Program-made: the position numbers and the translations under genes | Assembly (NCBI GenBank): GCA_938002085.1 | Contig: CALLAT010000079.1 | Location: forward strand, 945 to 64,944 | DNA length: 64,000 nt | Direction of reading: 5' to 3' | Origin: an uncultured Pseudanabaenaceae cyanobacterium | Lineage (GTDB): Bacteria > Cyanobacteriota > Cyanobacteriia > PCC-9006 > JAAUQQ01 | Notes under the pieces: model-generated | What the model saw: only the letters and a program-made list of their open reading frames with translations | What the model was told of the DNA's origin: nothing | Database searches by the model: none | Shown here: one piece after another, positions 1-64,000 of the stretch | Layout of the letters: each line of letters starts with the position of its first letter | Position numbering within the stretch: the stretch's first letter is position 1

Positions 1-2
1 TC

Positions 3-689
3 GAGTTACTGGAAGAAGACTTCCGCGTCATTTGTTTCGACCTGCCAGGGTTTGGCTTTTCCTATCCCGCGCCCAAGTATGACTTCAGCATTGTCCAAAC
101 TGCGGATGTGGTGGTTGAGCTGATGGAGCAATTGGCCATCCCCTATGCCGCCTTGGCCTTTACCTGTGCCAATGGCTTTGTCGCCCTGCGCATCGCCAAG
201 ATTGCCCCCAATCGCGTCTCCCATTTGGTCCTGGGCCAAACGCCTTCCTTTCAAGCGATGCGTCAGTGGGATGCCAAGATCATTCCCCGTGTCGTGCATG
301 TGCCCTGGCTCGGACAGTTACTGACTGCGGGGATAACGCGCAAGATGTCCGCTGGCTGGTACAACAAGGCACTGTCTCCGAAAAATGAGCAGAAGCCAAA
401 GTTTGTGGCGATCGCAGACCAAGCCCTTAAGTCCGGGGGATGCTTCTGTTTAGCCAGCCTGGTTCAGGGGCTCAGCCATACAAAAGACTGTGATATCAGC
501 AACATCACAACCCCCACGCTGATGATCCATGGCACCCGAGATCGCTCCCATCGCCAAACCAATTTCAACTCTCTAAAAGACCACGCCCCCCAAGCCGAAA
601 TCCTGCCGTTTCAGGGCTGTACCCATTTCCCCGACCTGGAGCGACCCCAGGAATATGCTCAACAAATCCAGCGATTTGTATACAACTAG
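3..689 (+). CDS. alpha/beta-fold hydrolase, 5' end truncated by the window edge
   Basis: Frame 3 is open from base 3 (ELLEEDFRVICFDLPGFGFS...), so the Met at 108 in the ORF track is internal. The C-terminal motifs IHGTRD and GCTHFPDLERPQEY match the acid and His loops of the alpha/beta hydrolase fold. The nucleophile-elbow position reads FTCANG. Confidence 0.8.
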   Translation, partial: ELLEEDFRVICFDLPGFGFSYPAPKYDFSIVQTADVVVELMEQLAIPYAALAFTCANGFVALRIAKIAPNRVSHLVLGQTPSFQAMRQWDAKIIPRVVHVPWLGQLLTAGITRKMSAGWYNKALSPKNEQKPKFVAIADQALKSGGCFCLASLVQGLSHTKDCDISNITTPTLMIHGTRDRSHRQTNFNSLKDHAPQAEILPFQGCTHFPDLERPQEYAQQIQRFVYN

Positions 690-744
690 GGGTGAACTAG
701 TTGATATGGCAGGATTGATGACACCCCTCTAGATTTGCAACCCC

Positions 745-1929
745 ATGGCTACAAGCCCCCTGCTCCAACCGCCCCGCCTTTGGGTGGGCGACAGCGCGGT
801 CGAACAACCTCGCCACGCCACTTGGCTGGAGCTGTTCTATGACCTCGTCTTTGTCGTCGCCATTTCCCAACTCGCCCACAAGCTCAGCGGCGACGTTAGT
901 CTGGGCGGCTTCCTCAGCTTTGTTGCCCTCTTCATTCCCCTCTGGTGGGCCTGGATTGGCACCACGTTTTACGCCAATCGCTTTGATAGCGATGACCTGG
1001 GCCGACGTATTCTCATGGGCTGCCAAATGCTGGCGATCGCCGCCCTAGCGGTCAATGTTCACCACGGCCTCGACAGCAGCTCCGGCGGTTTCGCCCTGGC
1101 CTATGCAGCCTCGCGGTTCATGCTGGTGCTGGAATATCTCTGGGCAGGCTTCAACATTCCCTCAGTTCGAAAACTCACAACCCCTACTGCCATTGGCTTT
1201 AGCTTTGGAGCTGGGCTATGGCTGCTATCGGCTTTTGTGCCTATGCCAATTCGCTTCAGCCTCTGGGCAATTGGTCTCGTCACGGACTTCCTCACCCCCC
1301 TGACTGTGCGAACTCAACTGAAAAAGTTTCCACCCCACGCCGAACACCTGCCGGAGCGCTTCGGCCTGTTCACCATCATCGTTCTGGGAGAGGCCATCAT
1401 TGCCGTGGTCAATGGCGTCTCGGAAATGGACTGGAGTCTGGCGAGTAGCTTCAGCGCCATAGCAGGCTTTGTCACAGCCTTCTCCCTTTGGTGGATCTAC
1501 TTCGATAACGTGTCTGGCTCAGTGTTCGAGCAGCAAAAACAAACTGGCGGAGGACTGAAGCGATCGCTGCTCTGGCTCTACATTCACCTGCCCCTGGTCA
1601 TTGGCTTGGCTGCCACAGGTGTCGGTGTAGAACATGTAATTGAAAGAGCCGGTCACCACGAACTCCTAACCAGTCCAGAGCGTTGGCTAATCTGCGGATG
1701 CGTGGCCCTTTGCTATGGCTGCTTGGCAGCGCTCCACAGAATGGGCATTATCTTTAGCTGCAAGGCTCGGACCAAACATCGTTTGGCTGGTCTAGGCGTA
1801 ATGTTGACCCTAGCAATCTTTGGTGCGGGCCTGTCTCCCCTAATGTTGATTAGCGCGATCGCCCTCGTAGGTCTCATCCAAGTCACTCTGGATATTTACC
1901 AAGGCAAGCCAGATTCATTCAAAGCTTGA
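745..1929 (+). CDS. LtrA-like (low temperature requirement A family) integral membrane protein
   Basis: 394-aa ORF with many hydrophobic helices. The N-terminal signature ATWLELFYDLVFVVAISQL is typical of the LtrA family. It has an ATG start and is followed by a hairpin terminator. Confidence 0.8.
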   Translation: MATSPLLQPPRLWVGDSAVEQPRHATWLELFYDLVFVVAISQLAHKLSGDVSLGGFLSFVALFIPLWWAWIGTTFYANRFDSDDLGRRILMGCQMLAIAALAVNVHHGLDSSSGGFALAYAASRFMLVLEYLWAGFNIPSVRKLTTPTAIGFSFGAGLWLLSAFVPMPIRFSLWAIGLVTDFLTPLTVRTQLKKFPPHAEHLPERFGLFTIIVLGEAIIAVVNGVSEMDWSLASSFSAIAGFVTAFSLWWIYFDNVSGSVFEQQKQTGGGLKRSLLWLYIHLPLVIGLAATGVGVEHVIERAGHHELLTSPERWLICGCVALCYGCLAALHRMGIIFSCKARTKHRLAGLGVMLTLAIFGAGLSPLMLISAIALVGLIQVTLDIYQGKPDSFKA

Positions 1930-1956
1930 TCAACGATTCAACTTCAACGGCAGATT

Positions 1957-1993
1957 ATCCCTCTGAATGCGGTCATCGCTTCAGAGGGATTTT
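1957..1993 (+). terminator. Rho-independent terminator after the LtrA-like gene
   Basis: An 11-bp perfect stem ATCCCTCTGAA (1957-1967) / TTCAGAGGGAT (1980-1990) with a 12-nt loop, followed by TTT. It lies 28 nt after the stop codon. Confidence 0.7.
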
Positions 1994-2147
1994 GCATAAA
2001 GGCATCTAAATTAGAGGCAATCATCGGAGGAAAGCAGTCAATCAGCCATCCAGAGTAAATAAGGGAGTCCTGACAAACCCCTCTGTACATTTACGGAACA
2101 CAAGCAATAGAGAAATTAATATCCCCAAATAATATTGCTAGCCACTC

Positions 2148-2876
2148 ATGATTAATGCGGAAGAATATTGTCCTCCGGGCTCAGACAACTCAAGCAGGGA
2201 ACGCTATGGATATATCACTATCGTCACTACTCTGGCCTCTATTTGTCTTCTCTGCAAGTCCATGTCAGGTGCAGTAGTGCCATCTATACCCCCGAGTCAC
2301 ATACCCCCCATGAGTGCCCAAACTCTAGCTAACCAAGCGGAAGCAGATACCCAGTCCGAGTCCAGTTCGGTCCCAGGCCAATCCAGGGCCGAAGAAGCCA
2401 ATTTAGAAAAAGTCAGAGAGCTTCTATTTGGTAATCAGCTTCGCAGTAGTGACCAGCAATTCAAAGCACTCGAAACAGAACTGGCCTCCCTCAAGACAGA
2501 GTTTGAAGATCGATTAGAGCGACTTGAAGACATTGTCCACAAAGGGTTTGATTCCATCACTCAGCAAATTCAAGCAGAACGAGAAGACCGGAAAGCAGCG
2601 ATCGCCACCACTGAAACCTCCATACACTCCCTGGGAGAGAACGTCCAGCAAAAGCAGGCCCAGCTCGACCAGAAAATCGACAGCGAAACCCAAGCCGTCC
2701 TCCAGAAGATCCTGGATCATTCCAGTCAATTCACAGCAGCACTCGACCAAAAATCCCAAGACTTATTGCGGGACATCAACGAGGAGTCCAAGCGGCGTCA
2801 GCAGCAAGAGCGTGCCCACAATTCTCGTCTTTCCGCACTATTTGGGGAACTATCTGAACGTCTCCATGACGAGTAA
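2148..2876 (+). CDS. soluble coiled-coil protein, first gene of the GTPase operon; start uncertain
   Basis: A long heptad-like, Q/E/K/L-rich sequence (KALETELASLKTEFEDRLERLEDIV...). The first ~40-55 codons look non-coding, so internal Mets at MSGAVV or MSAQTL are more plausible starts. The next gene begins 45 nt downstream on the same strand. Confidence 0.6.
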   Translation: MINAEEYCPPGSDNSSRERYGYITIVTTLASICLLCKSMSGAVVPSIPPSHIPPMSAQTLANQAEADTQSESSSVPGQSRAEEANLEKVRELLFGNQLRSSDQQFKALETELASLKTEFEDRLERLEDIVHKGFDSITQQIQAEREDRKAAIATTETSIHSLGENVQQKQAQLDQKIDSETQAVLQKILDHSSQFTAALDQKSQDLLRDINEESKRRQQQERAHNSRLSALFGELSERLHDE

Positions 2877-2921
2877 TCGCTGACCACTCATTCCGATGCT
2901 CCCCGGTGTCAACTCAGGACT

Positions 2922-4715
2922 ATGGATAACTCTAAAACAGGTAGCCTTCCTCCTCCCGAGGATCAAATAGTCGAAGCAACAATGTCCCCGCCGACCTCCC
3001 AGGCTGGGATGAGTGAATTGCGGCGACTGCTATTTGGCGAAAAGCTAGAGAGTCTAAAACCCACCACCACTGTCAAAGCAGAAGCGGTGAGTGAAGTGTT
3101 GGCGGAGGCGATCGCCCAAAGCCATGCCCAATACTCCAAGAAGTTGACCCAGGCTGCCGTCCCTACAGTAGAGTCCGCAATTCAGACTTCTGTTGAGACC
3201 GATATCAATGTCCTCTCCGAAGCCCTGTTCCCCATCATTGGTCCCGCTACACGAAAATCCGTCGCGGCCGCCATTCGCAACCTGACCCAATCCTTCAACC
3301 AGGGATTAGAGCATAGCCTCTCGCCCCAAAGCTTTAAGTGGCGCTGGGAAGCCCGGCGCACCGGGCGATCCTTTGCCGAGGTCGTTCTGCTGCGCACCCT
3401 GGTCTACCAAGTAGAGCAGGTTCTGCTCATCCACAAAGAGACAGGTCTATTACTCCAGCAAGTTGTTTCTGAACAGGCCCAGAGCCAAGACCCAGACCTG
3501 GTCTCCGCCATGCTCACCGCCATCCAGGATTTTGTACAGGACTCCTTCAACGTCCAATCCGGTGGCTCCCTCGACACCCTCGAAGTGGGGGAAGTGAATA
3601 TCTGGATTGAGGCTGGCCCCCAAGCTGTATTGGCCTGTGTTATTCGCGGCAATGCTCCCCAAGAGTTGCGAGGTCAACTCCAAACCACCCTAGAACAAAT
3701 CCACCGAGCCTATGCCAGCCCGCTCAAGGATTTTGAAGGCGATCAAGAGGCATTTGGCAGCAGCCAAACCTACCTCCAGGACTGCCTCAAAGCTCAGTTC
3801 AAGACACGAGGAAACGGTCAGAAACAACGGCCCACAAAGTTACTCATCGGCCTGGGTTGCCTCACCCTGCTGTTGGGGGCCTGGCTCGGGCTCAGAATCA
3901 AGGCGGGCCAGCAATGGCAAGCCTACATTAACCAGCTAGAACAGGAACCGGGCCTCGTGGTCATCCAGCAAAAACGCCAGGGAGGCAAGTTCAAGCTATC
4001 GGGTCTCCAGGATCCCTTGGCTCAATCCCCAGATGCCCTATTAGCCCAAACCAAACTCAAGCCCGAGCAGGTCACCATGCGATGGGAGCCCTATCTCTCC
4101 CTCGATGATGCCTTCACCCTCAAGCGCTGGGAAGCCTGGCTAGAGCCACCTGACAGCGTGACGCTAAAGCTCGACCCAGACCAAGTCCTCCATCTTTCCG
4201 GCACGGCTCCTGTCAGTTGGATCAACTTCAGTCAGCGCCTTCTGGCTAAAGGAGGCGAAGGCCTCCGAGACTGGAATACTGAAGCGCTGATTCCCCAGGA
4301 ACAGCAGCAGCTCAAAGCCCTCCAGGAGCAAATCGAGCAGCGGTCGATTCTCTTTTCCCAGGGCAGCACCAATATTGAGGCCGGGCAGCAAGCCACTCTC
4401 CAAGCCCAGGGGGAAGACTTAGCTGAGGTGATGGCGATCGCCCAAGCCCTCGATCTAGAGGTTGGCCGCATCACCCTGGCTGGCTATAGCGACCCCAAAG
4501 GCGATCGCAAAGACAACCAAGACCTCAGCCAAGCCCGTGCCACCACCGTCCAGCAAGCCCTGATTCAACAGGGCATTCCGGCACCGCTGCTCCAGACCCA
4601 GGCCCTCGGCGAGAACCACCAGACAACCCCAGAGAATCCCCAAAATCGCCGCGTCTCCATCAGCATCGAGCTTCCTGAGCTAGAGACTCAGTCCCCAACT
4701 CCCCCAGCCCCTTAA
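2922..4715 (+). CDS. single-pass membrane protein with a cytoplasmic Roadblock/LC7-like domain and a periplasmic OmpA-like peptidoglycan-binding domain
   Basis: The C-terminus ...ITLAGYSDPKGDRKDNQDLSQARATTVQQALIQQGIP...NRRVSISI is a canonical OmpA/MotB C-terminal domain. One TM helix (LLIGLGCLTLLLGAWLGLRI) lies at aa ~306-326. Residues ~160-265 (VLLIHKETGLLLQQV...DLVSAMLTAIQDFV...VNIWIEAGPQAVLACVIRGNAP) have the beta-alpha-beta-beta-alpha pattern of Roadblock/LC7 (MglB-like) domains; this was judged by eye. Confidence 0.85.
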   Translation: MDNSKTGSLPPPEDQIVEATMSPPTSQAGMSELRRLLFGEKLESLKPTTTVKAEAVSEVLAEAIAQSHAQYSKKLTQAAVPTVESAIQTSVETDINVLSEALFPIIGPATRKSVAAAIRNLTQSFNQGLEHSLSPQSFKWRWEARRTGRSFAEVVLLRTLVYQVEQVLLIHKETGLLLQQVVSEQAQSQDPDLVSAMLTAIQDFVQDSFNVQSGGSLDTLEVGEVNIWIEAGPQAVLACVIRGNAPQELRGQLQTTLEQIHRAYASPLKDFEGDQEAFGSSQTYLQDCLKAQFKTRGNGQKQRPTKLLIGLGCLTLLLGAWLGLRIKAGQQWQAYINQLEQEPGLVVIQQKRQGGKFKLSGLQDPLAQSPDALLAQTKLKPEQVTMRWEPYLSLDDAFTLKRWEAWLEPPDSVTLKLDPDQVLHLSGTAPVSWINFSQRLLAKGGEGLRDWNTEALIPQEQQQLKALQEQIEQRSILFSQGSTNIEAGQQATLQAQGEDLAEVMAIAQALDLEVGRITLAGYSDPKGDRKDNQDLSQARATTVQQALIQQGIPAPLLQTQALGENHQTTPENPQNRRVSISIELPELETQSPTPPAP

Positions 4716-4720
4716 CCCCC

Positions 4721-5248
4721 ATGATTCAAAAGAAAGTCTGCATGGTGGGCTCCTTCGCCACCGGAAAAACCAGCCTCGTCGCCCGCTTCGTCAAGGGCAT
4801 CTATTCAGACAAATACCAAACCACCATCGGCGTCAAAATTGATAAGAAAGTCGTGGAAACAGGCCCCCAGCCCATGACACTGGTGCTGTGGGACATCTAC
4901 GGTGAAGACGAATTCCAAAACATTCGCATGTCTTATCTGCGCGGTGCCGCAGGCTATTTTTTGGTAGTCGATGGCACCCGGCGGGAAACCCTCGACATTG
5001 CCATTCAGCTCCAGGCCAAGGTCGAAGCCCATATCGGCCCTGTCCCCTTCATTGTGATGCTCAACAAATGTGATTTAGAGGAGAACTGGGAAGTCACTCC
5101 CGGCGACATTGATGACCTCCAGGCCAAAGGCTGGACCGTGCTCAAATCCAGTGCCAAGGAAAATGTTGCTGTCGAAACTGCCTTTAGCAAACTGGCGGAA
5201 CAGATGAGTCGCCCCCAGTCCAACTCAATCCCCTGGGAGGCGGCTTAA
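4721..5248 (+). CDS. Ras/Rab-like small GTPase (prokaryotic Ras-superfamily)
   Basis: All five G motifs are present in 175 aa: G1 GSFATGKTS, G2 YQTTIGV, G3 WDIYGED, G4 NKCD, G5 SAK. The start lies 5 nt after the upstream stop. Confidence 0.9.
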   Translation: MIQKKVCMVGSFATGKTSLVARFVKGIYSDKYQTTIGVKIDKKVVETGPQPMTLVLWDIYGEDEFQNIRMSYLRGAAGYFLVVDGTRRETLDIAIQLQAKVEAHIGPVPFIVMLNKCDLEENWEVTPGDIDDLQAKGWTVLKSSAKENVAVETAFSKLAEQMSRPQSNSIPWEAA

Positions 5249-6298
5249 ATGCTTACCCTACCCATCACCGTGGCTCAGCATTTAGGAGCTGCCACCACAG
5301 AGCAGCGATCGCCCGCACTCCTCAAGGTCACCCCTGACGGCAAGCTGATCTCCTGGGATGGAGACCTCCAGCAATATGGTCTAGCACAACTCCAGCCCCT
5401 AGAGCCCATCGTCAACCAGCTCTTCTTTTTAGACGGAATCTTTCCGCTCCAGCAAACCCGCGACGCCCTGCCTTGTTTGCAGACTAGCGATGGACTGGCG
5501 ATCGACGTTCATCTCTTTCGGGACGTCGAACATAGCTGGGTGCTACTGCTAGATGCCAGCGGCCAAACCGAGCAAACCACCCGCCTACAGCAAAAGGGAA
5601 ATGACCTCAGCCTGTTGCGCCACCAGTACAGCAAATTGCTCCATCGCTTCTTACAGCAAAGCCTCACCGAAGACCATACCCGCGACCTCCTCTCCCCCCG
5701 CTCATCCAGCAGAGAATCCCAGGCCCAAGAGCAAGACATTTGCGTCCTGCTAATCAAAATTTGTGAGGCCCATCCCCCAGCAGCAAGATCCAGCAGCACT
5801 GCCGCTCCGGAAGCCACAGAAGTACTCCAAACCTTCAATGCCTGTCTGTCCATCATCACCCAAATTGTGGTCGATGAAGGGGGCGTCCTCAATCACATTT
5901 TTGGCGAGACCGCCGTGGCTCTCTTTGGTCTGTTGCCGAGTCAACAAAAAGCCGCTGAACAAGCCGTCTACGCCGCCAAGCGGATGATTCAAAAGTTCCA
6001 GAATGTCACCCAAACCATGGGCCCGCTCCACAGGCCCCAACTTGGATTGGGCACAGGCATTACCACTGGAACCGCTGCATCTGCCATTGTTCGCACCCAG
6101 CACTACAGCGCCCTCAATGCAGTCGGCAACACCGTCCACCGGGCCATGCAGCTCACAGATATTCTCCAAGCCAATCAAATCCTCATTGATGAAGCCACGC
6201 TAGCCCAACTAGAACGGGGACAACAGTCTTTCTTTGGCTTTACGCCCCCCAAGGATCGCTTTGAGGAAGCACTCTATTTCCAGGCGGTGCATTCATGA
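5249..6298 (+). CDS. class III nucleotidyl-cyclase homology domain protein with every catalytic residue substituted (pseudo-cyclase)
   Basis: The C-terminal ~170 aa align by eye to the cyclase homology domain (VLLIKICEA / LNHIFGETAVALFG / LGLGTGITTGTA / AVGNTVHRAMQL / ILIDEAT). The start codon directly abuts the GTPase stop (TAA ATG). Confidence 0.75.
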   Translation: MLTLPITVAQHLGAATTEQRSPALLKVTPDGKLISWDGDLQQYGLAQLQPLEPIVNQLFFLDGIFPLQQTRDALPCLQTSDGLAIDVHLFRDVEHSWVLLLDASGQTEQTTRLQQKGNDLSLLRHQYSKLLHRFLQQSLTEDHTRDLLSPRSSSRESQAQEQDICVLLIKICEAHPPAARSSSTAAPEATEVLQTFNACLSIITQIVVDEGGVLNHIFGETAVALFGLLPSQQKAAEQAVYAAKRMIQKFQNVTQTMGPLHRPQLGLGTGITTGTAASAIVRTQHYSALNAVGNTVHRAMQLTDILQANQILIDEATLAQLERGQQSFFGFTPPKDRFEEALYFQAVHS

Positions 6299-8139
6299 GA
6301 AGCTCCATCCTCGAAAAAATTCTCTCCGCCCTCAAAATCCTGTCCCTGGAATGGACCCATCAGGAACACTTGACCCTGATTGGCAGCCCACCGCCCTGGG
6401 CCAGCCAGGAGTTTGATTGCATTGACCCATCCACACAATGCTTCGAAGCGGCAGAGTTTTCTCCCTTTCTAGAAAATTTTCTGTTTGATGCCCAAGAGTT
6501 CTGGCAGACAGACTCCAATGAATTTCTGCGCTCCGGCTTTTGGAGCGAAACCTTGGCATCGGGAGAGGAGATTAGTCTAGAAGCTGTGGCTCTCCATTTA
6601 GAAGGCCGCAAGATTATCCTGGTGGAATCCTCCGAAGCCAGCTACTCAGAGTCTTTCAAATGGCTCCAAACCGCTCGCCAGGAGCGCCTCAACTTCATCT
6701 CAGAGCGCAAGATCGCCACCACTCAACTGCTCAGCGCCACGTTTTACGATGCCCTCACAGGTCTACCCAATCAAGTCTTCTTTTCATCCCAGCTCAATCA
6801 AACCTTCGAGCACAATTCTCACACTACAAACCCACGGCAGGATTACAGCCCACCGCAACGTAAAGCCGATGCTGAGGTCAAAACTTTTGCGGTAGTGATG
6901 CTCAATATTGACCGTTTCACTACGCTCAACGATAGCCTGGGCCGAGAAATGGGCGATCGCCTCCTGATCGCCTTTGCCGAACGACTCCAAAGTAGCCTGC
7001 GCAAGCAGGACACTCCCGTTCGCTTTGGCTCCGACGAATTTGGCATTTTGCTTCGAGACATTACCAGCGCCAGCGAGCTAACGGCCACCGTCCAGCGCAT
7101 CACCGAAACCCTCAACCAACCCTTTAGCCTCAATCACCAAGAGCACCATATCTCCACCTCCGTAGGCGTCGCTCCGCACGGCAAAAACTACCACCATCCT
7201 CGGGATCTACTGCGCGATGCCAGCATTGCCCTTCACCAAGCCAAAGCCCTAGGACGCGGTCGCTACTTAGTCTTCGACCGAGCCATGCAGGCCAGGGCAT
7301 TAGAACTCTGGAGCCTAGAAAGCGACCTGCGCCGAGCCTTAAAACAGAATGAGCTCCAGGTGTTTTACCAACCCCTTGTGAACCTCAAAACCCACCGAGT
7401 AGATAGCTTTGAAGCCTTAGTCCGCTGGCAACACCCCAGCAAAGGCTGGATTGCCCCAGGGGAATTTGTCCCCATGGCTGAGGAAACAGGTCTCATCTTG
7501 GAGCTGGATGCCTGGGTACTCCAGCAAGCCTGCCAAGTCATCACCGCCTGGCAGAAAATGACGACAACTCCCATGACCGTCAACGTCAATCTATCGTCTC
7601 GCCATTTCAGCGAAACCAATCTGCTGGACAACGTGAAGCGCATCCTTCAAGCCAGCGAAACCCAAGCCCATAACCTCAAACTAGAGATTACCGAGAGCTT
7701 CCTGCTCGGCGATACCCAAGTGGCCACCCAAACCCTCAATCAACTGCGCAGCCTAGGCGTCAAGCTCAGCATTGATGACTTTGGCACCGGCTACGCCTCC
7801 TTGGGGTATCTCCAGGATTTACCCGTGGACAACCTCAAGATTGACGGCTATTTCATCGATACCATGGCCGAAAACAACGCCGAGATCGTCAACACCATCA
7901 TTACGCTGTCCCACAACCTGGGCATTGATGTCACCGCTGAGCGAGTCGAAACCTTAGCGCAATATCAGGAACTTCAGCGCCTGGGCTGCGATTACGCCCA
8001 GGGATTTCTCATTGCCCGGCCTCTCGCAGCGACCGAAGCAGCCAAGTTCATTAATCAAACCTTTGAGCATTTCCTGGCAGCTCCCAAGGCGCAGCCGAGC
8101 CAAGACTCTGCTCCCCCCAAGCTACCCACTGCCGCCTAG
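6295..8139 (+). CDS. GGDEF-EAL protein (c-di-GMP turnover) with an N-terminal sensory domain
   Basis: GGDEF domain features: YDALTGLPNQ and RKQDTPVRFGSDEFGILL. EAL domain features: FEALVRW, LEITES, DDFGTGYASLGYL, LKIDGYFI, YAQGF. It overlaps the upstream gene through an ATGA junction. Confidence 0.9.
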   Translation: MRSSILEKILSALKILSLEWTHQEHLTLIGSPPPWASQEFDCIDPSTQCFEAAEFSPFLENFLFDAQEFWQTDSNEFLRSGFWSETLASGEEISLEAVALHLEGRKIILVESSEASYSESFKWLQTARQERLNFISERKIATTQLLSATFYDALTGLPNQVFFSSQLNQTFEHNSHTTNPRQDYSPPQRKADAEVKTFAVVMLNIDRFTTLNDSLGREMGDRLLIAFAERLQSSLRKQDTPVRFGSDEFGILLRDITSASELTATVQRITETLNQPFSLNHQEHHISTSVGVAPHGKNYHHPRDLLRDASIALHQAKALGRGRYLVFDRAMQARALELWSLESDLRRALKQNELQVFYQPLVNLKTHRVDSFEALVRWQHPSKGWIAPGEFVPMAEETGLILELDAWVLQQACQVITAWQKMTTTPMTVNVNLSSRHFSETNLLDNVKRILQASETQAHNLKLEITESFLLGDTQVATQTLNQLRSLGVKLSIDDFGTGYASLGYLQDLPVDNLKIDGYFIDTMAENNAEIVNTIITLSHNLGIDVTAERVETLAQYQELQRLGCDYAQGFLIARPLAATEAAKFINQTFEHFLAAPKAQPSQDSAPPKLPTAA

Positions 8140-8355
8140 AGCTGTATAGCTCGGCGATTCATCCACCAGGGGTCTCACCCCCGATGGCCCTGCACCCCCC
8201 AAAAGGGGAAGAAATTACTGAGCGTTGCCTCTGAGGGTGGGGAAATCTAATGGAACCATGACCGCGTACCGAACTCCGGGCCCCTGTCTCCTTGAGACAG
8301 TCCAGCACCAAGCTCGAGCGCGGTTAGGGGACTTCCTTCCCTTCCATCAGGGGCA

Positions 8356-8913
8356 ATGATTATGCATCCGCCAATTCATACGCCGGCCCAAGAGCCTTGT
8401 GCGATCGTTCCGGTCCAGCCGGCCCATCTCACGGCCCCAACCGCCGCCCAGCCCCAATCGTTACCATCCGACCACCGCTACGGCCAACTGCACCAGCAAA
8501 CGCTCCAGCAAGGCCACAGCCTGTCGGCGAGTATTCACCAGCACACTCCCATTCTGGAGGCTGTGGGTGACCAGAGCATCCGTAGCTGGTACAACTGTCG
8601 GGAAGCTGCCAGCCTCACTCGCCAACAGGCCTTTGCAGCTGTAGATCGAGCCACAACGGTAGATCAAGAAATTGCTCAGCTCAATCGCAATATTCAGCTG
8701 CAGCTGCAGCAGTTTGACGCGCAACTCAAAACCTCTGGCCAGACCCTACGCCAGGAGGTGGCGCACAAGGTGGCGCAATACCACCGCCATGTGCAGCAGC
8801 AATCCAATCGCTGCCGCAATCGCTTGAACCTGGATGAGCATAATCAACCGGCCTGGACCTCAGCCCATCGCAACCAGGCCCAGCGACTGTTTCAATCCAC
8901 AACGCTGCATTAA
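8356..8913 (+). CDS. hypothetical Gln-rich protein
   Basis: A 185-aa ORF with an ATG start, a Q/H-rich sequence and a coiled-coil-like C-terminal half. I recognised no family. Confidence 0.4.
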   Translation: MIMHPPIHTPAQEPCAIVPVQPAHLTAPTAAQPQSLPSDHRYGQLHQQTLQQGHSLSASIHQHTPILEAVGDQSIRSWYNCREAASLTRQQAFAAVDRATTVDQEIAQLNRNIQLQLQQFDAQLKTSGQTLRQEVAHKVAQYHRHVQQQSNRCRNRLNLDEHNQPAWTSAHRNQAQRLFQSTTLH

Positions 8914-8924
8914 GTCAGCATCAG

Positions 8925-8964
8925 AAGGCTAGGTCTGGCTAGGTTTATAGCTTGGCCTAGCCTT
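8925..8964. terminator. hairpin between convergent genes (possible bidirectional terminator)
   Basis: A 9-bp stem AAGGCTAGG (8925-8933) / CCTAGCCTT (8956-8964) with a 22-nt loop. It sits between the convergent genes 8356-8913 (+) and 8957-10027 (-). There is no strong U tract. Confidence 0.35.
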
Positions 8965-10027
8965 CCTGTGATTCGTCAGAGGTCTTGCTTTGAGCTTCGG
9001 TAGGCAGCTTGCTTCGCAATCGCAATTTCAACAGCCCCCAGCCTCCTAAGGCCAGCACCACAGGCAGCGACAACCATTCTCCTGGCAAGCCCTGGGTGGT
9101 ACTAGCACTCATCTCAGGTTGATCCAGATAGCTCTCCTGGGCCTGCACCAACCTGGGCTCACCCATTACCACCTGATCGATATAGGCCCCATAGGCCGAA
9201 ACCCGAGTATCAAAAAAGTACTCACCAAAGCTCGTGTCATTCTCAAGCGTGACATCGATCCCCTCAACCTCTGGACTACTGCCACTGGACGAGAGGCCAG
9301 CCACTTTGCCATCAATAAAGGCTGGGCCACCGGAGTCACCCCCGCTAGAGCCAATCTCCTGGGCACCTAAGCCCAAATCGAGGAGGCCATATTCAATCCC
9401 CAAGGCATCATTTTGAGACCGCCCGCTATCGTAGTCGTACATCAATTGCTTGCCGGGCTGAATATAACTTTCGGGCTCGCCTTCTTCTTCGTTATACAAC
9501 TCACCTAAGGCTTCATAGCGGTTCTGCCCAGCACGCAGAACCATGGATTCATCCTCACTAAATTCCCCTTGCGCCCCCGTTGCCATCACGCCGTAGCCCA
9601 AACGGGTAAAGACTTGACCCACCTCATCGAACTCGCGGTACAGCTCATAGCGAGGTACCTCACGAGGCAAAACCTCCGCGAGATGAATGATGGCCAGATC
9701 ACCATTGAACCCATCTTGATCATCCCAATCGGGATGGATATCAATGTGGACTGGCTCCAGCGTCAATTCTGCCTGGGGCAACCGAAAGACCACGGTGACG
9801 GAATTTGGCTCTGGCTCCAGGGTTGGCTCACCATCCTGGGAATAGTCTTCAAAGCAGTGGGCAGCGGTCAAAATATGTTGACCACTGGTGAGCAAGGTCC
9901 CCGTACAGTTATCTCCGCCAGGCAAGAGAATTAAAGCCACACCGTCATAGCCCTGCCCTGGCAAGACCTCGTATGACGGATCACGAGGATTCGCAACAGG
10001 AACGGAAATGCCTAGGGGGAAAGTCAT
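8957..10027 (-). CDS. trypsin-like (S1 family) serine protease with a C-terminal membrane anchor
   Basis: The catalytic His motif LTAAHC, the catalytic Ser motif GGDSGGP and an Asp context (FNGDLAIIHL) are present. A hydrophobic C-terminal segment LSLPVVLALGGWGLL is followed by KLRLRSK. Confidence 0.85.
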   Translation of the reverse strand: MTFPLGISVPVANPRDPSYEVLPGQGYDGVALILLPGGDNCTGTLLTSGQHILTAAHCFEDYSQDGEPTLEPEPNSVTVVFRLPQAELTLEPVHIDIHPDWDDQDGFNGDLAIIHLAEVLPREVPRYELYREFDEVGQVFTRLGYGVMATGAQGEFSEDESMVLRAGQNRYEALGELYNEEEGEPESYIQPGKQLMYDYDSGRSQNDALGIEYGLLDLGLGAQEIGSSGGDSGGPAFIDGKVAGLSSSGSSPEVEGIDVTLENDTSFGEYFFDTRVSAYGAYIDQVVMGEPRLVQAQESYLDQPEMSASTTQGLPGEWLSLPVVLALGGWGLLKLRLRSKLPTEAQSKTSDESQEG

Positions 10028-10203
10028 TGGGAACAGGGCTTTGCAAGCTCAGAAGTCTCAGCCATGGGCTCAAACATATCGCTTCTTGCTACAAGACCCA
10101 CTAGATCGCGACGGAAATAGGCCAAATGGAGCAGCCCATTCGCCTATTTAGTCAGAGATCTCGAAGTCTCGAAGCAAAACTGAGGCATTGCGATGCAATC
10201 AAC

Positions 10204-10809
10204 CTACAAATTGCTGCTGTAACGTTCCTCAGCGAAGGGCTCCCCTCGCATGTGATAGCCATTCTTCTCCCAGAAGCCAGGTTGATCCTCAGCCAGGAAT
10301 TCCAGCGCTTGCAGCCATTTCCCGCTCTTCCAAGCATAAAGATGGGGCACAACTAAACGCAGCGGTCCACCATGCTCCGCAGTCAAAGGCTCACCGTAGA
10401 CGGTATGGGCAAGGAAGTTTTCAGGTCGAAGGAAGTCTTCCAGCAGCAGGTTGGTGGTGTAGCCACCGTAGCAATGCTGCATCACGGCAGTCGCTTCGGG
10501 CTGAAGCTCCACCTGGGCTATGAGATCCGTCACGCGCACCCCTCGCCAGGGCATATCCAGTTTGGACCAACGCGTCACGCAGTGAAAATCGATGTCAAAG
10601 TCCACCTGGGGTAGGGCCATGAGGTCATTCCAGGTGAAGGTTTTGGGCTGGGCCAGTCCCAGGATGTGCAGCTGCCATTGCTCCTGGGTGATGTGCTCAG
10701 TCTCTCCATAGGTCAACACCGGAAAGCCCTTCGCGAGGTTTTGGCCGGGGGGGACACGCGCCTTGAGGCTGTCGTCAGGCTTGCTGAAGTGCTTATAGTT
10801 CGGAGCCAT
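10204..10809 (-). CDS. sulfite-oxidase-family molybdopterin-binding oxidoreductase (small, single domain)
   Basis: The motif FHCVTRWSKLDMPWRGV and the overall ~200-aa length are typical of the oxidoreductase molybdopterin-binding domain. The ORF track starts at a TTG (10839), so I prefer the ATG at 10809 (MAPNYKHF...). Confidence 0.8.
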   Translation of the reverse strand: MAPNYKHFSKPDDSLKARVPPGQNLAKGFPVLTYGETEHITQEQWQLHILGLAQPKTFTWNDLMALPQVDFDIDFHCVTRWSKLDMPWRGVRVTDLIAQVELQPEATAVMQHCYGGYTTNLLLEDFLRPENFLAHTVYGEPLTAEHGGPLRLVVPHLYAWKSGKWLQALEFLAEDQPGFWEKNGYHMRGEPFAEERYSSNL

Positions 10810-11111
10810 GGGACTGAAGAATGGAAGGGTCGAAGGCAACGCTGTCTCTTGTCAGCGATTCCCTCAAGTTTATCGAATGGATTGATGGGCCTCCAGGAAA
10901 ATGCAGGCAAACGCATTGGGCCACGTTACAGCTTTGCGATGTTTAATTTGAATCAAGTTTCTCGGGTTCAGATTTTGCTATAACACAGTTATAAGACTGG
11001 TTTTAGCCGCCATGGGGCTCAAGTCCCTCACGACGGTTGAAACCTCAGGTCGCTATACTGCTTTCCTGCTGCTTAGTCTTCCAACTTCCTCCTCGATCAC
11101 CCACACCATTT

Positions 11112-13010
11112 ATGGGTCTTGCTGCTCCCCAGAGCCTAACCAGTCATGCGGCCCAGAGTCGACTAGAGCGTTTTTTGGGGCCGTTTAAGTCGCGGCTCTC
11201 CCAGCGCATTGTGCTGTCGGTCTTTACGAGCATTGTGGCGATCGAGACGATTATCCTTATTCCCTCTGTCTTTCGCCGGGAGGGGGAATTACTGGCCCAA
11301 TTATCTGAAATCTCCACAGCAACCCTGGTGGGAGCCATCGGCGAAGCCGATATGTCGATGGAAGAGATAGACCCGGCGGACCTACTGAGCTGGTTGAGCC
11401 GAGCCAAAGCGGTGGAAGCTGTGATAGGTGGGACGCTTTACACCATTGATGGCCAGCTCATTGGCAGTTTTGGAGATAAACCTCAGTTCAGCTATGCCCA
11501 AGCCACCAGCGGTTCTCCCAGCCTTGGCATTCGACAGTTCCTTGGGAGTTATCCCCAGGGAAAACGGTCTCGACTCTACCGAGCGAGCCAGCATTACGAT
11601 GCCGTTTGGGAAATGTCTCCCTTTGAAGATCAATATCTACTGATTGTTCGTCATGATTCCAGTGGCGTACGCGCTGAGCTAGTTTCCTTTGTTTGGCGCA
11701 TCTTTGGGCTGGTGATGCTCATTTCTGCGGTGGTGACCCTGGCCACCATGGTGGTGCTGCGCTCTATTTTGATTAAGCCTGTTTTGGCCCTGCGGAGTGA
11801 TTTGCTCAAGGCGGCTCCCGCTGCATTGCAAGAGGAAGGCGCGATCGCCCCACAATTCCTATCCCGTCGCTATAACCGAGGCGATGAATTAGGAGAGGTG
11901 ATCATAGCTTTTGGGGAGATGTTCGAGCGCATCTCCGGGACAATCGCCCAGCGTCGCCAGGCCGAGGGAGAACTGCGAGAAAGTGAGACTCGATTTCGCA
12001 CATTAGTTGAGCAAGCAACTGAAGCCATTTTTGTGGTCAATAGCCAGGGGCAAATTGTTGATTCCAATCAGTTTGCCAGAAATTATCTGGGCTACAGCAA
12101 GGAAGAGCTCAGCAATTTATGCCTATGGGACATCAACCAGAGGTTCGGCACCGATGAATTCCAACAGCTTTGGGCAAAGGTCCTCACCGGAGAACCCATC
12201 ACTGTAGAAAGCTGTCACCGTCGCAAGGATGGTTCTATTTTCCCAGTGGAGGTACGCATTGGCATGTTTGAGGCCGAGGGCGAGAAGCGCATGCTGGGCT
12301 TGGCAAGGGACATCAGCGCTCGCAAGGAGGCCGAGAAAGCCCAGGCGAGATTGGCGGAGATTGGTGAGCTGGCAGCCATGATTGTCCATGAGGTGCGTAA
12401 TCCTTTGGCCACGGTGTACATGGCCCTGACTGGCTTTAAGCGCATGGAACTGCCTCCGGCGGGGGAGCTGCGGCTGGAGATGGCTATGGAGGAGTCGGAG
12501 CGGTTGCAGCGGTTGCTGAATGAGATTTTGGCTTATTCGCGGGACCAGAAGCTGGCGGGTGAGGAGATTGAAGTGGGGGCTTTGGTGGCGGAGTTGCGGG
12601 AGTCGTTGCAGGGGTTGCCCATGGCGGCGGGGCGAGAAATTGTGGTTGCAACTGAGGGTGGGCAGTTGAGTGTGACGGGCGATCGCGACAAGCTCAAGCA
12701 AGTGTTCATTAACCTAGTCACCAATGCCTGCGAGGCCATTCCTGAGGGGGAAGTGGTGACCTGGAAACTTGAGCCCCAGCCAGACAATTGGATTAAGGTA
12801 CAGGTTCACAATGGCGGTGAGCCGATTCCGCCGGAGGTGTTGCCGAAGTTGACGCAGCCGTTTGTTTCGACGAAGTCTGGGGGCAATGGCCTGGGCCTAG
12901 CGATTACGAAGCGGATTGTGGAAGCCCATGGGGGGACGATGGCGATTGAATCAGATGCAGAACAGGGGACAAGAGTGACTGTTGTCTTGCCACAAGTTCA
13001 GACTTCATAG
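11112..13010 (+). CDS. membrane sensor histidine kinase (2 TM, PAS, HisKA, HATPase)
   Basis: H-box HEVRNPLATV, N/G boxes (NLVTNACEA, GGNGLGLAITKRIVEAHGG), a PAS-like segment (FRTLVEQATEAIFVVNSQGQIVDSN...) and two hydrophobic helices flanking a ~150-aa loop. The track start at 11037 is a TTG, and the first ATG is at 11112. Confidence 0.9.
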   Translation: MGLAAPQSLTSHAAQSRLERFLGPFKSRLSQRIVLSVFTSIVAIETIILIPSVFRREGELLAQLSEISTATLVGAIGEADMSMEEIDPADLLSWLSRAKAVEAVIGGTLYTIDGQLIGSFGDKPQFSYAQATSGSPSLGIRQFLGSYPQGKRSRLYRASQHYDAVWEMSPFEDQYLLIVRHDSSGVRAELVSFVWRIFGLVMLISAVVTLATMVVLRSILIKPVLALRSDLLKAAPAALQEEGAIAPQFLSRRYNRGDELGEVIIAFGEMFERISGTIAQRRQAEGELRESETRFRTLVEQATEAIFVVNSQGQIVDSNQFARNYLGYSKEELSNLCLWDINQRFGTDEFQQLWAKVLTGEPITVESCHRRKDGSIFPVEVRIGMFEAEGEKRMLGLARDISARKEAEKAQARLAEIGELAAMIVHEVRNPLATVYMALTGFKRMELPPAGELRLEMAMEESERLQRLLNEILAYSRDQKLAGEEIEVGALVAELRESLQGLPMAAGREIVVATEGGQLSVTGDRDKLKQVFINLVTNACEAIPEGEVVTWKLEPQPDNWIKVQVHNGGEPIPPEVLPKLTQPFVSTKSGGNGLGLAITKRIVEAHGGTMAIESDAEQGTRVTVVLPQVQTS

Positions 13011-13066
13011 ACTGAGTTCCTGAGTACAACTAAAAAGCAAACAAAATCGAAAGAACAAAGGCAAAG

Positions 13067-13279
13067 ATGCAATCTATCAATAAATACTGCCCTCGCTCCG
13101 GTAAGCCTGTTGAGAGCGATTCCCTTACCCAATATCGCGGCCTCACCGTCGGCTTCTGCAATACGGGTTGTCGCGATGACTTTGCTGAGAATGTGGAGGA
13201 GCGGCCTCGCGATCGCCAATACTTCGACACGCTCATCAAAGAGAACGACCTAGAAGCCGCGCCTAAAATCACCCCATAA
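13067..13279 (+). CDS. small Cys-motif protein (YHS/TRASH-like metal-binding fold?)
   Basis: The 70-aa sequence CPRSGKPV...x22...FCNTGCRDDF resembles YHS/TRASH-type motifs (CPxxGxxV ... FCSxxC). It has an ATG start. Confidence 0.45.
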   Translation: MQSINKYCPRSGKPVESDSLTQYRGLTVGFCNTGCRDDFAENVEERPRDRQYFDTLIKENDLEAAPKITP

Positions 13280-13413
13280 TCCTCAACCACCAACGTCCAA
13301 TCCCAGGCCTCAGTGAGGGAACCCTAAAAGCAACTCCACGACCTCAACCCCCTTGGACTTTCTCCCCCTAGGCTTGATCCACTGGAGTATCTTCAGCCCA
13401 GGGCATTGGCACC

Positions 13414-14229
13414 ATGACCATCACCGACAAGCAACGAGAACAACTCTGCTGGATTGTCTCGATAGTCCTCATCTGCTCTAGTCCACTCTTGAGCCAGCTC
13501 GCTTTTAATCATTACTCCCAATTTAGATTTAACCCCTTCTATCTACTGGTATATCCCCTCGTCATGGCAGGCATATTAGCCTTTGAACTCCTGCTAAGCC
13601 TCGGATCTCCCCATCGGAAGTTTTGGGTCAAAGAGCCAAGCAGCACCGTAGAACAACGCATTGCTAATTCGCAAACCTGGACAACGCAACTAATGGAACG
13701 GCTCAGTCAAGCCGACTTCCAGGTGGAACAAACAGGCCCAGACCAATGGGAAATTAGCAAAGCCCAAGCCTCCGCTGTCCATGCCTATCAAGACCATGGC
13801 TTTGAGGGCAAGATCTCCATCCTGACAAGTTCTATTGTCACAGCCCAAGTTTCTCTCACGATGAAAGATACATTAATCCTGGATTCGGGTGAGCTAGACA
13901 ATCTCAATCACTTCGCCCATTACCTTGCTGGCTCTTCATCACCACGCAGCACCACCAATTTCCCGTTTACCCTCTACACAGCCGTTGTATTGTCCGTTCT
14001 ATCTCACGGGCTCGGCTATCTCGAACACCTCGCACAGCTTAGCTTTAGGCTGCCAACCTACGAGCTGGGCTTTCTGGGAGCTGGCTCCGCGATTTGGATG
14101 GCTGCTATCATCTGGCAGAAACGCAAAGAGCTGACTGGGCTCCGTGTTGCGATCGCAACCGGAGTCGCCGGAGCAATTCCCTTTTGCGCCTTACTCTTCA
14201 ACTCAGTCGTGCAATTAGCATTTTCATAG
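13414..14229 (+). CDS. hypothetical integral membrane protein
   Basis: A 271-aa ORF with several hydrophobic helices at both ends and a soluble middle. I recognised no family. Confidence 0.55.
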   Translation: MTITDKQREQLCWIVSIVLICSSPLLSQLAFNHYSQFRFNPFYLLVYPLVMAGILAFELLLSLGSPHRKFWVKEPSSTVEQRIANSQTWTTQLMERLSQADFQVEQTGPDQWEISKAQASAVHAYQDHGFEGKISILTSSIVTAQVSLTMKDTLILDSGELDNLNHFAHYLAGSSSPRSTTNFPFTLYTAVVLSVLSHGLGYLEHLAQLSFRLPTYELGFLGAGSAIWMAAIIWQKRKELTGLRVAIATGVAGAIPFCALLFNSVVQLAFS

Positions 14230-14247
14230 AGCCCCAGACAAATCAGC

Positions 14248-17061
14248 CTATGCTCCCTCATTCACCAGCAGCGCGACCGGAAACTGCGTCAGCACATCCT
14301 TGAGCAACAACTTGTCGCCCCCTTTGATGCGATCGCCCGTCAGCAAATCTCGCCAACTGCCTTGTCCTGAATCTGCTAGCTTAATTCCCGTCTCTCCCCA
14401 AACGGATTCTCCCAAGGGAAACTCACCTTCTTTGACTAAAGCAGTGGTTAGGCGGGGGGCGATCGCAATAACCCGCTGATTCCCTAAGCTGCGCTCGAAA
14501 GCGATCGCATGGTCACTCAGTGCTCCCGACAGCTCCAAGGGAAGATAGCCCCCCTGCTGAAACAGAGCCTCAAAGTCTCGGCGAGCTTGCAGTAACTTAT
14601 AAGTCAGATAGAACTTGATGCGAGCATCCTGACAAGTCTCTAGCAAATTCTGAATCAGAGCAGGTCGATCCGAGATTTCCTGCTGTTTTAGTTCCTCCAG
14701 CAACTGAGCCCGTTCGCCATAGTCCACCGGGCGGCGGTTATCGGGGTCCACCATGCTAAAGTCCCACAGCTCCGTGCCTTGGTAAACATCCGGCAGACCG
14801 GGCACCGTAAACTTCAGCAAGGTTTGGGAGAGCGAGTTGAGCAGGCCATAATGCTGCGCCTTGCGAGCAAAGGGAATAAAGGAATCCAGGAAGGGGTTAG
14901 CCTTACTACGGTCTAGGAGCAGATCGACAAAGTTCGCTAAGCCAGATTCATAGGCTTCATCGGGATTCTCCCAATTGCTATTCACCTTCGCCTCCCGCAC
15001 CGACTTCACCAGATAGTCCTTAACGCGACTCGCGACCCCTACTAATTCACCGTCATCAACGCTCCCATCTTCTCCAATAAAGGGCAAGACACCTACCAGC
15101 GTTTGATAGACAAAGTACTCATCGTTGGGCTTAAGCTGAGCCTGCTTGCTAGGGTTGAGCTGCTGCCAATGGTTCACCTGCTCCAGCCATTCCTCAGCCA
15201 GCTCCGAGATCACATTGATGCGAGCGCGAGTGTCCTCACCCCGCTTGGTGTCATGGGTGGCGGTGGCATTCATGCGTTGAGGCCACTGGCTTGCCGAGGT
15301 TTGGTTGAACTGGTGAAAGGCTTCGGGGCTGACGCCAAAATGCTCAAGAGCGGCACCCACTTCATTCAAAGAGGTGAGGCGGTTGTAGAGGTAAAAGGCA
15401 GTGTCCTCCACACCCTTGGCCATGACTGGGCCGGTGTACTGTTGTACCCGCATCGAGAAGCGCAGCCAAGTTGCTTGGTCTTCTTCGCTGAGGCCTTCCT
15501 CAAACTGGAGCAGCAGCACTCGCTCCAAAAAGTCCAGGGCAGCAGCACAAACCGGGAGCTTCTGTTTTGCTTGGTGGATGACGCCTTGGACGAGCGCCTG
15601 GTCGAGCGGGCTGGCACCCTCGTCATTGATGTAGCTGCGGTAGACCGGGAATAGGACCAAGATCTCCTCTAGGGCTTGCTGCAAGCGGGGTAGGGTGATG
15701 TCGCGGCTGGCGCGATCGCGTCCAGCAATCGTCCGCAATAAACGGGTCAGGTTATCCACATCCCCCGCCACATGCTCCTCCACAATCAGGCGCTTGTTCC
15801 GCTCAATCAGGTCGTCGCTGCTCACCGCTGTGCCAATGAAGTCTTGGTAGGTTTGGGTCAGGGATGACTCGCTGGTGCGATCGCACAAAACCCCATTCAG
15901 CTTATTCATAAAGTCATAGCCCGTCGTGCCTTGGATGGGCCAATGCTCAGGCAATTCTTCCTCAGCCTCTAAGATCTTCTCCACGAGCAGATAGGCTGCT
16001 GGGGCAGCTTGGCGCAGACGCTTCAGATAGACCAATGGATCATAGAGGCCATCGATATGGTCCACCCGCAAGCCCGTGACCTTACCGGCTTGAACCCAGT
16101 CCAGGAGGGTTTTATGGACCGTTTGAAAAACGATCTCATCTTCTACCTGTAGGCAGATGAGATCGTTAATGGTGAAGAAGCGGCGGTAGTTCAGTTCCTC
16201 AGTGCTGACCTTCCAATAGGCCAAGCGGTAGAACTGTTGGTTCAGCAATTCATCTAAATAAGCAAAGCGGCTAGAGGGATGCTCTGCCTCACCATCCTGC
16301 CCGTTAAAGGCTTGAATCGTTTTATCTAAATGCTGATGCAACTCGTCGGAACTATTCCACAACGCCCATAGCTGGTCCTTGATGGTGGAGACTTGATCAG
16401 CAAGTTCACCTGCTTCAACAAAATCGGCCAGTGCATCGATCAGCTCAATGATGTCTTGCAACTGCTGCAAGGCGGGATGCTCAGAGCCGAGCTGTTGCGA
16501 CAAGTCCGCGATGTTGTGGGTCAGGAGGATGACATAGGAGGCAAGGCACAGAGGAAATTGAAGGGCGTAATAGTTGATCGTGAAACCAGTCTCACCATAG
16601 GCCAGCTTCAGCTCACCGCCTGCCAAGCAATCGCCATAGGGTTGGCCTAAAAACGGAGCCAAGACCCGGCCAGTCATACCTTCGTAGGGATGCTGCCAGT
16701 CAATATCAAAATAGGAACCGTACTGGGATTGGAGCCCCTTCTCCATCACATCCATCAGCATGGGATTCTCGCAGCTGAAGGCCATATGGTTGGGTACGAT
16801 GTCTTGGACCCAGCCCAAGTTGAGCGATCGCAACGTCTCGCTCAATGCCTCAAAAGCAGCATCTCCACCCAGCTCCGGGTCCACATGGTTTGGATCAACA
16901 CCGTCGTAGCCATGGGTACTACCCTTACGGGAATGGAGAATCGGCGAGGCGTAGATGTCAGAAATCCCCAGGGCGCTGAGGTAAGGCGCGATCGCCTGGG
17001 CATCAGCCAACCCAAAGCTGGGGGTGAACTGGAGCCGATAGGTTGCGGAGGGGATTTTCAT
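14248..17061 (-). CDS. treY: malto-oligosyltrehalose synthase
   Basis: The N-terminus ATYRLQFTPSFGLADAQAIAPYLSALGISDIYASPIL...GSTHGYDGVDPNHVDPELGG is a diagnostic TreY (GH13) signature, and the length is ~935 aa. I place the start at the ATG at 17061 (MKIPSATYRLQF), not at the upstream extension to 17160. Confidence 0.9.
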   Translation of the reverse strand: MKIPSATYRLQFTPSFGLADAQAIAPYLSALGISDIYASPILHSRKGSTHGYDGVDPNHVDPELGGDAAFEALSETLRSLNLGWVQDIVPNHMAFSCENPMLMDVMEKGLQSQYGSYFDIDWQHPYEGMTGRVLAPFLGQPYGDCLAGGELKLAYGETGFTINYYALQFPLCLASYVILLTHNIADLSQQLGSEHPALQQLQDIIELIDALADFVEAGELADQVSTIKDQLWALWNSSDELHQHLDKTIQAFNGQDGEAEHPSSRFAYLDELLNQQFYRLAYWKVSTEELNYRRFFTINDLICLQVEDEIVFQTVHKTLLDWVQAGKVTGLRVDHIDGLYDPLVYLKRLRQAAPAAYLLVEKILEAEEELPEHWPIQGTTGYDFMNKLNGVLCDRTSESSLTQTYQDFIGTAVSSDDLIERNKRLIVEEHVAGDVDNLTRLLRTIAGRDRASRDITLPRLQQALEEILVLFPVYRSYINDEGASPLDQALVQGVIHQAKQKLPVCAAALDFLERVLLLQFEEGLSEEDQATWLRFSMRVQQYTGPVMAKGVEDTAFYLYNRLTSLNEVGAALEHFGVSPEAFHQFNQTSASQWPQRMNATATHDTKRGEDTRARINVISELAEEWLEQVNHWQQLNPSKQAQLKPNDEYFVYQTLVGVLPFIGEDGSVDDGELVGVASRVKDYLVKSVREAKVNSNWENPDEAYESGLANFVDLLLDRSKANPFLDSFIPFARKAQHYGLLNSLSQTLLKFTVPGLPDVYQGTELWDFSMVDPDNRRPVDYGERAQLLEELKQQEISDRPALIQNLLETCQDARIKFYLTYKLLQARRDFEALFQQGGYLPLELSGALSDHAIAFERSLGNQRVIAIAPRLTTALVKEGEFPLGESVWGETGIKLADSGQGSWRDLLTGDRIKGGDKLLLKDVLTQFPVALLVNEGA

Positions 17062-17324
17062 CAGGGTAGAGGCAATGGCCAAAAGAAGGGATGGAAAGTT
17101 AATCAGACCCAGTAACATCGTAGGGATATGGCAATGCCATGTCCGCCCTAGTATTTGCAACCGAACAGGCTAATCTCATCCTCATTCCTAAGGGAAGTGC
17201 AACGAGCGATCGGGCATCATCTATCTGGAGGATAGATCCAGCTCAAGCATTCCCCCACAATTTCTGACATTGATCCTAGCCCATCACTCACCAACCCACG
17301 GCTGGAACAAATCGGAATGAAACA

Positions 17325-17738
17325 CTATTGAGGAACAGCCAACTCCACCAGATGCTGACAAACGTAGTCCATCGTTGCCAGATTAAGCGGATCAGCCGTG
17401 GCATCCCCCCATTCACCCACGGGCAGTCCCTCAGCATTGATGTCTTTGTAGCGATGGCGATCGCAGTCATACAGGGTCACATAATCCGCCCGCACAGTTT
17501 CATTCGCCTTCTGTTCCGTAAAGTAGCTATCCACAATCCACTGGCTGGCTGCCTCGCCGGGGCGAATGGAATCGAGCGCCACATATTGCTGGGCCAGCCC
17601 GTCGGCAGATTCCCCCGTGAGCTGCCATTGGTGAGTCGCCACGGCTTGGGCTGGCATCGCTGCGAAGACCCAACCAATGCCGATCAGTAACAGAACTCCC
17701 AGGCATCTTCTCAATTGTTGTTTGAAGGTTGGCATCAT
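17325..17738 (-). CDS. hypothetical secreted protein
   Basis: From the internal ATG at 17738 the protein begins with a classic signal peptide, MMPTFKQQLRRCLGVLLLIGIGWVFAAMPAQA. The longer track ORF (to 17807) would overlap the LysR gene's 3' end. Confidence 0.55.
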   Translation of the reverse strand: MMPTFKQQLRRCLGVLLLIGIGWVFAAMPAQAVATHQWQLTGESADGLAQQYVALDSIRPGEAASQWIVDSYFTEQKANETVRADYVTLYDCDRHRYKDINAEGLPVGEWGDATADPLNLATMDYVCQHLVELAVPQ

Positions 17739-17772
17739 CGCGCTTGCTGTGGAAACTTCCGTAGGAATCGCT

Positions 17773-18684
17773 TCATTGCTCATCTGCTCCAACTTCATTA
17801 TGGCCAAAGCGATCGCGCAAAAACTGGGTCAGCCGCTGAACCTTAACGGACAAGTGGCGATTGACGGGATAAATCGCGCAGAGTTCTAGGGGCGCAGGGG
17901 GATAATCCGGCAAGACGAGCTGTAGCTGATTCTGCTCCAAAGCCTCAGCCGCAATAAAGCGGGGCAACATAACAATGCCTAAAGCTGCGATCGCCGCATC
18001 CCGCAAAACCTCACCGTTGTTAGCGCAAAATGGCCCCGAGACTTGGAAACGGTACGGTCCATCTGGACCCTGAAGCTGCCACTCCGGCTGAGTCGCAAAC
18101 TGCCCATAGTGGAGGCAAGCATGATTTTTAAGATCTGCGGGGGATTGGGGCTCGCCTGCCTCAGCCAAGTAATTCGGCGCGGCACAAAGCAGTAGCGGCA
18201 TCCGAGCTAGTTGCATTGCCACCAAGCTAGCCGCTGTAGGTAAAGTGCCAATGCGTAGGGTCAGGTCATAGCCTTCGGCAATGGGATCAATTTGTCGATC
18301 TTCCAAGGTGAGCTGAATCTGGAGATCAGGATATTGGGCGGCGAATTGGGCGATCGCCGGAGCCAGTTCCATCGTGCCGAAGCTCATAGGGGCATTAACT
18401 CGCAGCATTCCCTTGGGTTCCGCCTGGAGTTGGGCTACGGCCTGTTCGGCTTCGGCGAGGTCGGCAAGGATGGCGCGGGCGCGATCGCAAAAGGCTAGTC
18501 CCGTAGGCGTCGGGCTAACGCGGCGGGTGCTGCGCTGAAGAAGTTGCACTCCCAACTCATCTTCTAAGTCGATCACGAGGCGATTCACGGTGGAGCGAGA
18601 TAGACCCATCTCTCGGGCCGCCGCCGCAAAGCCTGCCGATTCTACAACCTGTACAAAGGCTTCCAGCCCAGCGAGTTTATCCAT
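17773..18684 (-). CDS. LysR-family transcriptional regulator
   Basis: N-terminal wHTH MDKLAGLEAFVQVVESAGFAAAAREMGLSRSTVNRLVIDLEDELGVQLLQRSTR followed by a LysR substrate-binding domain. It is divergent from the pirin gene. I prefer the ATG at 18684. Confidence 0.9.
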   Translation of the reverse strand: MDKLAGLEAFVQVVESAGFAAAAREMGLSRSTVNRLVIDLEDELGVQLLQRSTRRVSPTPTGLAFCDRARAILADLAEAEQAVAQLQAEPKGMLRVNAPMSFGTMELAPAIAQFAAQYPDLQIQLTLEDRQIDPIAEGYDLTLRIGTLPTAASLVAMQLARMPLLLCAAPNYLAEAGEPQSPADLKNHACLHYGQFATQPEWQLQGPDGPYRFQVSGPFCANNGEVLRDAAIAALGIVMLPRFIAAEALEQNQLQLVLPDYPPAPLELCAIYPVNRHLSVKVQRLTQFLRDRFGHNEVGADEQ

Positions 18685-18715
18685 GGCTATCGCGCTACTG
18701 ATCACGCCATCACCA

Positions 18716-18738
18716 ATTGTCTCAGAAATAAGGACAAT
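18716..18738. promoter_or_regulatory. LysR-type T-N11-A operator in the LysR/pirin divergent promoter
   Basis: A perfect inverted repeat ATTGTC-N11-GACAAT at 18716-18738, with an extra ATTGTC half-site at 18757-18762. It lies between the LysR start (18684) and the pirin start (18815). Confidence 0.6.
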
Positions 18739-18814
18739 ATGTATTTTATTTGCCTAATTGTCTTTCAAAAGGCGTCCATTCATAATGGATTCAGTCTCAC
18801 CGGGAGGTAGCTCC

Positions 18815-19519
18815 ATGATTACAATCCGCGCCGCAAAAGACCGAGGCACTGTGAATTTGAACTGGCTCCAAGGCAGCCATAGCTTTTCCTTTGGTAGCTA
18901 CCAAGATCCCGCTCACATGGGGTTTGCCAGTCTGCGGGTGATCAATGAAGACAAAATTGCACCCAGTGGGGGCTTTCCCACCCACGGCCACCAAGACATG
19001 GAAATCGTCACCTATGTTCTGGAAGGAAGCCTAGAGCATAAGGACAGCCTAGGGACTGGCTCCATCATTCGTCCCGGTGATGTCCAACGCATGAGCGCAG
19101 GCACGGGCATCCGCCACAGCGAGTACAACGCTTCCAGCGATGCCCCGGTTCACCTCCTGCAAATCTGGCTCTTGCCGGAAGCTGGTGGCATTGAACCCGG
19201 CTACGAGCAGAAGCACTTCGCTCCGGAGCAGATGCAAGGCCAACTGCGACTGGTGGGATCTCGCGATGGGCGCGATGGCTCCATCACCATCCATCAAGAT
19301 GTGAGCCTATACGCAGCCAAACTCTCTCGGGGTGAAAGCCTGGATTACTCTCCCTCAGAAGGTCGCGCGCTCTGGCTTCAAGTGGCTCGGGGTAGCGTCG
19401 AGCTAAATGGTCAGTTGCTGACCGCCGGAGATGGTGCTGCCATTACAGAAGTCGAGCAGCTGCACCTAACGGGGCAATCTGATGAAGGAGAACTGCTGCT
19501 GTTTGATATGGCAGCTTAG
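18815..19519 (+). CDS. pirin-family (cupin) protein
   Basis: The motifs [27 protein letters not shown] and [19 protein letters not shown] are pirin N-terminal cupin signatures. The ATG at 18815 is preceded by GGGAGG (18802-18807). Confidence 0.9.
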
Positions 19520-19530
19520 GCAAGCTAGGA

Positions 19531-19551
19531 CTAGAAACCGGGTTTCTCTAG
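19531..19551. repeat. palindromic motif CTAGAAACCGGGTTTCTCTAG (copy 1)
   Basis: A 7-1-7 palindrome core, AGAAACC-G-GGTTTCT, lies 11 nt after the pirin stop. A partial copy, TAGAAACCCGG, lies at 19581-19591. Confidence 0.6.
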
Positions 19552-19652
19552 TCAAAATCGAGGATTAACAGCTGATTTTGTAGAAACCCGGCGTCTTGGT
19601 TAGCAGGCGTCAATAAAGTTACACAAAAACAAGCGGATATGCTGAGCCGGGG

Positions 19653-21557
19653 ATGAAAGGTAAGGCGAGTACTCAGCAGCCTACCGTCCCATCCACCATG
19701 GTTTCCCCAGCAACGCCTGCCAAACCTGCCCTTGCCCAGTCTCCCTCTGCAACCCAAGGGGTTTCCATCGGAGTCAAGATTTTTGGCATTGCCACGAGTC
19801 TGCTGGGACTGATGCTGCTCGTCGTCTTCGTCTCCACCCATCGGCTGCGCAAGGTCAACGCCGAAATCACCGACCTGGCTCAGTACACCATTCCCATCAC
19901 CGATCGCGTCGCGCAAATCGATGTCCATGCCCTAGAACAAGAACTACACTTCGAGCGGGTCCTCAAACTCTACGAACAGGAACCGCTCGATCAGCGTCGC
20001 ATTCGCACCGAGGTGGCAGAGTTTGAAAAGCTAGACCAGCTGGTGAATCAAGAGTTGGCCGATGCGATCGCCCTAGCCAAAATCGCCATTGAAGAATCCA
20101 AACTCGAAAAAGATCAGGCCGAGTGGGAACAGATCACGCCCATGCTTGAAAGCATTGAGGCCCAACATCAACAGTTTCATGACCATGCCTTAGAAGTCTT
20201 AGCAGTGCTCCAAGCTGGGGACATGGATAAAGCCCATCAGCTGGAAGAACAAATCATTGTTGAGGAAACGAACTTTAACCAAGCCGTCAACGACCTCTTC
20301 CTAGAGCTCGAACAATTCACCGTAGAATCCGCTAAGTTGGGTCAGCAACATCAGCAAACCGTTCAAACGCTGAGCGTGGCCATTGCGCTGATTGCCACCG
20401 CCGTTGGATTGGTTTACGCCCAGCTGGTCAGCCAGGGATTAGTTAGGCCAGTGCGATCGCTCACGAAAGCCATGGCTGCCGTTCAAGCTGGAGATCTAGA
20501 TATTTCCCTCCCAGTGTCCAGCCGCGACGAAGTGGGAACGCTGGCTCGCAACTTCAACGCCATGGTCAAAGAACTCAGAACCAAAGTCCATCTCGAAGAA
20601 ACCTTTGGTAAATATGTTGACCCCCGCATTGTTCAATCCCTGATGGACAATGCCCCCACCACCCGGACTGAAGGCGATCGTCGGGTCATGACCGTGTTCT
20701 TCGCCGATGTCAAAGGCTTGGAGGCCGTTCTCTCTCGGTTGGAGCCTGAGGCTCAGGTCAACCTGATGAACCACTATTTGAACATCATGTCAGCACCCAT
20801 AACGGCCCATGATGGGGTGATCGACAAATTTATCGGCACGGTCATGATGGGCTTCTGGGGACCGCCCTTTTGTGATGCCCAGTGCCATGGTCAGCTGGCC
20901 TGCGAAGCCGCGTTAGAGCAAATCGAACGCCTTCGCCTGTTGCAGCAGCATATTCAAGAACTCACCGGAGAAGCCGCTCCCCTACATCTCCACATTGGCC
21001 TCTCCACTGGCAAACTCGTGGTCGGCAATATGGGCTCTGCCGCCGCCAAGTCCTACACCGTGATGGGCGACACCGTAAATACAGCCTCTCGCCTCAAAGG
21101 GGCCAGCCATCAATACGGCGTCACAGTGCTGATGAATGAAGCGACCCAGCAACAAGTCGCAGACACCATGGACACCCGAGAGCTGGATTTAATTCAGGTC
21201 GTTGGCAAGGAAGAGCCCGTGCGGATTTATGAGCTGCTGGGCCGCAAAGGTGACTTATCCGGTGACCAGCTAGAAGCCAAAACAGCATTTGAGGCAGGGC
21301 TACAGGCCTATCGGCAGCAACAGTGGTCCCTGGCTCGTGCCCAGTTTACCTATAGCCTGGCTTCTTCAGCCCGAGCAGCCTCGACAATCTCTGTCGCCTC
21401 TAAATCTCAAAAAATTGCGCCTACAACAGAAGTCTCTACCATCCCCACAGCCACGATTGAAACACCCGCAACATTGTACTTAGACCGCATCAGGCTTCTG
21501 GAAGCTCAGCCCCCTGGCGAGCAATGGGATGGAGTTTGGCAACTCACGCAAAAATAA
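19653..21557 (+). CDS. membrane class III adenylate/guanylate cyclase (2 TM, helical sensor, HAMP, CHD), C2-like residue set
   Basis: HAMP: RPVRSLTKAMAAVQAGDLDISLPVSSRDEVGTLARNFNAMVKEL. CHD: VMTVFFADVKG, IDKFIGTVMMGFWGPPF, HIGLSTGKLVVGNMG, SYTVMGDTVNTASRL, VVGKEEPVRIYEL. Confidence 0.9.
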   Translation: MKGKASTQQPTVPSTMVSPATPAKPALAQSPSATQGVSIGVKIFGIATSLLGLMLLVVFVSTHRLRKVNAEITDLAQYTIPITDRVAQIDVHALEQELHFERVLKLYEQEPLDQRRIRTEVAEFEKLDQLVNQELADAIALAKIAIEESKLEKDQAEWEQITPMLESIEAQHQQFHDHALEVLAVLQAGDMDKAHQLEEQIIVEETNFNQAVNDLFLELEQFTVESAKLGQQHQQTVQTLSVAIALIATAVGLVYAQLVSQGLVRPVRSLTKAMAAVQAGDLDISLPVSSRDEVGTLARNFNAMVKELRTKVHLEETFGKYVDPRIVQSLMDNAPTTRTEGDRRVMTVFFADVKGLEAVLSRLEPEAQVNLMNHYLNIMSAPITAHDGVIDKFIGTVMMGFWGPPFCDAQCHGQLACEAALEQIERLRLLQQHIQELTGEAAPLHLHIGLSTGKLVVGNMGSAAAKSYTVMGDTVNTASRLKGASHQYGVTVLMNEATQQQVADTMDTRELDLIQVVGKEEPVRIYELLGRKGDLSGDQLEAKTAFEAGLQAYRQQQWSLARAQFTYSLASSARAASTISVASKSQKIAPTTEVSTIPTATIETPATLYLDRIRLLEAQPPGEQWDGVWQLTQK

Positions 21558-21612
21558 CAGGCCCGACCATCAAGCAAATCAACAGTCCAACGAATCGGAG
21601 TCTTCCAGGGTG

Positions 21613-23355
21613 ATGCAACTTTCTACAAAATCTCGCTTCTCATTGCCCATCGGCATGAAGATCTTTGGCGTTGCAACCAGCATGTTGACCTTGTTGCTAG
21701 GTGTGACTTATCTGAGCCATCAGAACATCCGGGATGTGAACCATGAACTGATTGACATTGCTGATTACCTGGCTCCCCTCAACAAAAACCTAGCGGAGAT
21801 CAACGTTCACACCCTAGAACAGGAAATTCACTTTGAGCGCATGGCTCGCTACTACGCCATGGATGACGTGGATAAAGCCAAAATTGCAGCCGAAGCTGAA
21901 GCCTTTGCCCTGCTAGCGCTGAAGGTCACTGGGGAGATTTCCGCTGCGTTGAGCCTGGCAGAGGTGGCTGCCACCCAAAGTTATCTCCCCGAAGACCGGC
22001 AACAAGCAGCCCGGCTGCAAGCCTTTTTGGACATGTTGCAAACGGATCATCAGAGGCTGGAGAAGCTGAGCCGTCAAATTATGGGCAAGCTCGCTGCGGG
22101 TGATCTAGAGGGCGCACAGCGCTTGGATACTCAACTCGCTGAGTTTGAAGATGCCTTTGATGACCGGGTCCAAAAGATTTTATTCGAGCTCTCCGACTTC
22201 ATCGAGACCTCTGCACTGCGCTCCCAAGCCCATGAAGAACAGACCCTCCGCATGAGCTGGGGCTTGGCTGCGATCGCCAGCGCAGTGGGCCTGCTCTTTG
22301 CCTCCCTCGTCACCGCAGGTCTAATCCGCCCCGTGCGCCGACTGGTCGCCCAAACCCATGCCGTTGAGCAGGGCAATCTGGATGTGGAAGTCCCGATTCA
22401 TTCCGGCGATGAAGTGGGCCAGCTCAGCCAGTCCTTCAATGCCATGGTCCATGAGCTGCGAGAAAAGAAGCGGCTCAAGAGCACCTTTGGCCAATATGTA
22501 GACCCCCGCATTGTAGAGACGTTGGTGAAGCAACAGAAACGCCTCCAGACCCAGAGCAGCACTCAAAGCCAAATGATGACGCTGTTTTTCTCGGATATGG
22601 CTGGGTTTAGCAGCATCAGCGAACTGCTCACCCCAACGGGCCTAGTCACCCTCATCAATCAATATCTGACCCTAGCCTCGGCCCCCATCCAAGAGCACCA
22701 GGGCGTCATCAATCAGTTTATTGGCGATGCTGTCAGCGCCTTTTGGGGTGCTCCCTTTGTGGCCCCCGAAGACCATGCCAAGCTCGCCTGCTACGCTGCC
22801 CTAGAGCAATTTGATCAACTGACAAAACTGCGCCGAGCCTTGCCCGAAATCATGGGCATTCGCAAAGGCTTACCGGAGATCAACATCCGCATTGGCCTAG
22901 CCTCAGGCACCGTCGTGGCAGGCAATATCGGTTCAGATCATTCCAAGTCTTACACCGTCATGGGGCCAGCGGTGCAGATCGCGGAGACCTTGGAAGGGGC
23001 CAGCAAAATTTATGGAACGCGGATTTTGATGACGGCAACCACCAAGGAACTGGCTGGGGAGTCAATTGAAATCCGCGAGATTGATCAGATGGTGCTGAGC
23101 GAAGGGACAGAACCGGAGCCGATTTACGAACTATTGGGGATTACTGGCAGCACTGATGAGGGAGTTTTAGAGATGCGCGATCGCTTCCACACAGCCCTCG
23201 CCGCCTATCGCGCCCAGCAATGGGCGGAGGCCGAGACAAGCTTCCAGCTCTGTCTCCAGCAAATTCCTGATGACGGCCCATCCTGCTATTACCTGGCCCA
23301 GTTACAAGCGCATCGAGTCAAACTTCTGCCTGAGCCCGTAGACATGCTTGGCTAG
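21613..23355 (+). CDS. membrane class III cyclase paralog (2 TM, helical sensor, HAMP, CHD), C1-like residue set
   Basis: It has the same architecture as the upstream gene. CHD: MMTLFFSDMAGF, INQFIGDAVSAFWGAPF, RIGLASGTVVAGNIG, SYTVMGPAVQIAETLE. I prefer the ATG at 21613 (MQLSTK...); the track ORF start at 21529 would overlap the upstream gene. Confidence 0.9.
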   Translation: MQLSTKSRFSLPIGMKIFGVATSMLTLLLGVTYLSHQNIRDVNHELIDIADYLAPLNKNLAEINVHTLEQEIHFERMARYYAMDDVDKAKIAAEAEAFALLALKVTGEISAALSLAEVAATQSYLPEDRQQAARLQAFLDMLQTDHQRLEKLSRQIMGKLAAGDLEGAQRLDTQLAEFEDAFDDRVQKILFELSDFIETSALRSQAHEEQTLRMSWGLAAIASAVGLLFASLVTAGLIRPVRRLVAQTHAVEQGNLDVEVPIHSGDEVGQLSQSFNAMVHELREKKRLKSTFGQYVDPRIVETLVKQQKRLQTQSSTQSQMMTLFFSDMAGFSSISELLTPTGLVTLINQYLTLASAPIQEHQGVINQFIGDAVSAFWGAPFVAPEDHAKLACYAALEQFDQLTKLRRALPEIMGIRKGLPEINIRIGLASGTVVAGNIGSDHSKSYTVMGPAVQIAETLEGASKIYGTRILMTATTKELAGESIEIREIDQMVLSEGTEPEPIYELLGITGSTDEGVLEMRDRFHTALAAYRAQQWAEAETSFQLCLQQIPDDGPSCYYLAQLQAHRVKLLPEPVDMLG

Positions 23356-23370
23356 AAACCCGGTTTCTCA
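23352..23370. repeat. palindromic motif CTAGAAACCCGGTTTCTCA (copy 2, inverted relative to copy 1)
   Basis: The core AGAAACC-C-GGTTTCT is the exact reverse complement of the 19535-19549 core. It overlaps the stop codon (23353-23355) of the second cyclase. Confidence 0.6.
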
Positions 23371-23387
23371 ATCGCCTCACAGTCGCC

Positions 23388-24404
23388 TCAACGCGATCGC
23401 ACAAGCACCTCTCCCCTAGCTCCCGCCAAACTTATTTCCCTCGCGGCCACATCCGTTTGCAAGAACTGCGCGATCGCCCTCAAATAAGACTCCTTCCCCG
23501 GCTTATACAAACCAAAATGCCCAGCCCCAGCCACTAAATGTAACTGCTTCGGCTCCGGTGCCGCTGCAAACAGTTGCTCAGCCATCAGCGACGAAACAAT
23601 CACATCATCCGTGCCATGGATAAACAGCGTCGGCATCTGAAGCTGAGGCACCTTGGCGATCGAATCGAACTTATCCGTCAGAATAATCTCCAGCGGCAAT
23701 AGCTTGAACAGCGGATTCTGCCGCACCGCCGCCGTCATCGATGTAAACGTACTTTGGGCAATTAACGCCTGAGCTTCGGGATGGCGACTGGCCAAGTTAA
23801 TCGCCACAGCACCGCCCATGGATTCGCCATAAATGATAATATCGCTGGGATAAATTCCGCGAGTCTCGGTCAAATAGCGCCAGGCAATTTCGCTATCCTC
23901 ATACATCTGCGCTTCGCTAGGAGCCTCCCCCTCACTAGCCCCAAACCCTCGATAGTCCGTCATCAAAATCGAGAAGCCCAACTGCCGCATCGCCGTCGCT
24001 CGATGCAGCGATGTGCCAGAGCTTTTGTTGCCCGATCGCCCATAGAAGTACAGCAGCGTCTTGGGCTTCTCCAACACATTCACCGGCTCACCTGCCAAAA
24101 TTTCGTAAGGTGCCTCGGCTGTAGGAGCTGGAATCCACCAACTATGGAGATTCACACCATCCTCCACCGAAATCTCCAGTTCCTCAAAGGGCAAACCAAA
24201 TTGTTCGCTATCAGGCAGTTGGCGCAGCTCGCGGCGGGGGTTGTAGAGAAACTGACGCTGGTTGAAATGCAGGTAGAGGCAGGTGCCGGTGTAGGCGATC
24301 GCGCCTAACCCGGCCAAGGCAACAACGGACTTTCCGAAAACAGACTGAAAGGGAGACTGAAGAGGCGACGGCACGGCAATGGCAATGAAAAATTGACGGG
24401 TCAC
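23388..24404 (-). CDS. alpha/beta hydrolase (serine hydrolase, N-terminal TM anchor)
   Basis: Nucleophile elbow YGESMGGAVAI, a late FIHGTDDVIV acid loop and GAGHFGL His loop, and an N-terminal hydrophobic helix. It has a GTG start. Confidence 0.85.
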   Translation of the reverse strand: MTRQFFIAIAVPSPLQSPFQSVFGKSVVALAGLGAIAYTGTCLYLHFNQRQFLYNPRRELRQLPDSEQFGLPFEELEISVEDGVNLHSWWIPAPTAEAPYEILAGEPVNVLEKPKTLLYFYGRSGNKSSGTSLHRATAMRQLGFSILMTDYRGFGASEGEAPSEAQMYEDSEIAWRYLTETRGIYPSDIIIYGESMGGAVAINLASRHPEAQALIAQSTFTSMTAAVRQNPLFKLLPLEIILTDKFDSIAKVPQLQMPTLFIHGTDDVIVSSLMAEQLFAAAPEPKQLHLVAGAGHFGLYKPGKESYLRAIAQFLQTDVAAREISLAGARGEVLVRSR

Positions 24405-24580
24405 TCCATCGGCTTGCCTACAGCAAACCCAAAGAAATCCCCAGACCTACAAGCTAGCAGATCTGAGGATTAAGGTGATGTCACATGAATCGTGAAGTGA
24501 TGAGCAAGACGTAGAAGAACTCAGACAAGTTGTTCTCACATCTAATTCATACCCTCAATCCATGGAGCTGGGGCTTACTC

Positions 24581-27500
24581 CTAGAGAGCAGAACCCTGGT
24601 TAGTCATAGGCTCAGCGACCTGGAAGTAAACATCAACCAAGTCGATGTTGTTGCCAGCCGTGGTCTGAGCAACACTGCGCTCACCCAAGATATTGCCCTG
24701 GGCATCCAGGTTGAATTCGCTGGTGTAGTTCACATTCAGTGCTTCAATACCAGCGTCAGCCAAGGAGCGCAGCTCACCCACATCGGTGAAGCCGTTCTCG
24801 TTAGCATCTTGCCAGAGGCTCAGCTCACCAAAGCCTGCATCAGCAGCGTTAACCCAGCCATCGCCATTGCTGTCAAAACCAGATAGCTTATCGAAGCCAG
24901 CAGCCGGTCCTTCTCCGCCAAACAGTTCGGCGCGAGAGCTAATCAAGCCATCGCCATTGTTGTCAATTGCGAGGAATCCATCCTGACCCGAGAGCCAGCC
25001 GGTGTTGATGGCGGTGCCACTGTTCAACATGTCAAAGGTGACACCCTGGTCAATACTGAGGGTTTGAACGCCATCGCCATTGAGGTCGAGGGCCAGAGGC
25101 GTTTGGAAACCTTGGTCCCAAACATCCACTCTGAACTCACCTTCCTTAGAAGCACCGAAGCTGTCGGTTGCCGTGAAAGAGAACTCACCCAAGTCGCTGC
25201 CGGGCAGACGGTCAAAGCGCCAGGTCTCGCGATACTCGGTATACACCTGAAGCACCAAGCGACCTGTATCCGCATTGAAAGACTTCACATCCCAACCCAT
25301 AAAGCCAGCAGCGTTGTCGTCACCTTGCTCACGACGCTGGTTGGCGAAGTTGAGGCTAAAGGTCAGGTCATCGCCATCGGGGTCAGACACGATTTGGGAG
25401 AGGTCAACCACTAGCTCACGACCTGGGTTGTCGTTACCACCACCGCGATAGGCATCGCCCACGCTGAAATAGTCACCTTGTCCAGTATGAACCGGAGCAT
25501 TGTTAGTGCTAATGAGACCGGCATCTACATTGGGCAAGTGCTGACCTTCGGCGAGGCTCACGAAGCCAGTCAAGCCGAAGGAATCTACATCAGAGTCAAT
25601 CGCGTCATTATTGCCCACATCCTGAGTGGTGAACTCAGTGCGGTCAGGCTGTTCAAATGACAGTTGGTAATCATCAGGCAACAAGTTATCAAACTGATAG
25701 TCGCCGTTGGAATTTGTTGTTGTGCTATCAACAAAATCGCCATTGCCATTGAATAATTCCACTGTGAGTCCAGACTTGCCTGGCTCAGAGGTGAACTTCT
25801 GCTTGAGCGAGACATCGTCAATACCTGCACCATCGCCCAGGTCACCAGAGCCCGAAACAAACTCTAAACTTTGCTGACCGGCTTGCAAGTCTACTTCAAC
25901 AGAGACCGTGCTTTGGCCGCTTGCGACCACAGACCGAACAGTCTGGCCATTGATTTTGACCTCGAAGTCGTTGTCGTTAGGATGCTCATTCAGATTCTCC
26001 AACACGTTGAAGGTCAGAACATAGGTCCCAGCATCGGTGACATTCACATTCTGGCGAAGGACAGAGCCGCCTTCTAACTCAACAACCGCATCACCATGGG
26101 CATTGTTGAAGTCGGAGGAGTTACTCTCGTAAATGCTGACATCGTGGCTAGCCACGGTCCAACCGGGCAGTTCGCTACCGGTAACATGGAAATCTACCCC
26201 ACTATTGTTGAGGCTGTTATTTTCAAAGTTGCCGTTGACAATCAGGTTGGGACCGAAGCCACTGCCGCTGTCCTGGATGCCGTTGCCATTGTCATCATGG
26301 AACGCAGTACCTTCGATGGAGCCGCGCTGAATTGCATCCACAACCACGCTGACATCAGCGGTGTCTTCACCACCATTGCCATCGTTGACATGGTACGAGA
26401 AAGTCTCAGTGCCAGTGAAGCCATCATCAGGGGTAAAGCTGAGTTGGCCGTTGTCTAGCAGGGTGACAGAACCGTTGTCTGTGGCGATCGTCTCGCCCAC
26501 AGAGATGGACTGACCATTCAAAGAGGTAACGCTGAGGGCATCGCCATCGGGGTCGGCATCGTTACCCAAGACATCGATGGTGACAGGGGTTCCTTCATCT
26601 GTAATTGCACTGTCATTCGCTGCATTGGGAGCAACGTTCGGTTCAGGTGCCACAGTCACCACAACGTTAGCCGTGTCTTCGCCACCGTTGCCATCGTTGA
26701 CATGGTAAGAGAATGTCTCTTCACCCACGAAGCCGTCATTGGGTACGAAGCTAAGCTGACCGTCATCCAATAGCGTAACAACGCCATTGTCAGTGAAAAC
26801 AGGTTGGCCGGGTGCCACAGACTCACCATTCAAGGAAGTGATGCTGAGGGCATCGCCATCGGGGTCAGCGTCATTACCAAGAACATTGATGGTGACAGGT
26901 GTACCAAAGTCGGTGCTGCTGCTATCGTCCGTGGCATCTGGAGCGCTGTTGGGGGCAGGGTCGATTGTGACCGTGACCTGAGCAACATCATGACCACCGT
27001 TGCCATCACTGATTTGGTAAGCAAAGGTGTCATTGCCCACAAAGCCATCGTTGGGGGTGTAAACAATCTGCCCATCGACGATTTGAGCATTGCCATTCAC
27101 TGCATTGCCCACAATCTCCTTGATGGAAAGGGTATCGCCATCGGGATCAGTGTCGTTACCCAAAACATCAATGGTGAGAGGGGTATTCACCTCAGTAGTG
27201 CGGCTATCGTTAACCGCATCGGGATTGCTGTTAGGCAAAGGGGTAACGTTAACGAGCACGTTCGCTGTGTCTTCGCCACCATTGCCATCGCTCACATGGT
27301 AAGAGAACGTCTCATTACCAATGAAGCCAGCATTGGGGTTGAAGCTCACTTCACCGTTGGCGAGCAGAGTCGCAGAACCATTGTTGGTGGTAATGGTGTC
27401 ACCCACGGAAACGGCTTGACCGTTGAGGGAGGTAACGCTCAAGGCATCTCCATCGGAGTCACTATCGTTGCCTAGCAAACTGATGGTGACAGGCGTGCCC

Positions 27501-30304
27501 ACTTGGGTGCTGCTGCTGTCATCCGTTGCATTGGGATCACTGTTGCTAGGTACGGCGGGTAAAATGCCAGCATCAACATTGTTGAGCTGTTGACCAGCCG
27601 CGAGGTTAATGACATCCGTCATGCCATTGCTGGGGTCCACATCGGAATCCAGACCTTCGTTACCACCCACGTTTGCCGTGGTAAAGGTCGCACCATCGGG
27701 CAGGCTATCGAAAGTAACTTTGTACTGACCAGCATCGAGATCTTCGAAGCCGTAGAAGCCACCATCGTTGTTGATGGTTTGGACACGAGTGATGTCGTCG
27801 CCTGTGCCAAACTGTCCATCTGCACCAGCACCGCTGAGGGTTGCACGCACACCATTCACGCCGGATTCGCCGTTGTCCAGGATGCCGTTGCCATTCTCAT
27901 CAAGGAACACGCGGTTTCCAATCTTGCCAGTGCCAGGGTCGGGCTCCGGAGAAACCGTAACGCGAACGTTGGCCGTATCTTCGCCACCGTTGCCATCGCT
28001 CACGTGGTAGGAGAAGGTCTCATTGCCCACAAATCCAGCATTGGGGGTGAAGCTCAGCTGGCCATTGTCTAACAGCGTAACGGCACCATTGGGAGTGAAC
28101 ACCGTTTCTCCGGGAACCACGGTCTGTCCTTCGAGGGAGCTCACAGACAGAACATCGCCGTTGGGATCCGCATCGTTGCCCAGCACATCAATCGTGACAG
28201 GTGTTCCAACCAGGGTGCTGCTGCCGTCATCGGCTGCGTTGGGGTCATCATTGGCAGGAGCAGCAATCACGCCTGCATCAACGTTATTGAGCTGCTGACC
28301 TGCGGCGAGATCAATCACCTCAGTCATGCCGGTGTTGACATCCACATCAGAGTCGAGGTGTTCGTCGTTGCCCACATCCTGAGTCGTAAAGGTGGCACCA
28401 TCGGGCAGGTTGTCAAAGGTGACTTTGTACTGGCCCGCATCCAGGTTCTCGAAACCGTAGAAACCACCGTCGTTGTTGATGGTTTGCACGCGGCTGATGT
28501 CGTCACCTGTGCCGAATTCACCGTCAGCACCCGCACCTGCGAGGGTGACGCGCACGCCGTTCACGCCGGATTCGCCGTTGTCGAGAATGCCGTTGCCGTT
28601 CTCATCCAGGAACACGCGGTTACCGATCTTGCCGGTACCGGGGTCAACCGGACCAGAGCCTTCGACAATACCTGCATCAATGTTATTGAGCTGCTGACCT
28701 GCGGCGAGGTCAATTACCTCAGTCATGCCGGTGTTGACATCCACATCAGAGTCGAGGTGCTCGTCGTCGCCCACATTAGCCGTGGTGAAGGTTGCACCGT
28801 CGGGCAGGTTGTCGAAGCGAACCTTATACTGACCGGCATCGAGACCTTCAAAGCCGTAGAAACCACCGTCGTTATTGATGGTTTGTACGCGGCTGATGTC
28901 GTCGCCTGTGCCGAATTCGCCATCAGCACCCGCACCTGCTAAGGTGACGCGCACACCGTTCACGCCAGATTCACCGTTGTCGAAAATGCCGTTGCCGTTC
29001 TCATCCAAGAACACGCGGTTGCCAATCTTGCCTGTGCCGGGGTCTACGGGACCGGAGCCTTCAACGATGCCTGCATCGACATTGTTCAGTTGCTCGCCTG
29101 CTGCGAGGTCAATCACATCGGTCATGCCGGTGTTGACATCCACATCAGAGTCGAGGTGCTCGTCGTTACCCACATCCTGGGTGGTGAAGCTTGCGCCTTC
29201 AGGCAGGTTGTCAAAGGTAACTTTGTATTGGCCAGCATCTAGGTTTTCAAAACCGTAGAAGCCACCGTCGTTGTTGATGGTTTGAACGCGGGTGATGTCG
29301 TCGCCTGTGCCGAATTCGCCATCAGCACCCGCACCTGCTAGGGTGACGCGCACACCGTTCACACCGGATTCGCCGTTGTCGAGAATGCCGTTGCCGTTCT
29401 CATCCAGGAACACGCGGTTACCGATCTTGCCGGTACCGGGGTCAACCGGACCGGAGCCTGCGACGATGCCTGCATCAATGTTGTTGAGCTGCTCACCCGC
29501 TGCGAGATCAATCACCTCAGTCATGCCGGTGTTGACATCCACATCGGAGTCGAGGTGTTCGTCGCTACCCACGTCAGCTGTGGTGAAGGTTGCACCGTCA
29601 GGTAGGTTATCGAAGATGACTTTGTACTGGCCCGCATCCAGGTTGTCAAAACCGTAGAAACCACCATCGTTGTTGATGGTTTGCACGCGGTTGATATCGT
29701 CGCCTGTGCCGAATTCGCCGTCTGCACCAGCACCGCTCAGTGTGACGCGCACACCATTCACGCCGGATTCGCCGTTGTCGAGAATGCCGTTGCCGTTCTC
29801 ATCCAGGAACACGCGGTTGCCAATCTTGCCGGTACCAGGATCGCTGGAGCCAGGGGTGAGGCCGAGGTTGACTTTAGTCGCTTCCGGCGTGCCTGCCGTG
29901 ATGAAGTCCGTCTCAACCAGTCCGGCTGACAGTTCAGTGACGCCATCAGAATCTTTGAAATCGCTGCCAGCCACACCCAAGGAAGGCTCAAACACGTTGG
30001 CAGGACTCAAGGACCGCCCAGCTAAATCGCTATCGCCTTGGTAATCAAACTGAATTTTATAATCACTATTTCCCAAACCATAGATAAAGTAAAATCCTTG
30101 GTCATTTGTGACTGTGGAAGTTACGGTTTGACCATTTTCATTTTCGAAAGCAACAATATTTCCATCGCCATCAACAACCCGTATGGTTACGCCTGAGAAA
30201 CCGGCTTCTTCTTGATTCGTCAAATTCCCATCAGCATCGCGCTGGAGCACGATGCCATCGGCATTAATATCATCAAAAACGCATCCGGTAAAAGACAAGG
30301 ACAT
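24581..30304 (-). CDS. giant repeat-rich extracellular adhesin-like protein (SdrD B-like, bacterial cadherin/Ig-like and lectin-like domains; Ca-binding C-terminal secretion-type domain)
   Basis: 1907 aa, with an ATG at 30304 preceded by AGGAG. It contains at least 7 SdrD-B-like modules (GNRVFLDENGNGILDNGESGVNGVRVTL...GFYGF.NLDAGQYKV.F...DSDVD). It contains 5 cadherin/VCBS-like modules (DD.SST.VGTPVTIDVLGNDADPDGD.LSV.S...FSYHV.DGNGGEDTA.V). One NGNFE...GW...VELEGG...Q.V lectin/DUF642-like module is present. The Asp/Gly-rich C-terminus reads LDLNGDGV...DNNGDGLISS...FDSNGDGWV...DANENGFTD. There is no N-terminal signal peptide. Confidence 0.9.
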   Translation of the reverse strand: MSLSFTGCVFDDINADGIVLQRDADGNLTNQEEAGFSGVTIRVVDGDGNIVAFENENGQTVTSTVTNDQGFYFIYGLGNSDYKIQFDYQGDSDLAGRSLSPANVFEPSLGVAGSDFKDSDGVTELSAGLVETDFITAGTPEATKVNLGLTPGSSDPGTGKIGNRVFLDENGNGILDNGESGVNGVRVTLSGAGADGEFGTGDDINRVQTINNDGGFYGFDNLDAGQYKVIFDNLPDGATFTTADVGSDEHLDSDVDVNTGMTEVIDLAAGEQLNNIDAGIVAGSGPVDPGTGKIGNRVFLDENGNGILDNGESGVNGVRVTLAGAGADGEFGTGDDITRVQTINNDGGFYGFENLDAGQYKVTFDNLPEGASFTTQDVGNDEHLDSDVDVNTGMTDVIDLAAGEQLNNVDAGIVEGSGPVDPGTGKIGNRVFLDENGNGIFDNGESGVNGVRVTLAGAGADGEFGTGDDISRVQTINNDGGFYGFEGLDAGQYKVRFDNLPDGATFTTANVGDDEHLDSDVDVNTGMTEVIDLAAGQQLNNIDAGIVEGSGPVDPGTGKIGNRVFLDENGNGILDNGESGVNGVRVTLAGAGADGEFGTGDDISRVQTINNDGGFYGFENLDAGQYKVTFDNLPDGATFTTQDVGNDEHLDSDVDVNTGMTEVIDLAAGQQLNNVDAGVIAAPANDDPNAADDGSSTLVGTPVTIDVLGNDADPNGDVLSVSSLEGQTVVPGETVFTPNGAVTLLDNGQLSFTPNAGFVGNETFSYHVSDGNGGEDTANVRVTVSPEPDPGTGKIGNRVFLDENGNGILDNGESGVNGVRATLSGAGADGQFGTGDDITRVQTINNDGGFYGFEDLDAGQYKVTFDSLPDGATFTTANVGGNEGLDSDVDPSNGMTDVINLAAGQQLNNVDAGILPAVPSNSDPNATDDSSSTQVGTPVTISLLGNDSDSDGDALSVTSLNGQAVSVGDTITTNNGSATLLANGEVSFNPNAGFIGNETFSYHVSDGNGGEDTANVLVNVTPLPNSNPDAVNDSRTTEVNTPLTIDVLGNDTDPDGDTLSIKEIVGNAVNGNAQIVDGQIVYTPNDGFVGNDTFAYQISDGNGGHDVAQVTVTIDPAPNSAPDATDDSSSTDFGTPVTINVLGNDADPDGDALSITSLNGESVAPGQPVFTDNGVVTLLDDGQLSFVPNDGFVGEETFSYHVNDGNGGEDTANVVVTVAPEPNVAPNAANDSAITDEGTPVTIDVLGNDADPDGDALSVTSLNGQSISVGETIATDNGSVTLLDNGQLSFTPDDGFTGTETFSYHVNDGNGGEDTADVSVVVDAIQRGSIEGTAFHDDNGNGIQDSGSGFGPNLIVNGNFENNSLNNSGVDFHVTGSELPGWTVASHDVSIYESNSSDFNNAHGDAVVELEGGSVLRQNVNVTDAGTYVLTFNVLENLNEHPNDNDFEVKINGQTVRSVVASGQSTVSVEVDLQAGQQSLEFVSGSGDLGDGAGIDDVSLKQKFTSEPGKSGLTVELFNGNGDFVDSTTTNSNGDYQFDNLLPDDYQLSFEQPDRTEFTTQDVGNNDAIDSDVDSFGLTGFVSLAEGQHLPNVDAGLISTNNAPVHTGQGDYFSVGDAYRGGGNDNPGRELVVDLSQIVSDPDGDDLTFSLNFANQRREQGDDNAAGFMGWDVKSFNADTGRLVLQVYTEYRETWRFDRLPGSDLGEFSFTATDSFGASKEGEFRVDVWDQGFQTPLALDLNGDGVQTLSIDQGVTFDMLNSGTAINTGWLSGQDGFLAIDNNGDGLISSRAELFGGEGPAAGFDKLSGFDSNGDGWVNAADAGFGELSLWQDANENGFTDVGELRSLADAGIEALNVNYTSEFNLDAQGNILGERSVAQTTAGNNIDLVDVYFQVAEPMTNQGSAL
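28247..29842. repeat. 4 tandem copies of a 399-bp (133-codon) repeat inside the adhesin gene, plus a fifth dispersed copy at ~27560-27937
   Basis: The protein unit DPGTGKIGNRVFLDENG...GSGPV is exactly 133 aa and repeats back to back. Near-identical shadow ORFs in the track recur at a 399-nt spacing (28324, 28723, 29521). Confidence 0.9.
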
Positions 30305-30824
30305 AGGGAACTAACTCCTAGGTGGAACACAAGTGGAAGATTGCGGCTAATGAGTAAAAGCGCTTGCTCTTCCGTTGTTGCGGGGTAACCATCATCGAAA
30401 CAGTTGCTGCGTTGAGCAAAGATCATCGAATCTGATTCGCAAGTGAGATCACAACAAATCTGTTATTGGGCTGTGGGACATCGGTTATTACGGTATTCCA
30501 AGCCTTAATTCAGAGAAATACAGTGAGTTCACGTACATCGTTGTACGGCTAACGACATGTGTATAAAATTTATTTCTGACATCAATATGAAAGGAAAATA
30601 TAGAAATTTATTTGTGATTAATCTTGCGGATAAATTCTCCTTTGAAATTGATTAGAAACCCAGCTGTCTCAAGAGCTTTTAGTCCTTAAATGACGATTAA
30701 CGATCGCGATGCAACATCAACCTGGGGCATAGAGACAGGAAGCGATCGCCCCCACATCACCACAGTCGCCAGCCCAGCGCGATACTCTGGGAGATGTATT
30801 CCTTTGCCGGGTCTGTGACCGTTT

Positions 30825-31997
30825 ATGCTTGCCAACATTAAGGCGATCGCCGAGAAGCTAAGCCCCCGCCTGATCGACATTCGCCGCCACATCCATGCCC
30901 ACCCCGAGCTCAGCGGCAACGAACACCAAACCGCCGCCTATGTGGCTGGGGTACTGTCTAGCTGCGGCCTCCATGTCGAGGAATCCGTTGGACGCACAGG
31001 CCTAGTGGCAGAGCTGCCAGGCAGCGGTCAGGACAAGCGTCTCCTGGCAGTCCGGTCTGACATGGATGCCCTACCCATCGAAGAGCAAACGGGCCTGGAC
31101 TTTGCCTCTCGCCAGCAGGGCATCATGCATGCCTGCGGGCACGATGTTCATACAACCGTCGGTCTCGGTACCGTCATGGTTTTAGCAGAGCTAGGCATCC
31201 AGCTCCCCGGCACTGTGCGATTCCTCTTCCAACCCGCCGAAGAAATTGCCCAGGGCGCAAAGTGGATGGTGACTGACGGAGCCATGGAAGGGGTTGACTC
31301 CATCTTTGGCCTCCATGTGTTTCCCACGATTCCCGGCGGAAAAGTCGGCATTCGCTACGGAGCTTTAACGGCTGCTGCCGATGATATTGAAATTACGATT
31401 ATTGGGGAATCGGGCCATGGTGCCCGGCCCCATGAAGCCACAGATGCGATCTGGATTGCAGCCCAGGTCATCACAACCCTGCAACAGGCTATCAGCCGCA
31501 CCCAAAACCCACTCCATCCCGTCGTCCTCACCTTTGGCCAAATCAAAGGCGGGCGGGCTTCTAATATTGTGGCCGATCAGGTCAAGCTTACTGGCACGGT
31601 CCGCTGCCTCAACCCAGAGACCTACCGCGATATCCCCGGCTGGATCGAAGATCTCGTTGCCAATATTTGCAAAACCCATGGCGCGAAGTACGACTTCCAG
31701 TACAACCGCCTCGTACCTTCAGTGCAAAACGACGATCGCCTCACCCAATACGTCCAAGCCACCGTGGAAGAATGCTTTGGCAAAGCCGCCGTGCAAAACC
31801 TGCGCGAGCCTTCACTGGGGGCCGAAGACTTTTCGGTTTACCTCGACCATGCACCAGGAACGATGTTTCGCCTGGGGGTAGGCTTTGAAGATCGCGAAAA
31901 CTATCCGCTACACCATCCCAAATTTGAGGTGAATGAGGAATGCCTCGTAACCGGTGTAACAACCATGGCAGGAGCAGTGTACAAGTACTGGCAATAG
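30825..31997 (+). CDS. M20D-family amidohydrolase (N-acyl-amino acid amidohydrolase / hippurate hydrolase type)
   Basis: IRRHIHAHPELSGNEHQTAAYV, MHACGHDVHT and GESGHGARPH are characteristic of M20 peptidase/aminoacylase proteins. Confidence 0.9.
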   Translation: MLANIKAIAEKLSPRLIDIRRHIHAHPELSGNEHQTAAYVAGVLSSCGLHVEESVGRTGLVAELPGSGQDKRLLAVRSDMDALPIEEQTGLDFASRQQGIMHACGHDVHTTVGLGTVMVLAELGIQLPGTVRFLFQPAEEIAQGAKWMVTDGAMEGVDSIFGLHVFPTIPGGKVGIRYGALTAAADDIEITIIGESGHGARPHEATDAIWIAAQVITTLQQAISRTQNPLHPVVLTFGQIKGGRASNIVADQVKLTGTVRCLNPETYRDIPGWIEDLVANICKTHGAKYDFQYNRLVPSVQNDDRLTQYVQATVEECFGKAAVQNLREPSLGAEDFSVYLDHAPGTMFRLGVGFEDRENYPLHHPKFEVNEECLVTGVTTMAGAVYKYWQ

Positions 31998-32033
31998 CCA
32001 ATTGACCTCATGATCTGTTGCTCACGACTAGGG

Positions 32034-32573
32034 TTACCAGAGTTGGGGATCTTGTAGAGAGGCAACGCAAGTCAACTGTCCAGAGGAGGCAAAGGTGTCC
32101 GTTGCTGCCAGGGGTTTGGCCTGCCAGCCAAATTCGTATTGCAAAGGGTAGGGCGCTGCGTAGGCTAAGGCTGCTTCTGCGGTGAAGCCAAAGCGGCCGT
32201 AATATTTCGGGTCGCCGTAGACGAAGAGAATATCTGTTTTGAGAGCAAGCAAATGCTGAATGCCTGCCTCGATCAAGGCAGTGCCAATGCCTTGCTTGTG
32301 CAACACTGGTCGCACAGCGAGGGGAGCCAAGATATAGCCTTGCAAATTATCGCTATCAGCCAGGGAAATAGGGCTAAAGGCAATGTGGCCCACCGCTTGA
32401 CCATCGGCTTCGGCAACGAATGCAAAGGTTTCGGGGAGGGTCTTCTCATCCAACAGGTTAACCGCAAGGGTTGCGACCAGCTCTCGCTCTTCGGCAGGAA
32501 AAGCGGACTGGTGAATCTCTCTTATACTCTCTAGATCGAGGAGTGAGGCCAGTCTAATATCCATTAGATTCAT
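32034..32573 (-). CDS. GNAT-family N-acetyltransferase
   Basis: 179 aa. The acetyl-CoA binding motif VRPVLHKQGIGTALIEAG (Q/RxxGxG/A) sits in the expected position. Confidence 0.85.
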   Translation of the reverse strand: MNLMDIRLASLLDLESIREIHQSAFPAEERELVATLAVNLLDEKTLPETFAFVAEADGQAVGHIAFSPISLADSDNLQGYILAPLAVRPVLHKQGIGTALIEAGIQHLLALKTDILFVYGDPKYYGRFGFTAEAALAYAAPYPLQYEFGWQAKPLAATDTFASSGQLTCVASLQDPQLW

Positions 32574-32747
32574 CTCACAGTGGCGTTATACAAGGCTCAG
32601 TAACTCTGATTGTCGTGAATCGTTTTGCTCTGCTGCACCAAAACAATGCCCGGCAGACTACAGCACTAATCGCCCATGCTCTGCGGCGAACACGCTCTTT
32701 TGAAGGTGGCTCAACCCCTCTGTCTTCATCATTATTCTGAACTGAAA

Positions 32748-34199
32748 TCATCGGGATTGTAGGGAAGAACTCAGATGTTGCTTATACAGTTCTTGCATCA
32801 TGTCCCAGAAAGAGCGGTACCGAAAGGCTCCTGGATGTTTATTGCCGAAGTCCCATGCTTCCCATTCATTTCTAGAATCTATAATTTTGGGATTTAGAAG
32901 ATAAACATAGCCATCCTCTGCTGAACTGATCTGGAGGGCAGTCTTCATGTATCGTCCTCTTAAAAAACAGCAGTTTTGATGTTCTCCATATTGAAAATAT
33001 TTCTCATCATCAACATCGTCACCATCATCCCAACATTCTGCCCAGTCTCTATTTTCTTCAACGAACCATTCAATCCTGTCTACACCATACAATTCACAGC
33101 TTTCATTTAAGATGGCAAAACCATTAGAGGCAAGTAGAAAATTCCGATAACTAATAGGTAGATCTTCTCCTAGCCTTGACTCTAGCTCCGAAACTTCTTC
33201 CTCAGTTGCTCCCATCCAAAGACAAGACTTATTTGCATATTCTCCATCATCATAACTATCTAGATCTTCTTCTTCAAGATTCCTCAAGATAGATTCACTC
33301 CACTTCTCTAATAAATCATTCCAATCATCTATTGTTGGAATAAAATCTTGTTTGGTGGGAGTATGCTTCCTCTGGCTCACTACATCCAGAAAATTCTGAG
33401 CTTGCTCTTGGGTAAAATTAACAGTGTTTTTTAAAGCCCCTTCCGACATCCGAGTCAATACATCGGGTAGATAAGCTGCAAGAGTTAAACCCGCAGTTAC
33501 ATCTCCTGCAGATTGAAACCATTTTTGGATAAATTTATCAACTTTGTTTACATCTCCAATATTCAGGTAAGTCCGTATCCCCAAAACTAGAATATCCTGT
33601 TCTACATAGCTGAGTTGATCAATTTCCCATGCATCCAGGACATCCTCAAAAATCTTCAATAGCTCACTAGCTTCCTGCCATTTTTGATGATTAACATAAT
33701 TTTGAGAGAGCACACGATGCAAATCTCGAAAAAAGTCATTCAGCTTAAATCTGCCTTCTTCTTTGATATCAGCTCTTGGATGTGTAAGATCATGCAAGAA
33801 ATCTTCGCTCCAATCACCTGAAGGCATCGGCAAGTTGAACCAGCGGTCTATAGCAAAAATATTTTCGTATTCTTGATTTTTTCTATGGATATAGTCTCCA
33901 AGCGCATCTAATGCAATGGAATGCCCTGGAAAGAACTCAGGGCAAGGAATTTTGAGAAAATAGCATAGGGCAGGAATAATGTCTTTAATGGGATGAGCCA
34001 AGGAACTTGACTCACTAACTTTTAGCTCCCCCTTTGTTAGTTTTATAAATCCCTGGTAGGCCAGCTCAGGAAAACCTGCTAGCAAGAGAATTGTGCTAGC
34101 TTCTAGCAAGAAGGGGGATGCTTCGTCAGGAGGTAGCGTTTGTATACTATGTCCTAAAGCAGATAGATGCTCGAAACCTATTAATTGTGTCTCTTTCAC
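32748..34199 (-). CDS. SMI1/KNR4 (SUKH-1) domain protein with a long helical N-terminal extension
   Basis: The C-terminal ~140 aa (EEVSELESRLGEDLPISYRNFLLASNGFAILNESCELYG...YVYLLNP) match the SUKH/SMI1_KNR4 pattern. It has a GTG start. The gene lies in a low-GC, HIP1-free segment. Confidence 0.8.
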   Translation of the reverse strand: MKETQLIGFEHLSALGHSIQTLPPDEASPFLLEASTILLLAGFPELAYQGFIKLTKGELKVSESSSLAHPIKDIIPALCYFLKIPCPEFFPGHSIALDALGDYIHRKNQEYENIFAIDRWFNLPMPSGDWSEDFLHDLTHPRADIKEEGRFKLNDFFRDLHRVLSQNYVNHQKWQEASELLKIFEDVLDAWEIDQLSYVEQDILVLGIRTYLNIGDVNKVDKFIQKWFQSAGDVTAGLTLAAYLPDVLTRMSEGALKNTVNFTQEQAQNFLDVVSQRKHTPTKQDFIPTIDDWNDLLEKWSESILRNLEEEDLDSYDDGEYANKSCLWMGATEEEVSELESRLGEDLPISYRNFLLASNGFAILNESCELYGVDRIEWFVEENRDWAECWDDGDDVDDEKYFQYGEHQNCCFLRGRYMKTALQISSAEDGYVYLLNPKIIDSRNEWEAWDFGNKHPGAFRYRSFWDMMQELYKQHLSSSLQSR

Positions 34200-34523
34200 T
34201 ATTTACCTCAACAATTAGAGCACTGTTCAAACTGACGATGAATTAGCCTATCCACCTCAAAATGCTATGCCGACTCAGTTCCACACAATATTTTATGTGT
34301 AAATTTTCATACTCACCTTGTTCGGCTTATCTCTCTAAATCGTCACGTTAGACCCGCTGAAATGAAGCATCCTAGAAGCATGGGACTGAAAGCCACTCTA
34401 TGACTTCTGTGATCGCCATTACTCCATTCACCCCAAGATACTTAAATTCAAGTTTAGGCTGCCCACTGGTGTTTGGGGTGCGATCCCCCCTCCCTGCCAT
34501 CACGCGATACATATCACTGCAAC

Positions 34524-35861
34524 CTAAGCCACCGCACGACTGGCTGCCATCGGTGCAGGCTGATAGCGCACATGCTTTTGCAACACCGCCAGCACCTTCT
34601 CCGGCACCACTGGCTTACCCATAAAATCATTAGCCCCCACCATCTTGGCCCGCACACGATCCACCACACCGTCATTGCCTGTCAAAATCGCAACAGGTGT
34701 CTCTTTCAATGCTGAAACACGACGAATTTGACTGCAAAGCTCGTAGCCATTAATCACCGGCATAATCAAATCCAAGAAAATGAAATCCGGCTTACGACGC
34801 ATCAACGTCGACAAGGCCTGAATCGGATCTTGAATACTCAACACCTGATAGCCCAGCGGCACCAATACCTGTTCCAGGATGTAGCCCACCTGGGGACTGT
34901 CATCAATACAAACAATCAGGGGACCCTCCGGTGACGGAGCCTGATTCATCATCGGTGTCTCAGCCTCTGAAGAATCGCGCCAGATCTCTTCCATGCTGGC
35001 GGAACTATCCGCTGGTTCAGCGACTGCATCCAGGGGGGGAGCAGGCATGGCAGCCCGGCGATCGCTACTTCGGCGATCGTTCCCCATAGACTTCGGCACC
35101 GGAGCCGGAAAGTCGGCAATGGGCTGAAAGGCCAAGACATTCTTTTCCACATAGGGACGTAGAAAGAGCGCTAGGTCTGTCAGAGACTGACGCTTGATCA
35201 TGGCAATATCCCGCAGCGCCGATTTCCCCGTCAGGGAACTCACTAACGTGACGTACATCTGGGGTGAGCAATGCTTCTTCAACACATCGTGGGAGGTAAT
35301 CACCGGGGCAAAGTTCGGCGAATAGTCCCCCAATCCCCCCAGCTGCCAAGCCTTGAGCTGCTGCCGCGCCTGGCTCATAAAGTCATCCGGCGTGCCCAGA
35401 ATCGTCACCGGAGAATCATCAATATTTCGCTGGCTGACATTGCAACCCATCTCCGTGATGTAAGCCGAAGCTTGGAGTACATCAAACAAAACTTCCGTGA
35501 TATTCGTTTCAATCGCGCGCTGCACATCTTCACGCTTGAGACGATTGCGCTTGAGCAGCACGCTGAGGACCAAATGCTCCCACTGGGCTGGCAACTCCTT
35601 TTCCCGCATCTGGATACTGGCAGGGGAAATGCCCAATTGCCGCAGCACGCGATGCCAGCGGCGAAAGCGATGCTCACCGCCCGAAGCCCAGACAATGCGC
35701 CCTAGTTGGAAATAGAGATCCCACTGCTGACCCGATTGGGTCACCAGATTGAGGCGTCCGTTAATCTCGGACTGGATGACCTGCTGAACAATGCCCGTGA
35801 GCTGCAGCGGATTGGTGCCAGGATTAAGCGGATATACCGTCTCTGTAGAGGCGCTAGTCAT
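34524..35861 (-). CDS. PatA-type response regulator (N-terminal PATAN domain, C-terminal receiver)
   Basis: PATAN-like N-terminus (GRLNLVTQSGQQWDLYFQLGRIVWASGGEHRFRRWHR) and a C-terminal REC domain (LIVCIDDSP...PDFIFLDLIMPVINGYELC...PVAILTGNDG...K). The start is ambiguous between 35861 (ATG), 35918 (ATG) and 35924 (GTG). Confidence 0.85.
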   Translation of the reverse strand: MTSASTETVYPLNPGTNPLQLTGIVQQVIQSEINGRLNLVTQSGQQWDLYFQLGRIVWASGGEHRFRRWHRVLRQLGISPASIQMREKELPAQWEHLVLSVLLKRNRLKREDVQRAIETNITEVLFDVLQASAYITEMGCNVSQRNIDDSPVTILGTPDDFMSQARQQLKAWQLGGLGDYSPNFAPVITSHDVLKKHCSPQMYVTLVSSLTGKSALRDIAMIKRQSLTDLALFLRPYVEKNVLAFQPIADFPAPVPKSMGNDRRSSDRRAAMPAPPLDAVAEPADSSASMEEIWRDSSEAETPMMNQAPSPEGPLIVCIDDSPQVGYILEQVLVPLGYQVLSIQDPIQALSTLMRRKPDFIFLDLIMPVINGYELCSQIRRVSALKETPVAILTGNDGVVDRVRAKMVGANDFMGKPVVPEKVLAVLQKHVRYQPAPMAASRAVA

Positions 35862-36087
35862 AAAGCAGCACGATAGATGCGAAGGGTGACGCCAGCGGGC
35901 AAAGCGCTGGGGGGTCATAACCACCCCTGAGGGGACTCAACCCTGAGGGGTGGCTATCCTTCTTCTAAGGTGCCCGCTAAAAACAAGGGCTCAACACCGT
36001 GGAATAGCGGGTTTTAATTTAGGCTGGGCTTCGTAAATCTAGCCAGCGAGTCCATTGACGGCCTATCGAGAAGCCCCAACGAGGGTT

Positions 36088-38055
36088 CTATACCTCGTCA
36101 CACCAGGCATAGATCTGGTCTACCAGCCAGGTGCCTTCCTGCCAACTCAAGCTCGTACTAATGGGAATCTCACCCTGCTGAGTTTGAACAATCAGGGTTC
36201 GGCGGTTGCTTTGCAGCCCCCCAAACCCCTCGCGGTTTAGCCATGGGCCAAAGTCCGTCGTTCTTCGACGAGGCTCTCGGTCATCACGGAGGCGACGCTG
36301 ACCGATCCCCGTTTCCCCCTCGCGAACTTGACTGCTTCTAGCAGAAGATTCCACCGTATGAAAAACCTGGCGCAGGGAACCACTGGCCCGACGACGGCCC
36401 CAGCGCAATAGATATCCTCCCAATTGCTTGCCTAAGCTGAAGCGAATATCACGGCCTCGACGCTCAAAACGCAACACCTGGGGCGTGGCTAGAAACATTC
36501 CCAGCAGGGTAAAGAGTAAGCAAAACGGTAGGGTCACGGAACTCGCTAGCAAGGCCCAAATGCTAAAGCCCACTCCCAGAACTGCAAAGACGTAACCCAG
36601 TTCTTCGCCTGGCATTTCTACTAGCAGGAGATCGGGCGATCGCTTCAGCCGCAACCGAGCGCTGGCGGGTGCAAGGGCATCGGACGGAGGGCGCTCTAGC
36701 GATCCAATGGGATTCACAGCCTGGGGATTCACCATGGACTCTCTGGAAATCAGCGGCGACATTCCAGGAGAGGATTGGACCACCAGCGGCCCATCAGCAA
36801 CGGGTGGAACTGACTGAATTGGACCGGCAGGATAGGGCTCAGTGGATGGCGGCACAAGGAAATCACGATGCTGACGGCTCGGCCCATTCGGCAGCTGAGT
36901 ACTGGAGTCCTGGCGAACTACTGGACCTTGGGCCTGATTAGGCTGATAGCGAGGAAACGCCGAGCCTGGCAGTTGTTGCAATGCCGCCAGAGCAGCCCGA
37001 GCCGAAGGGGTGCGACGCTGCACATCGGGCTCTAGCAAATGTTGCAGCCACCGACAGAAGCTGGGACTAATATCAGCGCCCATGGCCGCCTCAAACTGTA
37101 GGCGCAGGTTCTCTTGGGGTAGGTCCGCTGGGGCAATGCCCGTGAGTAAATGCACCAGTGTGGCACCCAAGGCATATAGATCTGAAGCGGGAACACTGCG
37201 GCCGCCAAATTGCTCCAGGGGGGCATAGCCATAGGTGCCCACCACGGTAAAGCTAGACCCCAAAGAAGCCTTTGCCACATAGTCTTGCACCGCCCCCAAA
37301 TCAATCAAATAGATCTGCTGATCATCCCCCCAGATCACATTGCTGGGCTTAATATCGCGGTGGAGAATGGGCGGAGATTGTCCATGGAGGTAGATCAAAA
37401 TCTCCAGCAGCTCCCCGGCCCATTGGCGCAGCTGGGCTTCCGTTAACTGCGTTCCCCCCTCGGCCAGAAGCTGATCGAGACTCTGACCCGGAATATCATC
37501 CTGAACCAGACCAAACCACAGCAATCGATCTTCCACAGAGAAGCTATCGCGATAGCGGGGCAGAGCAGGATGACTCAGCCCTTTTAAGACCGCCGCTTCC
37601 CGCTCAAAGAGTTTGACCTGGCCCCAGTCAATCTCATCGGAGAAAGCTAGCAGTTTCACAATCACCGTTTCAGCTGCTTCGGCATTGGAGGCTGTATCTG
37701 AGCCAGACCCAGGTTCTGAAGCTGCCTGGCCCAGATCATCAGCCTGCCCCGCAAGATCAGATGTAGCCACCCCAGTCGCTGACAGCTCCCCCGAATCCCA
37801 AGGGTCATCTGCTAGCAAGCGTTCCGGTCGATCCTTCGTAATGGGCCTGGAGGCAGCAACAGCTTGAGTCCCTGAACCAGCGTTGCCCCTGTCGCGCTTC
37901 AAGTCACCGTTCAGAGCACATTTCAAATCGAGGGCGCGCCAAGTCTGCCGCCCTGGACGGCGGCCCAGCCGTTCCACTAACCGATATTGATCACAGAGAA
38001 TCTGACCAGATTGCAGCATTGAGATGGGGGAGGGGGGCATCGAGACAGGATTCAT
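36088..38055 (-). CDS. Ser/Thr protein kinase with a C-terminal transmembrane region
   Basis: Hanks-type motifs: VIVKLL (beta3 Lys), FEREAAVL, LHRDIKPSNV, IDLGAV (DFG-like), GTYGYAPLEQ. Two or more hydrophobic helices lie near aa 500-545. Confidence 0.9.
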   Translation of the reverse strand: MNPVSMPPSPISMLQSGQILCDQYRLVERLGRRPGRQTWRALDLKCALNGDLKRDRGNAGSGTQAVAASRPITKDRPERLLADDPWDSGELSATGVATSDLAGQADDLGQAASEPGSGSDTASNAEAAETVIVKLLAFSDEIDWGQVKLFEREAAVLKGLSHPALPRYRDSFSVEDRLLWFGLVQDDIPGQSLDQLLAEGGTQLTEAQLRQWAGELLEILIYLHGQSPPILHRDIKPSNVIWGDDQQIYLIDLGAVQDYVAKASLGSSFTVVGTYGYAPLEQFGGRSVPASDLYALGATLVHLLTGIAPADLPQENLRLQFEAAMGADISPSFCRWLQHLLEPDVQRRTPSARAALAALQQLPGSAFPRYQPNQAQGPVVRQDSSTQLPNGPSRQHRDFLVPPSTEPYPAGPIQSVPPVADGPLVVQSSPGMSPLISRESMVNPQAVNPIGSLERPPSDALAPASARLRLKRSPDLLLVEMPGEELGYVFAVLGVGFSIWALLASSVTLPFCLLFTLLGMFLATPQVLRFERRGRDIRFSLGKQLGGYLLRWGRRRASGSLRQVFHTVESSARSSQVREGETGIGQRRLRDDREPRRRTTDFGPWLNREGFGGLQSNRRTLIVQTQQGEIPISTSLSWQEGTWLVDQIYAWCDEV

Positions 38056-38767
38056 TCCCCACCCCTATTCTGTCGGATCGTCGTCCATCCAGGATGAAAA
38101 TGACTTCAGCTCTTGCAGCAAAAGGCTTTCGAGATCGCGATCGCCAAACCCAAGGCTGCTAACCTCGCGATCGCCCCTTCCCCCACCTCATCCCGCGCCC
38201 GCACAATCCCCCTGCCCCAGGAACAAAAGCGCCACATCGTAACGAATCGATCTGTATTGTCAGCAATAGTTGCTGTCGCAAGAAACGAAAGATTCCGTTT
38301 CAAAGCGCTACATAGACTTAGAAACGATAAAAATTGATCCAAATCTTGTTCAAGCTTGGTGCAACGTTACAAAAAACGGGGTAAATATGCCCCCTAGAGC
38401 AATTGACAAACCGCGATCGCTCCTAAATCTGCCCTAACCTCCACCGAACTTGTTTACCCCCTGTAATTATTCAGATTTTGCCGACCGCTGACCTATCCCC
38501 ACCCCCCGCATATTGCAATCTCAACGGGGGTGCTACCTTTAGCTCAAGAGACCCGAAATTTACTGAAATTCTGCTTTTCTCCTGCGTAATCTTTGTCTTT
38601 GCCCTCAAGTTTTTAGGCTCCCATTCTCCTCTGTCTAAGTCGGATGGATTGATCTTCGTCAACGGCAGATTTGCAGTCCAGGACTCTCCAAGACGCGCTG
38701 CATCTCTATGTTGAAAATCGCCATCACTCCAGCCCCGCGCAAGGACCTATTCCACATTTCTAATGTC

Positions 38768-39715
38768 ATGCTTGATTTTCGCTCTTTACTTTCCCGTGCG
38801 ACCCGACCCAACCTAGCTCCATCCAACGCCTCAGCCATCTGCTATGTTCAAGCTTTGAAGCTTACCTGCCTCACCCTGGGTGGCTTAGGTATGGTGGGCT
38901 TAGGCGGCTGTAGCGTTGCCCGCAGTGGCAATCCCACCAACCTGCCCGAGGCCGTCTCCCCCCAGACGAAAGGTCAGCTAGAGGTGCGAGCCAACGGTGA
39001 AGACTTTGTCCGCGATGGCTTTACCAGCAAAGACGGCTGGAACATTACCTTCGATCATCTCTATGTGGGTCTCGCTGAGGTGACGGCACTCCAGACCGAT
39101 CCGCCCTTCGACCCTGATGGCGATACAGTCCCCCAGGTCACCGCAGCCCTGGAACAGTCCGAAGCCGTGGTGGTGGACCTGGTCAATGATGCCTCGCCTA
39201 CGACGGCCCTAGTCGCCACCTTTGACAAGGCCCAATCAGGACGCTACAACGCCTTGGGTTGGCGGGTCGTGCCAGCCCCCGGTGGCCCCAGCGCCGGACA
39301 AAGTCTCCAGCTTGTCGGCCAAGCGAGTAAAGACAGTGAGACCCTAGAGTTCTCGCTGGATTGGGATCAAAGCTATCAATATCTCTGCGGTGATTTTATT
39401 GGCGATCAGCGCAAAGGCATTCTTAAGCAAGGCGATCGCACCGACTTAGAAGCCACCTTCCACTTTGACCATCTGTTTGGGGATGGTGAGGCCCCTCCTG
39501 AAGATGCGATCAACCAAGATGCCCTGGGCTTTGCTCCCCTGGCAGCGCTGGCTGATCAAGGTAACGTCACCCTCAATCGCAGTGAGCTGCAAGCCCAGCT
39601 CAGTCCGGAAGACTTCACCCAGCTAGAAACGGCCATCGCCGGGCTGGCCCATGTGGGCGAAGGCCATTGCCAACAGGTCACGGCGATCGCGCCAACTCCG
39701 GAGGTCCAACCATGA
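38768..39715 (+). CDS. periplasmic lipoprotein, candidate accessory component of the Ni/Co ECF transporter (NikK-like?)
   Basis: From the ATG at 38768 the N-terminus ends in a lipobox, LGGLGMVGLGGCS. Its stop overlaps the next start (ATGA at 39712-39715). The function is inferred from operon position only. Confidence 0.6.
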   Translation: MLDFRSLLSRATRPNLAPSNASAICYVQALKLTCLTLGGLGMVGLGGCSVARSGNPTNLPEAVSPQTKGQLEVRANGEDFVRDGFTSKDGWNITFDHLYVGLAEVTALQTDPPFDPDGDTVPQVTAALEQSEAVVVDLVNDASPTTALVATFDKAQSGRYNALGWRVVPAPGGPSAGQSLQLVGQASKDSETLEFSLDWDQSYQYLCGDFIGDQRKGILKQGDRTDLEATFHFDHLFGDGEAPPEDAINQDALGFAPLAALADQGNVTLNRSELQAQLSPEDFTQLETAIAGLAHVGEGHCQQVTAIAPTPEVQP

Positions 39716-40218
39716 GACCGACCCAAGCTGCCCATGGCATCGGCATTGGGCTCAGCAGCCTAGGCCTCTGGAGCAGTCTCCTGGGCCTGCCTGCCCAGGG
39801 CCACGGCACCCAGATTGACTATCAGGTCACCCCCAGCGTGAACGTTGTGGCTCAATACGAAAGCGGCGACGCCATGGCCCAAGCCCAGGTCGCGGTCTTC
39901 GCACCGGACAATCCCCAAACGCCTTGGCAAACGGGCCTCACCGATGCGGCAGGCCGCTTCCAATTCAGTCCCGCTCCGAGCCAAAGCGGCAACTGGGAAG
40001 TCCAGGTTCGCCAGGCTGGCCATGGCAGCCTGATCACCATTCCCATTGCTGCCAACGGCTCAGTGGAGCCTCTCCCTCAAAGTGGCCTCAGCCCAGTCCA
40101 TAAATTGCTCATGATGGGCTTGGGGCTCTGGGGATTGCTGGGCACAGGGCTCTATTTTTCCAATCGCCCCAGGGCTCAGCCCCAGCCCAATCCAGAGCCA
40201 ACGACGGTCAAGGCATAG
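39712..40218 (+). CDS. small bitopic protein with a transthyretin/carboxypeptidase-regulatory-like beta-sandwich (NikL-like accessory component?)
   Basis: A signal/TM segment (GIGIGLSSLGLWSSLLGLPAQG), then a beta-rich segment (VAVFAPDNPQTPWQTGLTDAAGRFQFSPAPSQSGNWEVQVRQAGHG), then a C-terminal TM (LLMMGLGLWGLLGTGLYF). GGAGGT lies 8 nt upstream of the ATG. Confidence 0.6.
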   Translation: MRPTQAAHGIGIGLSSLGLWSSLLGLPAQGHGTQIDYQVTPSVNVVAQYESGDAMAQAQVAVFAPDNPQTPWQTGLTDAAGRFQFSPAPSQSGNWEVQVRQAGHGSLITIPIAANGSVEPLPQSGLSPVHKLLMMGLGLWGLLGTGLYFSNRPRAQPQPNPEPTTVKA

Positions 40219-40357
40219 ATGCTTATACACCGGCAGCCGTTTTGTCCAAGCTTCAGTACTCCTGGCTGACTAGGACTACTCCAGGGAGCTAATCCCATCT
40301 CTAACTGTGCCGTTTTAGGGCCATTGCTCTGCTGTATCCCGCCTTCTTCTCCGCCTT

Positions 40358-41170
40358 ATGCACATCCCTGACATCCTTCCAGCACCAGTGGCGATCGCGG
40401 GCTACAGCCTCACCGGACTCACCACCTGGCTCTGCCTCAAGCGCATCGACCGCCTCCCCGATCCCCAGGCTCAGGTCCCCAAAGCCTCCCTGCTCACCGC
40501 AGCCTTCTTTGTGGCCTCCTGGATTCATATCCCCACTCCCCTGGCCAGCGTTCACTTCGTGCTCAATGGCTTACTCGGGGTGTTGCTGGGCTGGTTTGCA
40601 TTTCCGGCAATTCTGATTGGCTTACTGTTCCAAGCGGTGATGTTCCAGCATGGGGGTCTGTCCACCCTGGGAGTCAATGCGTTGGTCATGGGTATCCCTG
40701 CCCTGATCGCTCACCTCGTCTTTCAAATGGGCCGCATGGGCCTGGGGCATCGTAGGGGCGACCCCACGACGGACCAGGCCGCCCAAGCCAATGCCAGCGC
40801 TCTCCCTCGCTGGCTGCTGGGCAGTCTGGGGTTTGTGGCAGGTGCCTTGGGCCTGGGACTATCCGTTCTGGCCTTCTTCTCGGCCATGGTCATCTTCCTT
40901 CCCGCTCACTTAGATGCCGCCATGGAGCAGCGGGCGATCGCGCTCCTCTGCATTGCTCACCTCCCGGTCATCGCCTTAGAAGGGGGCTTCACCGCCATGC
41001 TTGTGTTGTTTCTACAACGGGTCAAGCCAGAGCTTTTACCCAGCCTACCCAAGCAACGCACCCAGCCAACCCAGCTCCCCAACCTGCAAACCGCCCCCAC
41101 CGTCAGCGACTTCAGGTCAACGCCTTCACCTTCAAGCCCAAGCCCCGCCTGGCAGGAGGGTAGCCGATGA
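40358..41170 (+). CDS. cbiM: ECF transporter substrate-capture component CbiM/NikM
   Basis: The N-terminal MHIPD (the metal-ligand His2 motif of CbiM/NikM) and multiple TM helices are present. It is followed by cbiQ and cbiO. Confidence 0.85.
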   Translation: MHIPDILPAPVAIAGYSLTGLTTWLCLKRIDRLPDPQAQVPKASLLTAAFFVASWIHIPTPLASVHFVLNGLLGVLLGWFAFPAILIGLLFQAVMFQHGGLSTLGVNALVMGIPALIAHLVFQMGRMGLGHRRGDPTTDQAAQANASALPRWLLGSLGFVAGALGLGLSVLAFFSAMVIFLPAHLDAAMEQRAIALLCIAHLPVIALEGGFTAMLVLFLQRVKPELLPSLPKQRTQPTQLPNLQTAPTVSDFRSTPSPSSPSPAWQEGSR

Positions 41171-41961
41171 ACATTGGTCTAGAGCAATATAGCTGTGGGA
41201 ATTCGCTGCTGCATCGTTGGAATACCAAGGATAAGCTGCTGGGACTTGGAGCCCTCATTCTTGCTTTCTCGGCGGTGCGTCAGTTAGAGATGCTGCCCGC
41301 CATGGTTGCGATTACAACCTTGTTTTTTGTGGCATCGCGATTGCCCCTCCAGCTCTGGCGCGATCGCCTGAAGCTGCCCGGTTTTTTCCTCATTTCCATG
41401 CTGCTGTGGCTGCCCTTTAACGGCGAGACCGCGATCGCCCAGCTCGGTCCCTGGTCAATCTACAGCGAAGGCCTGCAATCTCTGTTACTCCTGGGCACCC
41501 GCTTCCTCTGCATCCTCACCCTGGGGCTAGTCTTGGTGGGCACAGCTCCGTTCTTCAGCCTAGTTCGAGCCCTAAGATCCTGGGGCCTGCCCATCCTCCT
41601 GGCAGACATGATGCTGCTCTCCTATCGTTACCTTTACGAAATTGGGGGCGAGTTCAAAACCATGCGCACCGCGATGCGGCTGCGCGGCTTCCAGGGCCGT
41701 CAACTCAATCAGCGAACCCTCGCAGTTCTAGCAGGACTGGCCGGAAGCTTGCTCGTGCGCAGCTACGAAAAATCTGAGCGGGTCTACAGCGCCATGCGCT
41801 TGCGGGGCTATGGAACCCAGTCCCCGCATCCCAACCCTCGCATCCAACGGAAAAGCTCCTCTCCCACAGCTCGGCGTTGGGATGAAACTTTACTACTGGG
41901 TGTCACCCTCATGCTCTCGGTGATATTTGCACTCTCCCCATGGCTGTGGCGCGGTGGCTAG
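41167..41961 (+). CDS. cbiQ: ECF transporter T component CbiQ
   Basis: A polytopic membrane protein with the conserved ARG-containing coupling helix motifs (AMRLRGF, AMRLRGY). It has an ATGA overlap with cbiM. Confidence 0.85.
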   Translation: MNIGLEQYSCGNSLLHRWNTKDKLLGLGALILAFSAVRQLEMLPAMVAITTLFFVASRLPLQLWRDRLKLPGFFLISMLLWLPFNGETAIAQLGPWSIYSEGLQSLLLLGTRFLCILTLGLVLVGTAPFFSLVRALRSWGLPILLADMMLLSYRYLYEIGGEFKTMRTAMRLRGFQGRQLNQRTLAVLAGLAGSLLVRSYEKSERVYSAMRLRGYGTQSPHPNPRIQRKSSSPTARRWDETLLLGVTLMLSVIFALSPWLWRGG

Positions 41962-42053
41962 TGGCTCAAGCAGAAGTCCCCTAATCGCTACCCCTCCCCA
42001 GACCTGCGGACATGGCGATGCCATGTCCCTACGAGCCTCCCCTTTTAATTGCC

Positions 42054-42818
42054 ATGACCGTTTCTGCCCCTCGCTTCGCCACTGTTGACCCCCGCGCGAA
42101 TCCCGCTTTACTGGCCATCTCCAACCTCAGCTATGGCTACCCCGGCTGCGAGCCCATCCTGCGCAGCGTCACCACGCAAATTCACCCCGGCGAACGCATC
42201 GGCCTGATCGGCCCCAATGGCGCAGGTAAAACCACCTTCTTCCATGCTGTCTGCGGTTTATTAGCCCCCACTGGAGGCGAACTCTGGCTGGGCGATCGCC
42301 CCATCCTCCCCCGAGAATTCCGCCCCGAGCTAGGCCTCGTCTTCCAAAATGCCTCGGACCAACTCTTCTCCCTCACCGTCCGCGATGACATCGCCTTTGG
42401 CCCTGTCAACATGGGCCTAGAAGAAGCCGAAGTGGCAGAACGAGTCGAGATGGCTCTACAACTCACCGGCACCACCGCCCTAGCCGATCGTGCTCCTCAT
42501 CACCTCTCCGGGGGGGAACGCCGCATGGTCGCCATTGCCAGTGTGCTAGCCATGGATCCGCAATTCGTCATCTACGACGAGCCAAGTGCCAACCTCGATC
42601 TTCGTGCCAGACGTCGCCTGATCCATTTCCTCCAAGCAGCCGAGCAAACCTTTATGGTGGCTTCCCATGATTTAGAACTGCTGCTGGAAGTTTGCGATCG
42701 CCTCCTGCTACTGGATGAAGGCTACATTCTCGCAGACGGCACTCCCCAAGAAGTTCTGGCTAACGCCGACTTAATGCTCAACCACGGCCTAGAAGTGCCC
42801 AGCCTACTGCGACTTTAG
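42054..42818 (+). CDS. cbiO: ECF transporter ATPase CbiO
   Basis: Walker A GPNGAGKTT, ABC signature LSGGERRMVAIA, Walker B FVIYDEP and an H-loop SHD. I prefer the ATG at 42054 (MTVSAP...). Confidence 0.9.
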   Translation: MTVSAPRFATVDPRANPALLAISNLSYGYPGCEPILRSVTTQIHPGERIGLIGPNGAGKTTFFHAVCGLLAPTGGELWLGDRPILPREFRPELGLVFQNASDQLFSLTVRDDIAFGPVNMGLEEAEVAERVEMALQLTGTTALADRAPHHLSGGERRMVAIASVLAMDPQFVIYDEPSANLDLRARRRLIHFLQAAEQTFMVASHDLELLLEVCDRLLLLDEGYILADGTPQEVLANADLMLNHGLEVPSLLRL

Positions 42819-42894
42819 GGCACTTCTCTGGCATGGCGTTGATTTTATAACGATCCCAAGCTCATTTTGAATCGCGTCAAATTGAACCTAAAGC

Positions 42895-44181
42895 CTATAG
42901 GCTATACAGCTCACCTTTTTCAGGATCAGACCAATCACAGGCCTTTCCCTTTGTCTCCAAGAGATACTGATTCCAAGGTTGAGGTTGAATCGGCATATCG
43001 CTGGAATAGACAATATTAAATAGACCATTTTCCTGAACTCGTCCAATCCGAACCGTTTTTGACAAATGATGATTTTCATTCATCGTGTACAGTCCATTCG
43101 GTGCATCAAAGGTCAAACCATAGGCAGCTTCACGAACGGCATCAATGTCAGTAGTACCAGCTTTTTCCACAGCCATTTTCCACAAATAAACCATGACGTA
43201 AGCTGCTTCCATCGGGTCGTTAGTAACGCGGTCTGTTCCATACTCATCTTTGAATTTAACAACCCATTCCCGATTATCCGGGCTCACTACCGCTTGGAAA
43301 TAATTCCAGGCAGCAAAATGCCCAGCAAGAAATTCAGGTCCAATCTTTTGAACTTCTTCCTCAGCCAACGACACTGACATAACAGGGTATTTATCAGCAT
43401 TCAGCCCAGCAGCTTTGAGTTCCTTGAAAAAGGCAACATTACTATTACCATTCAGAGTATTAAAAATCACTCCACCTTTCGGTAGGGATTTTTTAATACT
43501 CTGAATAATCTGACTCACTTCAGAGCTACCCAATGGGATATAAGCCTCACCAACCGAAGAAGCATCATTGGCTTTTAGTTGAGCCTTAATAATGTCGTTT
43601 GCTGTTCGGGGGAAAACATAATCAGACCCCACTAGAAAGAACTTATTCCCCTTATTCTTCAGCAACCAATCTACAGCAGGTTCAATCTGCTGATTAGGTG
43701 TAGCACCGGTATAAAAGATATTCTTTGAGCATTCCTGTCCTTCATACTGAACGGGATACCATAGCAGGTGATTCTTCGTTTCAAAGGTATCTTTGACCGC
43801 CTTACGACTGGCAGAGGTCCAGCAACCAAATACGGTAGAAACCTTATCTTGGTCAATTAACTTGACCGCTTTGTCCTTGAATGTGGGCCAGTCGGAAGCC
43901 CCATCTTCCTTAACAGCTAAAATCTGCTTACCCAGAACTCCCCCCGAAGCATTGATTTCTCGGATCGCCATTTCTTCAGCATCTACAACAGCAGTCTCAC
44001 TAATTGCCATGGAACCAGTGAGAGAATGCAGAATACCAACCTTGATAACCTCACCACCATTAGAAGCGGCATTGTCACTTGAACCGTCTTCAAAGCGGGT
44101 GGCACAAGATTTAAGCAAAACACTGCCAGCAGCAGCAGAGCTCAGCATAAGGAATTTACGGCGATTGAGAAGATCAGACAT
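42895..44181 (-). CDS. urtA: UrtA-like urea/amide ABC transporter substrate-binding protein (orphan)
   Basis: IKVGILHSLTGSMAISETAVVDAEEMAIREINASGGVLGKQILAVKEDGASDWPTFKDKAVKLIDQDKVSTVFGCWTSASRKAV is very close to the UrtA sequences I recall. The signal MSDLLNRRKFLMLSSAAAGSVLLKSC has a Tat-like motif and a lipobox. There are no urtBCDE genes nearby. Confidence 0.8.
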   Translation of the reverse strand: MSDLLNRRKFLMLSSAAAGSVLLKSCATRFEDGSSDNAASNGGEVIKVGILHSLTGSMAISETAVVDAEEMAIREINASGGVLGKQILAVKEDGASDWPTFKDKAVKLIDQDKVSTVFGCWTSASRKAVKDTFETKNHLLWYPVQYEGQECSKNIFYTGATPNQQIEPAVDWLLKNKGNKFFLVGSDYVFPRTANDIIKAQLKANDASSVGEAYIPLGSSEVSQIIQSIKKSLPKGGVIFNTLNGNSNVAFFKELKAAGLNADKYPVMSVSLAEEEVQKIGPEFLAGHFAAWNYFQAVVSPDNREWVVKFKDEYGTDRVTNDPMEAAYVMVYLWKMAVEKAGTTDIDAVREAAYGLTFDAPNGLYTMNENHHLSKTVRIGRVQENGLFNIVYSSDMPIQPQPWNQYLLETKGKACDWSDPEKGELYSL

Positions 44182-44300
44182 GAGTAATTTTTCGAAGATC
44201 AAATGTCACAACATTGAAAACTTTTATCTCAGTTAGGGAAGTCCCAGAAATAAAATATCCCAACCTTAGTCTCATAGCGCTTGGAATACCTCCCAACAAC

Positions 44301-44424
44301 GCCTGGGGATAAATCCCCAGGCTAAGAGCGAAAGCCCACTAAAGTGGGCTGAGATCCAAGAGTTTAGCGCTTTCAGTCCGTCAAAACGGACTTGAACTTT
44401 GAGCTGTGAACTTTAGCTCACAGC
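44301..44424. other. cluster of four short stem-loops in the intergenic region
   Basis: Four hairpins: 44301-44322 (GCCTGGGGA-TAAA-TCCCCAGGC), 44333-44350 (AGCCCAC-TAAA-GTGGGCT), 44375-44392 (AGTCCGT-CAAA-ACGGACT) and 44403-44424 (GCTGTGA-N8-TCACAGC). Confidence 0.6.
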
Positions 44425-44687
44425 AGCCAGACGAAGCCCAACTGGCAAGGGTTGAATGCAGCTATGCCAGAACTATGTGACCTCGGATGCTTTATTCCTA
44501 GGAAGTCCCTGGTAGGAGCCGAAAATATACGATCTTCTTTCAGCTCACCTTCTGAGCACAATTAAAAGTCTCAAACCAGACGAACGAAGGGCTTAGCGAT
44601 AGAGTTATACCGCAAATATAGCTGTCGAATCGCTGGCACTCGGGCCAAGCTTCCTAATCCCTGCCTGAGTACCAGCGCTAGTTCAGC

Positions 44688-45785
44688 CTACTTAGCCGCA
44701 ACTTCACTCGCCGCATTCACGGCATCGCTGTACAGCGCACCTTTATAGATCTCCAGCTCAGGCGCAGCCTCAATGGCACCCTGGGTCACCATAAATTCAG
44801 CAGACTCCTTAAGCACCTTAGCCAAAGAACCAGGCTTATCAGCAGTGCCCAAATACTTGGGGCTAGCCTGCTCTTCAGCACTCAGCCAAACCAGCTCATC
44901 CATGGCAGCCAAGGTCTTCTCAGCATCCAGACCCAGCTCACCGGAGATAGCCGCTGCCGCCGCTTCGGGCTCAGCGCGATACATCTCAACAGCCTCGTCC
45001 AGCGCGGAGACGTACTGCGCCATTGCACCAGGGTACTGGCTCGCGAATTCCTTATTCACCACAGCCAAATCTGCAGTAATGATGCCCTCTTCAGCCAGCT
45101 GCTTCGCAGAAGTCAGCATGATGCCGTTGTTGTCGAGCATCTTACCCAAGGTGGGGTGCCAGATGAAGCCGCCGTCAATCTCGCCGCTTTCCCAAGCCGC
45201 CAAGGTTTCGTCGGGAGTCATGTCCACAACGTTGACTTCGCTGACATCAATGCCATTGTTCTCCAATGCAGAGAGCAAGCTGAAGTGAGTGGTGGAGCCA
45301 AAGGGCACAGCAATTTTCTTGCCCTTAATATCTTCCAGGCGAATGATGCCGGAGTCCGTGCGAACTGCTAAGGCTTCGTTATCACCAATCAAATCGTGAA
45401 TGAAGTAGACCTGGTAAGGCAAGTCCGTCGCAATACCCGTGGACACAGGCACAGAACCTGCCAAGCCAGCATCCAGCTCACCCGCTGCCATGGCCTTGTT
45501 CACATCACCACCAGAGCTGTACTTAATCCAGCTAATCTTGGTGTCAGGCAAGTTCTCTTCAACCAAACCTTCAGCCTTCGCCAGCAGCTCAGCATTGGGC
45601 ACAACCTGGTAGCCAATGCGGATTTCTTCAGGCATGGTGCCAGTGTTAGCAGCACCAGAAGACGTCTCTGTGCCATTGGGAGCACAAGCACTGAAAGTTA
45701 ATGCCATCCCAACACCGGCCAAGCCGAGGAGAGTATTGAACTTTCTGCGGCTGACGGACTGGAAACGAAACTTGTTCGAGAGCAT
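44688..45785 (-). CDS. NitT/TauT-family ABC substrate-binding protein (taurine/aliphatic sulfonate type), orphan
   Basis: A Tat-like/lipoprotein signal (SRRKFNTLLGLAGVGMALTFSAC), IRIGYQVVPNAELLAK and an overall NMT1/TauA-like pattern. There are no permease or ATPase genes adjacent. Confidence 0.75.
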   Translation of the reverse strand: MLSNKFRFQSVSRRKFNTLLGLAGVGMALTFSACAPNGTETSSGAANTGTMPEEIRIGYQVVPNAELLAKAEGLVEENLPDTKISWIKYSSGGDVNKAMAAGELDAGLAGSVPVSTGIATDLPYQVYFIHDLIGDNEALAVRTDSGIIRLEDIKGKKIAVPFGSTTHFSLLSALENNGIDVSEVNVVDMTPDETLAAWESGEIDGGFIWHPTLGKMLDNNGIMLTSAKQLAEEGIITADLAVVNKEFASQYPGAMAQYVSALDEAVEMYRAEPEAAAAAISGELGLDAEKTLAAMDELVWLSAEEQASPKYLGTADKPGSLAKVLKESAEFMVTQGAIEAAPELEIYKGALYSDAVNAASEVAAK

Positions 45786-46145
45786 GCGGAATATTCCTCA
45801 CCTTTAGTAGGCTAAATGAGTCGTCAAGCGACCATTGAATCGCTGGCGATCGCACCAATCCAGGATTCGTTCAGACTTAGAGTTCCCAATCCCTGGCCAG
45901 AAAAAACGAATGCGGCAATTCATCATGCTTTATCGCAAATTTAGACCTACATTTATTTGATTTCACGCTTTTTCAACCTGAAAATATCAAAATGCTCCTG
46001 TTGTTCTCAGTAGTCATCGGGGCATGCTAAGGAGGTGCTGCAAAGATAATCCAGTCAACTGCTGAAGTGATATTTCGGAAGGCATCTCAAACTTGAATGC
46101 CGCACCAGAATCCCCTCGGCCTTATGTCACATTGAGAAGCTCGAT

Positions 46146-47339
46146 ATGGTCAATACATTTAGCGGAATAGAACAGTGCCGCAGCCTTGCGCAAGCTGATA
46201 AGCATGGTTTCTTGCAGGTTACCCATAATGGTGTGACTTGGAAGGTCTTTGTCAGCCAAGGAAAGCTCTGCTATGCCCACCACTCAGTTCAAACCTTAGA
46301 TACGCTCAATTACCATCTGGCTCAGTTGGGTCATGAGGCCATTAACCAGCTTGCAGCTGACATGGACAGCATGAACCCAGGCTCCTGGGGCAAGTTGAAT
46401 GCCACGGTAGAACATCTCCATCAGCAGGGGAAACTGGATGCAGCGGGTCGCACCAACCTCAAGAACGCGATCGCAAAAGAGGCCCTCGAAACCCTACTCT
46501 GGCTTCCCGCAGGCAATGCAGAATGGCATGACCTGGCCAATGTCGCCGTCTCTGAGGACATGCCCGAACTGTCCCCAGTGCTCGACGAGCTAGACATCCG
46601 TCTTCAGTCTTGGCAAAAGTTGACTCCCCATATCGAGTCTCCCCATCAGCAACCCTATTGCCCAGACACCAATCAGCTCAGCCAAACCGTCGCCAACGGC
46701 ATGCTGAACCCAGGTTTGCTATCCATGCTGGCCAAGCTGATGCAGAACAAAAGCATTGGCGAGCTATCCATCTTCTTGAAGCAGGATCGCTTGAAGGTGG
46801 CTCAGCTCCTGTCTCCCTACATTCAGAGCGGGGTAATTCAGCTGCGCGATGCGGCCGCACCTCTTAACCAACTACCCAATATTCCAGCTTTAGCTGCCAC
46901 AGCTTCGGTTTCCGCTCCCCAGGGCGCGATCAGTGCCCCTGCAAACGGCGGCTCAGCCAAACGCCAGAAGATTGTTTGCATTGACGATAGCCCCGCCATG
47001 CTGGAAACCATTGAGGGCTATTTGGGCTCTGAGGGCTTCGATGTAGCCACGGTGGAAAATCCGATGGAATCGCTTTCCACCATGTTTGCGATGAAACCCG
47101 ACTTGATCCTCATGGATGTTTCCATGCCAGGCATCAATGGAAACCGTCTCTGCCAAATCCTCAAGCGAAGCTCTGTTTTCAAAGAGGTTCCTATCATTAT
47201 GGTCAGTGGAAATACGGGAGCATTAGACAAAGCCAAGGCTGAGTCTTCTGGCGCCACCGACTACCTCACGAAACCATTTTCGAAAGAAGATTTAGTCGCG
47301 ATTGTGGAGACCCACCTAAAGACGGCGATCGCCTCTTAG
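46146..47339 (+). CDS. PatA-type response regulator (PATAN + REC), PilG/PixG-like first gene of the chemosensory cluster
   Basis: PATAN-like N-terminus (GFLQVTHNGVTWKVFVSQGKLCYAHH) and a C-terminal REC domain (KIVCIDDSP...PDLILMDVSMPGINGNRLC...PIIMVSGN...TKPF). Confidence 0.85.
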   Translation: MVNTFSGIEQCRSLAQADKHGFLQVTHNGVTWKVFVSQGKLCYAHHSVQTLDTLNYHLAQLGHEAINQLAADMDSMNPGSWGKLNATVEHLHQQGKLDAAGRTNLKNAIAKEALETLLWLPAGNAEWHDLANVAVSEDMPELSPVLDELDIRLQSWQKLTPHIESPHQQPYCPDTNQLSQTVANGMLNPGLLSMLAKLMQNKSIGELSIFLKQDRLKVAQLLSPYIQSGVIQLRDAAAPLNQLPNIPALAATASVSAPQGAISAPANGGSAKRQKIVCIDDSPAMLETIEGYLGSEGFDVATVENPMESLSTMFAMKPDLILMDVSMPGINGNRLCQILKRSSVFKEVPIIMVSGNTGALDKAKAESSGATDYLTKPFSKEDLVAIVETHLKTAIAS

Positions 47340-47633
47340 CAGAGCATTCATCGGAATAATGGTTTCTAGACAAATGATGAACCATTCCCTCTGTTGGGCT
47401 TACTAAGGGCAATTAGTACCGCTGAAGTTAATCCTTAACCTGCCTGTTTAGGCAGGGACCTTCAAGCTTTCGAGCTGAGGGATACGCCCAAAAACGGCTA
47501 AAAAGCAGAGGGTTAGCCCTTCTGCGATTAAGCCAGCACAAAGTCAGAGTTGAAGAAGGTCCATCGTCTAGATTTCTCCTCACTCCCATTTTGTTTCTAA
47601 CCAACCATCAAATATATTTAGGACTCGTAAATC

Positions 47634-47999
47634 ATGGCTAAAACAGTATTGGTTGTGGACGACATGGATTCCCAACGCCAACTGATGTCTAATTTTTTGG
47701 TGCGTGCTGGCTATGACGTCACCACTGCTGAGAGCGGTGCAGACGCACTGGAAAAGGTCAAAGTCAGCCAACCCGACATCGTCGTCACCGATTTGGTCAT
47801 GCCTGAGGTGACAGGTTTGGAACTCTGTCGCGAGCTTAAGCGTGAGCCTGCCACTGCAGAAATTCCTGTGATTGCTTGCACCACAAAAGACCGCAAGATC
47901 GACCAAAACTGGGCTAAGAAGCAAGGTGTTTCGGCTTATGTGATTAAGCCCTTCACCGAAGATCAGTTGATCAGTGCTGTGCAATCCGTTGCAGCTTAA
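47634..47999 (+). CDS. cheY: CheY-like single-domain response regulator (PilH/PixH-like)
   Basis: A 121-aa receiver: VLVVDD, PDIVVTDLVMPEVTG, IACTTK, KPF. Confidence 0.9.
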   Translation: MAKTVLVVDDMDSQRQLMSNFLVRAGYDVTTAESGADALEKVKVSQPDIVVTDLVMPEVTGLELCRELKREPATAEIPVIACTTKDRKIDQNWAKKQGVSAYVIKPFTEDQLISAVQSVAA

Positions 48000-48016
48000 T
48001 AACTGAACTGTCGTTC

Positions 48017-48044
48017 CGGACGTAGGTCCTTCGCTCTACGTCCG
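48017..48044 (+). terminator. hairpin after the CheY-like gene (weak terminator or attenuator)
   Basis: A 9-bp stem CGGACGTAG / CTACGTCCG with a 10-nt loop. The downstream T tract is poor. Confidence 0.3.
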
Positions 48045-48256
48045 AACTTCTTGTATCTCTTGAACGCAATGACCGCCATCTCATGCTGAATCGCCTCTCA
48101 ATGTGACCGTTCAGCCATGGGCGAATAACCCTCGCAATGTTTGCCAACGCGACCCGTTGTGAGCTGACCTATTTAGCGATCCGCTGTGGGGACTAGCCCT
48201 CATCGAGCGACAACAGCAAGAAGCCAGTCTTCTCCTAGGAGAAACGTTTTAACCCC

Positions 48257-48838
48257 ATGCAAACTCCACTCCAGGCCCGCTCCTCCCTAGATCGACTCCA
48301 GTCGCTTCTTCCCGAGGTATTTACGCCCAAAAGCAGAACCGGTGAGCTATTCCTCAGGTTTCAGCTGGGTAACAACATCAACGCAGCCATTTCCCTCGAA
48401 CGGATTGTGGAAACCCTGCGCATTCCCGCCCAAAGAATCACCCCCATGCCCAATATGCCGGCCTGCACCCTAGGCCTGCTGGAAAACCAAGGCAAGGTGT
48501 TCTGGGCAGTGGACTTGGCAAAGGCATTAGGCCTGAACCAGGGCGCAACCCGCACCCGTGAGTACGAAATTATTATCGTTGAGGCCTTGCCTCTAGATAA
48601 CTCCACCACGGCTGCCGCCAATTTCGCCAATGGAGAAACGCTGCTGCTGGGTCTGGTGGTGGCAAAAATCCGCAGTACCCTGCGTCTCCAATCCGATGAG
48701 ATTGAGAAGACGGTTCCACTCAAAGACCTCTCGGTGCTAGAAGCCTATGTCCAGGGCAGCTTTCACCGAGATGGTGATGAGACCTTAATTCTGAGTGTTG
48801 AGGCTCTCTCCAATGCCAAGGGCTTGTACGGCGATTAA
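48257..48838 (+). CDS. cheW: CheW-like coupling protein (PilI/PixI-like)
   Basis: A 193-aa protein with CheW domain features (FLRFQLGNNINAAISLERIVETLRIP...ITPMPNMPACTLGLLENQGKVFWAVDL). It sits between the CheY-like and MCP genes. Confidence 0.8.
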   Translation: MQTPLQARSSLDRLQSLLPEVFTPKSRTGELFLRFQLGNNINAAISLERIVETLRIPAQRITPMPNMPACTLGLLENQGKVFWAVDLAKALGLNQGATRTREYEIIIVEALPLDNSTTAAANFANGETLLLGLVVAKIRSTLRLQSDEIEKTVPLKDLSVLEAYVQGSFHRDGDETLILSVEALSNAKGLYGD

Positions 48839-48930
48839 CAAGCCCTCGCAGCAACAGCTGACCTCGCTCAGCAGTGCATTGCTCTAGTTCCGCATTTCTT
48901 CACTCGCTTCAAACCTTCTAATTTCTTCCC

Positions 48931-51465
48931 ATGGCTCCTTCTGATCTTTCCTCCACCGAAAACCTATCCTCCACTGAGGTTCCATCATCCACAGAAGCAT
49001 TGGATGACTTCGCAGCCCAGGTACCTCAACCTTCCCTAGAGGGCTCCATGCTGGAGAGTCGCACCTTTGCGCCGAAGAAGAGTGCCACCCTTGTACAGCG
49101 GCTGCTGACGGTTGTACTGCCGACGGCACTAGTTCCCCTGTTGGCAGCGGGTGGCTTTGAATTCTTTACCGTTCAACGTAAGTCTCAGCAAGAATCCTTA
49201 ACAGCGCTGGAGTTGGAATCTCTGCTTGCTGCTGAAACAACCACAAACTATCTCAAGGACCTGGAAAAACTGCCTGAGACGGTAACTTTAAGTCCTCTGA
49301 TGCAGCAACAGCTACGGGCTGCTGGGGAAAAGGCCAAGGAGGATGGCCTACATATTGAACCTATTGAGGAGGTGGAGAAGAAGTTTGCCAGCACCAAACT
49401 GTTCGACAAAAATGACAAGCTAAATAAGTACCTCTTAGACGTTGCAAGGGTCGAAGGCTTCTCGGAAATGTTCCTAACCGAGCGTCACGGCTTCAATATT
49501 GCTTTTAGCCACCCCACCTCTGACTTTGTCCAGCGGGATGAAAGCTGGTGGCAAATTGCCAGCCAAGAAGATGTATATGTTGGATCACCCGAATTTGATG
49601 AATCCACGGGCGTCACAGGTATCACTATCTCCCAGATTATCAAAGACGTTGACAGCGACGACTTCTTAGGCGTGATTAAATCCTTGGTGACCACGGAAGA
49701 CCTCGAGCAACGCCTGCTTGAAATTAATCAGGGTGAGTTGTCTTTGGCTGAGGGTCTGCAACTGTGGGACGTCCGCTCCGGTGACCGGGTTGTGACCTTC
49801 ACTAGCAGTGATGGTGAGCCAGCGGACAACAGCGATGCAGCCCAAGGGGATGGGGAAACGCCTGCGGTGGCTAATGCGGCGCCCGTTGGTAACGAGAAAA
49901 TCCAAACAATATTGGACAACGAAACGGTTCAGAACATTTCCCGTGCTTTGGACAAAGCACTGATTAATCCTGACCAGCCTATTGAAGATGTCGAAGCCTC
50001 GATTGAGAACGAGACGGGTATCGTCAATAGTGAGCTTGAGTTGGAAGTTACACGCCTCAGCAATCCGACAGGCGATCCGATTTTTTCTGCCTTGGTGAGG
50101 CTTGATGGTCACTATGTCAGCATCCATACAGTCCCAGGGACCCACTGGGTCGCCATCGATGCCCTAAGAGAAGAATTGATTAACGCGGAAGCCTATGAGC
50201 TGTTGCAGGTCTTTGCCCTCACCACCCTAATCTTGGCTATTGCGGCAACCGTCGTACTGAACTGGCTGGCGCGACGCCTAGCTGCTCCTCTCAACTCTCT
50301 GACTGAAGTGGCTGAGGCTGCCACCGATGGTCAACTAGATGCCCGAGCCAAGCTGGAAGGTACGATTGAGACCCAAAAGCTGGGTGCTGGCTTTAATACC
50401 CTGCTCGCCCAAACTCAAACGCTGCTAAAGGAACAGTCTGAGAGTGCTGCCGCGCAGGAGCGTCAGCGTCAAGCCCTGGAAAATGAAATTGCTGACCTGA
50501 TGGAAGACGTAGGCGATGCTGCAGAGGGTGACCTACGGGTTCGCGCCAAACTGTCCGAGGGTGACGTGGGCATTGTGGCTGACTTGTTCAACTCGGTTAT
50601 TGAGAACCTGCGAATTACAACCCAGCAGGTAAAGGACTCTACCGGCAAGGTAAGCACCTCACTACTCGCCAACGAAGCCACCGTCCTAGACCTATCCGCC
50701 CAGGCTGTGGAAGAGGCAGAATCGCTCAAGGACACCATGGAAGCTGTGGAAGATATTGCCAAGTCCATTGACGAGGTAGCCGCCAACGCGACCCAGGCTT
50801 CTGCCCTGACCCAAGATACCTTTGCCACGGTTCAGGCCGGTACGGACTCCATGGACCAAACGGTGGAAAGTATTCTAGGCCTACGCTCCACTGTGGGCGA
50901 GACCGCGAAGAAGATTAAGCGACTGGGTGAATCTGCCCAGAAGATTTCCCAGGCGGTTAGCTTGATTGACGAGATTGCGCTGAAGACCAACCTACTGGCT
51001 GTAAACGCCAGTGTGGAGGCCGCCCGAGCTGGCGAGATGGGTCAAGGCTTTACGGCGGTTGCTGAGCAGGTCGGTTCTCTGGCTGAACAATCTGCGGCTG
51101 CGACCAAGGAAATTGCTCAAATTGTCTCGGGTATTCAAACCGAAACCCAAGAGGTGGTCGAGGCCATTGAAACCGGTACCGCTCAGGTGGTTGACTCCAC
51201 CAGCTTGGTGGAAGCCACGAAGACCAGACTGGCTGAGGTGCTGCTCAAGTCCGAGCAAATTAACCAGCTGATGAACCAAATTTCAGCTTCGGCTCAATAC
51301 CAGACCGAGTCTTCTGCGGCGGTTACCGACCTGGTGAAGGAAGCAGCCGAAGGTTCTGCTCAACGCTCGCAGTCCTCCCAGCAAATGGCGAAGTCGATTC
51401 AAGAAACTGCGCAGATTGCGAAGGCTCTGGAAGCTTCTGTAGAGCAGTTCAAGCTCGAAGACTAG
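48931..51465 (+). CDS. methyl-accepting chemotaxis protein with a large Cache-like periplasmic domain (PilJ-like)
   Basis: Two TM helices flank a ~370-aa loop with Cache-like motifs (LTERHGFNIAFSHPTSDFVQRDESWWQIA...VGSPEFDESTGVTGITISQII). A HAMP domain and the MCP signalling hairpin (IDEIALKTNLLAVNASVEAARAGEMGQGFTAVAEQV) follow. Confidence 0.9.
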   Translation: MAPSDLSSTENLSSTEVPSSTEALDDFAAQVPQPSLEGSMLESRTFAPKKSATLVQRLLTVVLPTALVPLLAAGGFEFFTVQRKSQQESLTALELESLLAAETTTNYLKDLEKLPETVTLSPLMQQQLRAAGEKAKEDGLHIEPIEEVEKKFASTKLFDKNDKLNKYLLDVARVEGFSEMFLTERHGFNIAFSHPTSDFVQRDESWWQIASQEDVYVGSPEFDESTGVTGITISQIIKDVDSDDFLGVIKSLVTTEDLEQRLLEINQGELSLAEGLQLWDVRSGDRVVTFTSSDGEPADNSDAAQGDGETPAVANAAPVGNEKIQTILDNETVQNISRALDKALINPDQPIEDVEASIENETGIVNSELELEVTRLSNPTGDPIFSALVRLDGHYVSIHTVPGTHWVAIDALREELINAEAYELLQVFALTTLILAIAATVVLNWLARRLAAPLNSLTEVAEAATDGQLDARAKLEGTIETQKLGAGFNTLLAQTQTLLKEQSESAAAQERQRQALENEIADLMEDVGDAAEGDLRVRAKLSEGDVGIVADLFNSVIENLRITTQQVKDSTGKVSTSLLANEATVLDLSAQAVEEAESLKDTMEAVEDIAKSIDEVAANATQASALTQDTFATVQAGTDSMDQTVESILGLRSTVGETAKKIKRLGESAQKISQAVSLIDEIALKTNLLAVNASVEAARAGEMGQGFTAVAEQVGSLAEQSAAATKEIAQIVSGIQTETQEVVEAIETGTAQVVDSTSLVEATKTRLAEVLLKSEQINQLMNQISASAQYQTESSAAVTDLVKEAAEGSAQRSQSSQQMAKSIQETAQIAKALEASVEQFKLED

Positions 51466-51571
51466 TTCGGCTTTTTTAGGATGGGGGTTGGCTGGGATGT
51501 TCCGGCCCCCCATGCAGCACACAGTTATTCTCGCCCTTTCACCGTCTTGAGTTCCGTATAAGCGCCACACC

Positions 51572-54500
51572 ATGGATACAGATCAGCAGGTTAGGCTCAG
51601 CTTCCTCGAAGAATCAGAAGAGTATTTTGAGCAAATGGAGCAAGTGTTGCTCGGTTTGCCCGATGCGGAGAATCCGGTGCAGCAGCTCGATGTTGCCATG
51701 CGGGCGGCGCATTCCCTCAAGGGTGGTGCTGGCATGATGGGCTTTATGCCCATGGCCGAGGTCGCTCACCGACTGGAGGATTTCTTGAAAATCGTCCGGG
51801 CTCGCAGCGTGAAGGTCGATACCGAATTGGAGACCTTGCTGTTGGGCGGGGTTGACTGTCTTAAGGATGTGCGTCAGCAACTGGCGGACAATGGTGAGGT
51901 CGATGAGGGCTGGACGGCGGCCCATGCTGATCCGCTGTTTGCACAGCTGCGCGATCGCCTCGGTGACCTAAGCGAAGCCGACGAAAATAAGCTGCTCTCT
52001 GCGGATGAGGATATCGATGTTGCCACTTTGGTGTTTAACACCGGTGTGGAAGAATCCCTCGATGCTTTTGAGGCCAGCATTAGCAATTTCCAAGGGGAGG
52101 CCCTGCGTCAAGCCCTGATGGAACAGTGCGATCGCCTCACCGATCTAGGCCTGATGGGCGAAGTGGATAACTTTGTCGCCCTCTGCCAATCCGTGCGTGC
52201 TCAGGCAGAAGCCGTGAGCCTGGCCCAGCTGCCTGCGCTGCGGGATGAAGCCTTGGCCCTGTGGCAACGGACGCAAAGCCTGGTCATGCTGGGTCGTCTG
52301 GATAACTTGCCCACCGAGCTAGACTTCACACCTGACCCAGCTCTGGAAGCTGAAGTTTTGCCCGCGATCGCGCCAGAAATGCCTGACGCGGACGAGCTCA
52401 CCGCCATGGCCATGGCGGTGGAGATGGCCTTGGAGCAGCAATCTCGGCCTGCCCCAGCGGACGAAAACCTGAATAATGATGAACTCTCCATTCTCCAGGC
52501 AGAGATGGCCGAGGCAGCGGCCCTCGCCCTCGGAGCCATGGAAGCCACGGGCCAGGAAGCAGAATCTGCCAGCCCAGAGAACCTTCCCAGCGACCCAGTC
52601 TCCACAACCGACATTGGAGAGAACAATGAGCTAATCGACTTAAGCAAGCTCCAAGCCGAATTTGCTCAAATCGAAATGCCAGCCGAGGTTACCGAAGCCG
52701 CTCAGGCTGAATCCACAGTCGTCGAGCCCGTCCAGAAGCCAGCTTCTAAGCCAGAAATTAGCCCGGCCAGCTCACCGCCCGTGGCTCCAGCGGCATCTCC
52801 CACTGCGGCACAGCGCAAACCCAAAGCGACACCGGCCAAAGCCTCTAAATCCCAAACTGAGCGTCGCCAGCAGCCTCGCAGCAGCAGCAGCAGCAGCGGC
52901 GGCACCCTGCGCGTCTCCGCCGATGAACTCAAGCAGATTAACAATCTGTTCGGTAGCTTGATCTTGGAGCGCAATGCCGTTAACTTGCGTCAGCAACAGC
53001 TCGATGAATTCACGATGCTGCTGCAAGATCGCATGAATGCATTGGAAGCCTTTAACCTGCGCTTGCGCCAATGGTATGACAAGTCATCCTCTGCCAATGA
53101 CGAAGGCAGCGCAGACGGAACCGGTTCTCCAGTCACCGTAAATCCATCTGCCATCACAGCCAATCACCAGAGCAGTGAGGCTAGTGGTGACGAAGATTTC
53201 GACGCCCTAGAGATGGACCAATATTCTGACCTGCACCTATTGGCGGGTGAGCAGATGGAAACCGTCGTCAAACTCCAAGAGGTGACCGCCGATATTCGCC
53301 TGGGCCTACAGGAAATGGGCACGGCGCTACAGTCTCTCAATGGCACAACGCGCCAGCTCCAGGGTCGCATTACTCGCACCCAGATGCGTCCTTTCTCAGA
53401 CATTGTGGGCCGTTTCCCTCGGGTCATCCGTGACTTGTCTGTGCAGTACGACAAGAAGGTTGAGCTCAAGCTGGAAGGAGAAGGCACCCTGTTTGAGCGG
53501 GTTGCACTGAACGTTCTCACTGATCCCTTAACCCACCTGTTGCGCAACTCCTTTGACCATGGCATTGAGCCTGCAGAAGAGCGCCTCGCCGCAGGCAAAT
53601 CCAGCGAAGGGACGATTACATTGCGGGCTTCCCAGCTGGGCAACCGGGCGCGAATTGTCCTCCAGGATGATGGCCGTGGGATCAACTTGGACAAGATTCG
53701 CGATCGCATGCGCAAGCATGACATCCCTGAAACCCACATTGCAGGTATGAGCGAACAGGACTTGCTCTCCCTCATCTTCGATGCAGGCTTTAGTACAGCT
53801 GAGAAAGTCACCGCCCTATCGGGTCGTGGCGTGGGCATGGACGTGGTCCGTACTAACCTCAATAAGGTAGGCGGCGATATCAAAGTGGAAACGAAGCAGG
53901 GCAAAGGCACCACCTTCACCATCGATATTCCCCTGAGTTTGTCAGTTCTTCGCATCATGTTGCTGGAACAAGATGAGATGGTCTTTGCTATTCCGGTCAC
54001 AGCGGTAGATGAGCTGCTACATCTCGATTCGGAGATGATCATCAACACTCCCAAAGGGCCTTGCTTCCCATGGAAGGGGCATAAGGTACCTGTGATGCCC
54101 ATGGAGAACTTCATCAGCTTCAACGGCAGCGCTCCCATTACGCCCCTGGATGGCATGCCGGTGATTAATCAAGCCATGGTGCTGATTGTGCGCCATAACA
54201 ATGGTTACTACGCGATTCCCATTCAGCGTTACTGGGGTGAGCAGGAAGTTGCAACCCGTCCCGTGGCCAGCCCTCTGCCATTGCCCCAGGGCTGCGTCGG
54301 CGCAACCGTTTTAGGTGATGGTCGTGTGGTCCCACTCATGGATTTGCCTCGCCTCATCAGTGCTAGCAGCGAGCCCAAAACGGTCGACCTCTCGAAAGCT
54401 GCTGCTGATGCAACGGACGACGGCTTCACCGAGGGTCCCACTCTAACGAGCGCCTCTGACACGTCGACGCAGCAGACTATCTTAGTCGTGGACGACTCAG

Positions 54501-54844
54501 TACACCTGCGTCGCTATCTCACCATGACCTTGGAGAAAGCAGGCTACTTTGTCGAGCAAGCGCGGGATGGTCAAGAAGCGGTAGACCGTCTCCTAAGCGG
54601 CCTCAAAGTGCAAGCCGTGCTCTGCGACGTAGAAATGCCTCGCCTAGATGGCTACGGCGTCCTGGACAAAATTAAAGGACGGCCTGAGTTTAAGTCCTTG
54701 CCCATTTCCATGCTCACCTCCCGCAGTAGCGAAAAGCATCGCAAGTTGGCGATGAATCTCGGCGCTTCTGCTTACTTCTCCAAGCCCTACAATGACCAGG
54801 AATTGCTACAAACTTTGGATGAGTTAATCGCTGCGGCGGTCTAA
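51572..54844 (+). CDS. cheA: hybrid CheA histidine kinase (HPt, dimerisation, HATPase, CheW-like, C-terminal REC), PilL/PixL-like
   Basis: HPt: RAAHSLKGGAGMMGF. Kinase core: LTHLLRNSFDHGIE, DDGRGIN, SGRGVGMDVV. A CheW-like domain and a C-terminal receiver follow (ILVVDDS...LCDVEMPRLDG...SKP). Confidence 0.9.
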   Translation: MDTDQQVRLSFLEESEEYFEQMEQVLLGLPDAENPVQQLDVAMRAAHSLKGGAGMMGFMPMAEVAHRLEDFLKIVRARSVKVDTELETLLLGGVDCLKDVRQQLADNGEVDEGWTAAHADPLFAQLRDRLGDLSEADENKLLSADEDIDVATLVFNTGVEESLDAFEASISNFQGEALRQALMEQCDRLTDLGLMGEVDNFVALCQSVRAQAEAVSLAQLPALRDEALALWQRTQSLVMLGRLDNLPTELDFTPDPALEAEVLPAIAPEMPDADELTAMAMAVEMALEQQSRPAPADENLNNDELSILQAEMAEAAALALGAMEATGQEAESASPENLPSDPVSTTDIGENNELIDLSKLQAEFAQIEMPAEVTEAAQAESTVVEPVQKPASKPEISPASSPPVAPAASPTAAQRKPKATPAKASKSQTERRQQPRSSSSSSGGTLRVSADELKQINNLFGSLILERNAVNLRQQQLDEFTMLLQDRMNALEAFNLRLRQWYDKSSSANDEGSADGTGSPVTVNPSAITANHQSSEASGDEDFDALEMDQYSDLHLLAGEQMETVVKLQEVTADIRLGLQEMGTALQSLNGTTRQLQGRITRTQMRPFSDIVGRFPRVIRDLSVQYDKKVELKLEGEGTLFERVALNVLTDPLTHLLRNSFDHGIEPAEERLAAGKSSEGTITLRASQLGNRARIVLQDDGRGINLDKIRDRMRKHDIPETHIAGMSEQDLLSLIFDAGFSTAEKVTALSGRGVGMDVVRTNLNKVGGDIKVETKQGKGTTFTIDIPLSLSVLRIMLLEQDEMVFAIPVTAVDELLHLDSEMIINTPKGPCFPWKGHKVPVMPMENFISFNGSAPITPLDGMPVINQAMVLIVRHNNGYYAIPIQRYWGEQEVATRPVASPLPLPQGCVGATVLGDGRVVPLMDLPRLISASSEPKTVDLSKAAADATDDGFTEGPTLTSASDTSTQQTILVVDDSVHLRRYLTMTLEKAGYFVEQARDGQEAVDRLLSGLKVQAVLCDVEMPRLDGYGVLDKIKGRPEFKSLPISMLTSRSSEKHRKLAMNLGASAYFSKPYNDQELLQTLDELIAAAV

Positions 54845-55019
54845 GACTCAGTGAGTTAAGCCTATCCTCGCGTCATCATAGACCTTTGAACTCCCTGGGT
54901 TGCCCTCAAGCGAACTCAGGGAGTTCTCAGCTTTCTATGAGAGATTTTATAGGTGTTACATCTCCTATCCCTCAGTTCGTCTTCTTACATTGAAGACATC
55001 AATCCTCTGAGTTATCTCT

Positions 55020-55403
55020 ATGAAAGGCTCCATACTACTGGTTGAAGATGAAACTTGCCTGGCTCGGCTCATGGCGCTAGAACTTAGCGAAGCGGGCTAT
55101 GACGTCACCATCGCTAGTGACGGTTTAGCTGGTCTGGAACAGGCTGAAGCCAACGCTCCCGACTTATTACTGTTGGACTGGTCTCTGCCCAAGCTGACGG
55201 GCCTAGACCTTTGCGCCAAGCTACGGAGAGCGGGTGATGCGGTGCCAATTATTTTTGTCACCTCCCGCGCGGAAGATGAGTATAAGGCGATCGCCCTCGA
55301 AGCCGGTGCCAATGACTATTTGATGAAGCCGTTCAATATCAATGCGCTATTGGACAAAATCAGTACGTTCTTTAATCCACAACTCTCTACCCTCTTGGAC
55401 TAG
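55020..55403 (+). CDS. stand-alone receiver-domain response regulator
   Basis: A 127-aa receiver: ILLVEDE, PDLLLLDWSLPKLTGLDLC, PIIFVTSR, MKPF. There is no output domain. Confidence 0.85.
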   Translation: MKGSILLVEDETCLARLMALELSEAGYDVTIASDGLAGLEQAEANAPDLLLLDWSLPKLTGLDLCAKLRRAGDAVPIIFVTSRAEDEYKAIALEAGANDYLMKPFNINALLDKISTFFNPQLSTLLD

Positions 55404-55704
55404 CGTTATGGAAGCATGTGGTCAATAGTTGGCTAACAAACTCAAGCGATCGTTTTGGCTAGCAGCAGGCTAAGGAAGCAGACGCGACTCAAGATAACTC
55501 GCTGAACCAAGCCTGATATGAGCCAGAGCCAGCTCTTACAAGGTGGGCAAGAAGCTGACTCAAGCAGGCCTAAAAGGAGTATGGATAGGACATGAGAACG
55601 AGGCGATCGCGCAAAGAAAAAACTGCTCTCTATTGTCCCTGGTTACGCCATTCGATCAGCCTAACGTTGCGGAAACAGCCTCTACAGCATATCGAGAGCT
55701 TTCG

Positions 55705-58581
55705 CTAAAAGACCAACTGATCCCTATGAGAAAGGCTATCTCTCACATCGATTTCGGTTGCAATGCCTTGGCTGTCTGACATTTGCCAGATTAGATTGTC
55801 GCCTGCAAACACTCGATGGCGCAGAAATACATCGGTGATGCCATCGTTATTAAAGTCTCTAGCCCCTTCAATATGCCAATCTATATCTGTGATCTCTCGA
55901 CCGAATAAGGATTCTTCAATGATCATGCCTCGGTCCATTTTCCACAGGACATTCTGGCCAGAGTCATAGTCACGAAGCAAAAAGTCGCTTTGCCCATCAC
56001 CATCAAAGTCGGCAACGGCATCAATTCTCCAACTATCATCTTGAATCTCTCGACCCACCAGGCCTTCCCACAAAATATTGCCATTGCCGTCCAAATACCA
56101 AGCAATCGTTTGATCAGCGATAGTGTTGCGAAGGATGACGTCCTCATTACCATCTAGATCTATATCACCCGCTCCAACGATCTCCCAATTTGGATCGGAG
56201 ACAAGTCGGCCAAAGAGATCTCCATCGGTCTCACCATCGTTGCCCGGCAAAACGCTATTGCTATTGGGGTCCATGTAGTAGACAAGATACTGTCCAGCAT
56301 TGGCATGTCTCATCAAGATGTCGTCTTGACCATCGCCGTTCAAGTCCCCCATGGCTTCCAATGACCAGCTCAGTGCAGGCGGGATATCGCGGGAAGCCTG
56401 GAAGCCAGTCTCCACGAGATCTTCACCACGGAAGTCTCGATCACTCCGCTCATAATTGAGGTGCTGTAGAAAACCGCGAAAACCGATGGCGGCACCTGCA
56501 CCCAATATTCCAAATGTTTCTTCAGCGGTGACGGAAACTGTGAATTGTTGCTCAACAGCGCCTCCCCGTCCATCTTCCGACCTCACACGAATTGAGTAAG
56601 GCAATTGGCCTACATCTGTCGAGTCTCTTGTCTGGAGAACATTTCCATCAATAATCCTAAAAGCGCTATAGTCGTCATCCCCCTCCCCGGCAACCAAGGT
56701 ATAGACGTGGCTATCTGTGGCGTCAGCATCTATTGTTCCTAGCGTGCCAACATTAAATCTGTTACCTGAAAAAATGGGAATATCACGATTGGAGAGTGTG
56801 ATTTCTGTGGGCGCAGCATTGTCCTCATCTAGATCATTGACGCTGAGGTTAAAAAGCTTGTCAAAGAATTCTCCTGATTGATCAGTGGTGCGGATTTGCA
56901 GGCTGTAGCTGGATTGGGTTTCGTAGTCGGGGGAACTGTTGATAATCAGTTGATCGCTATCAATCGTGAAAGCTCCGTTGTCATTACTGCCACTCACGAA
57001 GCTATAGGTGAAGCTGTCGTCAATATCGCTATCGGTGGTGCGAAAACTTGCAATGGTACTGCCTGCAGCAATATTTTCGTCAAACTCAGAAATCGCGTTG
57101 AAGTCAGCATCAAAGGGAGAGGCGATTGAAACAACTCCGCTGACAAGCTGACTCGTGACGGCACTGCTATCACCACCTCCACCAGGATTGCCCCAGGTGA
57201 TAATAGAGCCGTCTGCCTTAATAGCAATGAATGCATAGCTATTGGCAATGAGCTGAACAACACCACTTGCAAGCTGACTCGCGACGGCACTGCTATCACC
57301 TCCTCTACTAGGGTCGCCCCAGGTCACAACTGAGCCATCTTTTTTCAAAGCTGCGAATGCACTTTCGGTGGAGAAGATTGTACTGACATCACTAGCCAGT
57401 GCTGCACTGACAGCACTGCTATCTCCTCCCGCGATCGCATCCCCCCAGGTCACCACAGAACCATCTTCTTTCAGGGCAGCAAACGCTTCACCAACGAATC
57501 TGTCGAAGGTCACTCTCTCGACTAAGAAATTTCTATTGCCATTGGAGAAGATTTCCTTGACACCACTGGAGAGATCAACGCCACTGCTATCCCCTCCCCC
57601 TCCATTGCCCCAAGTAACGACAGAGCCATCTTCCTTTAGGGCTGCGAATGCTCCCGGAGTGGAATAAAGACGCTGAACCCCACTGTTTAACTGCTCCGCA
57701 ACAGCACTACTATCGTCACCAAATCCATAGGAGCTGAAAGAGGCCACAGGCCCAAAAGGCTTGACATCAGAAATGAGGCCACCATAGATTGGCCCACCTC
57801 CCCAGGTCGTTACGGAACCGTCTTCTCCAAGGACTGCAAATGCATACTGCGTAGCAGCTATTTCGCGTGCGTTGGTGGGTAAGTTGACCTCCTGCTGAAA
57901 ATTACCACCAAAACCTCTATCCCCCCAGCGAACAACAGAGCCATCATTTTTAATGGCAGCATTGGCAGCGCCATTAGAGATGACAGATTTGATGCCGCTT
58001 GAAAAGTCAACACTACCAATTGCACGATGGTAGAAGGCAGACGAACCCCAAGTTCTAACAAAGCCATCATTTGTGACCGCCGAAAAACCACTCCCAGAGG
58101 TATAGATGTCGCGCACACCACTAGAAAAATCAATGTTTTGAGTATCAATCGCAGTATTGCGATTCTCAGGATCCGCCCAATAGAAAACCTGTCGTCCCCA
58201 AGTGACAACACTGCCGTCTTCTTTTAAGGCTGTGAAGGCTCTATCGCTGGAGAATAGCTTGACTACGCCTTCAGACAACTCAAAAGCAACAGCGGTGCTA
58301 TCACCGCCATAATTAGAGTCACCCCAGGTCACCACAGAGCCATCATTCTTCAGCGCCGCAAATGCTCGCGTCGAAGAAAAGACTTCACTCACATCGCTGG
58401 AGACATTAACGCCACTACTGTCTCCCCCTGAATTGGGGTCTCCCCAAGTGACCACCGAGCCATCTGCTTTGACCGCTGCAAAGGCAGAGGTATTCCGATA
58501 TTCCTGATAGCTACCGCCACCGCCACCAAGCCGCCCAACAGCGATTTCTTGACCCAGGCGAATATCTGTAGGAGTAGCCAT
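55705..58581 (-). CDS. large modular protein with ~10 RCC1-like beta-propeller repeats, 2 cadherin domains and 4 FG-GAP/VCBS-like repeats
   Basis: The repeat AFAALK.DGSVVTWG....GGDSS.V occurs ~10 times. Cadherin signature: FDENIAAGSTIA...FTYSFVSG...PDYETQSSYSLQIRTTD...VNDLDE. C-terminal Ca-type repeats: DLNGDGQDDILMRH, DIDLDGNEDVILRN, DFDGDGQSDFLLRD, DFNNDGITDVFLRH. I prefer the ATG at 58581, because the track start at 58653 is a TTG. Confidence 0.85.
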   Translation of the reverse strand: MATPTDIRLGQEIAVGRLGGGGGSYQEYRNTSAFAAVKADGSVVTWGDPNSGGDSSGVNVSSDVSEVFSSTRAFAALKNDGSVVTWGDSNYGGDSTAVAFELSEGVVKLFSSDRAFTALKEDGSVVTWGRQVFYWADPENRNTAIDTQNIDFSSGVRDIYTSGSGFSAVTNDGFVRTWGSSAFYHRAIGSVDFSSGIKSVISNGAANAAIKNDGSVVRWGDRGFGGNFQQEVNLPTNAREIAATQYAFAVLGEDGSVTTWGGGPIYGGLISDVKPFGPVASFSSYGFGDDSSAVAEQLNSGVQRLYSTPGAFAALKEDGSVVTWGNGGGGDSSGVDLSSGVKEIFSNGNRNFLVERVTFDRFVGEAFAALKEDGSVVTWGDAIAGGDSSAVSAALASDVSTIFSTESAFAALKKDGSVVTWGDPSRGGDSSAVASQLASGVVQLIANSYAFIAIKADGSIITWGNPGGGGDSSAVTSQLVSGVVSIASPFDADFNAISEFDENIAAGSTIASFRTTDSDIDDSFTYSFVSGSNDNGAFTIDSDQLIINSSPDYETQSSYSLQIRTTDQSGEFFDKLFNLSVNDLDEDNAAPTEITLSNRDIPIFSGNRFNVGTLGTIDADATDSHVYTLVAGEGDDDYSAFRIIDGNVLQTRDSTDVGQLPYSIRVRSEDGRGGAVEQQFTVSVTAEETFGILGAGAAIGFRGFLQHLNYERSDRDFRGEDLVETGFQASRDIPPALSWSLEAMGDLNGDGQDDILMRHANAGQYLVYYMDPNSNSVLPGNDGETDGDLFGRLVSDPNWEIVGAGDIDLDGNEDVILRNTIADQTIAWYLDGNGNILWEGLVGREIQDDSWRIDAVADFDGDGQSDFLLRDYDSGQNVLWKMDRGMIIEESLFGREITDIDWHIEGARDFNNDGITDVFLRHRVFAGDNLIWQMSDSQGIATEIDVRDSLSHRDQLVF

Positions 58582-58936
58582 AGTGTTGATGCGAGATGGA
58601 AAGTGCTGTGCTGTGGACTTTAGAGGCTGCTCTCTAATGCCAATCAAGGTCAAGAGCTCGATTGATACTCCGGAAGCAATTAGCCCTGAGCCATTGGCGC
58701 AGTGGGCGCTGTAGCTTCAGCAGTTGCCGGTATATATTCTAACAATCAGAGTAGTATGCTCTCTCTCCTTAGATTGCTATAAACCCCAAAATTCAGTGCT
58801 TCTTTATTCCAACAAGAAGCTTGCCTTTACAGAGAGATTCAGAGACTCGCTATTCAGCTCGCTTTCACAGCTCAAACTATTCCATATAGCAATGAGCAGG
58901 CAAGCAATCCCACTTACCCGCTCACCCGCTCAAGCT

Positions 58937-61579
58937 TTAGAGCACAAGTTGAGAATAAGGATTAGCAGTCCCTTGAATCAGCCGCTCCTGGGAAATTTGG
59001 CCATCCTTCATCTCCCACAACAGCGTTTGAGAAGCCAGGTTATTTTGTAAGATGATGTCCACTTCACCATCGCGATTGAGATCCTTCGCTCCAACGATGT
59101 GCCAATTGAGATCTTCTACAATGCGACCGATCAATCGCTCAGAGATGATCTCAGTACCATCCATTTCCATCAGCAGGTTTTGGCCAGAACCATAGTGCCG
59201 CAACAGCAAGTCAGCTTGGCCATCGCCTGTGAAATCAGCAGTGGCTTCAATCTGCCAGCGGCTATCTTCAAAGTCTCGGCCCACAGGGGTTTCAGCGAGG
59301 ATATTGCCCTGGATATCCATAAACCAAGCCAGGGTTTGGTCCGCCTCAGTATTACGCAGCAGCAAGTCTGCTTGGTCATCTCCGTTGAAATCGCTGATGC
59401 CAACAATCTCCCAATCCTGGGGGAGTAGGCGTCCGATCAATCTCTCTTCTGTAATTTTGGGGCGATCGCTCTCCAAATACCAAGCCAACACCTGACCTGA
59501 GATATGGCGGAGTACAGCATCCTCTTGCCCATCACCGTTCAAGTCGCCCAGCATTTTTATCTGCCAGTTTTGATCCGTGAGGTCTCGTTGCAGACTAGTT
59601 TGGCTTGCCTGGCGGCGAGCGCTAAAGTCAACTAGAGAGACATCGCCACTGAGTTGATTCCAGAACAACGCATTAGCACTAGGGCCTTGAGCATCACTGG
59701 CAGGATTCAAGACACTGTAACGGGCAACCACAAAATCTTCACCAGTTGAGGTTGATACTCTCCCACTGATCAATAGATTTTCATTTTTATCTAACGCCAC
59801 ATCTGTGACTGCTCCAAACTGGCCATCAAAGTCAGTAAGGGTAATTCCCTCAGTCCCAAAACTGCTGTCAATTTCGCCATCGTCACCATAACGAGCCATA
59901 ACAACATCGTTTAAAGACGTTGATCCAACGAAAGTAATTTGATCGAAGCGGTCCACTACTATGTCGTAAATCCCAACGGGATAGCGTTCTGTTCGGGGGA
60001 TAATAACCTGTCCACCATCACCAAAGCTGGTGTCAAAATTACCTGTGAGATCAAATCGAGTCAAAATAGCATTTCTCTCATTTCCTTGTGTCGCATAAGT
60101 GACAATTAGTTTTCCATTGTTATCTACGCGACTCGCTCTTACACGCTGCTGAAGTAAAATCTGTCCGTCATCACCAAAGCTCGTATCTAAGCTTCCGTCA
60201 TAGAAATAGCGAGCTGCGCGAAATCCATTTTCTATGACCTCTCCAGCCCCTGTCACATAGAATCCTGCATCCGTTAATAAAATGCGATCGCCAATTTCAT
60301 AGTCACCACTTAATGACGTCAAAAGTTTGCCATCATCGCCAAAGCTAGTATCCAGAATGCCTGAGCTGGTATAGCGCACAATACCAAGATTTCTAAAATC
60401 TACACCTGTGGACTCTACAGCTCCAGTGACAAGAATATTGCCCATTAAGTCTAGACTCAGAGTGGAGGCAATAAATTGACTAGTACCGAATAGAAGAGAA
60501 GCTTGACCATTAGAGCCAAAGTCGATGTCGCGTTCCCCTTGACTGTCATAACGCGTCAACAAAATGGTCGGTTTTAAGTCAGATTTAAGGTTTGTCCCGT
60601 AAGTGAGAACTAAGGAGCCACCTCTCACGTCTTCGATCGCATCTAGAATCTGTACAAAATCAAACTTCTCGGAATTTCTATCAACAACAATACCGCCATT
60701 TCCAAAGCTATCATCCAGACTTCCATTAGTCTTATAACGGGCAAGGGCAACGTCTGTACCGAATTGGTTTGTCAACTGAGTGGTAGTCCCTACGACTGTG
60801 ACATCGCCATCACGATTGCTAATGACATGTTCTGCAACATCATTTCTACCAGCAATGTCAAGGATTATCTGTCCGTCACCCGCAAAGTTGCGATCAAGTT
60901 TTCCGTGATAAGCGACCTCGTCTATATCATTGACCGATAATGAGAGCTCTTCTTCATAGAAGCTCCCAGCGGAATCTGTGGTGCGAACACGAATGCTATA
61001 GCTGTTCTGAGTCTCGTAGTCAGGCGACTGTTTGATGCGGAGCTGATCATTTTGAATAGTGAAGGCAGCATTGTCGCGATCGCCAAACCCTTCAACAAGG
61101 CTGTAGGTGAACCGATCATTCAAGTTCGGTTCGGTACTCTGGAAGCGAGCAACAAGACTATTCGCTGCAATATTTTCATTGAATCTGAGTACGTCAAAAA
61201 AGCCACGACTTCGTGAAAACGGAATGACAACGACATCACTGGACTGTAGCCCTGCAACTGAGCGACTGTCCTCGCCTTCACTGCCAGAAGCCCAGCTAGC
61301 GGTGGAACCATCCTGCTGGATTGCGATGAACTCCCCGCTGCGACTGCTGTATTCAGAACTATTTGACTGAGATTGATTAATATCGCTCCAATCTACTGTG
61401 TGCCTCACTCCTAAATCTGTGGAACCCAAGTTAATCTCATCCTGCAGTGGGAGAATATATTGAAGCGATCGCTCCTCTTCACCTAACCCAGCCGTCAGAT
61501 TCCCCCGGATGGTTTGATCACTATCTCCTAAAGAATCAACAGCAGTGCATCTCGCAACAGAATCTGAAGTGCTAGGCAT
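58937..61579 (-). CDS. large modular protein with a cadherin domain, delta-60-type beta-propeller repeats and 4 FG-GAP/VCBS-like repeats
   Basis: Cadherin: FNENIAANSLVARF...FTYSLVEG...PDYETQNSYSIRVRTTD...VNDIDE. About 6 repeats of D.SFG..G carry the spacing of delta-60 repeats (SFGNGGIVV, DFGSNGQASL, SFGDDGKLL, SFGDDGQIL, SFGDGGQVI, SFGTEGITL). The C-terminal module is DLNGDGQEDAVLRH, DFNGDDQADLLLRN, DFTGDGQADLLLRH, DLNRDGEVDIILQN. Confidence 0.85.
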   Translation of the reverse strand: MPSTSDSVARCTAVDSLGDSDQTIRGNLTAGLGEEERSLQYILPLQDEINLGSTDLGVRHTVDWSDINQSQSNSSEYSSRSGEFIAIQQDGSTASWASGSEGEDSRSVAGLQSSDVVVIPFSRSRGFFDVLRFNENIAANSLVARFQSTEPNLNDRFTYSLVEGFGDRDNAAFTIQNDQLRIKQSPDYETQNSYSIRVRTTDSAGSFYEEELSLSVNDIDEVAYHGKLDRNFAGDGQIILDIAGRNDVAEHVISNRDGDVTVVGTTTQLTNQFGTDVALARYKTNGSLDDSFGNGGIVVDRNSEKFDFVQILDAIEDVRGGSLVLTYGTNLKSDLKPTILLTRYDSQGERDIDFGSNGQASLLFGTSQFIASTLSLDLMGNILVTGAVESTGVDFRNLGIVRYTSSGILDTSFGDDGKLLTSLSGDYEIGDRILLTDAGFYVTGAGEVIENGFRAARYFYDGSLDTSFGDDGQILLQQRVRASRVDNNGKLIVTYATQGNERNAILTRFDLTGNFDTSFGDGGQVIIPRTERYPVGIYDIVVDRFDQITFVGSTSLNDVVMARYGDDGEIDSSFGTEGITLTDFDGQFGAVTDVALDKNENLLISGRVSTSTGEDFVVARYSVLNPASDAQGPSANALFWNQLSGDVSLVDFSARRQASQTSLQRDLTDQNWQIKMLGDLNGDGQEDAVLRHISGQVLAWYLESDRPKITEERLIGRLLPQDWEIVGISDFNGDDQADLLLRNTEADQTLAWFMDIQGNILAETPVGRDFEDSRWQIEATADFTGDGQADLLLRHYGSGQNLLMEMDGTEIISERLIGRIVEDLNWHIVGAKDLNRDGEVDIILQNNLASQTLLWEMKDGQISQERLIQGTANPYSQLVL

Positions 61580-61859
61580 AAAGTATTAGTTGGTAGAGCA
61601 AAACCGCAGAGATACTGCCCAACTTCTCGAAGCTGTGTAGCTGGGCCTAGATTGAATCTACTGCGCGTCTATGGAGAACAACAGGTTAGAAGTGGGAAAT
61701 TACGGGTAAATTCACATAGAAACTGGTTCTACTTGTCTTCACTTCACGAAGAATCATGCCTGAAAACACGTAGATTCCTGGCTCAAGAGCGCATATATGC
61801 GAGTTATTCAGAATCTATGCCCTAGTCAGTTTTGATTTCGCACAAGGAATTTTTAGGTG

Positions 61860-63542
61860 CTATTTCAGGATTGAAGAAGCAGCTGAGCTGGGCCGATACA
61901 GTAGGAATCCAAAGACGATCCCGATCGCCAATCCACTCAAATGGGCGGACTGACTAATCTGAGGAATCAAGAAATCCATCACCGATTGAATGAGAACTAG
62001 GACTACGAGAACGCGGAACTGCTCTGCGGCGATCGCCGACTTACTCCGCAGCCAGCTTCGCAAAAGAATCACCAACATCGCCCCCAGCAAACCCATCACC
62101 GCTCCAGAAGCTCCCACCCCCATTAGATTGGGTTGGTTTTGCAACAATGCAACGCCCATCATCCCAAACATAGAACCAATGCCGGTGACGGTATAGATCA
62201 ACAGGAATTTGGGTGTGCCCAGCTTGTTTTCCACGAAGCGACCGTAGTAGAACAGACCAAACATATTGGCGGCAATGTGGACGAGACCCGCATGGAGAAA
62301 GACTGCACTAATGACTCGCCACCATTCTCCATCCAGGACGGAGGCCGGGACCAATGGACCATATCTAACAAGACCACCGGCATAGGCAACGGCAAGATTT
62401 GCCAGGGAAAGGACTTGGAAACTGCCGTTGAAGTTGTAAACCAAGTCGAGGACGAAGACTAGGGCAAGGGCAATATATTGAGAAGCAAAGACTAAGAGAT
62501 TGAGGGCGATGAGCACAGTGGTGGCGCGAATCCAGCGGCGTTTGGGCTGGCTGTCGCTGAGGCTGACTTCACCAAGGACTTCGGTTTCGAGGCGATCAAG
62601 GATAGCGGTGGAGTCGAGGGTGAGTTTGGCTTTGTCTATAGGGGTTGTATGGGCAAGGCGGTAAGCGATCGCCTGCTGAAACATGGCGTTGCTGTCTTGG
62701 TGCAGCGCGTTGAGCTGTACGGTGCCTGCTTTGCGATCGCCTGCGGCTAGGGTGGCAGTCCCTAGCCAAAATCGCTGGGTGGTGGAAGGCGTAGTGGCAA
62801 GCTGATTGGAGAGAATATGTTGTACTGGCATCTTTCTTCCGCAAAAGGCCAGGACCATCATGCGCAAGATGTTGAAGGAGTTGCGGTCTTTGGAAAGGTT
62901 GCCGCTGCGGTGAAATTTGTTGTAGGTGGCTAGAAGTTGGTTGAGGTTGCCAACTTCTCCAAAAGCGCGGACGTAGGCCACGCCGAGGGAAGAGGGGCTA
63001 CTGAAAAGGGCTTCTTCGGCAAAGTGCATTTGCACCCAGGTGAGGAATTCGGTCCAGCGACCCGTGAGGCGGTAATAGAGGACGTTGGCATTTTGGCCGA
63101 TGGCTCCGGGCTTGCGGCGGTAGCGTTCGAGGAGGGCTAGGGCTTCTTTAGATTTGCCATCCTGGGCGAGGGCGAGGCCTCGGAGGAAGTCGGGGCATTG
63201 GAGGTAGCCGCCGATGAAGCTGAGGATGCTCCAGCGCTGGGCCAGTTGGGCGGCTTGGTGGTATTGCTCGCGCTGGTTGAGGCGGTTGAGGCGGATGAGG
63301 AGGATGAGGGGCCAGAGTAGGGTTATGGCCCAGACTAGGCCGCTGATCCAGCCAGACAGGTTGGGGGCAAAGAAGTAGCTGATGCCCAGGATGAGGAGGT
63401 TTAGGGCGGCGATCGCGACCATGCCGGTGGCAATGCGTCTGGCTTGGAGAACGAGGGCTCCACAGCTGATGAGCACAATTTGGATGAGGAAGCCGTTGAA
63501 GCTCATGGACTGGGGGGTTAGGACTTTTCCTAGGGTAGCCAC
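61860..63542 (-). CDS. rhomboid-family intramembrane serine protease with N-terminal TM and TPR-like regions
   Basis: Rhomboid core motifs: WWRVISAVFLHAGLVHIAANM (HxxxN) and GASGAVMGLLGA (GxSG), plus a downstream His in AHLSGLAIG. The track ORF starts at a GTG (63542); an alternative ATG lies at 63506. Confidence 0.85.
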   Translation of the reverse strand: MATLGKVLTPQSMSFNGFLIQIVLISCGALVLQARRIATGMVAIAALNLLILGISYFFAPNLSGWISGLVWAITLLWPLILLIRLNRLNQREQYHQAAQLAQRWSILSFIGGYLQCPDFLRGLALAQDGKSKEALALLERYRRKPGAIGQNANVLYYRLTGRWTEFLTWVQMHFAEEALFSSPSSLGVAYVRAFGEVGNLNQLLATYNKFHRSGNLSKDRNSFNILRMMVLAFCGRKMPVQHILSNQLATTPSTTQRFWLGTATLAAGDRKAGTVQLNALHQDSNAMFQQAIAYRLAHTTPIDKAKLTLDSTAILDRLETEVLGEVSLSDSQPKRRWIRATTVLIALNLLVFASQYIALALVFVLDLVYNFNGSFQVLSLANLAVAYAGGLVRYGPLVPASVLDGEWWRVISAVFLHAGLVHIAANMFGLFYYGRFVENKLGTPKFLLIYTVTGIGSMFGMMGVALLQNQPNLMGVGASGAVMGLLGAMLVILLRSWLRSKSAIAAEQFRVLVVLVLIQSVMDFLIPQISQSAHLSGLAIGIVFGFLLYRPSSAASSILK

Positions 63543-63680
63543 TGGGAATGAGAGTTGGGGAGATTTTGTGGGGTGTTATTGGAACTTTGCAGATTGCGTT
63601 ACGGCAGTTGTCGCGCTGGGTTGGGCTGGAGGACGGTGGGGTGCAAAACTAGGGTTAGGCGTATCGGTTTTGGAAGCAGG

Positions 63681-63977
63681 ATGAATAATCAGCAGTTGGC
63701 TCCGCTGTTGGCTTGGGTGGCGGCGAAGTATGCGGAGGAGTTGGATGTGCAGTTTTTGCAGGGGCCGGTGGAGGATCTGTGGGGGCGGCATGTGGTGTGG
63801 TTGTTTTTGTTGACGAAGGGGGATGATGTGGATCCTCGGGATGGTAAGGCGATGGCGGGTTTTATTGATGGGTTATCCGATGACATGATGGCGCCTGCGC
63901 GGGATATTTTTATTGAGACGGTGCGGCGGCGGTTGGCGGTGTTGGATGAGTATGGGCAGGCTCCGAGTGAGGGGTGA
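63681..63977 (+). CDS. hypothetical small protein
   Basis: A 98-aa ORF from the ATG at 63681 (MNNQQLAPLLAWVAAKYAEE...). The upstream part of the track ORF (from 63555) looks non-coding. I recognised no family. Confidence 0.45.
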   Translation: MNNQQLAPLLAWVAAKYAEELDVQFLQGPVEDLWGRHVVWLFLLTKGDDVDPRDGKAMAGFIDGLSDDMMAPARDIFIETVRRRLAVLDEYGQAPSEG

Positions 63978-64000
63978 TTGGGTGTAGCCACAGTTCCCGT

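Follow-up and report, generated by a model that had tools for sequence, protein, structure and literature searches.

A five-gene cyanobacterial locus of the Group 1 Rup type, with a Ras-like GTPase and a predicted Roadblock/longin-type domain

The neighbourhood of the Group 1 Rup Ras-like GTPases was defined by genome comparison (Wuichet & Søgaard-Andersen 2014, Genome Biol Evol 7:57, PMC4316618) as a coiled-coil protein (DUFY), a DUFX-TM-OmpA protein, Rup and an output protein whose N-terminal part contains an invariant Gln, and a role as a membrane signalling system was proposed for it; no experiment on any Group 1 Rup member was found in the literature searched, that paper included. In the MglA-MglB system of Myxococcus and Thermus, a Ras-superfamily GTPase is likewise encoded beside a protein of Roadblock-type fold, and the actinobacterial conservons (CvnA-D/Mfp), an analogy also drawn in PMC4316618, combine a sensor kinase, a Roadblock protein, DUF742 and an MglA-like GTPase.

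The locus described here, in a window of 64,000 nucleotides from an uncultured Pseudanabaenaceae cyanobacterium, is a cyanobacterial member of the widespread Group 1 Rup cluster, with identical components in identical order, a Rup without the G3 Gln, and an output that is GGDEF-EAL or, elsewhere, histidine kinase. An earlier note on this DNA had taken the combination as undescribed, but the same neighbourhood already stands as the Group 1 Rup system in PMC4316618 (Table S2). One fetched locus (L040) comes from Acaryochloris marina MBIC11017, the genome of the listed member AM1_2998, with which its gene order and 163-aa Rup length agree, and its five genes are arranged as they are in the window. 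The published system has four components, whereas here a fifth conserved gene, g4N, separates rup from the gene for the output protein, and the window's copy of it carries a dead cyclase domain in addition. The features of the locus are as follows.

2310..2876, + strand: g1, soluble coiled-coil protein, DUFY of Group 1 Rup (ORF; inferred start)
2394..2456, + strand: g1 conserved N-terminal motif L-x-K-V-R-x-I/L-L-x-G-x-Q (alignment and regex)
2922..4715, + strand: g2, bitopic inner-membrane protein, DUFX:OmpA (ORF, Pfam, AF2, Foldseek, hydropathy)
3000..3062, + strand: g2 N-terminal motif E-L-x-x-L-R-x-L-L-x-G (family conservation)
3159..3371, + strand: g2 aa 80-150, its segment of highest conservation (invariant columns)
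3372..3710, + strand: g2 aa 151-263, predicted Roadblock/longin-superfamily domain (AF2, Foldseek)
3834..3899, + strand: g2 aa 305-326, single TM helix (Kyte-Doolittle)
3906..4292, + strand: g2 aa ~329-457, periplasmic module (repeat unit in family comparison)
4350..4652, + strand: g2 aa 477-577, OmpA-like peptidoglycan-binding domain (Pfam PF00691)
4721..5248, + strand: g3, Group 1 Rup small GTPase, 175 aa (Pfam Ras 1.5e-29, family alignment)
5249..5674, + strand: g4N, PAS-like domain with long C-terminal helix (AF2, Foldseek, family alignment)
5726..6223, + strand: g4 degenerate class III cyclase-homology domain (Pfam, PDB matches, motif comparison)
6295..6714, + strand: g5N, conserved N-terminal input domain of the output protein (family alignment)
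6742..7260, + strand: g5 GGDEF domain, degenerate (Pfam 2.2e-38, motifs)
7324..8022, + strand: g5 EAL domain (Pfam 3.5e-74, NCBIfam phosphodiesterase families, motifs)

The five ORFs, all on the + strand, occupy 2148-2876 (g1), 2922-4715 (g2), 4721-5248 (g3), 5249-6298 (g4) and 6295-8139 (g5), and their coordinates agree with the gaps of 45, 5, 0 and -4 nt given in the earlier note. The operon-like junctions were confirmed by direct reading of the sequence: TAA, ccccc and ATG at 4713-4723 (g2/g3), TAA-ATG at 5246-5251 (g3/g4) and ATGA at 6295-6298 (g4/g5), with GGAGG lying 8 nt 5' of the g4 ATG. Inside the five-gene block no sigma-70-like promoter was seen (0 versus 2.9 expected), nor any convincing terminator. 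The five-gene operon is real, and its genes form a tightly packed unit that is widely conserved: the neighbourhood comparison called for by the earlier note covered 80 fetched loci of several phyla, of which 48 have the full order and most others are truncated by contig ends, and the order is kept across cyanobacteria, Acidobacteriota and further phyla in a family carried by at least 561 species genomes. The gap between rup and g4N has a median of 0 nt (at or below 0 in 50 of 62 loci), and g4N is absent from about 12 of 74 loci, so that it is dispensable in some genomes. Two natural fusions, g4N::g5N and g4N::g2 (L007; P0251/L081), argue for a single physical complex. That the five genes are mere neighbours, functionally unlinked, could be entertained insofar as the links between the components are deduced from gene order and fusions; it retains virtually no probability, since the same order with tight or overlapping junctions recurs across phyla, the two fusions between components are independent, and this conservation effectively refutes it.

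The longest ORF of g1 begins at 2148, but the protein probably starts at Met55 (nt 2310), where L001, the closest homologue, also begins and which agrees with a family length of ~200 aa. Kyte-Doolittle analysis found no TM segment in g1, its family matches are weak and of coiled-coil type, and a g1 homologue lies directly upstream of g2 in 73 loci. The N-terminal motif of g1 resembles that of g2 when 74 g1 and 81 g2 homologues are compared with a loose regex.

In g2, whose family is covered here by 6,032 representatives, a cytoplasmic part made up of a conserved region and a Roadblock/longin-like domain precedes the TM helix, and the periplasmic module and then the OmpA-like peptidoglycan-binding domain follow it. 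In the N-terminal motif L33 is invariant, with R34 and L36 conserved to at least 90%. The TM helix (maximum 1.89 in a 19-residue Kyte-Doolittle window) is the sole segment above 1.6 in all five proteins, and the N-terminus would face the cytoplasm because a basic stretch directly precedes the helix. The periplasmic module, which has no Pfam match, is a repeat unit of which other members of the family carry 1-7 copies, and the OmpA domain is supported by PF00691 (E 1.1e-13, 51.8 bits versus a cutoff of 27.2) and by NQDLSQARA, read from the translation, as the motif N-x-x-L-S-x-x-R-A.

DUFX was a domain of unknown function in PMC4316618, and Rup proteins were without predicted interaction with MglB homologues there, whereas a Roadblock/longin domain is predicted within DUFX here. 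The AF2 model of aa 151-263 is a confident one (pLDDT 80-96) with the topology alpha-beta-beta-alpha-beta-beta-beta-alpha, and its top Foldseek PDB matches are without exception longin/Roadblock GTPase platforms, including Mon1-Ccz1 (5LDD, 8e-5), Sec22b (TMt 0.78) and MglB (3T12_C, 4.7e-3), besides LAMTOR, AP sigma subunits and Asgard Roadblock3. The Roadblock/LC7-like domain that the earlier note had placed at ~aa 160-265 therefore stands at the level of the fold, MglB 3T12 included, and not as a sequence match, as no Pfam Robl_LC7 hit or other sequence-profile support was obtained in g2; with modest Foldseek E-values of 1e-4 to 1e-2, the domain is a prediction. MglB, Ragulator and the longin RabGEFs use the Roadblock/longin fold as a platform for small GTPases. 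The best structural matches are the Mon1-Ccz1, Fuzzy-Inturned, Ragulator and GATOR1 platforms, and the closest solved relatives of Rup, Rab23 and Rab32, are substrates of tri-longin GEFs, but the similarity to the g2 domain is of fold only, at 10-17% identity, with no sign of GEF activity or common descent. The GTPase-contacting element of g2 may lie outside this domain, because aa 80-150, the best conserved segment (PTVE..AI..S, FPxIGPxTRK, QSLNQxLExSLS, WRxEAxxTG), is outside it and poorly modelled, as helices of low confidence (pLDDT 50-68); it has no Pfam match.

The g3 GTPase carries the motifs GSFATGKT (G1), T (G2), WDIYGE (G3), NKCD (G4) and SAK (G5), and its best PDB relatives are Rab23 (2e-23), Rab32 and Rab3B, with the Q-to-E replacement visible in the alignment. 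Phe occupies the position of Ras Gly12 and Glu replaces the catalytic Gln61; family-wide, the Gly12 position is aromatic and the Gln61 position is Glu. Since both equivalents are replaced, Rup may not cycle at all. Ras loses GAP-stimulated hydrolysis through substitutions at 12 and 61, and this established biochemistry favours the reading in which Rup, deficient in hydrolysis and constitutively GTP-bound, works as an adaptor or GTP-level sensor in the manner of the eukaryotic Rnd/RhoE proteins, with the system controlled through assembly on g2 or through expression rather than by GAP/GEF cycling. Rap, however, lacks Gln61 as well, and RapGAP nevertheless cycles it with an Asn provided in trans by a helix (PMC4316618), and the Roadblock/longin platform fits regulated cycling.

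The conserved portion of g4 is g4N, a stand-alone ~130-aa protein in most genomes. It has no Pfam or PDB sequence match; the AF2 model (pLDDT 76.5) matches PAS domains in Foldseek (phytochrome PAS at 4e-4, Rv1364c PAS, FlrB PAS-like), suggesting that g4N is PAS-like, with conserved Q114, Q115 and N118 (QQxxN) on its long helix. The Guanylate_cyc domain that follows (aa 160-325) is marginal in Pfam (22.2 bits versus a cutoff of 21.9) and supported by PDB cyclase matches (2W01, E 2e-7). Scored against homologues that keep FADIxGFT / GD / VNxAAR, its metal Asp residues are replaced by Lys and Glu, the Asn by His and the Arg by Gln, in line with the earlier note's reading of a cyclase-homology protein with its catalytic residues replaced, and judged from these residues the domain in the window is catalytically dead. 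PADLOC matches at domain level, of g2 to ZorB (MotB/OmpA domain, E 2e-9) and of g4 to PycC (E 2e-8), could suggest a Zorya- or Pycsar-like anti-phage or conflict system. We consider this very improbable: the matches are limited to generic OmpA and cyclase domains, the ZorA partner is absent, the cyclase domain is catalytically dead here and missing from most family members, the flanking genes are of housekeeping type, the synteny is fixed in hundreds of species, unlike typical defence islands, and lineage-wise monophyly consistent with vertical inheritance is reported in PMC4316618.

The N-terminal domain of g5, g5N, is the counterpart of what PMC4316618 describes as an 'N-term with invariant Gln'. 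No Pfam or PDB sequence match was found for it and no relationship to g4N or g2 was detectable; W35, F62, W70, S80, A97, Q125, R128 and L132 are invariant. In the window g5N is followed by a GGDEF domain, whose A-site is degenerate (GSDEF) and whose RxxD I-site is kept (RKQD), and by an EAL domain with its catalytic motifs present in the sequence (EALVR, DDFGTG and others), which is likely an active c-di-GMP phosphodiesterase. GGDEF-EAL phosphodiesterases with a regulatory degenerate GGDEF are known, as in Caulobacter PdeA/CC3396; g5 resembles them in its intact EAL after a GGDEF with a non-canonical A-site and differs in its Rup-associated input, g5N. Across the family, g5N is attached to histidine kinase, hybrid kinase, sigma-54 activator or GGDEF-EAL outputs, with histidine kinase the usual one. 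The earlier note's five domain assignments (coiled-coil g1, OmpA g2, Ras g3, cyclase-homology g4, GGDEF and EAL g5) are all borne out, while the weight that it gives to two nucleotide-second-messenger effectors is not supported, since they are a peculiarity of this locus: among 64 proteins with a g4N, only 10 have the cyclase domain, a lineage-specific add-on, and GGDEF-EAL is a minority variant, seen in 8 of 67 g5 homologues, and the family-wide conserved parts of both proteins are their N-terminal domains.

Both g4N and g5N carry a conserved Gln-containing helix. The Gln residues of such helices, linking PAS to output, could be structural signalling-helix residues and not catalytic; the conserved Gln/Asn of the long helix after the PAS-like core sit at the usual site of a signalling-helix motif, as the GTP-bound adaptor would require. 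On the other hand, Q125 and R128 of g5N are invariant across histidine kinase, GGDEF-EAL and sigma-54 activator outputs, which fits a shared Rup contact, and overall we regard a non-cycling Rup as rather unlikely.

We consider it fairly probable that the locus encodes a cell-wall-anchored Rup switch, its component interactions being read from gene order and fusions. The wall-anchored g2 would report the envelope state through its periplasmic module, and its Roadblock/longin domain, probably dimeric, could recruit Rup and regulate its nucleotide state together with coiled-coil g1. Rup-GTP would then bind the g4N and g5N input domains, either of which may give a Gln or Asn in trans for GTP hydrolysis, as RapGAP does for Rap, and binding would switch the output, here c-di-GMP hydrolysis by EAL and in most relatives a histidine kinase. 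Control of local c-di-GMP turnover by the GTPase, the model put forward in the earlier note, is plausible.

Motility is commonly under c-di-GMP control, and the pairing of a Ras-like GTPase with a Roadblock-type fold, the MotB/OmpA-type wall anchor and the many gliding or twitching hosts (filamentous cyanobacteria, Flavobacteria, Chloroflexus, Sorangium; Table S2, PMC4316618) could instead point to a mainly MglA/MglB-like regulator of cell polarity or surface motility, in which wall-anchored g2 brings the GTPase to a machinery for motility or secretion, and signalling through c-di-GMP or a kinase is secondary. This seems improbable, as the GTPase is of Rup type, with G3 DxxGE rather than the TVPGQ/GTPGQ of MglA (PMC4316618), the conserved neighbourhood holds no motility genes, its downstream partners are classical signal-output modules, and Alteromonas, Marinomonas and Nitrospira have the system too. 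The g2 matches include MglB 3T12_C, but MglA has an intrinsic Arg finger beside its TVPGQ, and MglB is a small soluble dimer, whereas the g2 domain lies inside a 597-aa wall-anchored membrane protein and has no Robl_LC7 match in Pfam. Like the conservons, the wall-anchored Rup switch would be a multi-gene module in which a sensor in the membrane, together with a protein of Roadblock fold and a small GTPase, is coupled to two-component-type signalling; the GTPase family differs, DUF742 has no counterpart, and the membrane component there is the kinase, whereas here it is an OmpA-anchored scaffold with the kinase or phosphodiesterase soluble and downstream.

Relative to the 2014 description, the Group 1 Rup system gains a Roadblock/longin-type domain predicted in DUFX and a fifth conserved gene, g4N, putatively PAS-like and translationally coupled to rup.

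The five same-strand ORFs that the earlier note had proposed as an operon were recovered by ORF calling where it had placed them, with intergenic gaps of 45, 5, 0 and -4 nt, and they lie among their neighbours in the window as follows:

745-1929, + strand, LtrA-family membrane protein (flanking)
2148-2876, + strand, g1, coiled-coil protein (DUFY), longest reading of the ORF, the first 54 codons of which (2148-2309) are missing from homologues
2922-4715, + strand, g2, DUFX-TM-OmpA membrane protein
4721-5248, + strand, g3, Rup, Ras-like GTPase
5249-6298, + strand, g4, N-terminal domain g4N followed by a cyclase-homology domain
6295-8139, + strand, g5, N-terminal input domain g5N followed by GGDEF-EAL
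8356-8913, + strand, g6, downstream Gln-rich, coiled-coil-like ORF of 185 aa
8957-10027, - strand, trypsin-like protease with a hydrophobic C-terminal tail (flanking)
10204-10839, - strand, molybdopterin oxidoreductase-domain protein (flanking)
11037-13010, + strand, PAS histidine kinase (flanking)

Read directly, the g2/g3 junction consists of TAA, ccccc and ATG (4713-4723), the g3/g4 junction is a direct TAA-ATG abutment (5246-5251), and g4 and g5 share the sequence ATGA (6295-6298). A Shine-Dalgarno-like GGAGG is found at 5236-5240, within the 3′ end of the GTPase gene and 8 nt ahead of the g4 start, and its position is consistent with coupled translation. Inside the block, the promoter scan found no sigma-70-like promoters, versus 2.9 expected by chance, and the terminator scan found no convincing terminator, results that are compatible with a single transcript, short of proof. 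The true start of g1 is probably Met55 (nt 2310) rather than nt 2148, because the closest homologue, in the relative's locus L001, begins at this position and family members have a length of about 200 aa. None of the four flanking genes is conserved with the cluster, and g6 was rejected as a sixth component, its conservation being limited to L001. Another ORF on the + strand (21484-23352) is weakly similar to the cyclase-homology domain of g4 (E 1.4e-4) and probably encodes an unrelated cyclase-domain protein.

Prokaryotic Ras-superfamily GTPases have been divided into the MglA and Rup families (Wuichet & Søgaard-Andersen 2014, PMC4316618), and in later papers Rup is cited as the group of prokaryotic GTPases nearest to Rab/Rho/Ras/Ran. 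The Group 1 Rup neighbourhood was described as a cytoplasmic coiled-coil protein (DUFY), an unknown domain joined by a TM helix to OmpA (DUFX:OmpA) and rup, with a GGDEF-EAL protein or a histidine kinase as output, whose N-terminal region carries an invariant Gln; the GTPases of this group lack the catalytic G3 Gln, and its supply in trans was speculated (PMC4316618). Table S2 of that study gives AM1_2998 of Acaryochloris marina MBIC11017 as '<Rup<DUFX:OmpA<DUFY, 163 aa' (PMC4316618). The locus that we recovered from the same genome (L040) has the order DUFY>DUFX:OmpA>Rup and a 163-aa GTPase, in agreement with this row, and its identity with AM1_2998 was deduced from the shared genome, order of genes and GTPase length rather than taken from an annotation. 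Its GTPase is 62% identical to that of the window, and its g4 (g4N plus cyclase) and g5 (g5N plus GGDEF-EAL) are the same as ours. The window thus contains every feature of the group, namely a GTPase without the G3 Gln, DUFY, DUFX-TM-OmpA, an output with the invariant Gln and homology to a listed member, and because L040 agrees with AM1_2998, membership of the cluster in the Group 1 Rup system is established. The combination which the earlier note had taken to be undescribed was accordingly published in 2014. In the searchable literature, Rup receives no more than a passing mention in later papers, which describe it as 'of unknown function', the locus tags of Table S2 occur in no paper, searches for later work on Roadblock plus OmpA proteins gave only passing citations, and no experimental study of any Group 1 Rup member was found. 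The finding is real, non-random and biologically coherent, and concerns a system that is published yet experimentally uncharacterised; the 2014 description is extended here by assigning a structure to DUFX, by recognising a fifth, PAS-like component and by the natural fusions.

The non-OmpA part of g2 belongs to a very large family of 6,032 clusters (50% identity, E≤1e-3), and a scan of species-representative genomes gave at least 561 loci. Among these, the best 80 are mostly cyanobacterial and also come from Acidobacteriota, Sericytochromatia, Thermodesulfobacteriota and Gemmatimonadales. When every ORF of these 80 loci was searched with the window's proteins divided by domain, the order g1-g2-g3-g4N-g5N was found in 48, most exceptions being contig ends. 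A g1 homologue adjoins g2 upstream in 73 loci, and the gap between rup and g4N has a median of 0 nt (0 or less in 50 of 62 loci). Two adjacent paralogous Rup systems (4588-7657 and 9178-13564) are present in a Coleofasciculaceae genome (L027), one of them with a cyclase-fused g4 that is catalytically competent by appearance, and a Blastocatellia locus (L073) contains two rup genes in tandem (11780-12909).

The 175-aa g3 product matches the Pfam Ras domain (E 1.5e-29), with the motifs GSFATGKT (G1), T (G2), WDIYGE (G3), NKCD (G4) and SAK (G5). MglA proteins have TVPGQ or GTPGQ as G3, and Group 1 MglA an intrinsic Arg beside the G2 Thr (PMC4316618); g3 differs in both respects, its G3 being WDIxGE and its G2 region YQTTIGV without Arg. 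A polarity role like that of MglA is a possible reading of the cluster, of which the gene neighbourhood gives no indication. Alignment to Rab23 places Glu in g3 where Rab23 has Gln, this Glu is nearly invariant among 31 aligned homologues, and the position of Ras Gly12 is occupied by an aromatic residue in most of the Rup family. As the equivalents of both Gly12 and Gln61 are replaced, the main rival to a regulated Rup switch is that Rup does not cycle and stays GTP-bound, as a static adaptor or sensor.

For g2 the earlier note had predicted a Roadblock domain. This protein contains the sole hydrophobic segment among the five products (aa 305-326) and ends in an OmpA domain (aa 477-577, E 1e-13 in Pfam). 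The AlphaFold2 model of aa 151-263, built from an alignment of 85 sequences, predicts an alpha-beta-beta-alpha-beta-beta-beta-alpha order with pLDDT 80-96 (in model numbering H124-132, E136-144, E150-155, H164-181, E192-195, E198-204, E208-215 and H220-236), which is the Roadblock/longin topology of a beta-beta-alpha-beta-beta-beta core with flanking helices. All of the top 50 Foldseek matches in the PDB were entries containing longin/Roadblock proteins (E 8e-5 to 8e-3, TMt up to 0.78), and they included Mon1-Ccz1 (8e-5), AP sigma subunits, Sec22b (TMt 0.78), GATOR1/Rag C-terminal domains, Fuzzy-Inturned, MglB (3T12_C, 4.7e-3), LAMTOR and Asgard Roadblock3. At the level of the fold the prediction is upheld by the model and by these exclusively longin/Roadblock matches, whereas at the level of sequence profiles it is not, Pfam giving no Robl_LC7 match at E≤1. 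The domain differs from MglB in that it gives no match to the Roadblock/LC7 sequence family and resembles 3T12_C in fold only. Rup proteins have been held not to be linked to MglB homologues (PMC4316618), presumably because no sequence profile detects the DUFX domain. It is suggestive that the closest solved relatives of Rup are Rab23 and Rab32 and that the best matches of the g2 domain include their tri-longin GEF relatives.

N-terminal to this core, at aa 80-150 (window 3159-3371), lies the part of g2 with the strongest conservation, where the motifs PTVE..AI..S, FPxIGPxTRK, QSLNQxLExSLS and WRxEAxxTG are found; AlphaFold2 predicts low-confidence helices for it, and it matches no family. Between the TM helix and OmpA, aa ~329-457 (window 3906-4292) form a periplasmic module, a repeat unit that measures about 110-130 aa; of 145 family representatives (P0121-P0265), 94 contain one copy, 30 two, 13 three and 7 four to seven. 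This module may serve as a sensor or as a spacer across the periplasm. No significant match to Pfam or PDB sequences was obtained for it or for the N-terminus of g2, and a likeness to BON domains, an idea formed by eye, gained no support. The hydrophobicity scan found no TM segment in g1, and its coiled-coil character agrees with weak family matches and the published description of DUFY. Proteins g1 (window 2394-2456) and g2 (3000-3062) have a common N-terminal motif, [LV]R-x-[LI]L-x-G, seen as KVRELLFG in g1 and ELRRLLFG in g2, and this [LV]RxLLxG may be a common docking peptide.

In most loci, the gene between rup and the output gene specifies a protein of some 130 aa with homology to the first 140 residues of g4 in the window; these homologues were found by profile query, a single-sequence word-indexed search having returned none. 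No Pfam or PDB sequence match and no PAS sequence-profile match was obtained for g4N. Its AlphaFold2 model (pLDDT 76.5) has a PAS-like five-stranded antiparallel sheet with intervening helices and matched phytochrome PAS, Rv1364c PAS and the PAS-like FlrB/VC2136 in Foldseek (E 4e-4 to 5e-3), by which a second Roadblock domain was rejected. A long helix at the end of g4N bears the nearly invariant Q114, Q115 and N118. Although g4N and g5N both end in QK-type helix motifs, paralogy of the two was rejected at the sequence level (nothing in BLASTP, hhalign probability 0.3%), as was a relationship of either to the Roadblock-like region of g2 (hhalign probability ≤0.3%).

Of 64 proteins that contain g4N, only 10 have the cyclase-homology domain joined to it; in acidobacterial g4N proteins a PAS domain takes its place. 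Despite a marginal Pfam score for aa 160-325 of the window's g4, the assignment is real as judged from sequence, because PDB searches match cyanobacterial class III cyclases (2W01, E 2e-7). The loci L027 and L061 retain FADIxGFT, GD and VNxAAR, whereas g4 of the window carries K, E, H and Q for D, D, N and R; against 2W01, GD becomes GE and VNxxxR becomes VHxxxQ. With both metal Asp residues and the transition-state Asn and Arg replaced, the domain is predicted to be catalytically dead, as the term pseudo-cyclase had implied, and some cyclase-fused copies elsewhere look catalytically competent.

In g5, GGDEF (aa 150-322) and EAL (aa 344-576, E 3.5e-74) were assigned by Pfam. The A-site reads GSDEF at aa 245 instead of the GG[D/E]EF of diguanylate cyclases, the I-site RxxD is kept (RKQD), and the EAL catalytic motifs are present, EALVR and DDFGTG by regular expression and VNVNLS, LEITES, KIDG, ERVE and QGF in the translation, so g5 is most likely a c-di-GMP phosphodiesterase. 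Its input domain g5N gave no significant Pfam or PDB sequence match, and Q125 is invariant in 42 sequences. The c-di-GMP output of the window is a minority variant, because g5N is mostly fused to histidine kinases (about 56-58 loci, including 2 hybrid kinases), compared with GGDEF-EAL in 8 and a sigma-54 activator in 1. One relative (L007, 12323-14557) fuses g4N to g5N-GGDEF-EAL in a single 744-aa protein, and another (P0251/L081, 6001-8316) joins g4N to the N-terminus of a g2-type OmpA protein, with no separate g4N gene after rup and an NtrC-type sigma-54 regulator after the kinase gene. These two natural fusions argue that g2, g4N and g5N act within one complex.

A defence role against phages is unlikely, because the PADLOC matches are to generic domains only: OmpA/MotB and cyclase-domain models, together with marginal LeoA/ZorA matches for g1 and g3 (E 1e-3 to 6e-3), do not amount to a system at the set level, and g5 matches no PADLOC model. 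The preferred explanation is a signalling role, in which g2 would be fixed to peptidoglycan, its periplasmic module probably sensing an envelope property, and its cytoplasmic Roadblock/longin domain, together with g1, would recruit and regulate Rup. Rup-GTP would then engage the input domains g4N and g5N, either of which may donate in trans a Gln or an Asn, much as RapGAP acts on Rap through its Asn thumb, which likewise lies on a helix. The output domain would be switched as a result, in the window through c-di-GMP degradation by EAL, and regulatory or dimerisation roles would fall to the degenerate GGDEF domain and the dead cyclase domain. The broader proposal, which we put forward as a rather improbable one, is that Group 1 Rup is regulated by a membrane-anchored longin/Roadblock platform in DUFX, that the pairing of Rab-like GTPases with longin/Roadblock GEF or GAP platforms predates eukaryotes and serves envelope-to-cytoplasm signalling in bacteria, and that g4N and the output N-domain supply the missing Gln/Asn in trans.

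Group 1 Rup is widespread: its DUFX proteins make up more than 6,000 clusters at 50% identity, and the system is present in at least 561 species genomes. It has become directly testable through the predicted Roadblock/longin platform, the PAS-like component translationally coupled to the GTPase and the natural fusions. Binding partners, candidate trans-catalytic residues (Q125/R128 of g5N; Q114/Q115/N118 of g4N) and a measurable output, EAL phosphodiesterase activity, are now specified. Should the signalling model prove right, a Ras-like switch would give bacteria a new means of linking the state of the cell wall or envelope to two-component and c-di-GMP signalling, and the model would also inform how the control of eukaryotic small GTPases by longin/Roadblock proteins arose.

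Follow-up and report, generated by a model that had tools for sequence, protein, structure and literature searches.

Two neighbouring genes encoding membrane-bound class III cyclase homologues lie at positions 19653..21557 and 21529..23355 on the + strand of the window, the 64,000-nucleotide stretch of DNA from an uncultured Pseudanabaenaceae cyanobacterium that was analysed here (assembly GCA_938002085.1, contig CALLAT010000079.1). Gene 1 encodes a protein of 634 aa, although its true start may be Met16 (19698), where many orthologs begin. Gene 2 encodes 608 aa from ATG 21529, or 580 aa from ATG 21613, which has GGAG 12 nt upstream (21597-21600) and may be the true start. The junction at 21529..21612 is therefore either a 29-nt overlap of the two reading frames (21529-21557) or a 55-nt spacer. 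No + strand terminator-like site lies between the genes, so they are probably one operon. The two proteins are paralogs, 40% identical over 536 residues (E 9e-137), and share the architecture TM, four-helix-bundle sensor, TM, HAMP and class III cyclase domain. Gene 1 continues into a TPR-like tail, whereas the C-terminal WDGVW...K motif is missing from gene 2.

Hydropathy analysis revealed in each protein two hydrophobic segments flanking a helical region of about 175 residues. In gene 1, TM1 (aa 39-61), the periplasmic four-helix-bundle sensor (aa 62-238) and TM2 (aa 239-262) are encoded at 19767..20438. An AlphaFold model of gene 1 shows four long helices there (39-108, 114-148, 152-187 and 191-278) with pLDDT about 90. 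The sensor family is only tentatively assigned, since the 4HB_MCP and TarH profile hits, including a weak 4HB_MCP_1 hit in gene 1 (E 0.0016), fall below cut-off. Conserved residues of the gene 1 sensor region include H92, E95, Q96, E97, E101, R102, H172, Q173 and H233. The HAMP domains (PF00672) are located at 20430..20579 in gene 1 (aa 260-309, E 6e-17) and 22318..22464 in gene 2 (aa 264-312, E 1.5e-16). Both cyclase homology domains match Guanylate_cyc (PF00211; E 1.9e-14 and 3e-14) above the gathering score (54.1 and 53.5 bits against 21.9), and the phmmer E values to CyaB and CyaC are 5e-30 and 1.4e-22. The gene 1 model also matches P. aeruginosa CyaB (3r5g) with a TM score of 0.86.

Each cyclase domain retains only part of the canonical catalytic residue set. 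The gene 1 domain (20688..21215, aa 346-521) keeps the substrate Lys K392 (20826), T469 (21057), N476 (21078), R480 (21090) and the loop Lys K519 (21207). It has lost the second metal Asp (T396, ACG at 20838-20840) and the phosphate Arg (H447, 20991), but still has the first metal Asp, D352 (20706). Conversely, the gene 2 domain (22561..23109, aa 345-527) keeps both metal Asp residues (D356 at 22594; D400, GAT at 22726-22728), the GF motif and the phosphate Arg (R454 at 22888). It has lost the substrate Lys (Q396, 22714), the Asn (Q483, CAG at 22975-22977), the Arg (T487, ACC at 22987-22989) and the loop Lys (G526, 23104). The full set is thus present only across the two chains. Most of this mapping had first been made by eye in a sequence-only reading, and every residue and codon it named was confirmed. 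phmmer alignments to CyaB (3r5g) and Spirulina CyaC (1wc0) are ungapped around each motif and place these residues opposite the canonical D, K, D, N, R and K. Neither these nor the profile alignments put a genuine Asp of gene 1 at the second metal position, or Asn/Arg of gene 2 at their catalytic positions.

The complementary pattern is not restricted to this locus, and is far beyond chance. Among 207 relatives, 79 proteins are of the gene 1 type (T1; D-K-T-T-N-R-K in gene 1 itself), 82 are of the gene 2 type (T2; D-Q-D-T-Q-T-G in gene 2 itself) and 46 form a fully canonical sister clade. In T1 proteins the K, T, N and R are each present in 79/79, as is a loop K/R, whereas the second Asp is present in 0/79 (T 72, S 4, P 3) and the first Asp drifts (62 D, otherwise E/Q/H/N/T/V/R). 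In T2 proteins both Asp are present in 82/82, but Asn in only 2/82, Arg in 6/82, the loop Lys in 6/82 and the substrate Lys in 44/82. Class membership was defined by the same residues whose conservation is reported, a circularity that is addressed only by a neighbour-joining tree built without the seven catalytic columns. In this tree T1 (77/77), T2 (78/78) and canonical proteins (46/46) are each perfectly monophyletic, and the split is therefore one old event maintained by selection. T1 and T2 are closer to each other (mean distance 1.13) than to the canonical bacterial sister clade (1.22 and 1.15), and all three are bacterial 2TM-HAMP proteins. The asymmetry therefore arose within this bacterial family, although eukaryotic sequences were not included in the tree.

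A blind scan of columns that are at least 90% conserved in the canonical clade also revealed two complementary sets. T1 alone relaxes F349, S351, F356 (GF), E361, G395, D396 and R447, whereas T2 alone relaxes D391, K392, M399, D473, V475, N476, R480, G518 and K519. The positions whose roles could be assigned from established knowledge fall into the C1 set (GF loop, the Gly and second Asp, the phosphate Arg) and the C2 set (substrate Lys, Asn, Arg, loop Lys) of mammalian adenylate cyclase. Consistent with this division, phmmer places gene 1 on the C2 halves of AC8 (1036-1129) and AC5 (1173-1249), and gene 2 on the C1 halves (AC8 414-549, AC5 467-608, VC1 chains) and on sGC alpha subunits. These data argue against the possibility that the pair is a non-catalytic pseudo-enzyme receptor, in which both cyclase domains serve only as nucleotide-binding or scaffolding output modules. 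Each protein alone does lack canonical residues, and degenerate cyclase domains do occur, for example in the ORF at 5249-6298 of the same window. However, a dead domain would not keep exactly one complete complementary half-set invariant across several phyla while the other half drifts, and taken together the pair holds one full canonical site. We therefore consider this explanation very unlikely.

The two types are also linked genomically. All 13 T1 genes examined in their locus (window included) have a T2 gene next to them on the same strand, in either order and often with overlapping frames; in one of these the T2 carries an in-frame stop. In contrast, 62 canonical relatives from the metagenome scan and 76 from the genome scan are single. 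A further 29 T1/T2 pairs share a contig, and no T1/T1 or T2/T2 pair does. Partner distances are correlated (r = 0.89, against a maximum of 0.36 in 1000 permutations), and both genes evolve at similar rates, so neither is a decaying pseudogene. An alternative is that each protein works as its own homodimer, with reduced or unconventional chemistry or a different substrate, and that adjacency only reflects a tandem duplication. Bacterial class III cyclases are generally described as homodimers (PMC4821796), tandem canonical paralogs exist, as in locus L007, and gene 1 keeps one metal Asp. Yet in 17 of 79 T1 orthologs the first Asp is also gone, so that a T1 homodimer would have no metal ligands at all, and T2 homodimers would lack Asn, Arg and the loop Lys in over 90% of members. 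Strict co-occurrence in the 13 loci examined and co-divergence are not expected for independent enzymes. Furthermore, single mutants of Rv1625c at the equivalent positions (D300A and R376A) are each inactive, but complement each other in a heterodimer (PMC4821796, citing Guo 2001). Independent homodimers thus appear very unlikely.

It is similarly improbable that T2 is mainly a regulatory or dominant-negative partner, titrating gene 1 or other canonical cyclases of the cell into inactive or differently regulated heterodimers. T2 does keep the dimerisation modules and a sensor of its own, and heterodimer-based modulation is known for chytrid NeoR/RGC (PMC12264004). But T1 by itself lacks the second metal Asp, so there is no active enzyme to down-regulate, and the invariant Asp pair, GF loop and phosphate Arg of T2 are exactly what a catalytic contribution requires and would be dispensable for an inhibitor. 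Canonical relatives are not found next to T2 genes.

Taken together, the two genes probably encode the subunits of an operon-encoded, obligate heterodimeric adenylate cyclase receptor of class III (subclass IIIb-type), a proposal that we hold with good confidence but for which biochemical and structural evidence is lacking. The proteins are proposed to pair along their whole length, through TM helices, periplasmic four-helix bundles, HAMP and cyclase domains. In the composite active site, gene 1 would supply the adenine-selecting Lys392 and Thr469, the transition-state Asn476 and Arg480, and the phosphate Lys519, and this site should convert ATP to cAMP. The opposite site, made from T396 and H447 of gene 1 and Q396, Q483, T487 and G526 of gene 2, is predicted to be dead, as it could not bind metals or stabilise the transition state, and neither homodimer could assemble a complete site. 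Gene 1 still has the first metal Asp, however, and Thr396 is 91% conserved, so a residual or unconventional function of that pocket cannot be excluded. Some bacterial class III cyclases also tolerate non-canonical substrate-specifying residues. The subclass assignment rests on Thr or Ser replacing Asp at the second substrate-specifying position, paired with Lys, which appears to be the IIIb signature: T469 in gene 1 (79/79 T1), T476 in gene 2, and K392 invariant in T1. The best structural relatives, CyaB and CyaC, probably also belong to this subclass. The pair is inferred to have arisen by one ancient tandem duplication of a canonical homodimeric HAMP-cyclase, followed by complementary degeneration (subfunctionalisation) that makes the two genes mutually dependent.

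The central inference of the sequence-only reading, that complementary loss of catalytic residues predicts an obligate heterodimer with one active and one dead site, is therefore supported, but three of its points require correction. It described two receptors with different sensor domains whose coincidence would be needed for output. The sensors are instead homologous four-helix bundles, 31% identical, sharing a His/Glu-rich motif, and because the TM, sensor and HAMP modules dimerise together with the cyclase domains, the pair is better seen as one heteromeric receptor. The suggested degenerate regulatory pocket is not supported on the gene 2 side, where those positions drift much faster than the rest of the domain. 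Finally, cAMP/cGMP output had been left open, but the substrate residues are Lys plus Thr, which points to cAMP rather than cGMP.

Bacterial class III cyclases are treated as homodimers with two equivalent sites, and split, asymmetric active sites are regarded as a eukaryotic elaboration (PMC4821796); we found no description of a bacterial pair such as this one. A natural, conserved bacterial heterodimer would show that the C1/C2-type asymmetry evolved more than once, and would provide a clean case of complementary degeneration that locks two paralogs together. It would also offer a simple two-gene system, presumably expressible in E. coli, for studying why one-site asymmetric cyclases are advantageous and how a heteromeric TM/HAMP receptor drives a single catalytic centre, questions that are hard to address in 12-TM mammalian enzymes. 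For annotation, about 160 proteins now labelled generically as adenylate/guanylate cyclases are predicted to be inactive alone. More tentatively, and less likely than not, the pair could be the founding example of a widespread family of natural two-gene heterodimeric class III cyclases, an independent, convergent invention of the split active site occurring in cyanobacteria and Desulfococcaceae, with same-type proteins labelled Latescibacteria and Tectomicrobia by their sources. Its periplasmic input would then also be heteromeric, with an asymmetric four-helix-bundle sensor whose conserved His/Glu/Gln cluster is possibly a metal or small-ligand site, so that one ligand-binding event at a non-symmetric interface would control a single catalytic centre.

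Among known systems, bacterial homodimeric 2TM-HAMP class III adenylate cyclases have the same domain architecture and fold, but the natural enzymes are canonical homodimers with two equivalent sites. The engineered Rv1625c D300A and R376A heterodimer shows that a bacterial cyclase dimer with one composite site is active (PMC4821796), but is a laboratory construct, whereas here the complementation is natural, fixed and conserved across phyla. In chytrid rhodopsin-guanylyl cyclases (NeoR with RGC1 or RGC2), two different membrane-receptor cyclases encoded in one gene cluster act only as a heterodimer, with only one of the two sites catalytically active (PMC8815786, PMC12264004). These are eukaryotic, have rhodopsin sensors and make cGMP, and since RGC1 and RGC2 retain all catalytic residues, their heterodimer requirement is attributed to the rhodopsin or linker regions rather than to complementary loss. 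Soluble guanylate cyclase also comprises two separate, paralogous polypeptides, alpha and beta, whose cyclase domains complement each other to give a single active site, and gene 2 matches sGC alpha catalytic domains in the PDB search. However, sGC is eukaryotic, soluble, haem/NO-regulated and GTP-specific, with H-NOX, PAS and coiled-coil modules instead of TM, 4HB and HAMP. The division of labour is the same as in mammalian membrane adenylate cyclases (the C1/C2 pseudo-heterodimer, e.g. AC5 and AC8, and VC1-IIC2 structures), where one domain supplies the two metal Asp residues and a phosphate Arg, and the other the substrate Lys, the transition-state Asn and Arg, and a loop Lys, resulting in one active site and one degenerate pseudo-symmetric site. 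Here the halves are two polypeptides from adjacent genes rather than one chain, each with two TM helices, a periplasmic four-helix bundle and HAMP instead of 6TM bundles; the subclass signature is IIIb-like (Thr) and not IIIa (Asp), there is no evidence that the dead site is a conserved ligand pocket, and the origin is independent, as T1 and T2 are each other's closest relatives beside a canonical bacterial clade.

Two open reading frames (ORFs) on the same strand, at 19653..21557 (634 aa, gene 1) and 21529..23355 (608 aa, gene 2), match Pfam HAMP and the class III cyclase domain Guanylate_cyc above the curated cut-offs. The two proteins are 40% identical over 536 residues (E 9e-137), although identity varies by region, at 31% in the sensor, 54% in HAMP, 44% in the cyclase domain and 20% in the C-terminal tail. 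Each has two hydrophobic segments around a helical region of about 175 residues. An AlphaFold2 model of gene 1, built on 24 orthologs (mean pLDDT 78.5), shows four long helices between the TM segments, followed by HAMP, an alpha/beta cyclase domain and a helical TPR-like tail, and the cyclase part superposes on P. aeruginosa CyaB with TM 0.86. The tail of gene 1 carries a 28-residue Ser/Thr/Ala-rich insertion (aa 576-603, 21378-21461) that 95% of its orthologs lack and that is predicted to be disordered, with pLDDT below 50. The reading frames overlap by 29 nt if gene 2 starts at ATG 21529, whereas an alternative ATG at 21613, preceded by GGAG, would leave a 55-nt spacer and matches ortholog lengths better. 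No + strand terminator-like site lies between the genes, although promoter and terminator scans gave fewer hits than shuffled controls and were not used as evidence.

Catalytic residues were mapped by phmmer alignment to solved cyclases, with gene 1 aligned against CyaB (3r5g) and gene 2 against CyaC (1wc0) and CyaB; the alignments are ungapped around every motif, and all codons were read back from the DNA. The first metal Asp is kept in both proteins (D352 in gene 1, D356 in gene 2). Gene 1 keeps the substrate Lys (K392), the transition-state Asn (N476) and Arg (R480) and the loop Lys (K519), but has T396 (ACG, 20838-20840) in place of the second metal Asp. Conversely, gene 2 keeps the second metal Asp (D400, GAT at 22726-22728), but has Q396, Q483, T487 and G526 at the positions of the substrate Lys, transition-state Asn, transition-state Arg and loop Lys, respectively. 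The second substrate position is Thr in both (T469 and T476), and the combination of Lys plus Thr at the substrate positions appears to be the IIIb-type adenine signature. The sequence-only reading, which had proposed this complementary loss of catalytic residues between two paralogous HAMP-cyclases, is therefore correct in every detail of the observation. As an independent indication, phmmer places gene 1 on the C2 halves of AC8 and AC5, and gene 2 on the C1 halves of AC8 and AC5, on isolated VC1 chains and on sGC alpha subunits.

To establish whether this pattern is selected or accidental, two searches of a collection of 5.8 billion proteins were conducted, which gave 210 relatives. Among these, proteins 57-61% identical to gene 1 come from marine Leptolyngbya-like cyanobacterial MAGs, and PF26769 is listed for some homologs. 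The cyclase domains were aligned to an HMM and the seven catalytic columns were read. In the 79 proteins of the gene-1 type (T1), Lys, Thr, Asn and Arg are each present in 79/79, and the loop Lys in 76/79 with Arg in the other three; the second Asp is never present (Thr 72, Ser 4, Pro 3), and the first Asp is replaced in 17. In the 82 proteins of the gene-2 type (T2), both Asp residues are present in 82/82, whereas Asn is kept in 2, Arg in 6, the loop Lys in 6 and the substrate Lys in 44. A third group of 46 proteins is fully canonical, and the remaining five proteins were incomplete at one or more of these columns and were left unclassified.

Because these classes were defined by the same columns, we rebuilt the comparison without them. 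A neighbour-joining tree on 570 other columns gives exactly monophyletic T1 (77/77), T2 (78/78) and canonical (46/46) clades, with T1 and T2 closer to each other than to the canonical clade. The split is therefore a single ancient duplication followed by complementary loss. In addition, a blind scan of all columns at least 90% conserved in the canonical clade shows two complementary sets. T1 alone relaxes F349, S351, the Phe of the GF phosphate loop (356), E361, G395, D396 and Arg447, the last of which is probably equivalent to the C1 phosphate Arg of the VC1-IIC2 structures. T2 alone relaxes D391, K392, M399, D473, V475, N476, R480, G518 and K519, plus the C-terminal WDGVW...K motif. This motif, of unknown function, lies at 21525-21554 in gene 1; it is nearly invariant in T1 and in canonical relatives, but lost in about half of T2 proteins, including gene 2. 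The positions whose roles could be assigned match the mammalian C1-role and C2-role sets, so the scan recovers that division without prior assumption.

The two types are also linked in genomes. In Desulfococcaceae bacterium HSG8 they are adjacent with a 4-nt overlap, in the order T2 then T1, and in Leptolyngbya sp. SIOISBB they are 38 nt apart, in the order T1 then T2. A metagenome scan with patterns common to all three clades returned 80 loci, of which eight hold a complete T1/T2 pair, one more (L120) holds a pair in which the T1 has an alignment gap at the Lys column, sixty-two hold a single canonical gene, and none holds a T1 without a T2. Counting the window and the loci L002, L081 and L082, 13 of 13 T1 genes have a T2 neighbour on the same strand, in both gene orders. 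In L002 (4315-7605; Cyanobacteria bacterium P01_E01_bin.42) the T2 is interrupted by an in-frame stop codon while the adjacent T1 is intact, which could reflect a sequencing error or decay of the partner. The two T2-only loci are a contig that ends just after the T2 (L095) and a 1.6-kb fragment whose T2 is likewise split by an in-frame stop (L100). A divergent T1 subgroup on the marine metagenome contigs L089 and L117 has the pattern G-K-T-T-N-R-M, so that both metal Asp positions and the loop Lys are changed, yet it is still paired with a T2 gene upstream; a further locus, L101, holds a lone 'NNDTNRT' protein of unclear type.

A scan of a genome collection, which was saturated by generic motifs, returned mostly distant canonical single-gene cyclases and was useful only as a contrast set: seventy-six of its 79 loci are single canonical genes. 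One locus, Bryobacteraceae MAG L007 (1071-4586), has two fully canonical HAMP-cyclase paralogs in tandem, 67% identical and 3 nt apart, and this may be what the ancestral state before complementary degeneration looked like. No T1/T1 or T2/T2 pair shares a contig. Moreover, pairwise distances among T1 proteins correlate with those among their partners (r = 0.89, against a maximum of 0.36 in 1000 partner permutations), and mean divergence is similar for the two types (0.76 against 0.67). Both genes are under comparable constraint and are inherited as a unit.

No other neighbouring gene is conserved. In the window the neighbours are a LysR regulator and a pirin upstream and an alpha/beta hydrolase downstream, and the Desulfococcaceae and Leptolyngbya loci have unrelated neighbours. 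Elsewhere in the window, a 349-aa ORF at 5249-6298 (+) has a marginal cyclase-domain hit (22.2 bits against a cut-off of 21.9) with fully degenerate catalytic columns ('-HENHQ-'), and overlaps by 4 nt the start of a GGDEF-EAL protein at 6295-8139 (+); this may be a second, unrelated pseudo-cyclase coupled to c-di-GMP signalling. A 1907-aa protein at 24581-30304 (-) is made of several nearly identical repeats, each well over 100 residues long (motif 'GTGKIGNRVFLDENGNGILDNGESGVNGVRV...'), plus other repeat types and a C-terminal region, and is probably a large secreted or surface adhesin-like protein.

The best-supported explanation of these findings is an obligate heterodimer, in which gene 2 supplies the metal and phosphate half and gene 1 the base and transition-state half, together forming one composite ATP-to-cAMP site, while the pseudo-symmetric second site is non-functional. 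Heterodimerisation, activity and ATP specificity are inferences from comparative evidence, but we regard this mechanism as likely. Neither homodimer can be complete, since T1 homodimers lack the second Asp, and in 21% of orthologs lack both, whereas T2 homodimers lack Asn and Arg. Laboratory complementation of the inactive Rv1625c D300A and R376A mutants shows that such a one-site bacterial dimer is active (PMC4821796). Class-specific charge switches could contribute to partner selectivity, namely E482K in 91% of T1, S486E in 95% of T2, and an acidic residue at position 315 in 73% of T1 where T2 and the canonical clade are always basic, but this is speculation.

The interpretation made from the sequence alone is supported, but its picture of two receptors with different sensor domains acting in coincidence, and of a degenerate regulatory pocket, requires two refinements. 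Firstly, the sensors are homologous and share conserved H92, E95, Q96, E97, E101, R102, H172, Q173, H233 and Q/E234 (19926-20354, gene 1 aa 92-234, and the equivalent part of gene 2). These residues are much less conserved in the canonical sister clade, and could form a metal or small-ligand site of the heteromeric sensor. The TM, sensor and HAMP modules must dimerise together with the catalytic domains, and the unit is therefore better seen as one heteromeric receptor than as a coincidence gate of two independent receptors. Secondly, the T2 residues that line the dead site drift, with a pairwise identity at large distances of 18% against 61% for the whole domain, whereas the T1 side is about as conserved as the domain average. 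We therefore see no evidence for a conserved forskolin-like regulatory pocket, although Thr396 is 91% conserved.

The pair is conserved in cyanobacteria and Desulfococcaceae, and same-type proteins are labelled Latescibacteria and Tectomicrobia by their sources. All source annotations of these proteins are generic, and NCBIfam has no specific model for them. Bacterial class III cyclases have been stated to require homodimerisation, in contrast to mammalian pseudo-heterodimers (PMC4821796). Full-text literature searches found no natural bacterial two-gene heterodimeric class III cyclase, although prior mention cannot be excluded because key reviews lay outside their reach. A 2004 survey of actinobacterial cyclases contained no mention of heterodimers in the text searched (PMC2447327), and R. 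centenum GcyB and GcyC do not provide a precedent, as they are described as non-catalytic subunits of a guanylyl cyclase (PMC4681086).

By descent, as judged from a tree without eukaryotic sequences, the pair is not a member of the eukaryotic lineages of asymmetric cyclases, but belongs to the bacterial 2TM-HAMP IIIb-type cyclases and evolved its asymmetry within that family. We regard it as a bacterial, split-gene, convergent version of the asymmetric class III cyclase. Functionally, the pair is inferred to work like mammalian C1/C2 and sGC alpha/beta. It also resembles the chytrid NeoR/RGC heterodimeric receptor cyclases, where only one site is active (PMC12264004); in those fungal proteins, however, RGC1 and RGC2 keep all catalytic residues (PMC8815786).
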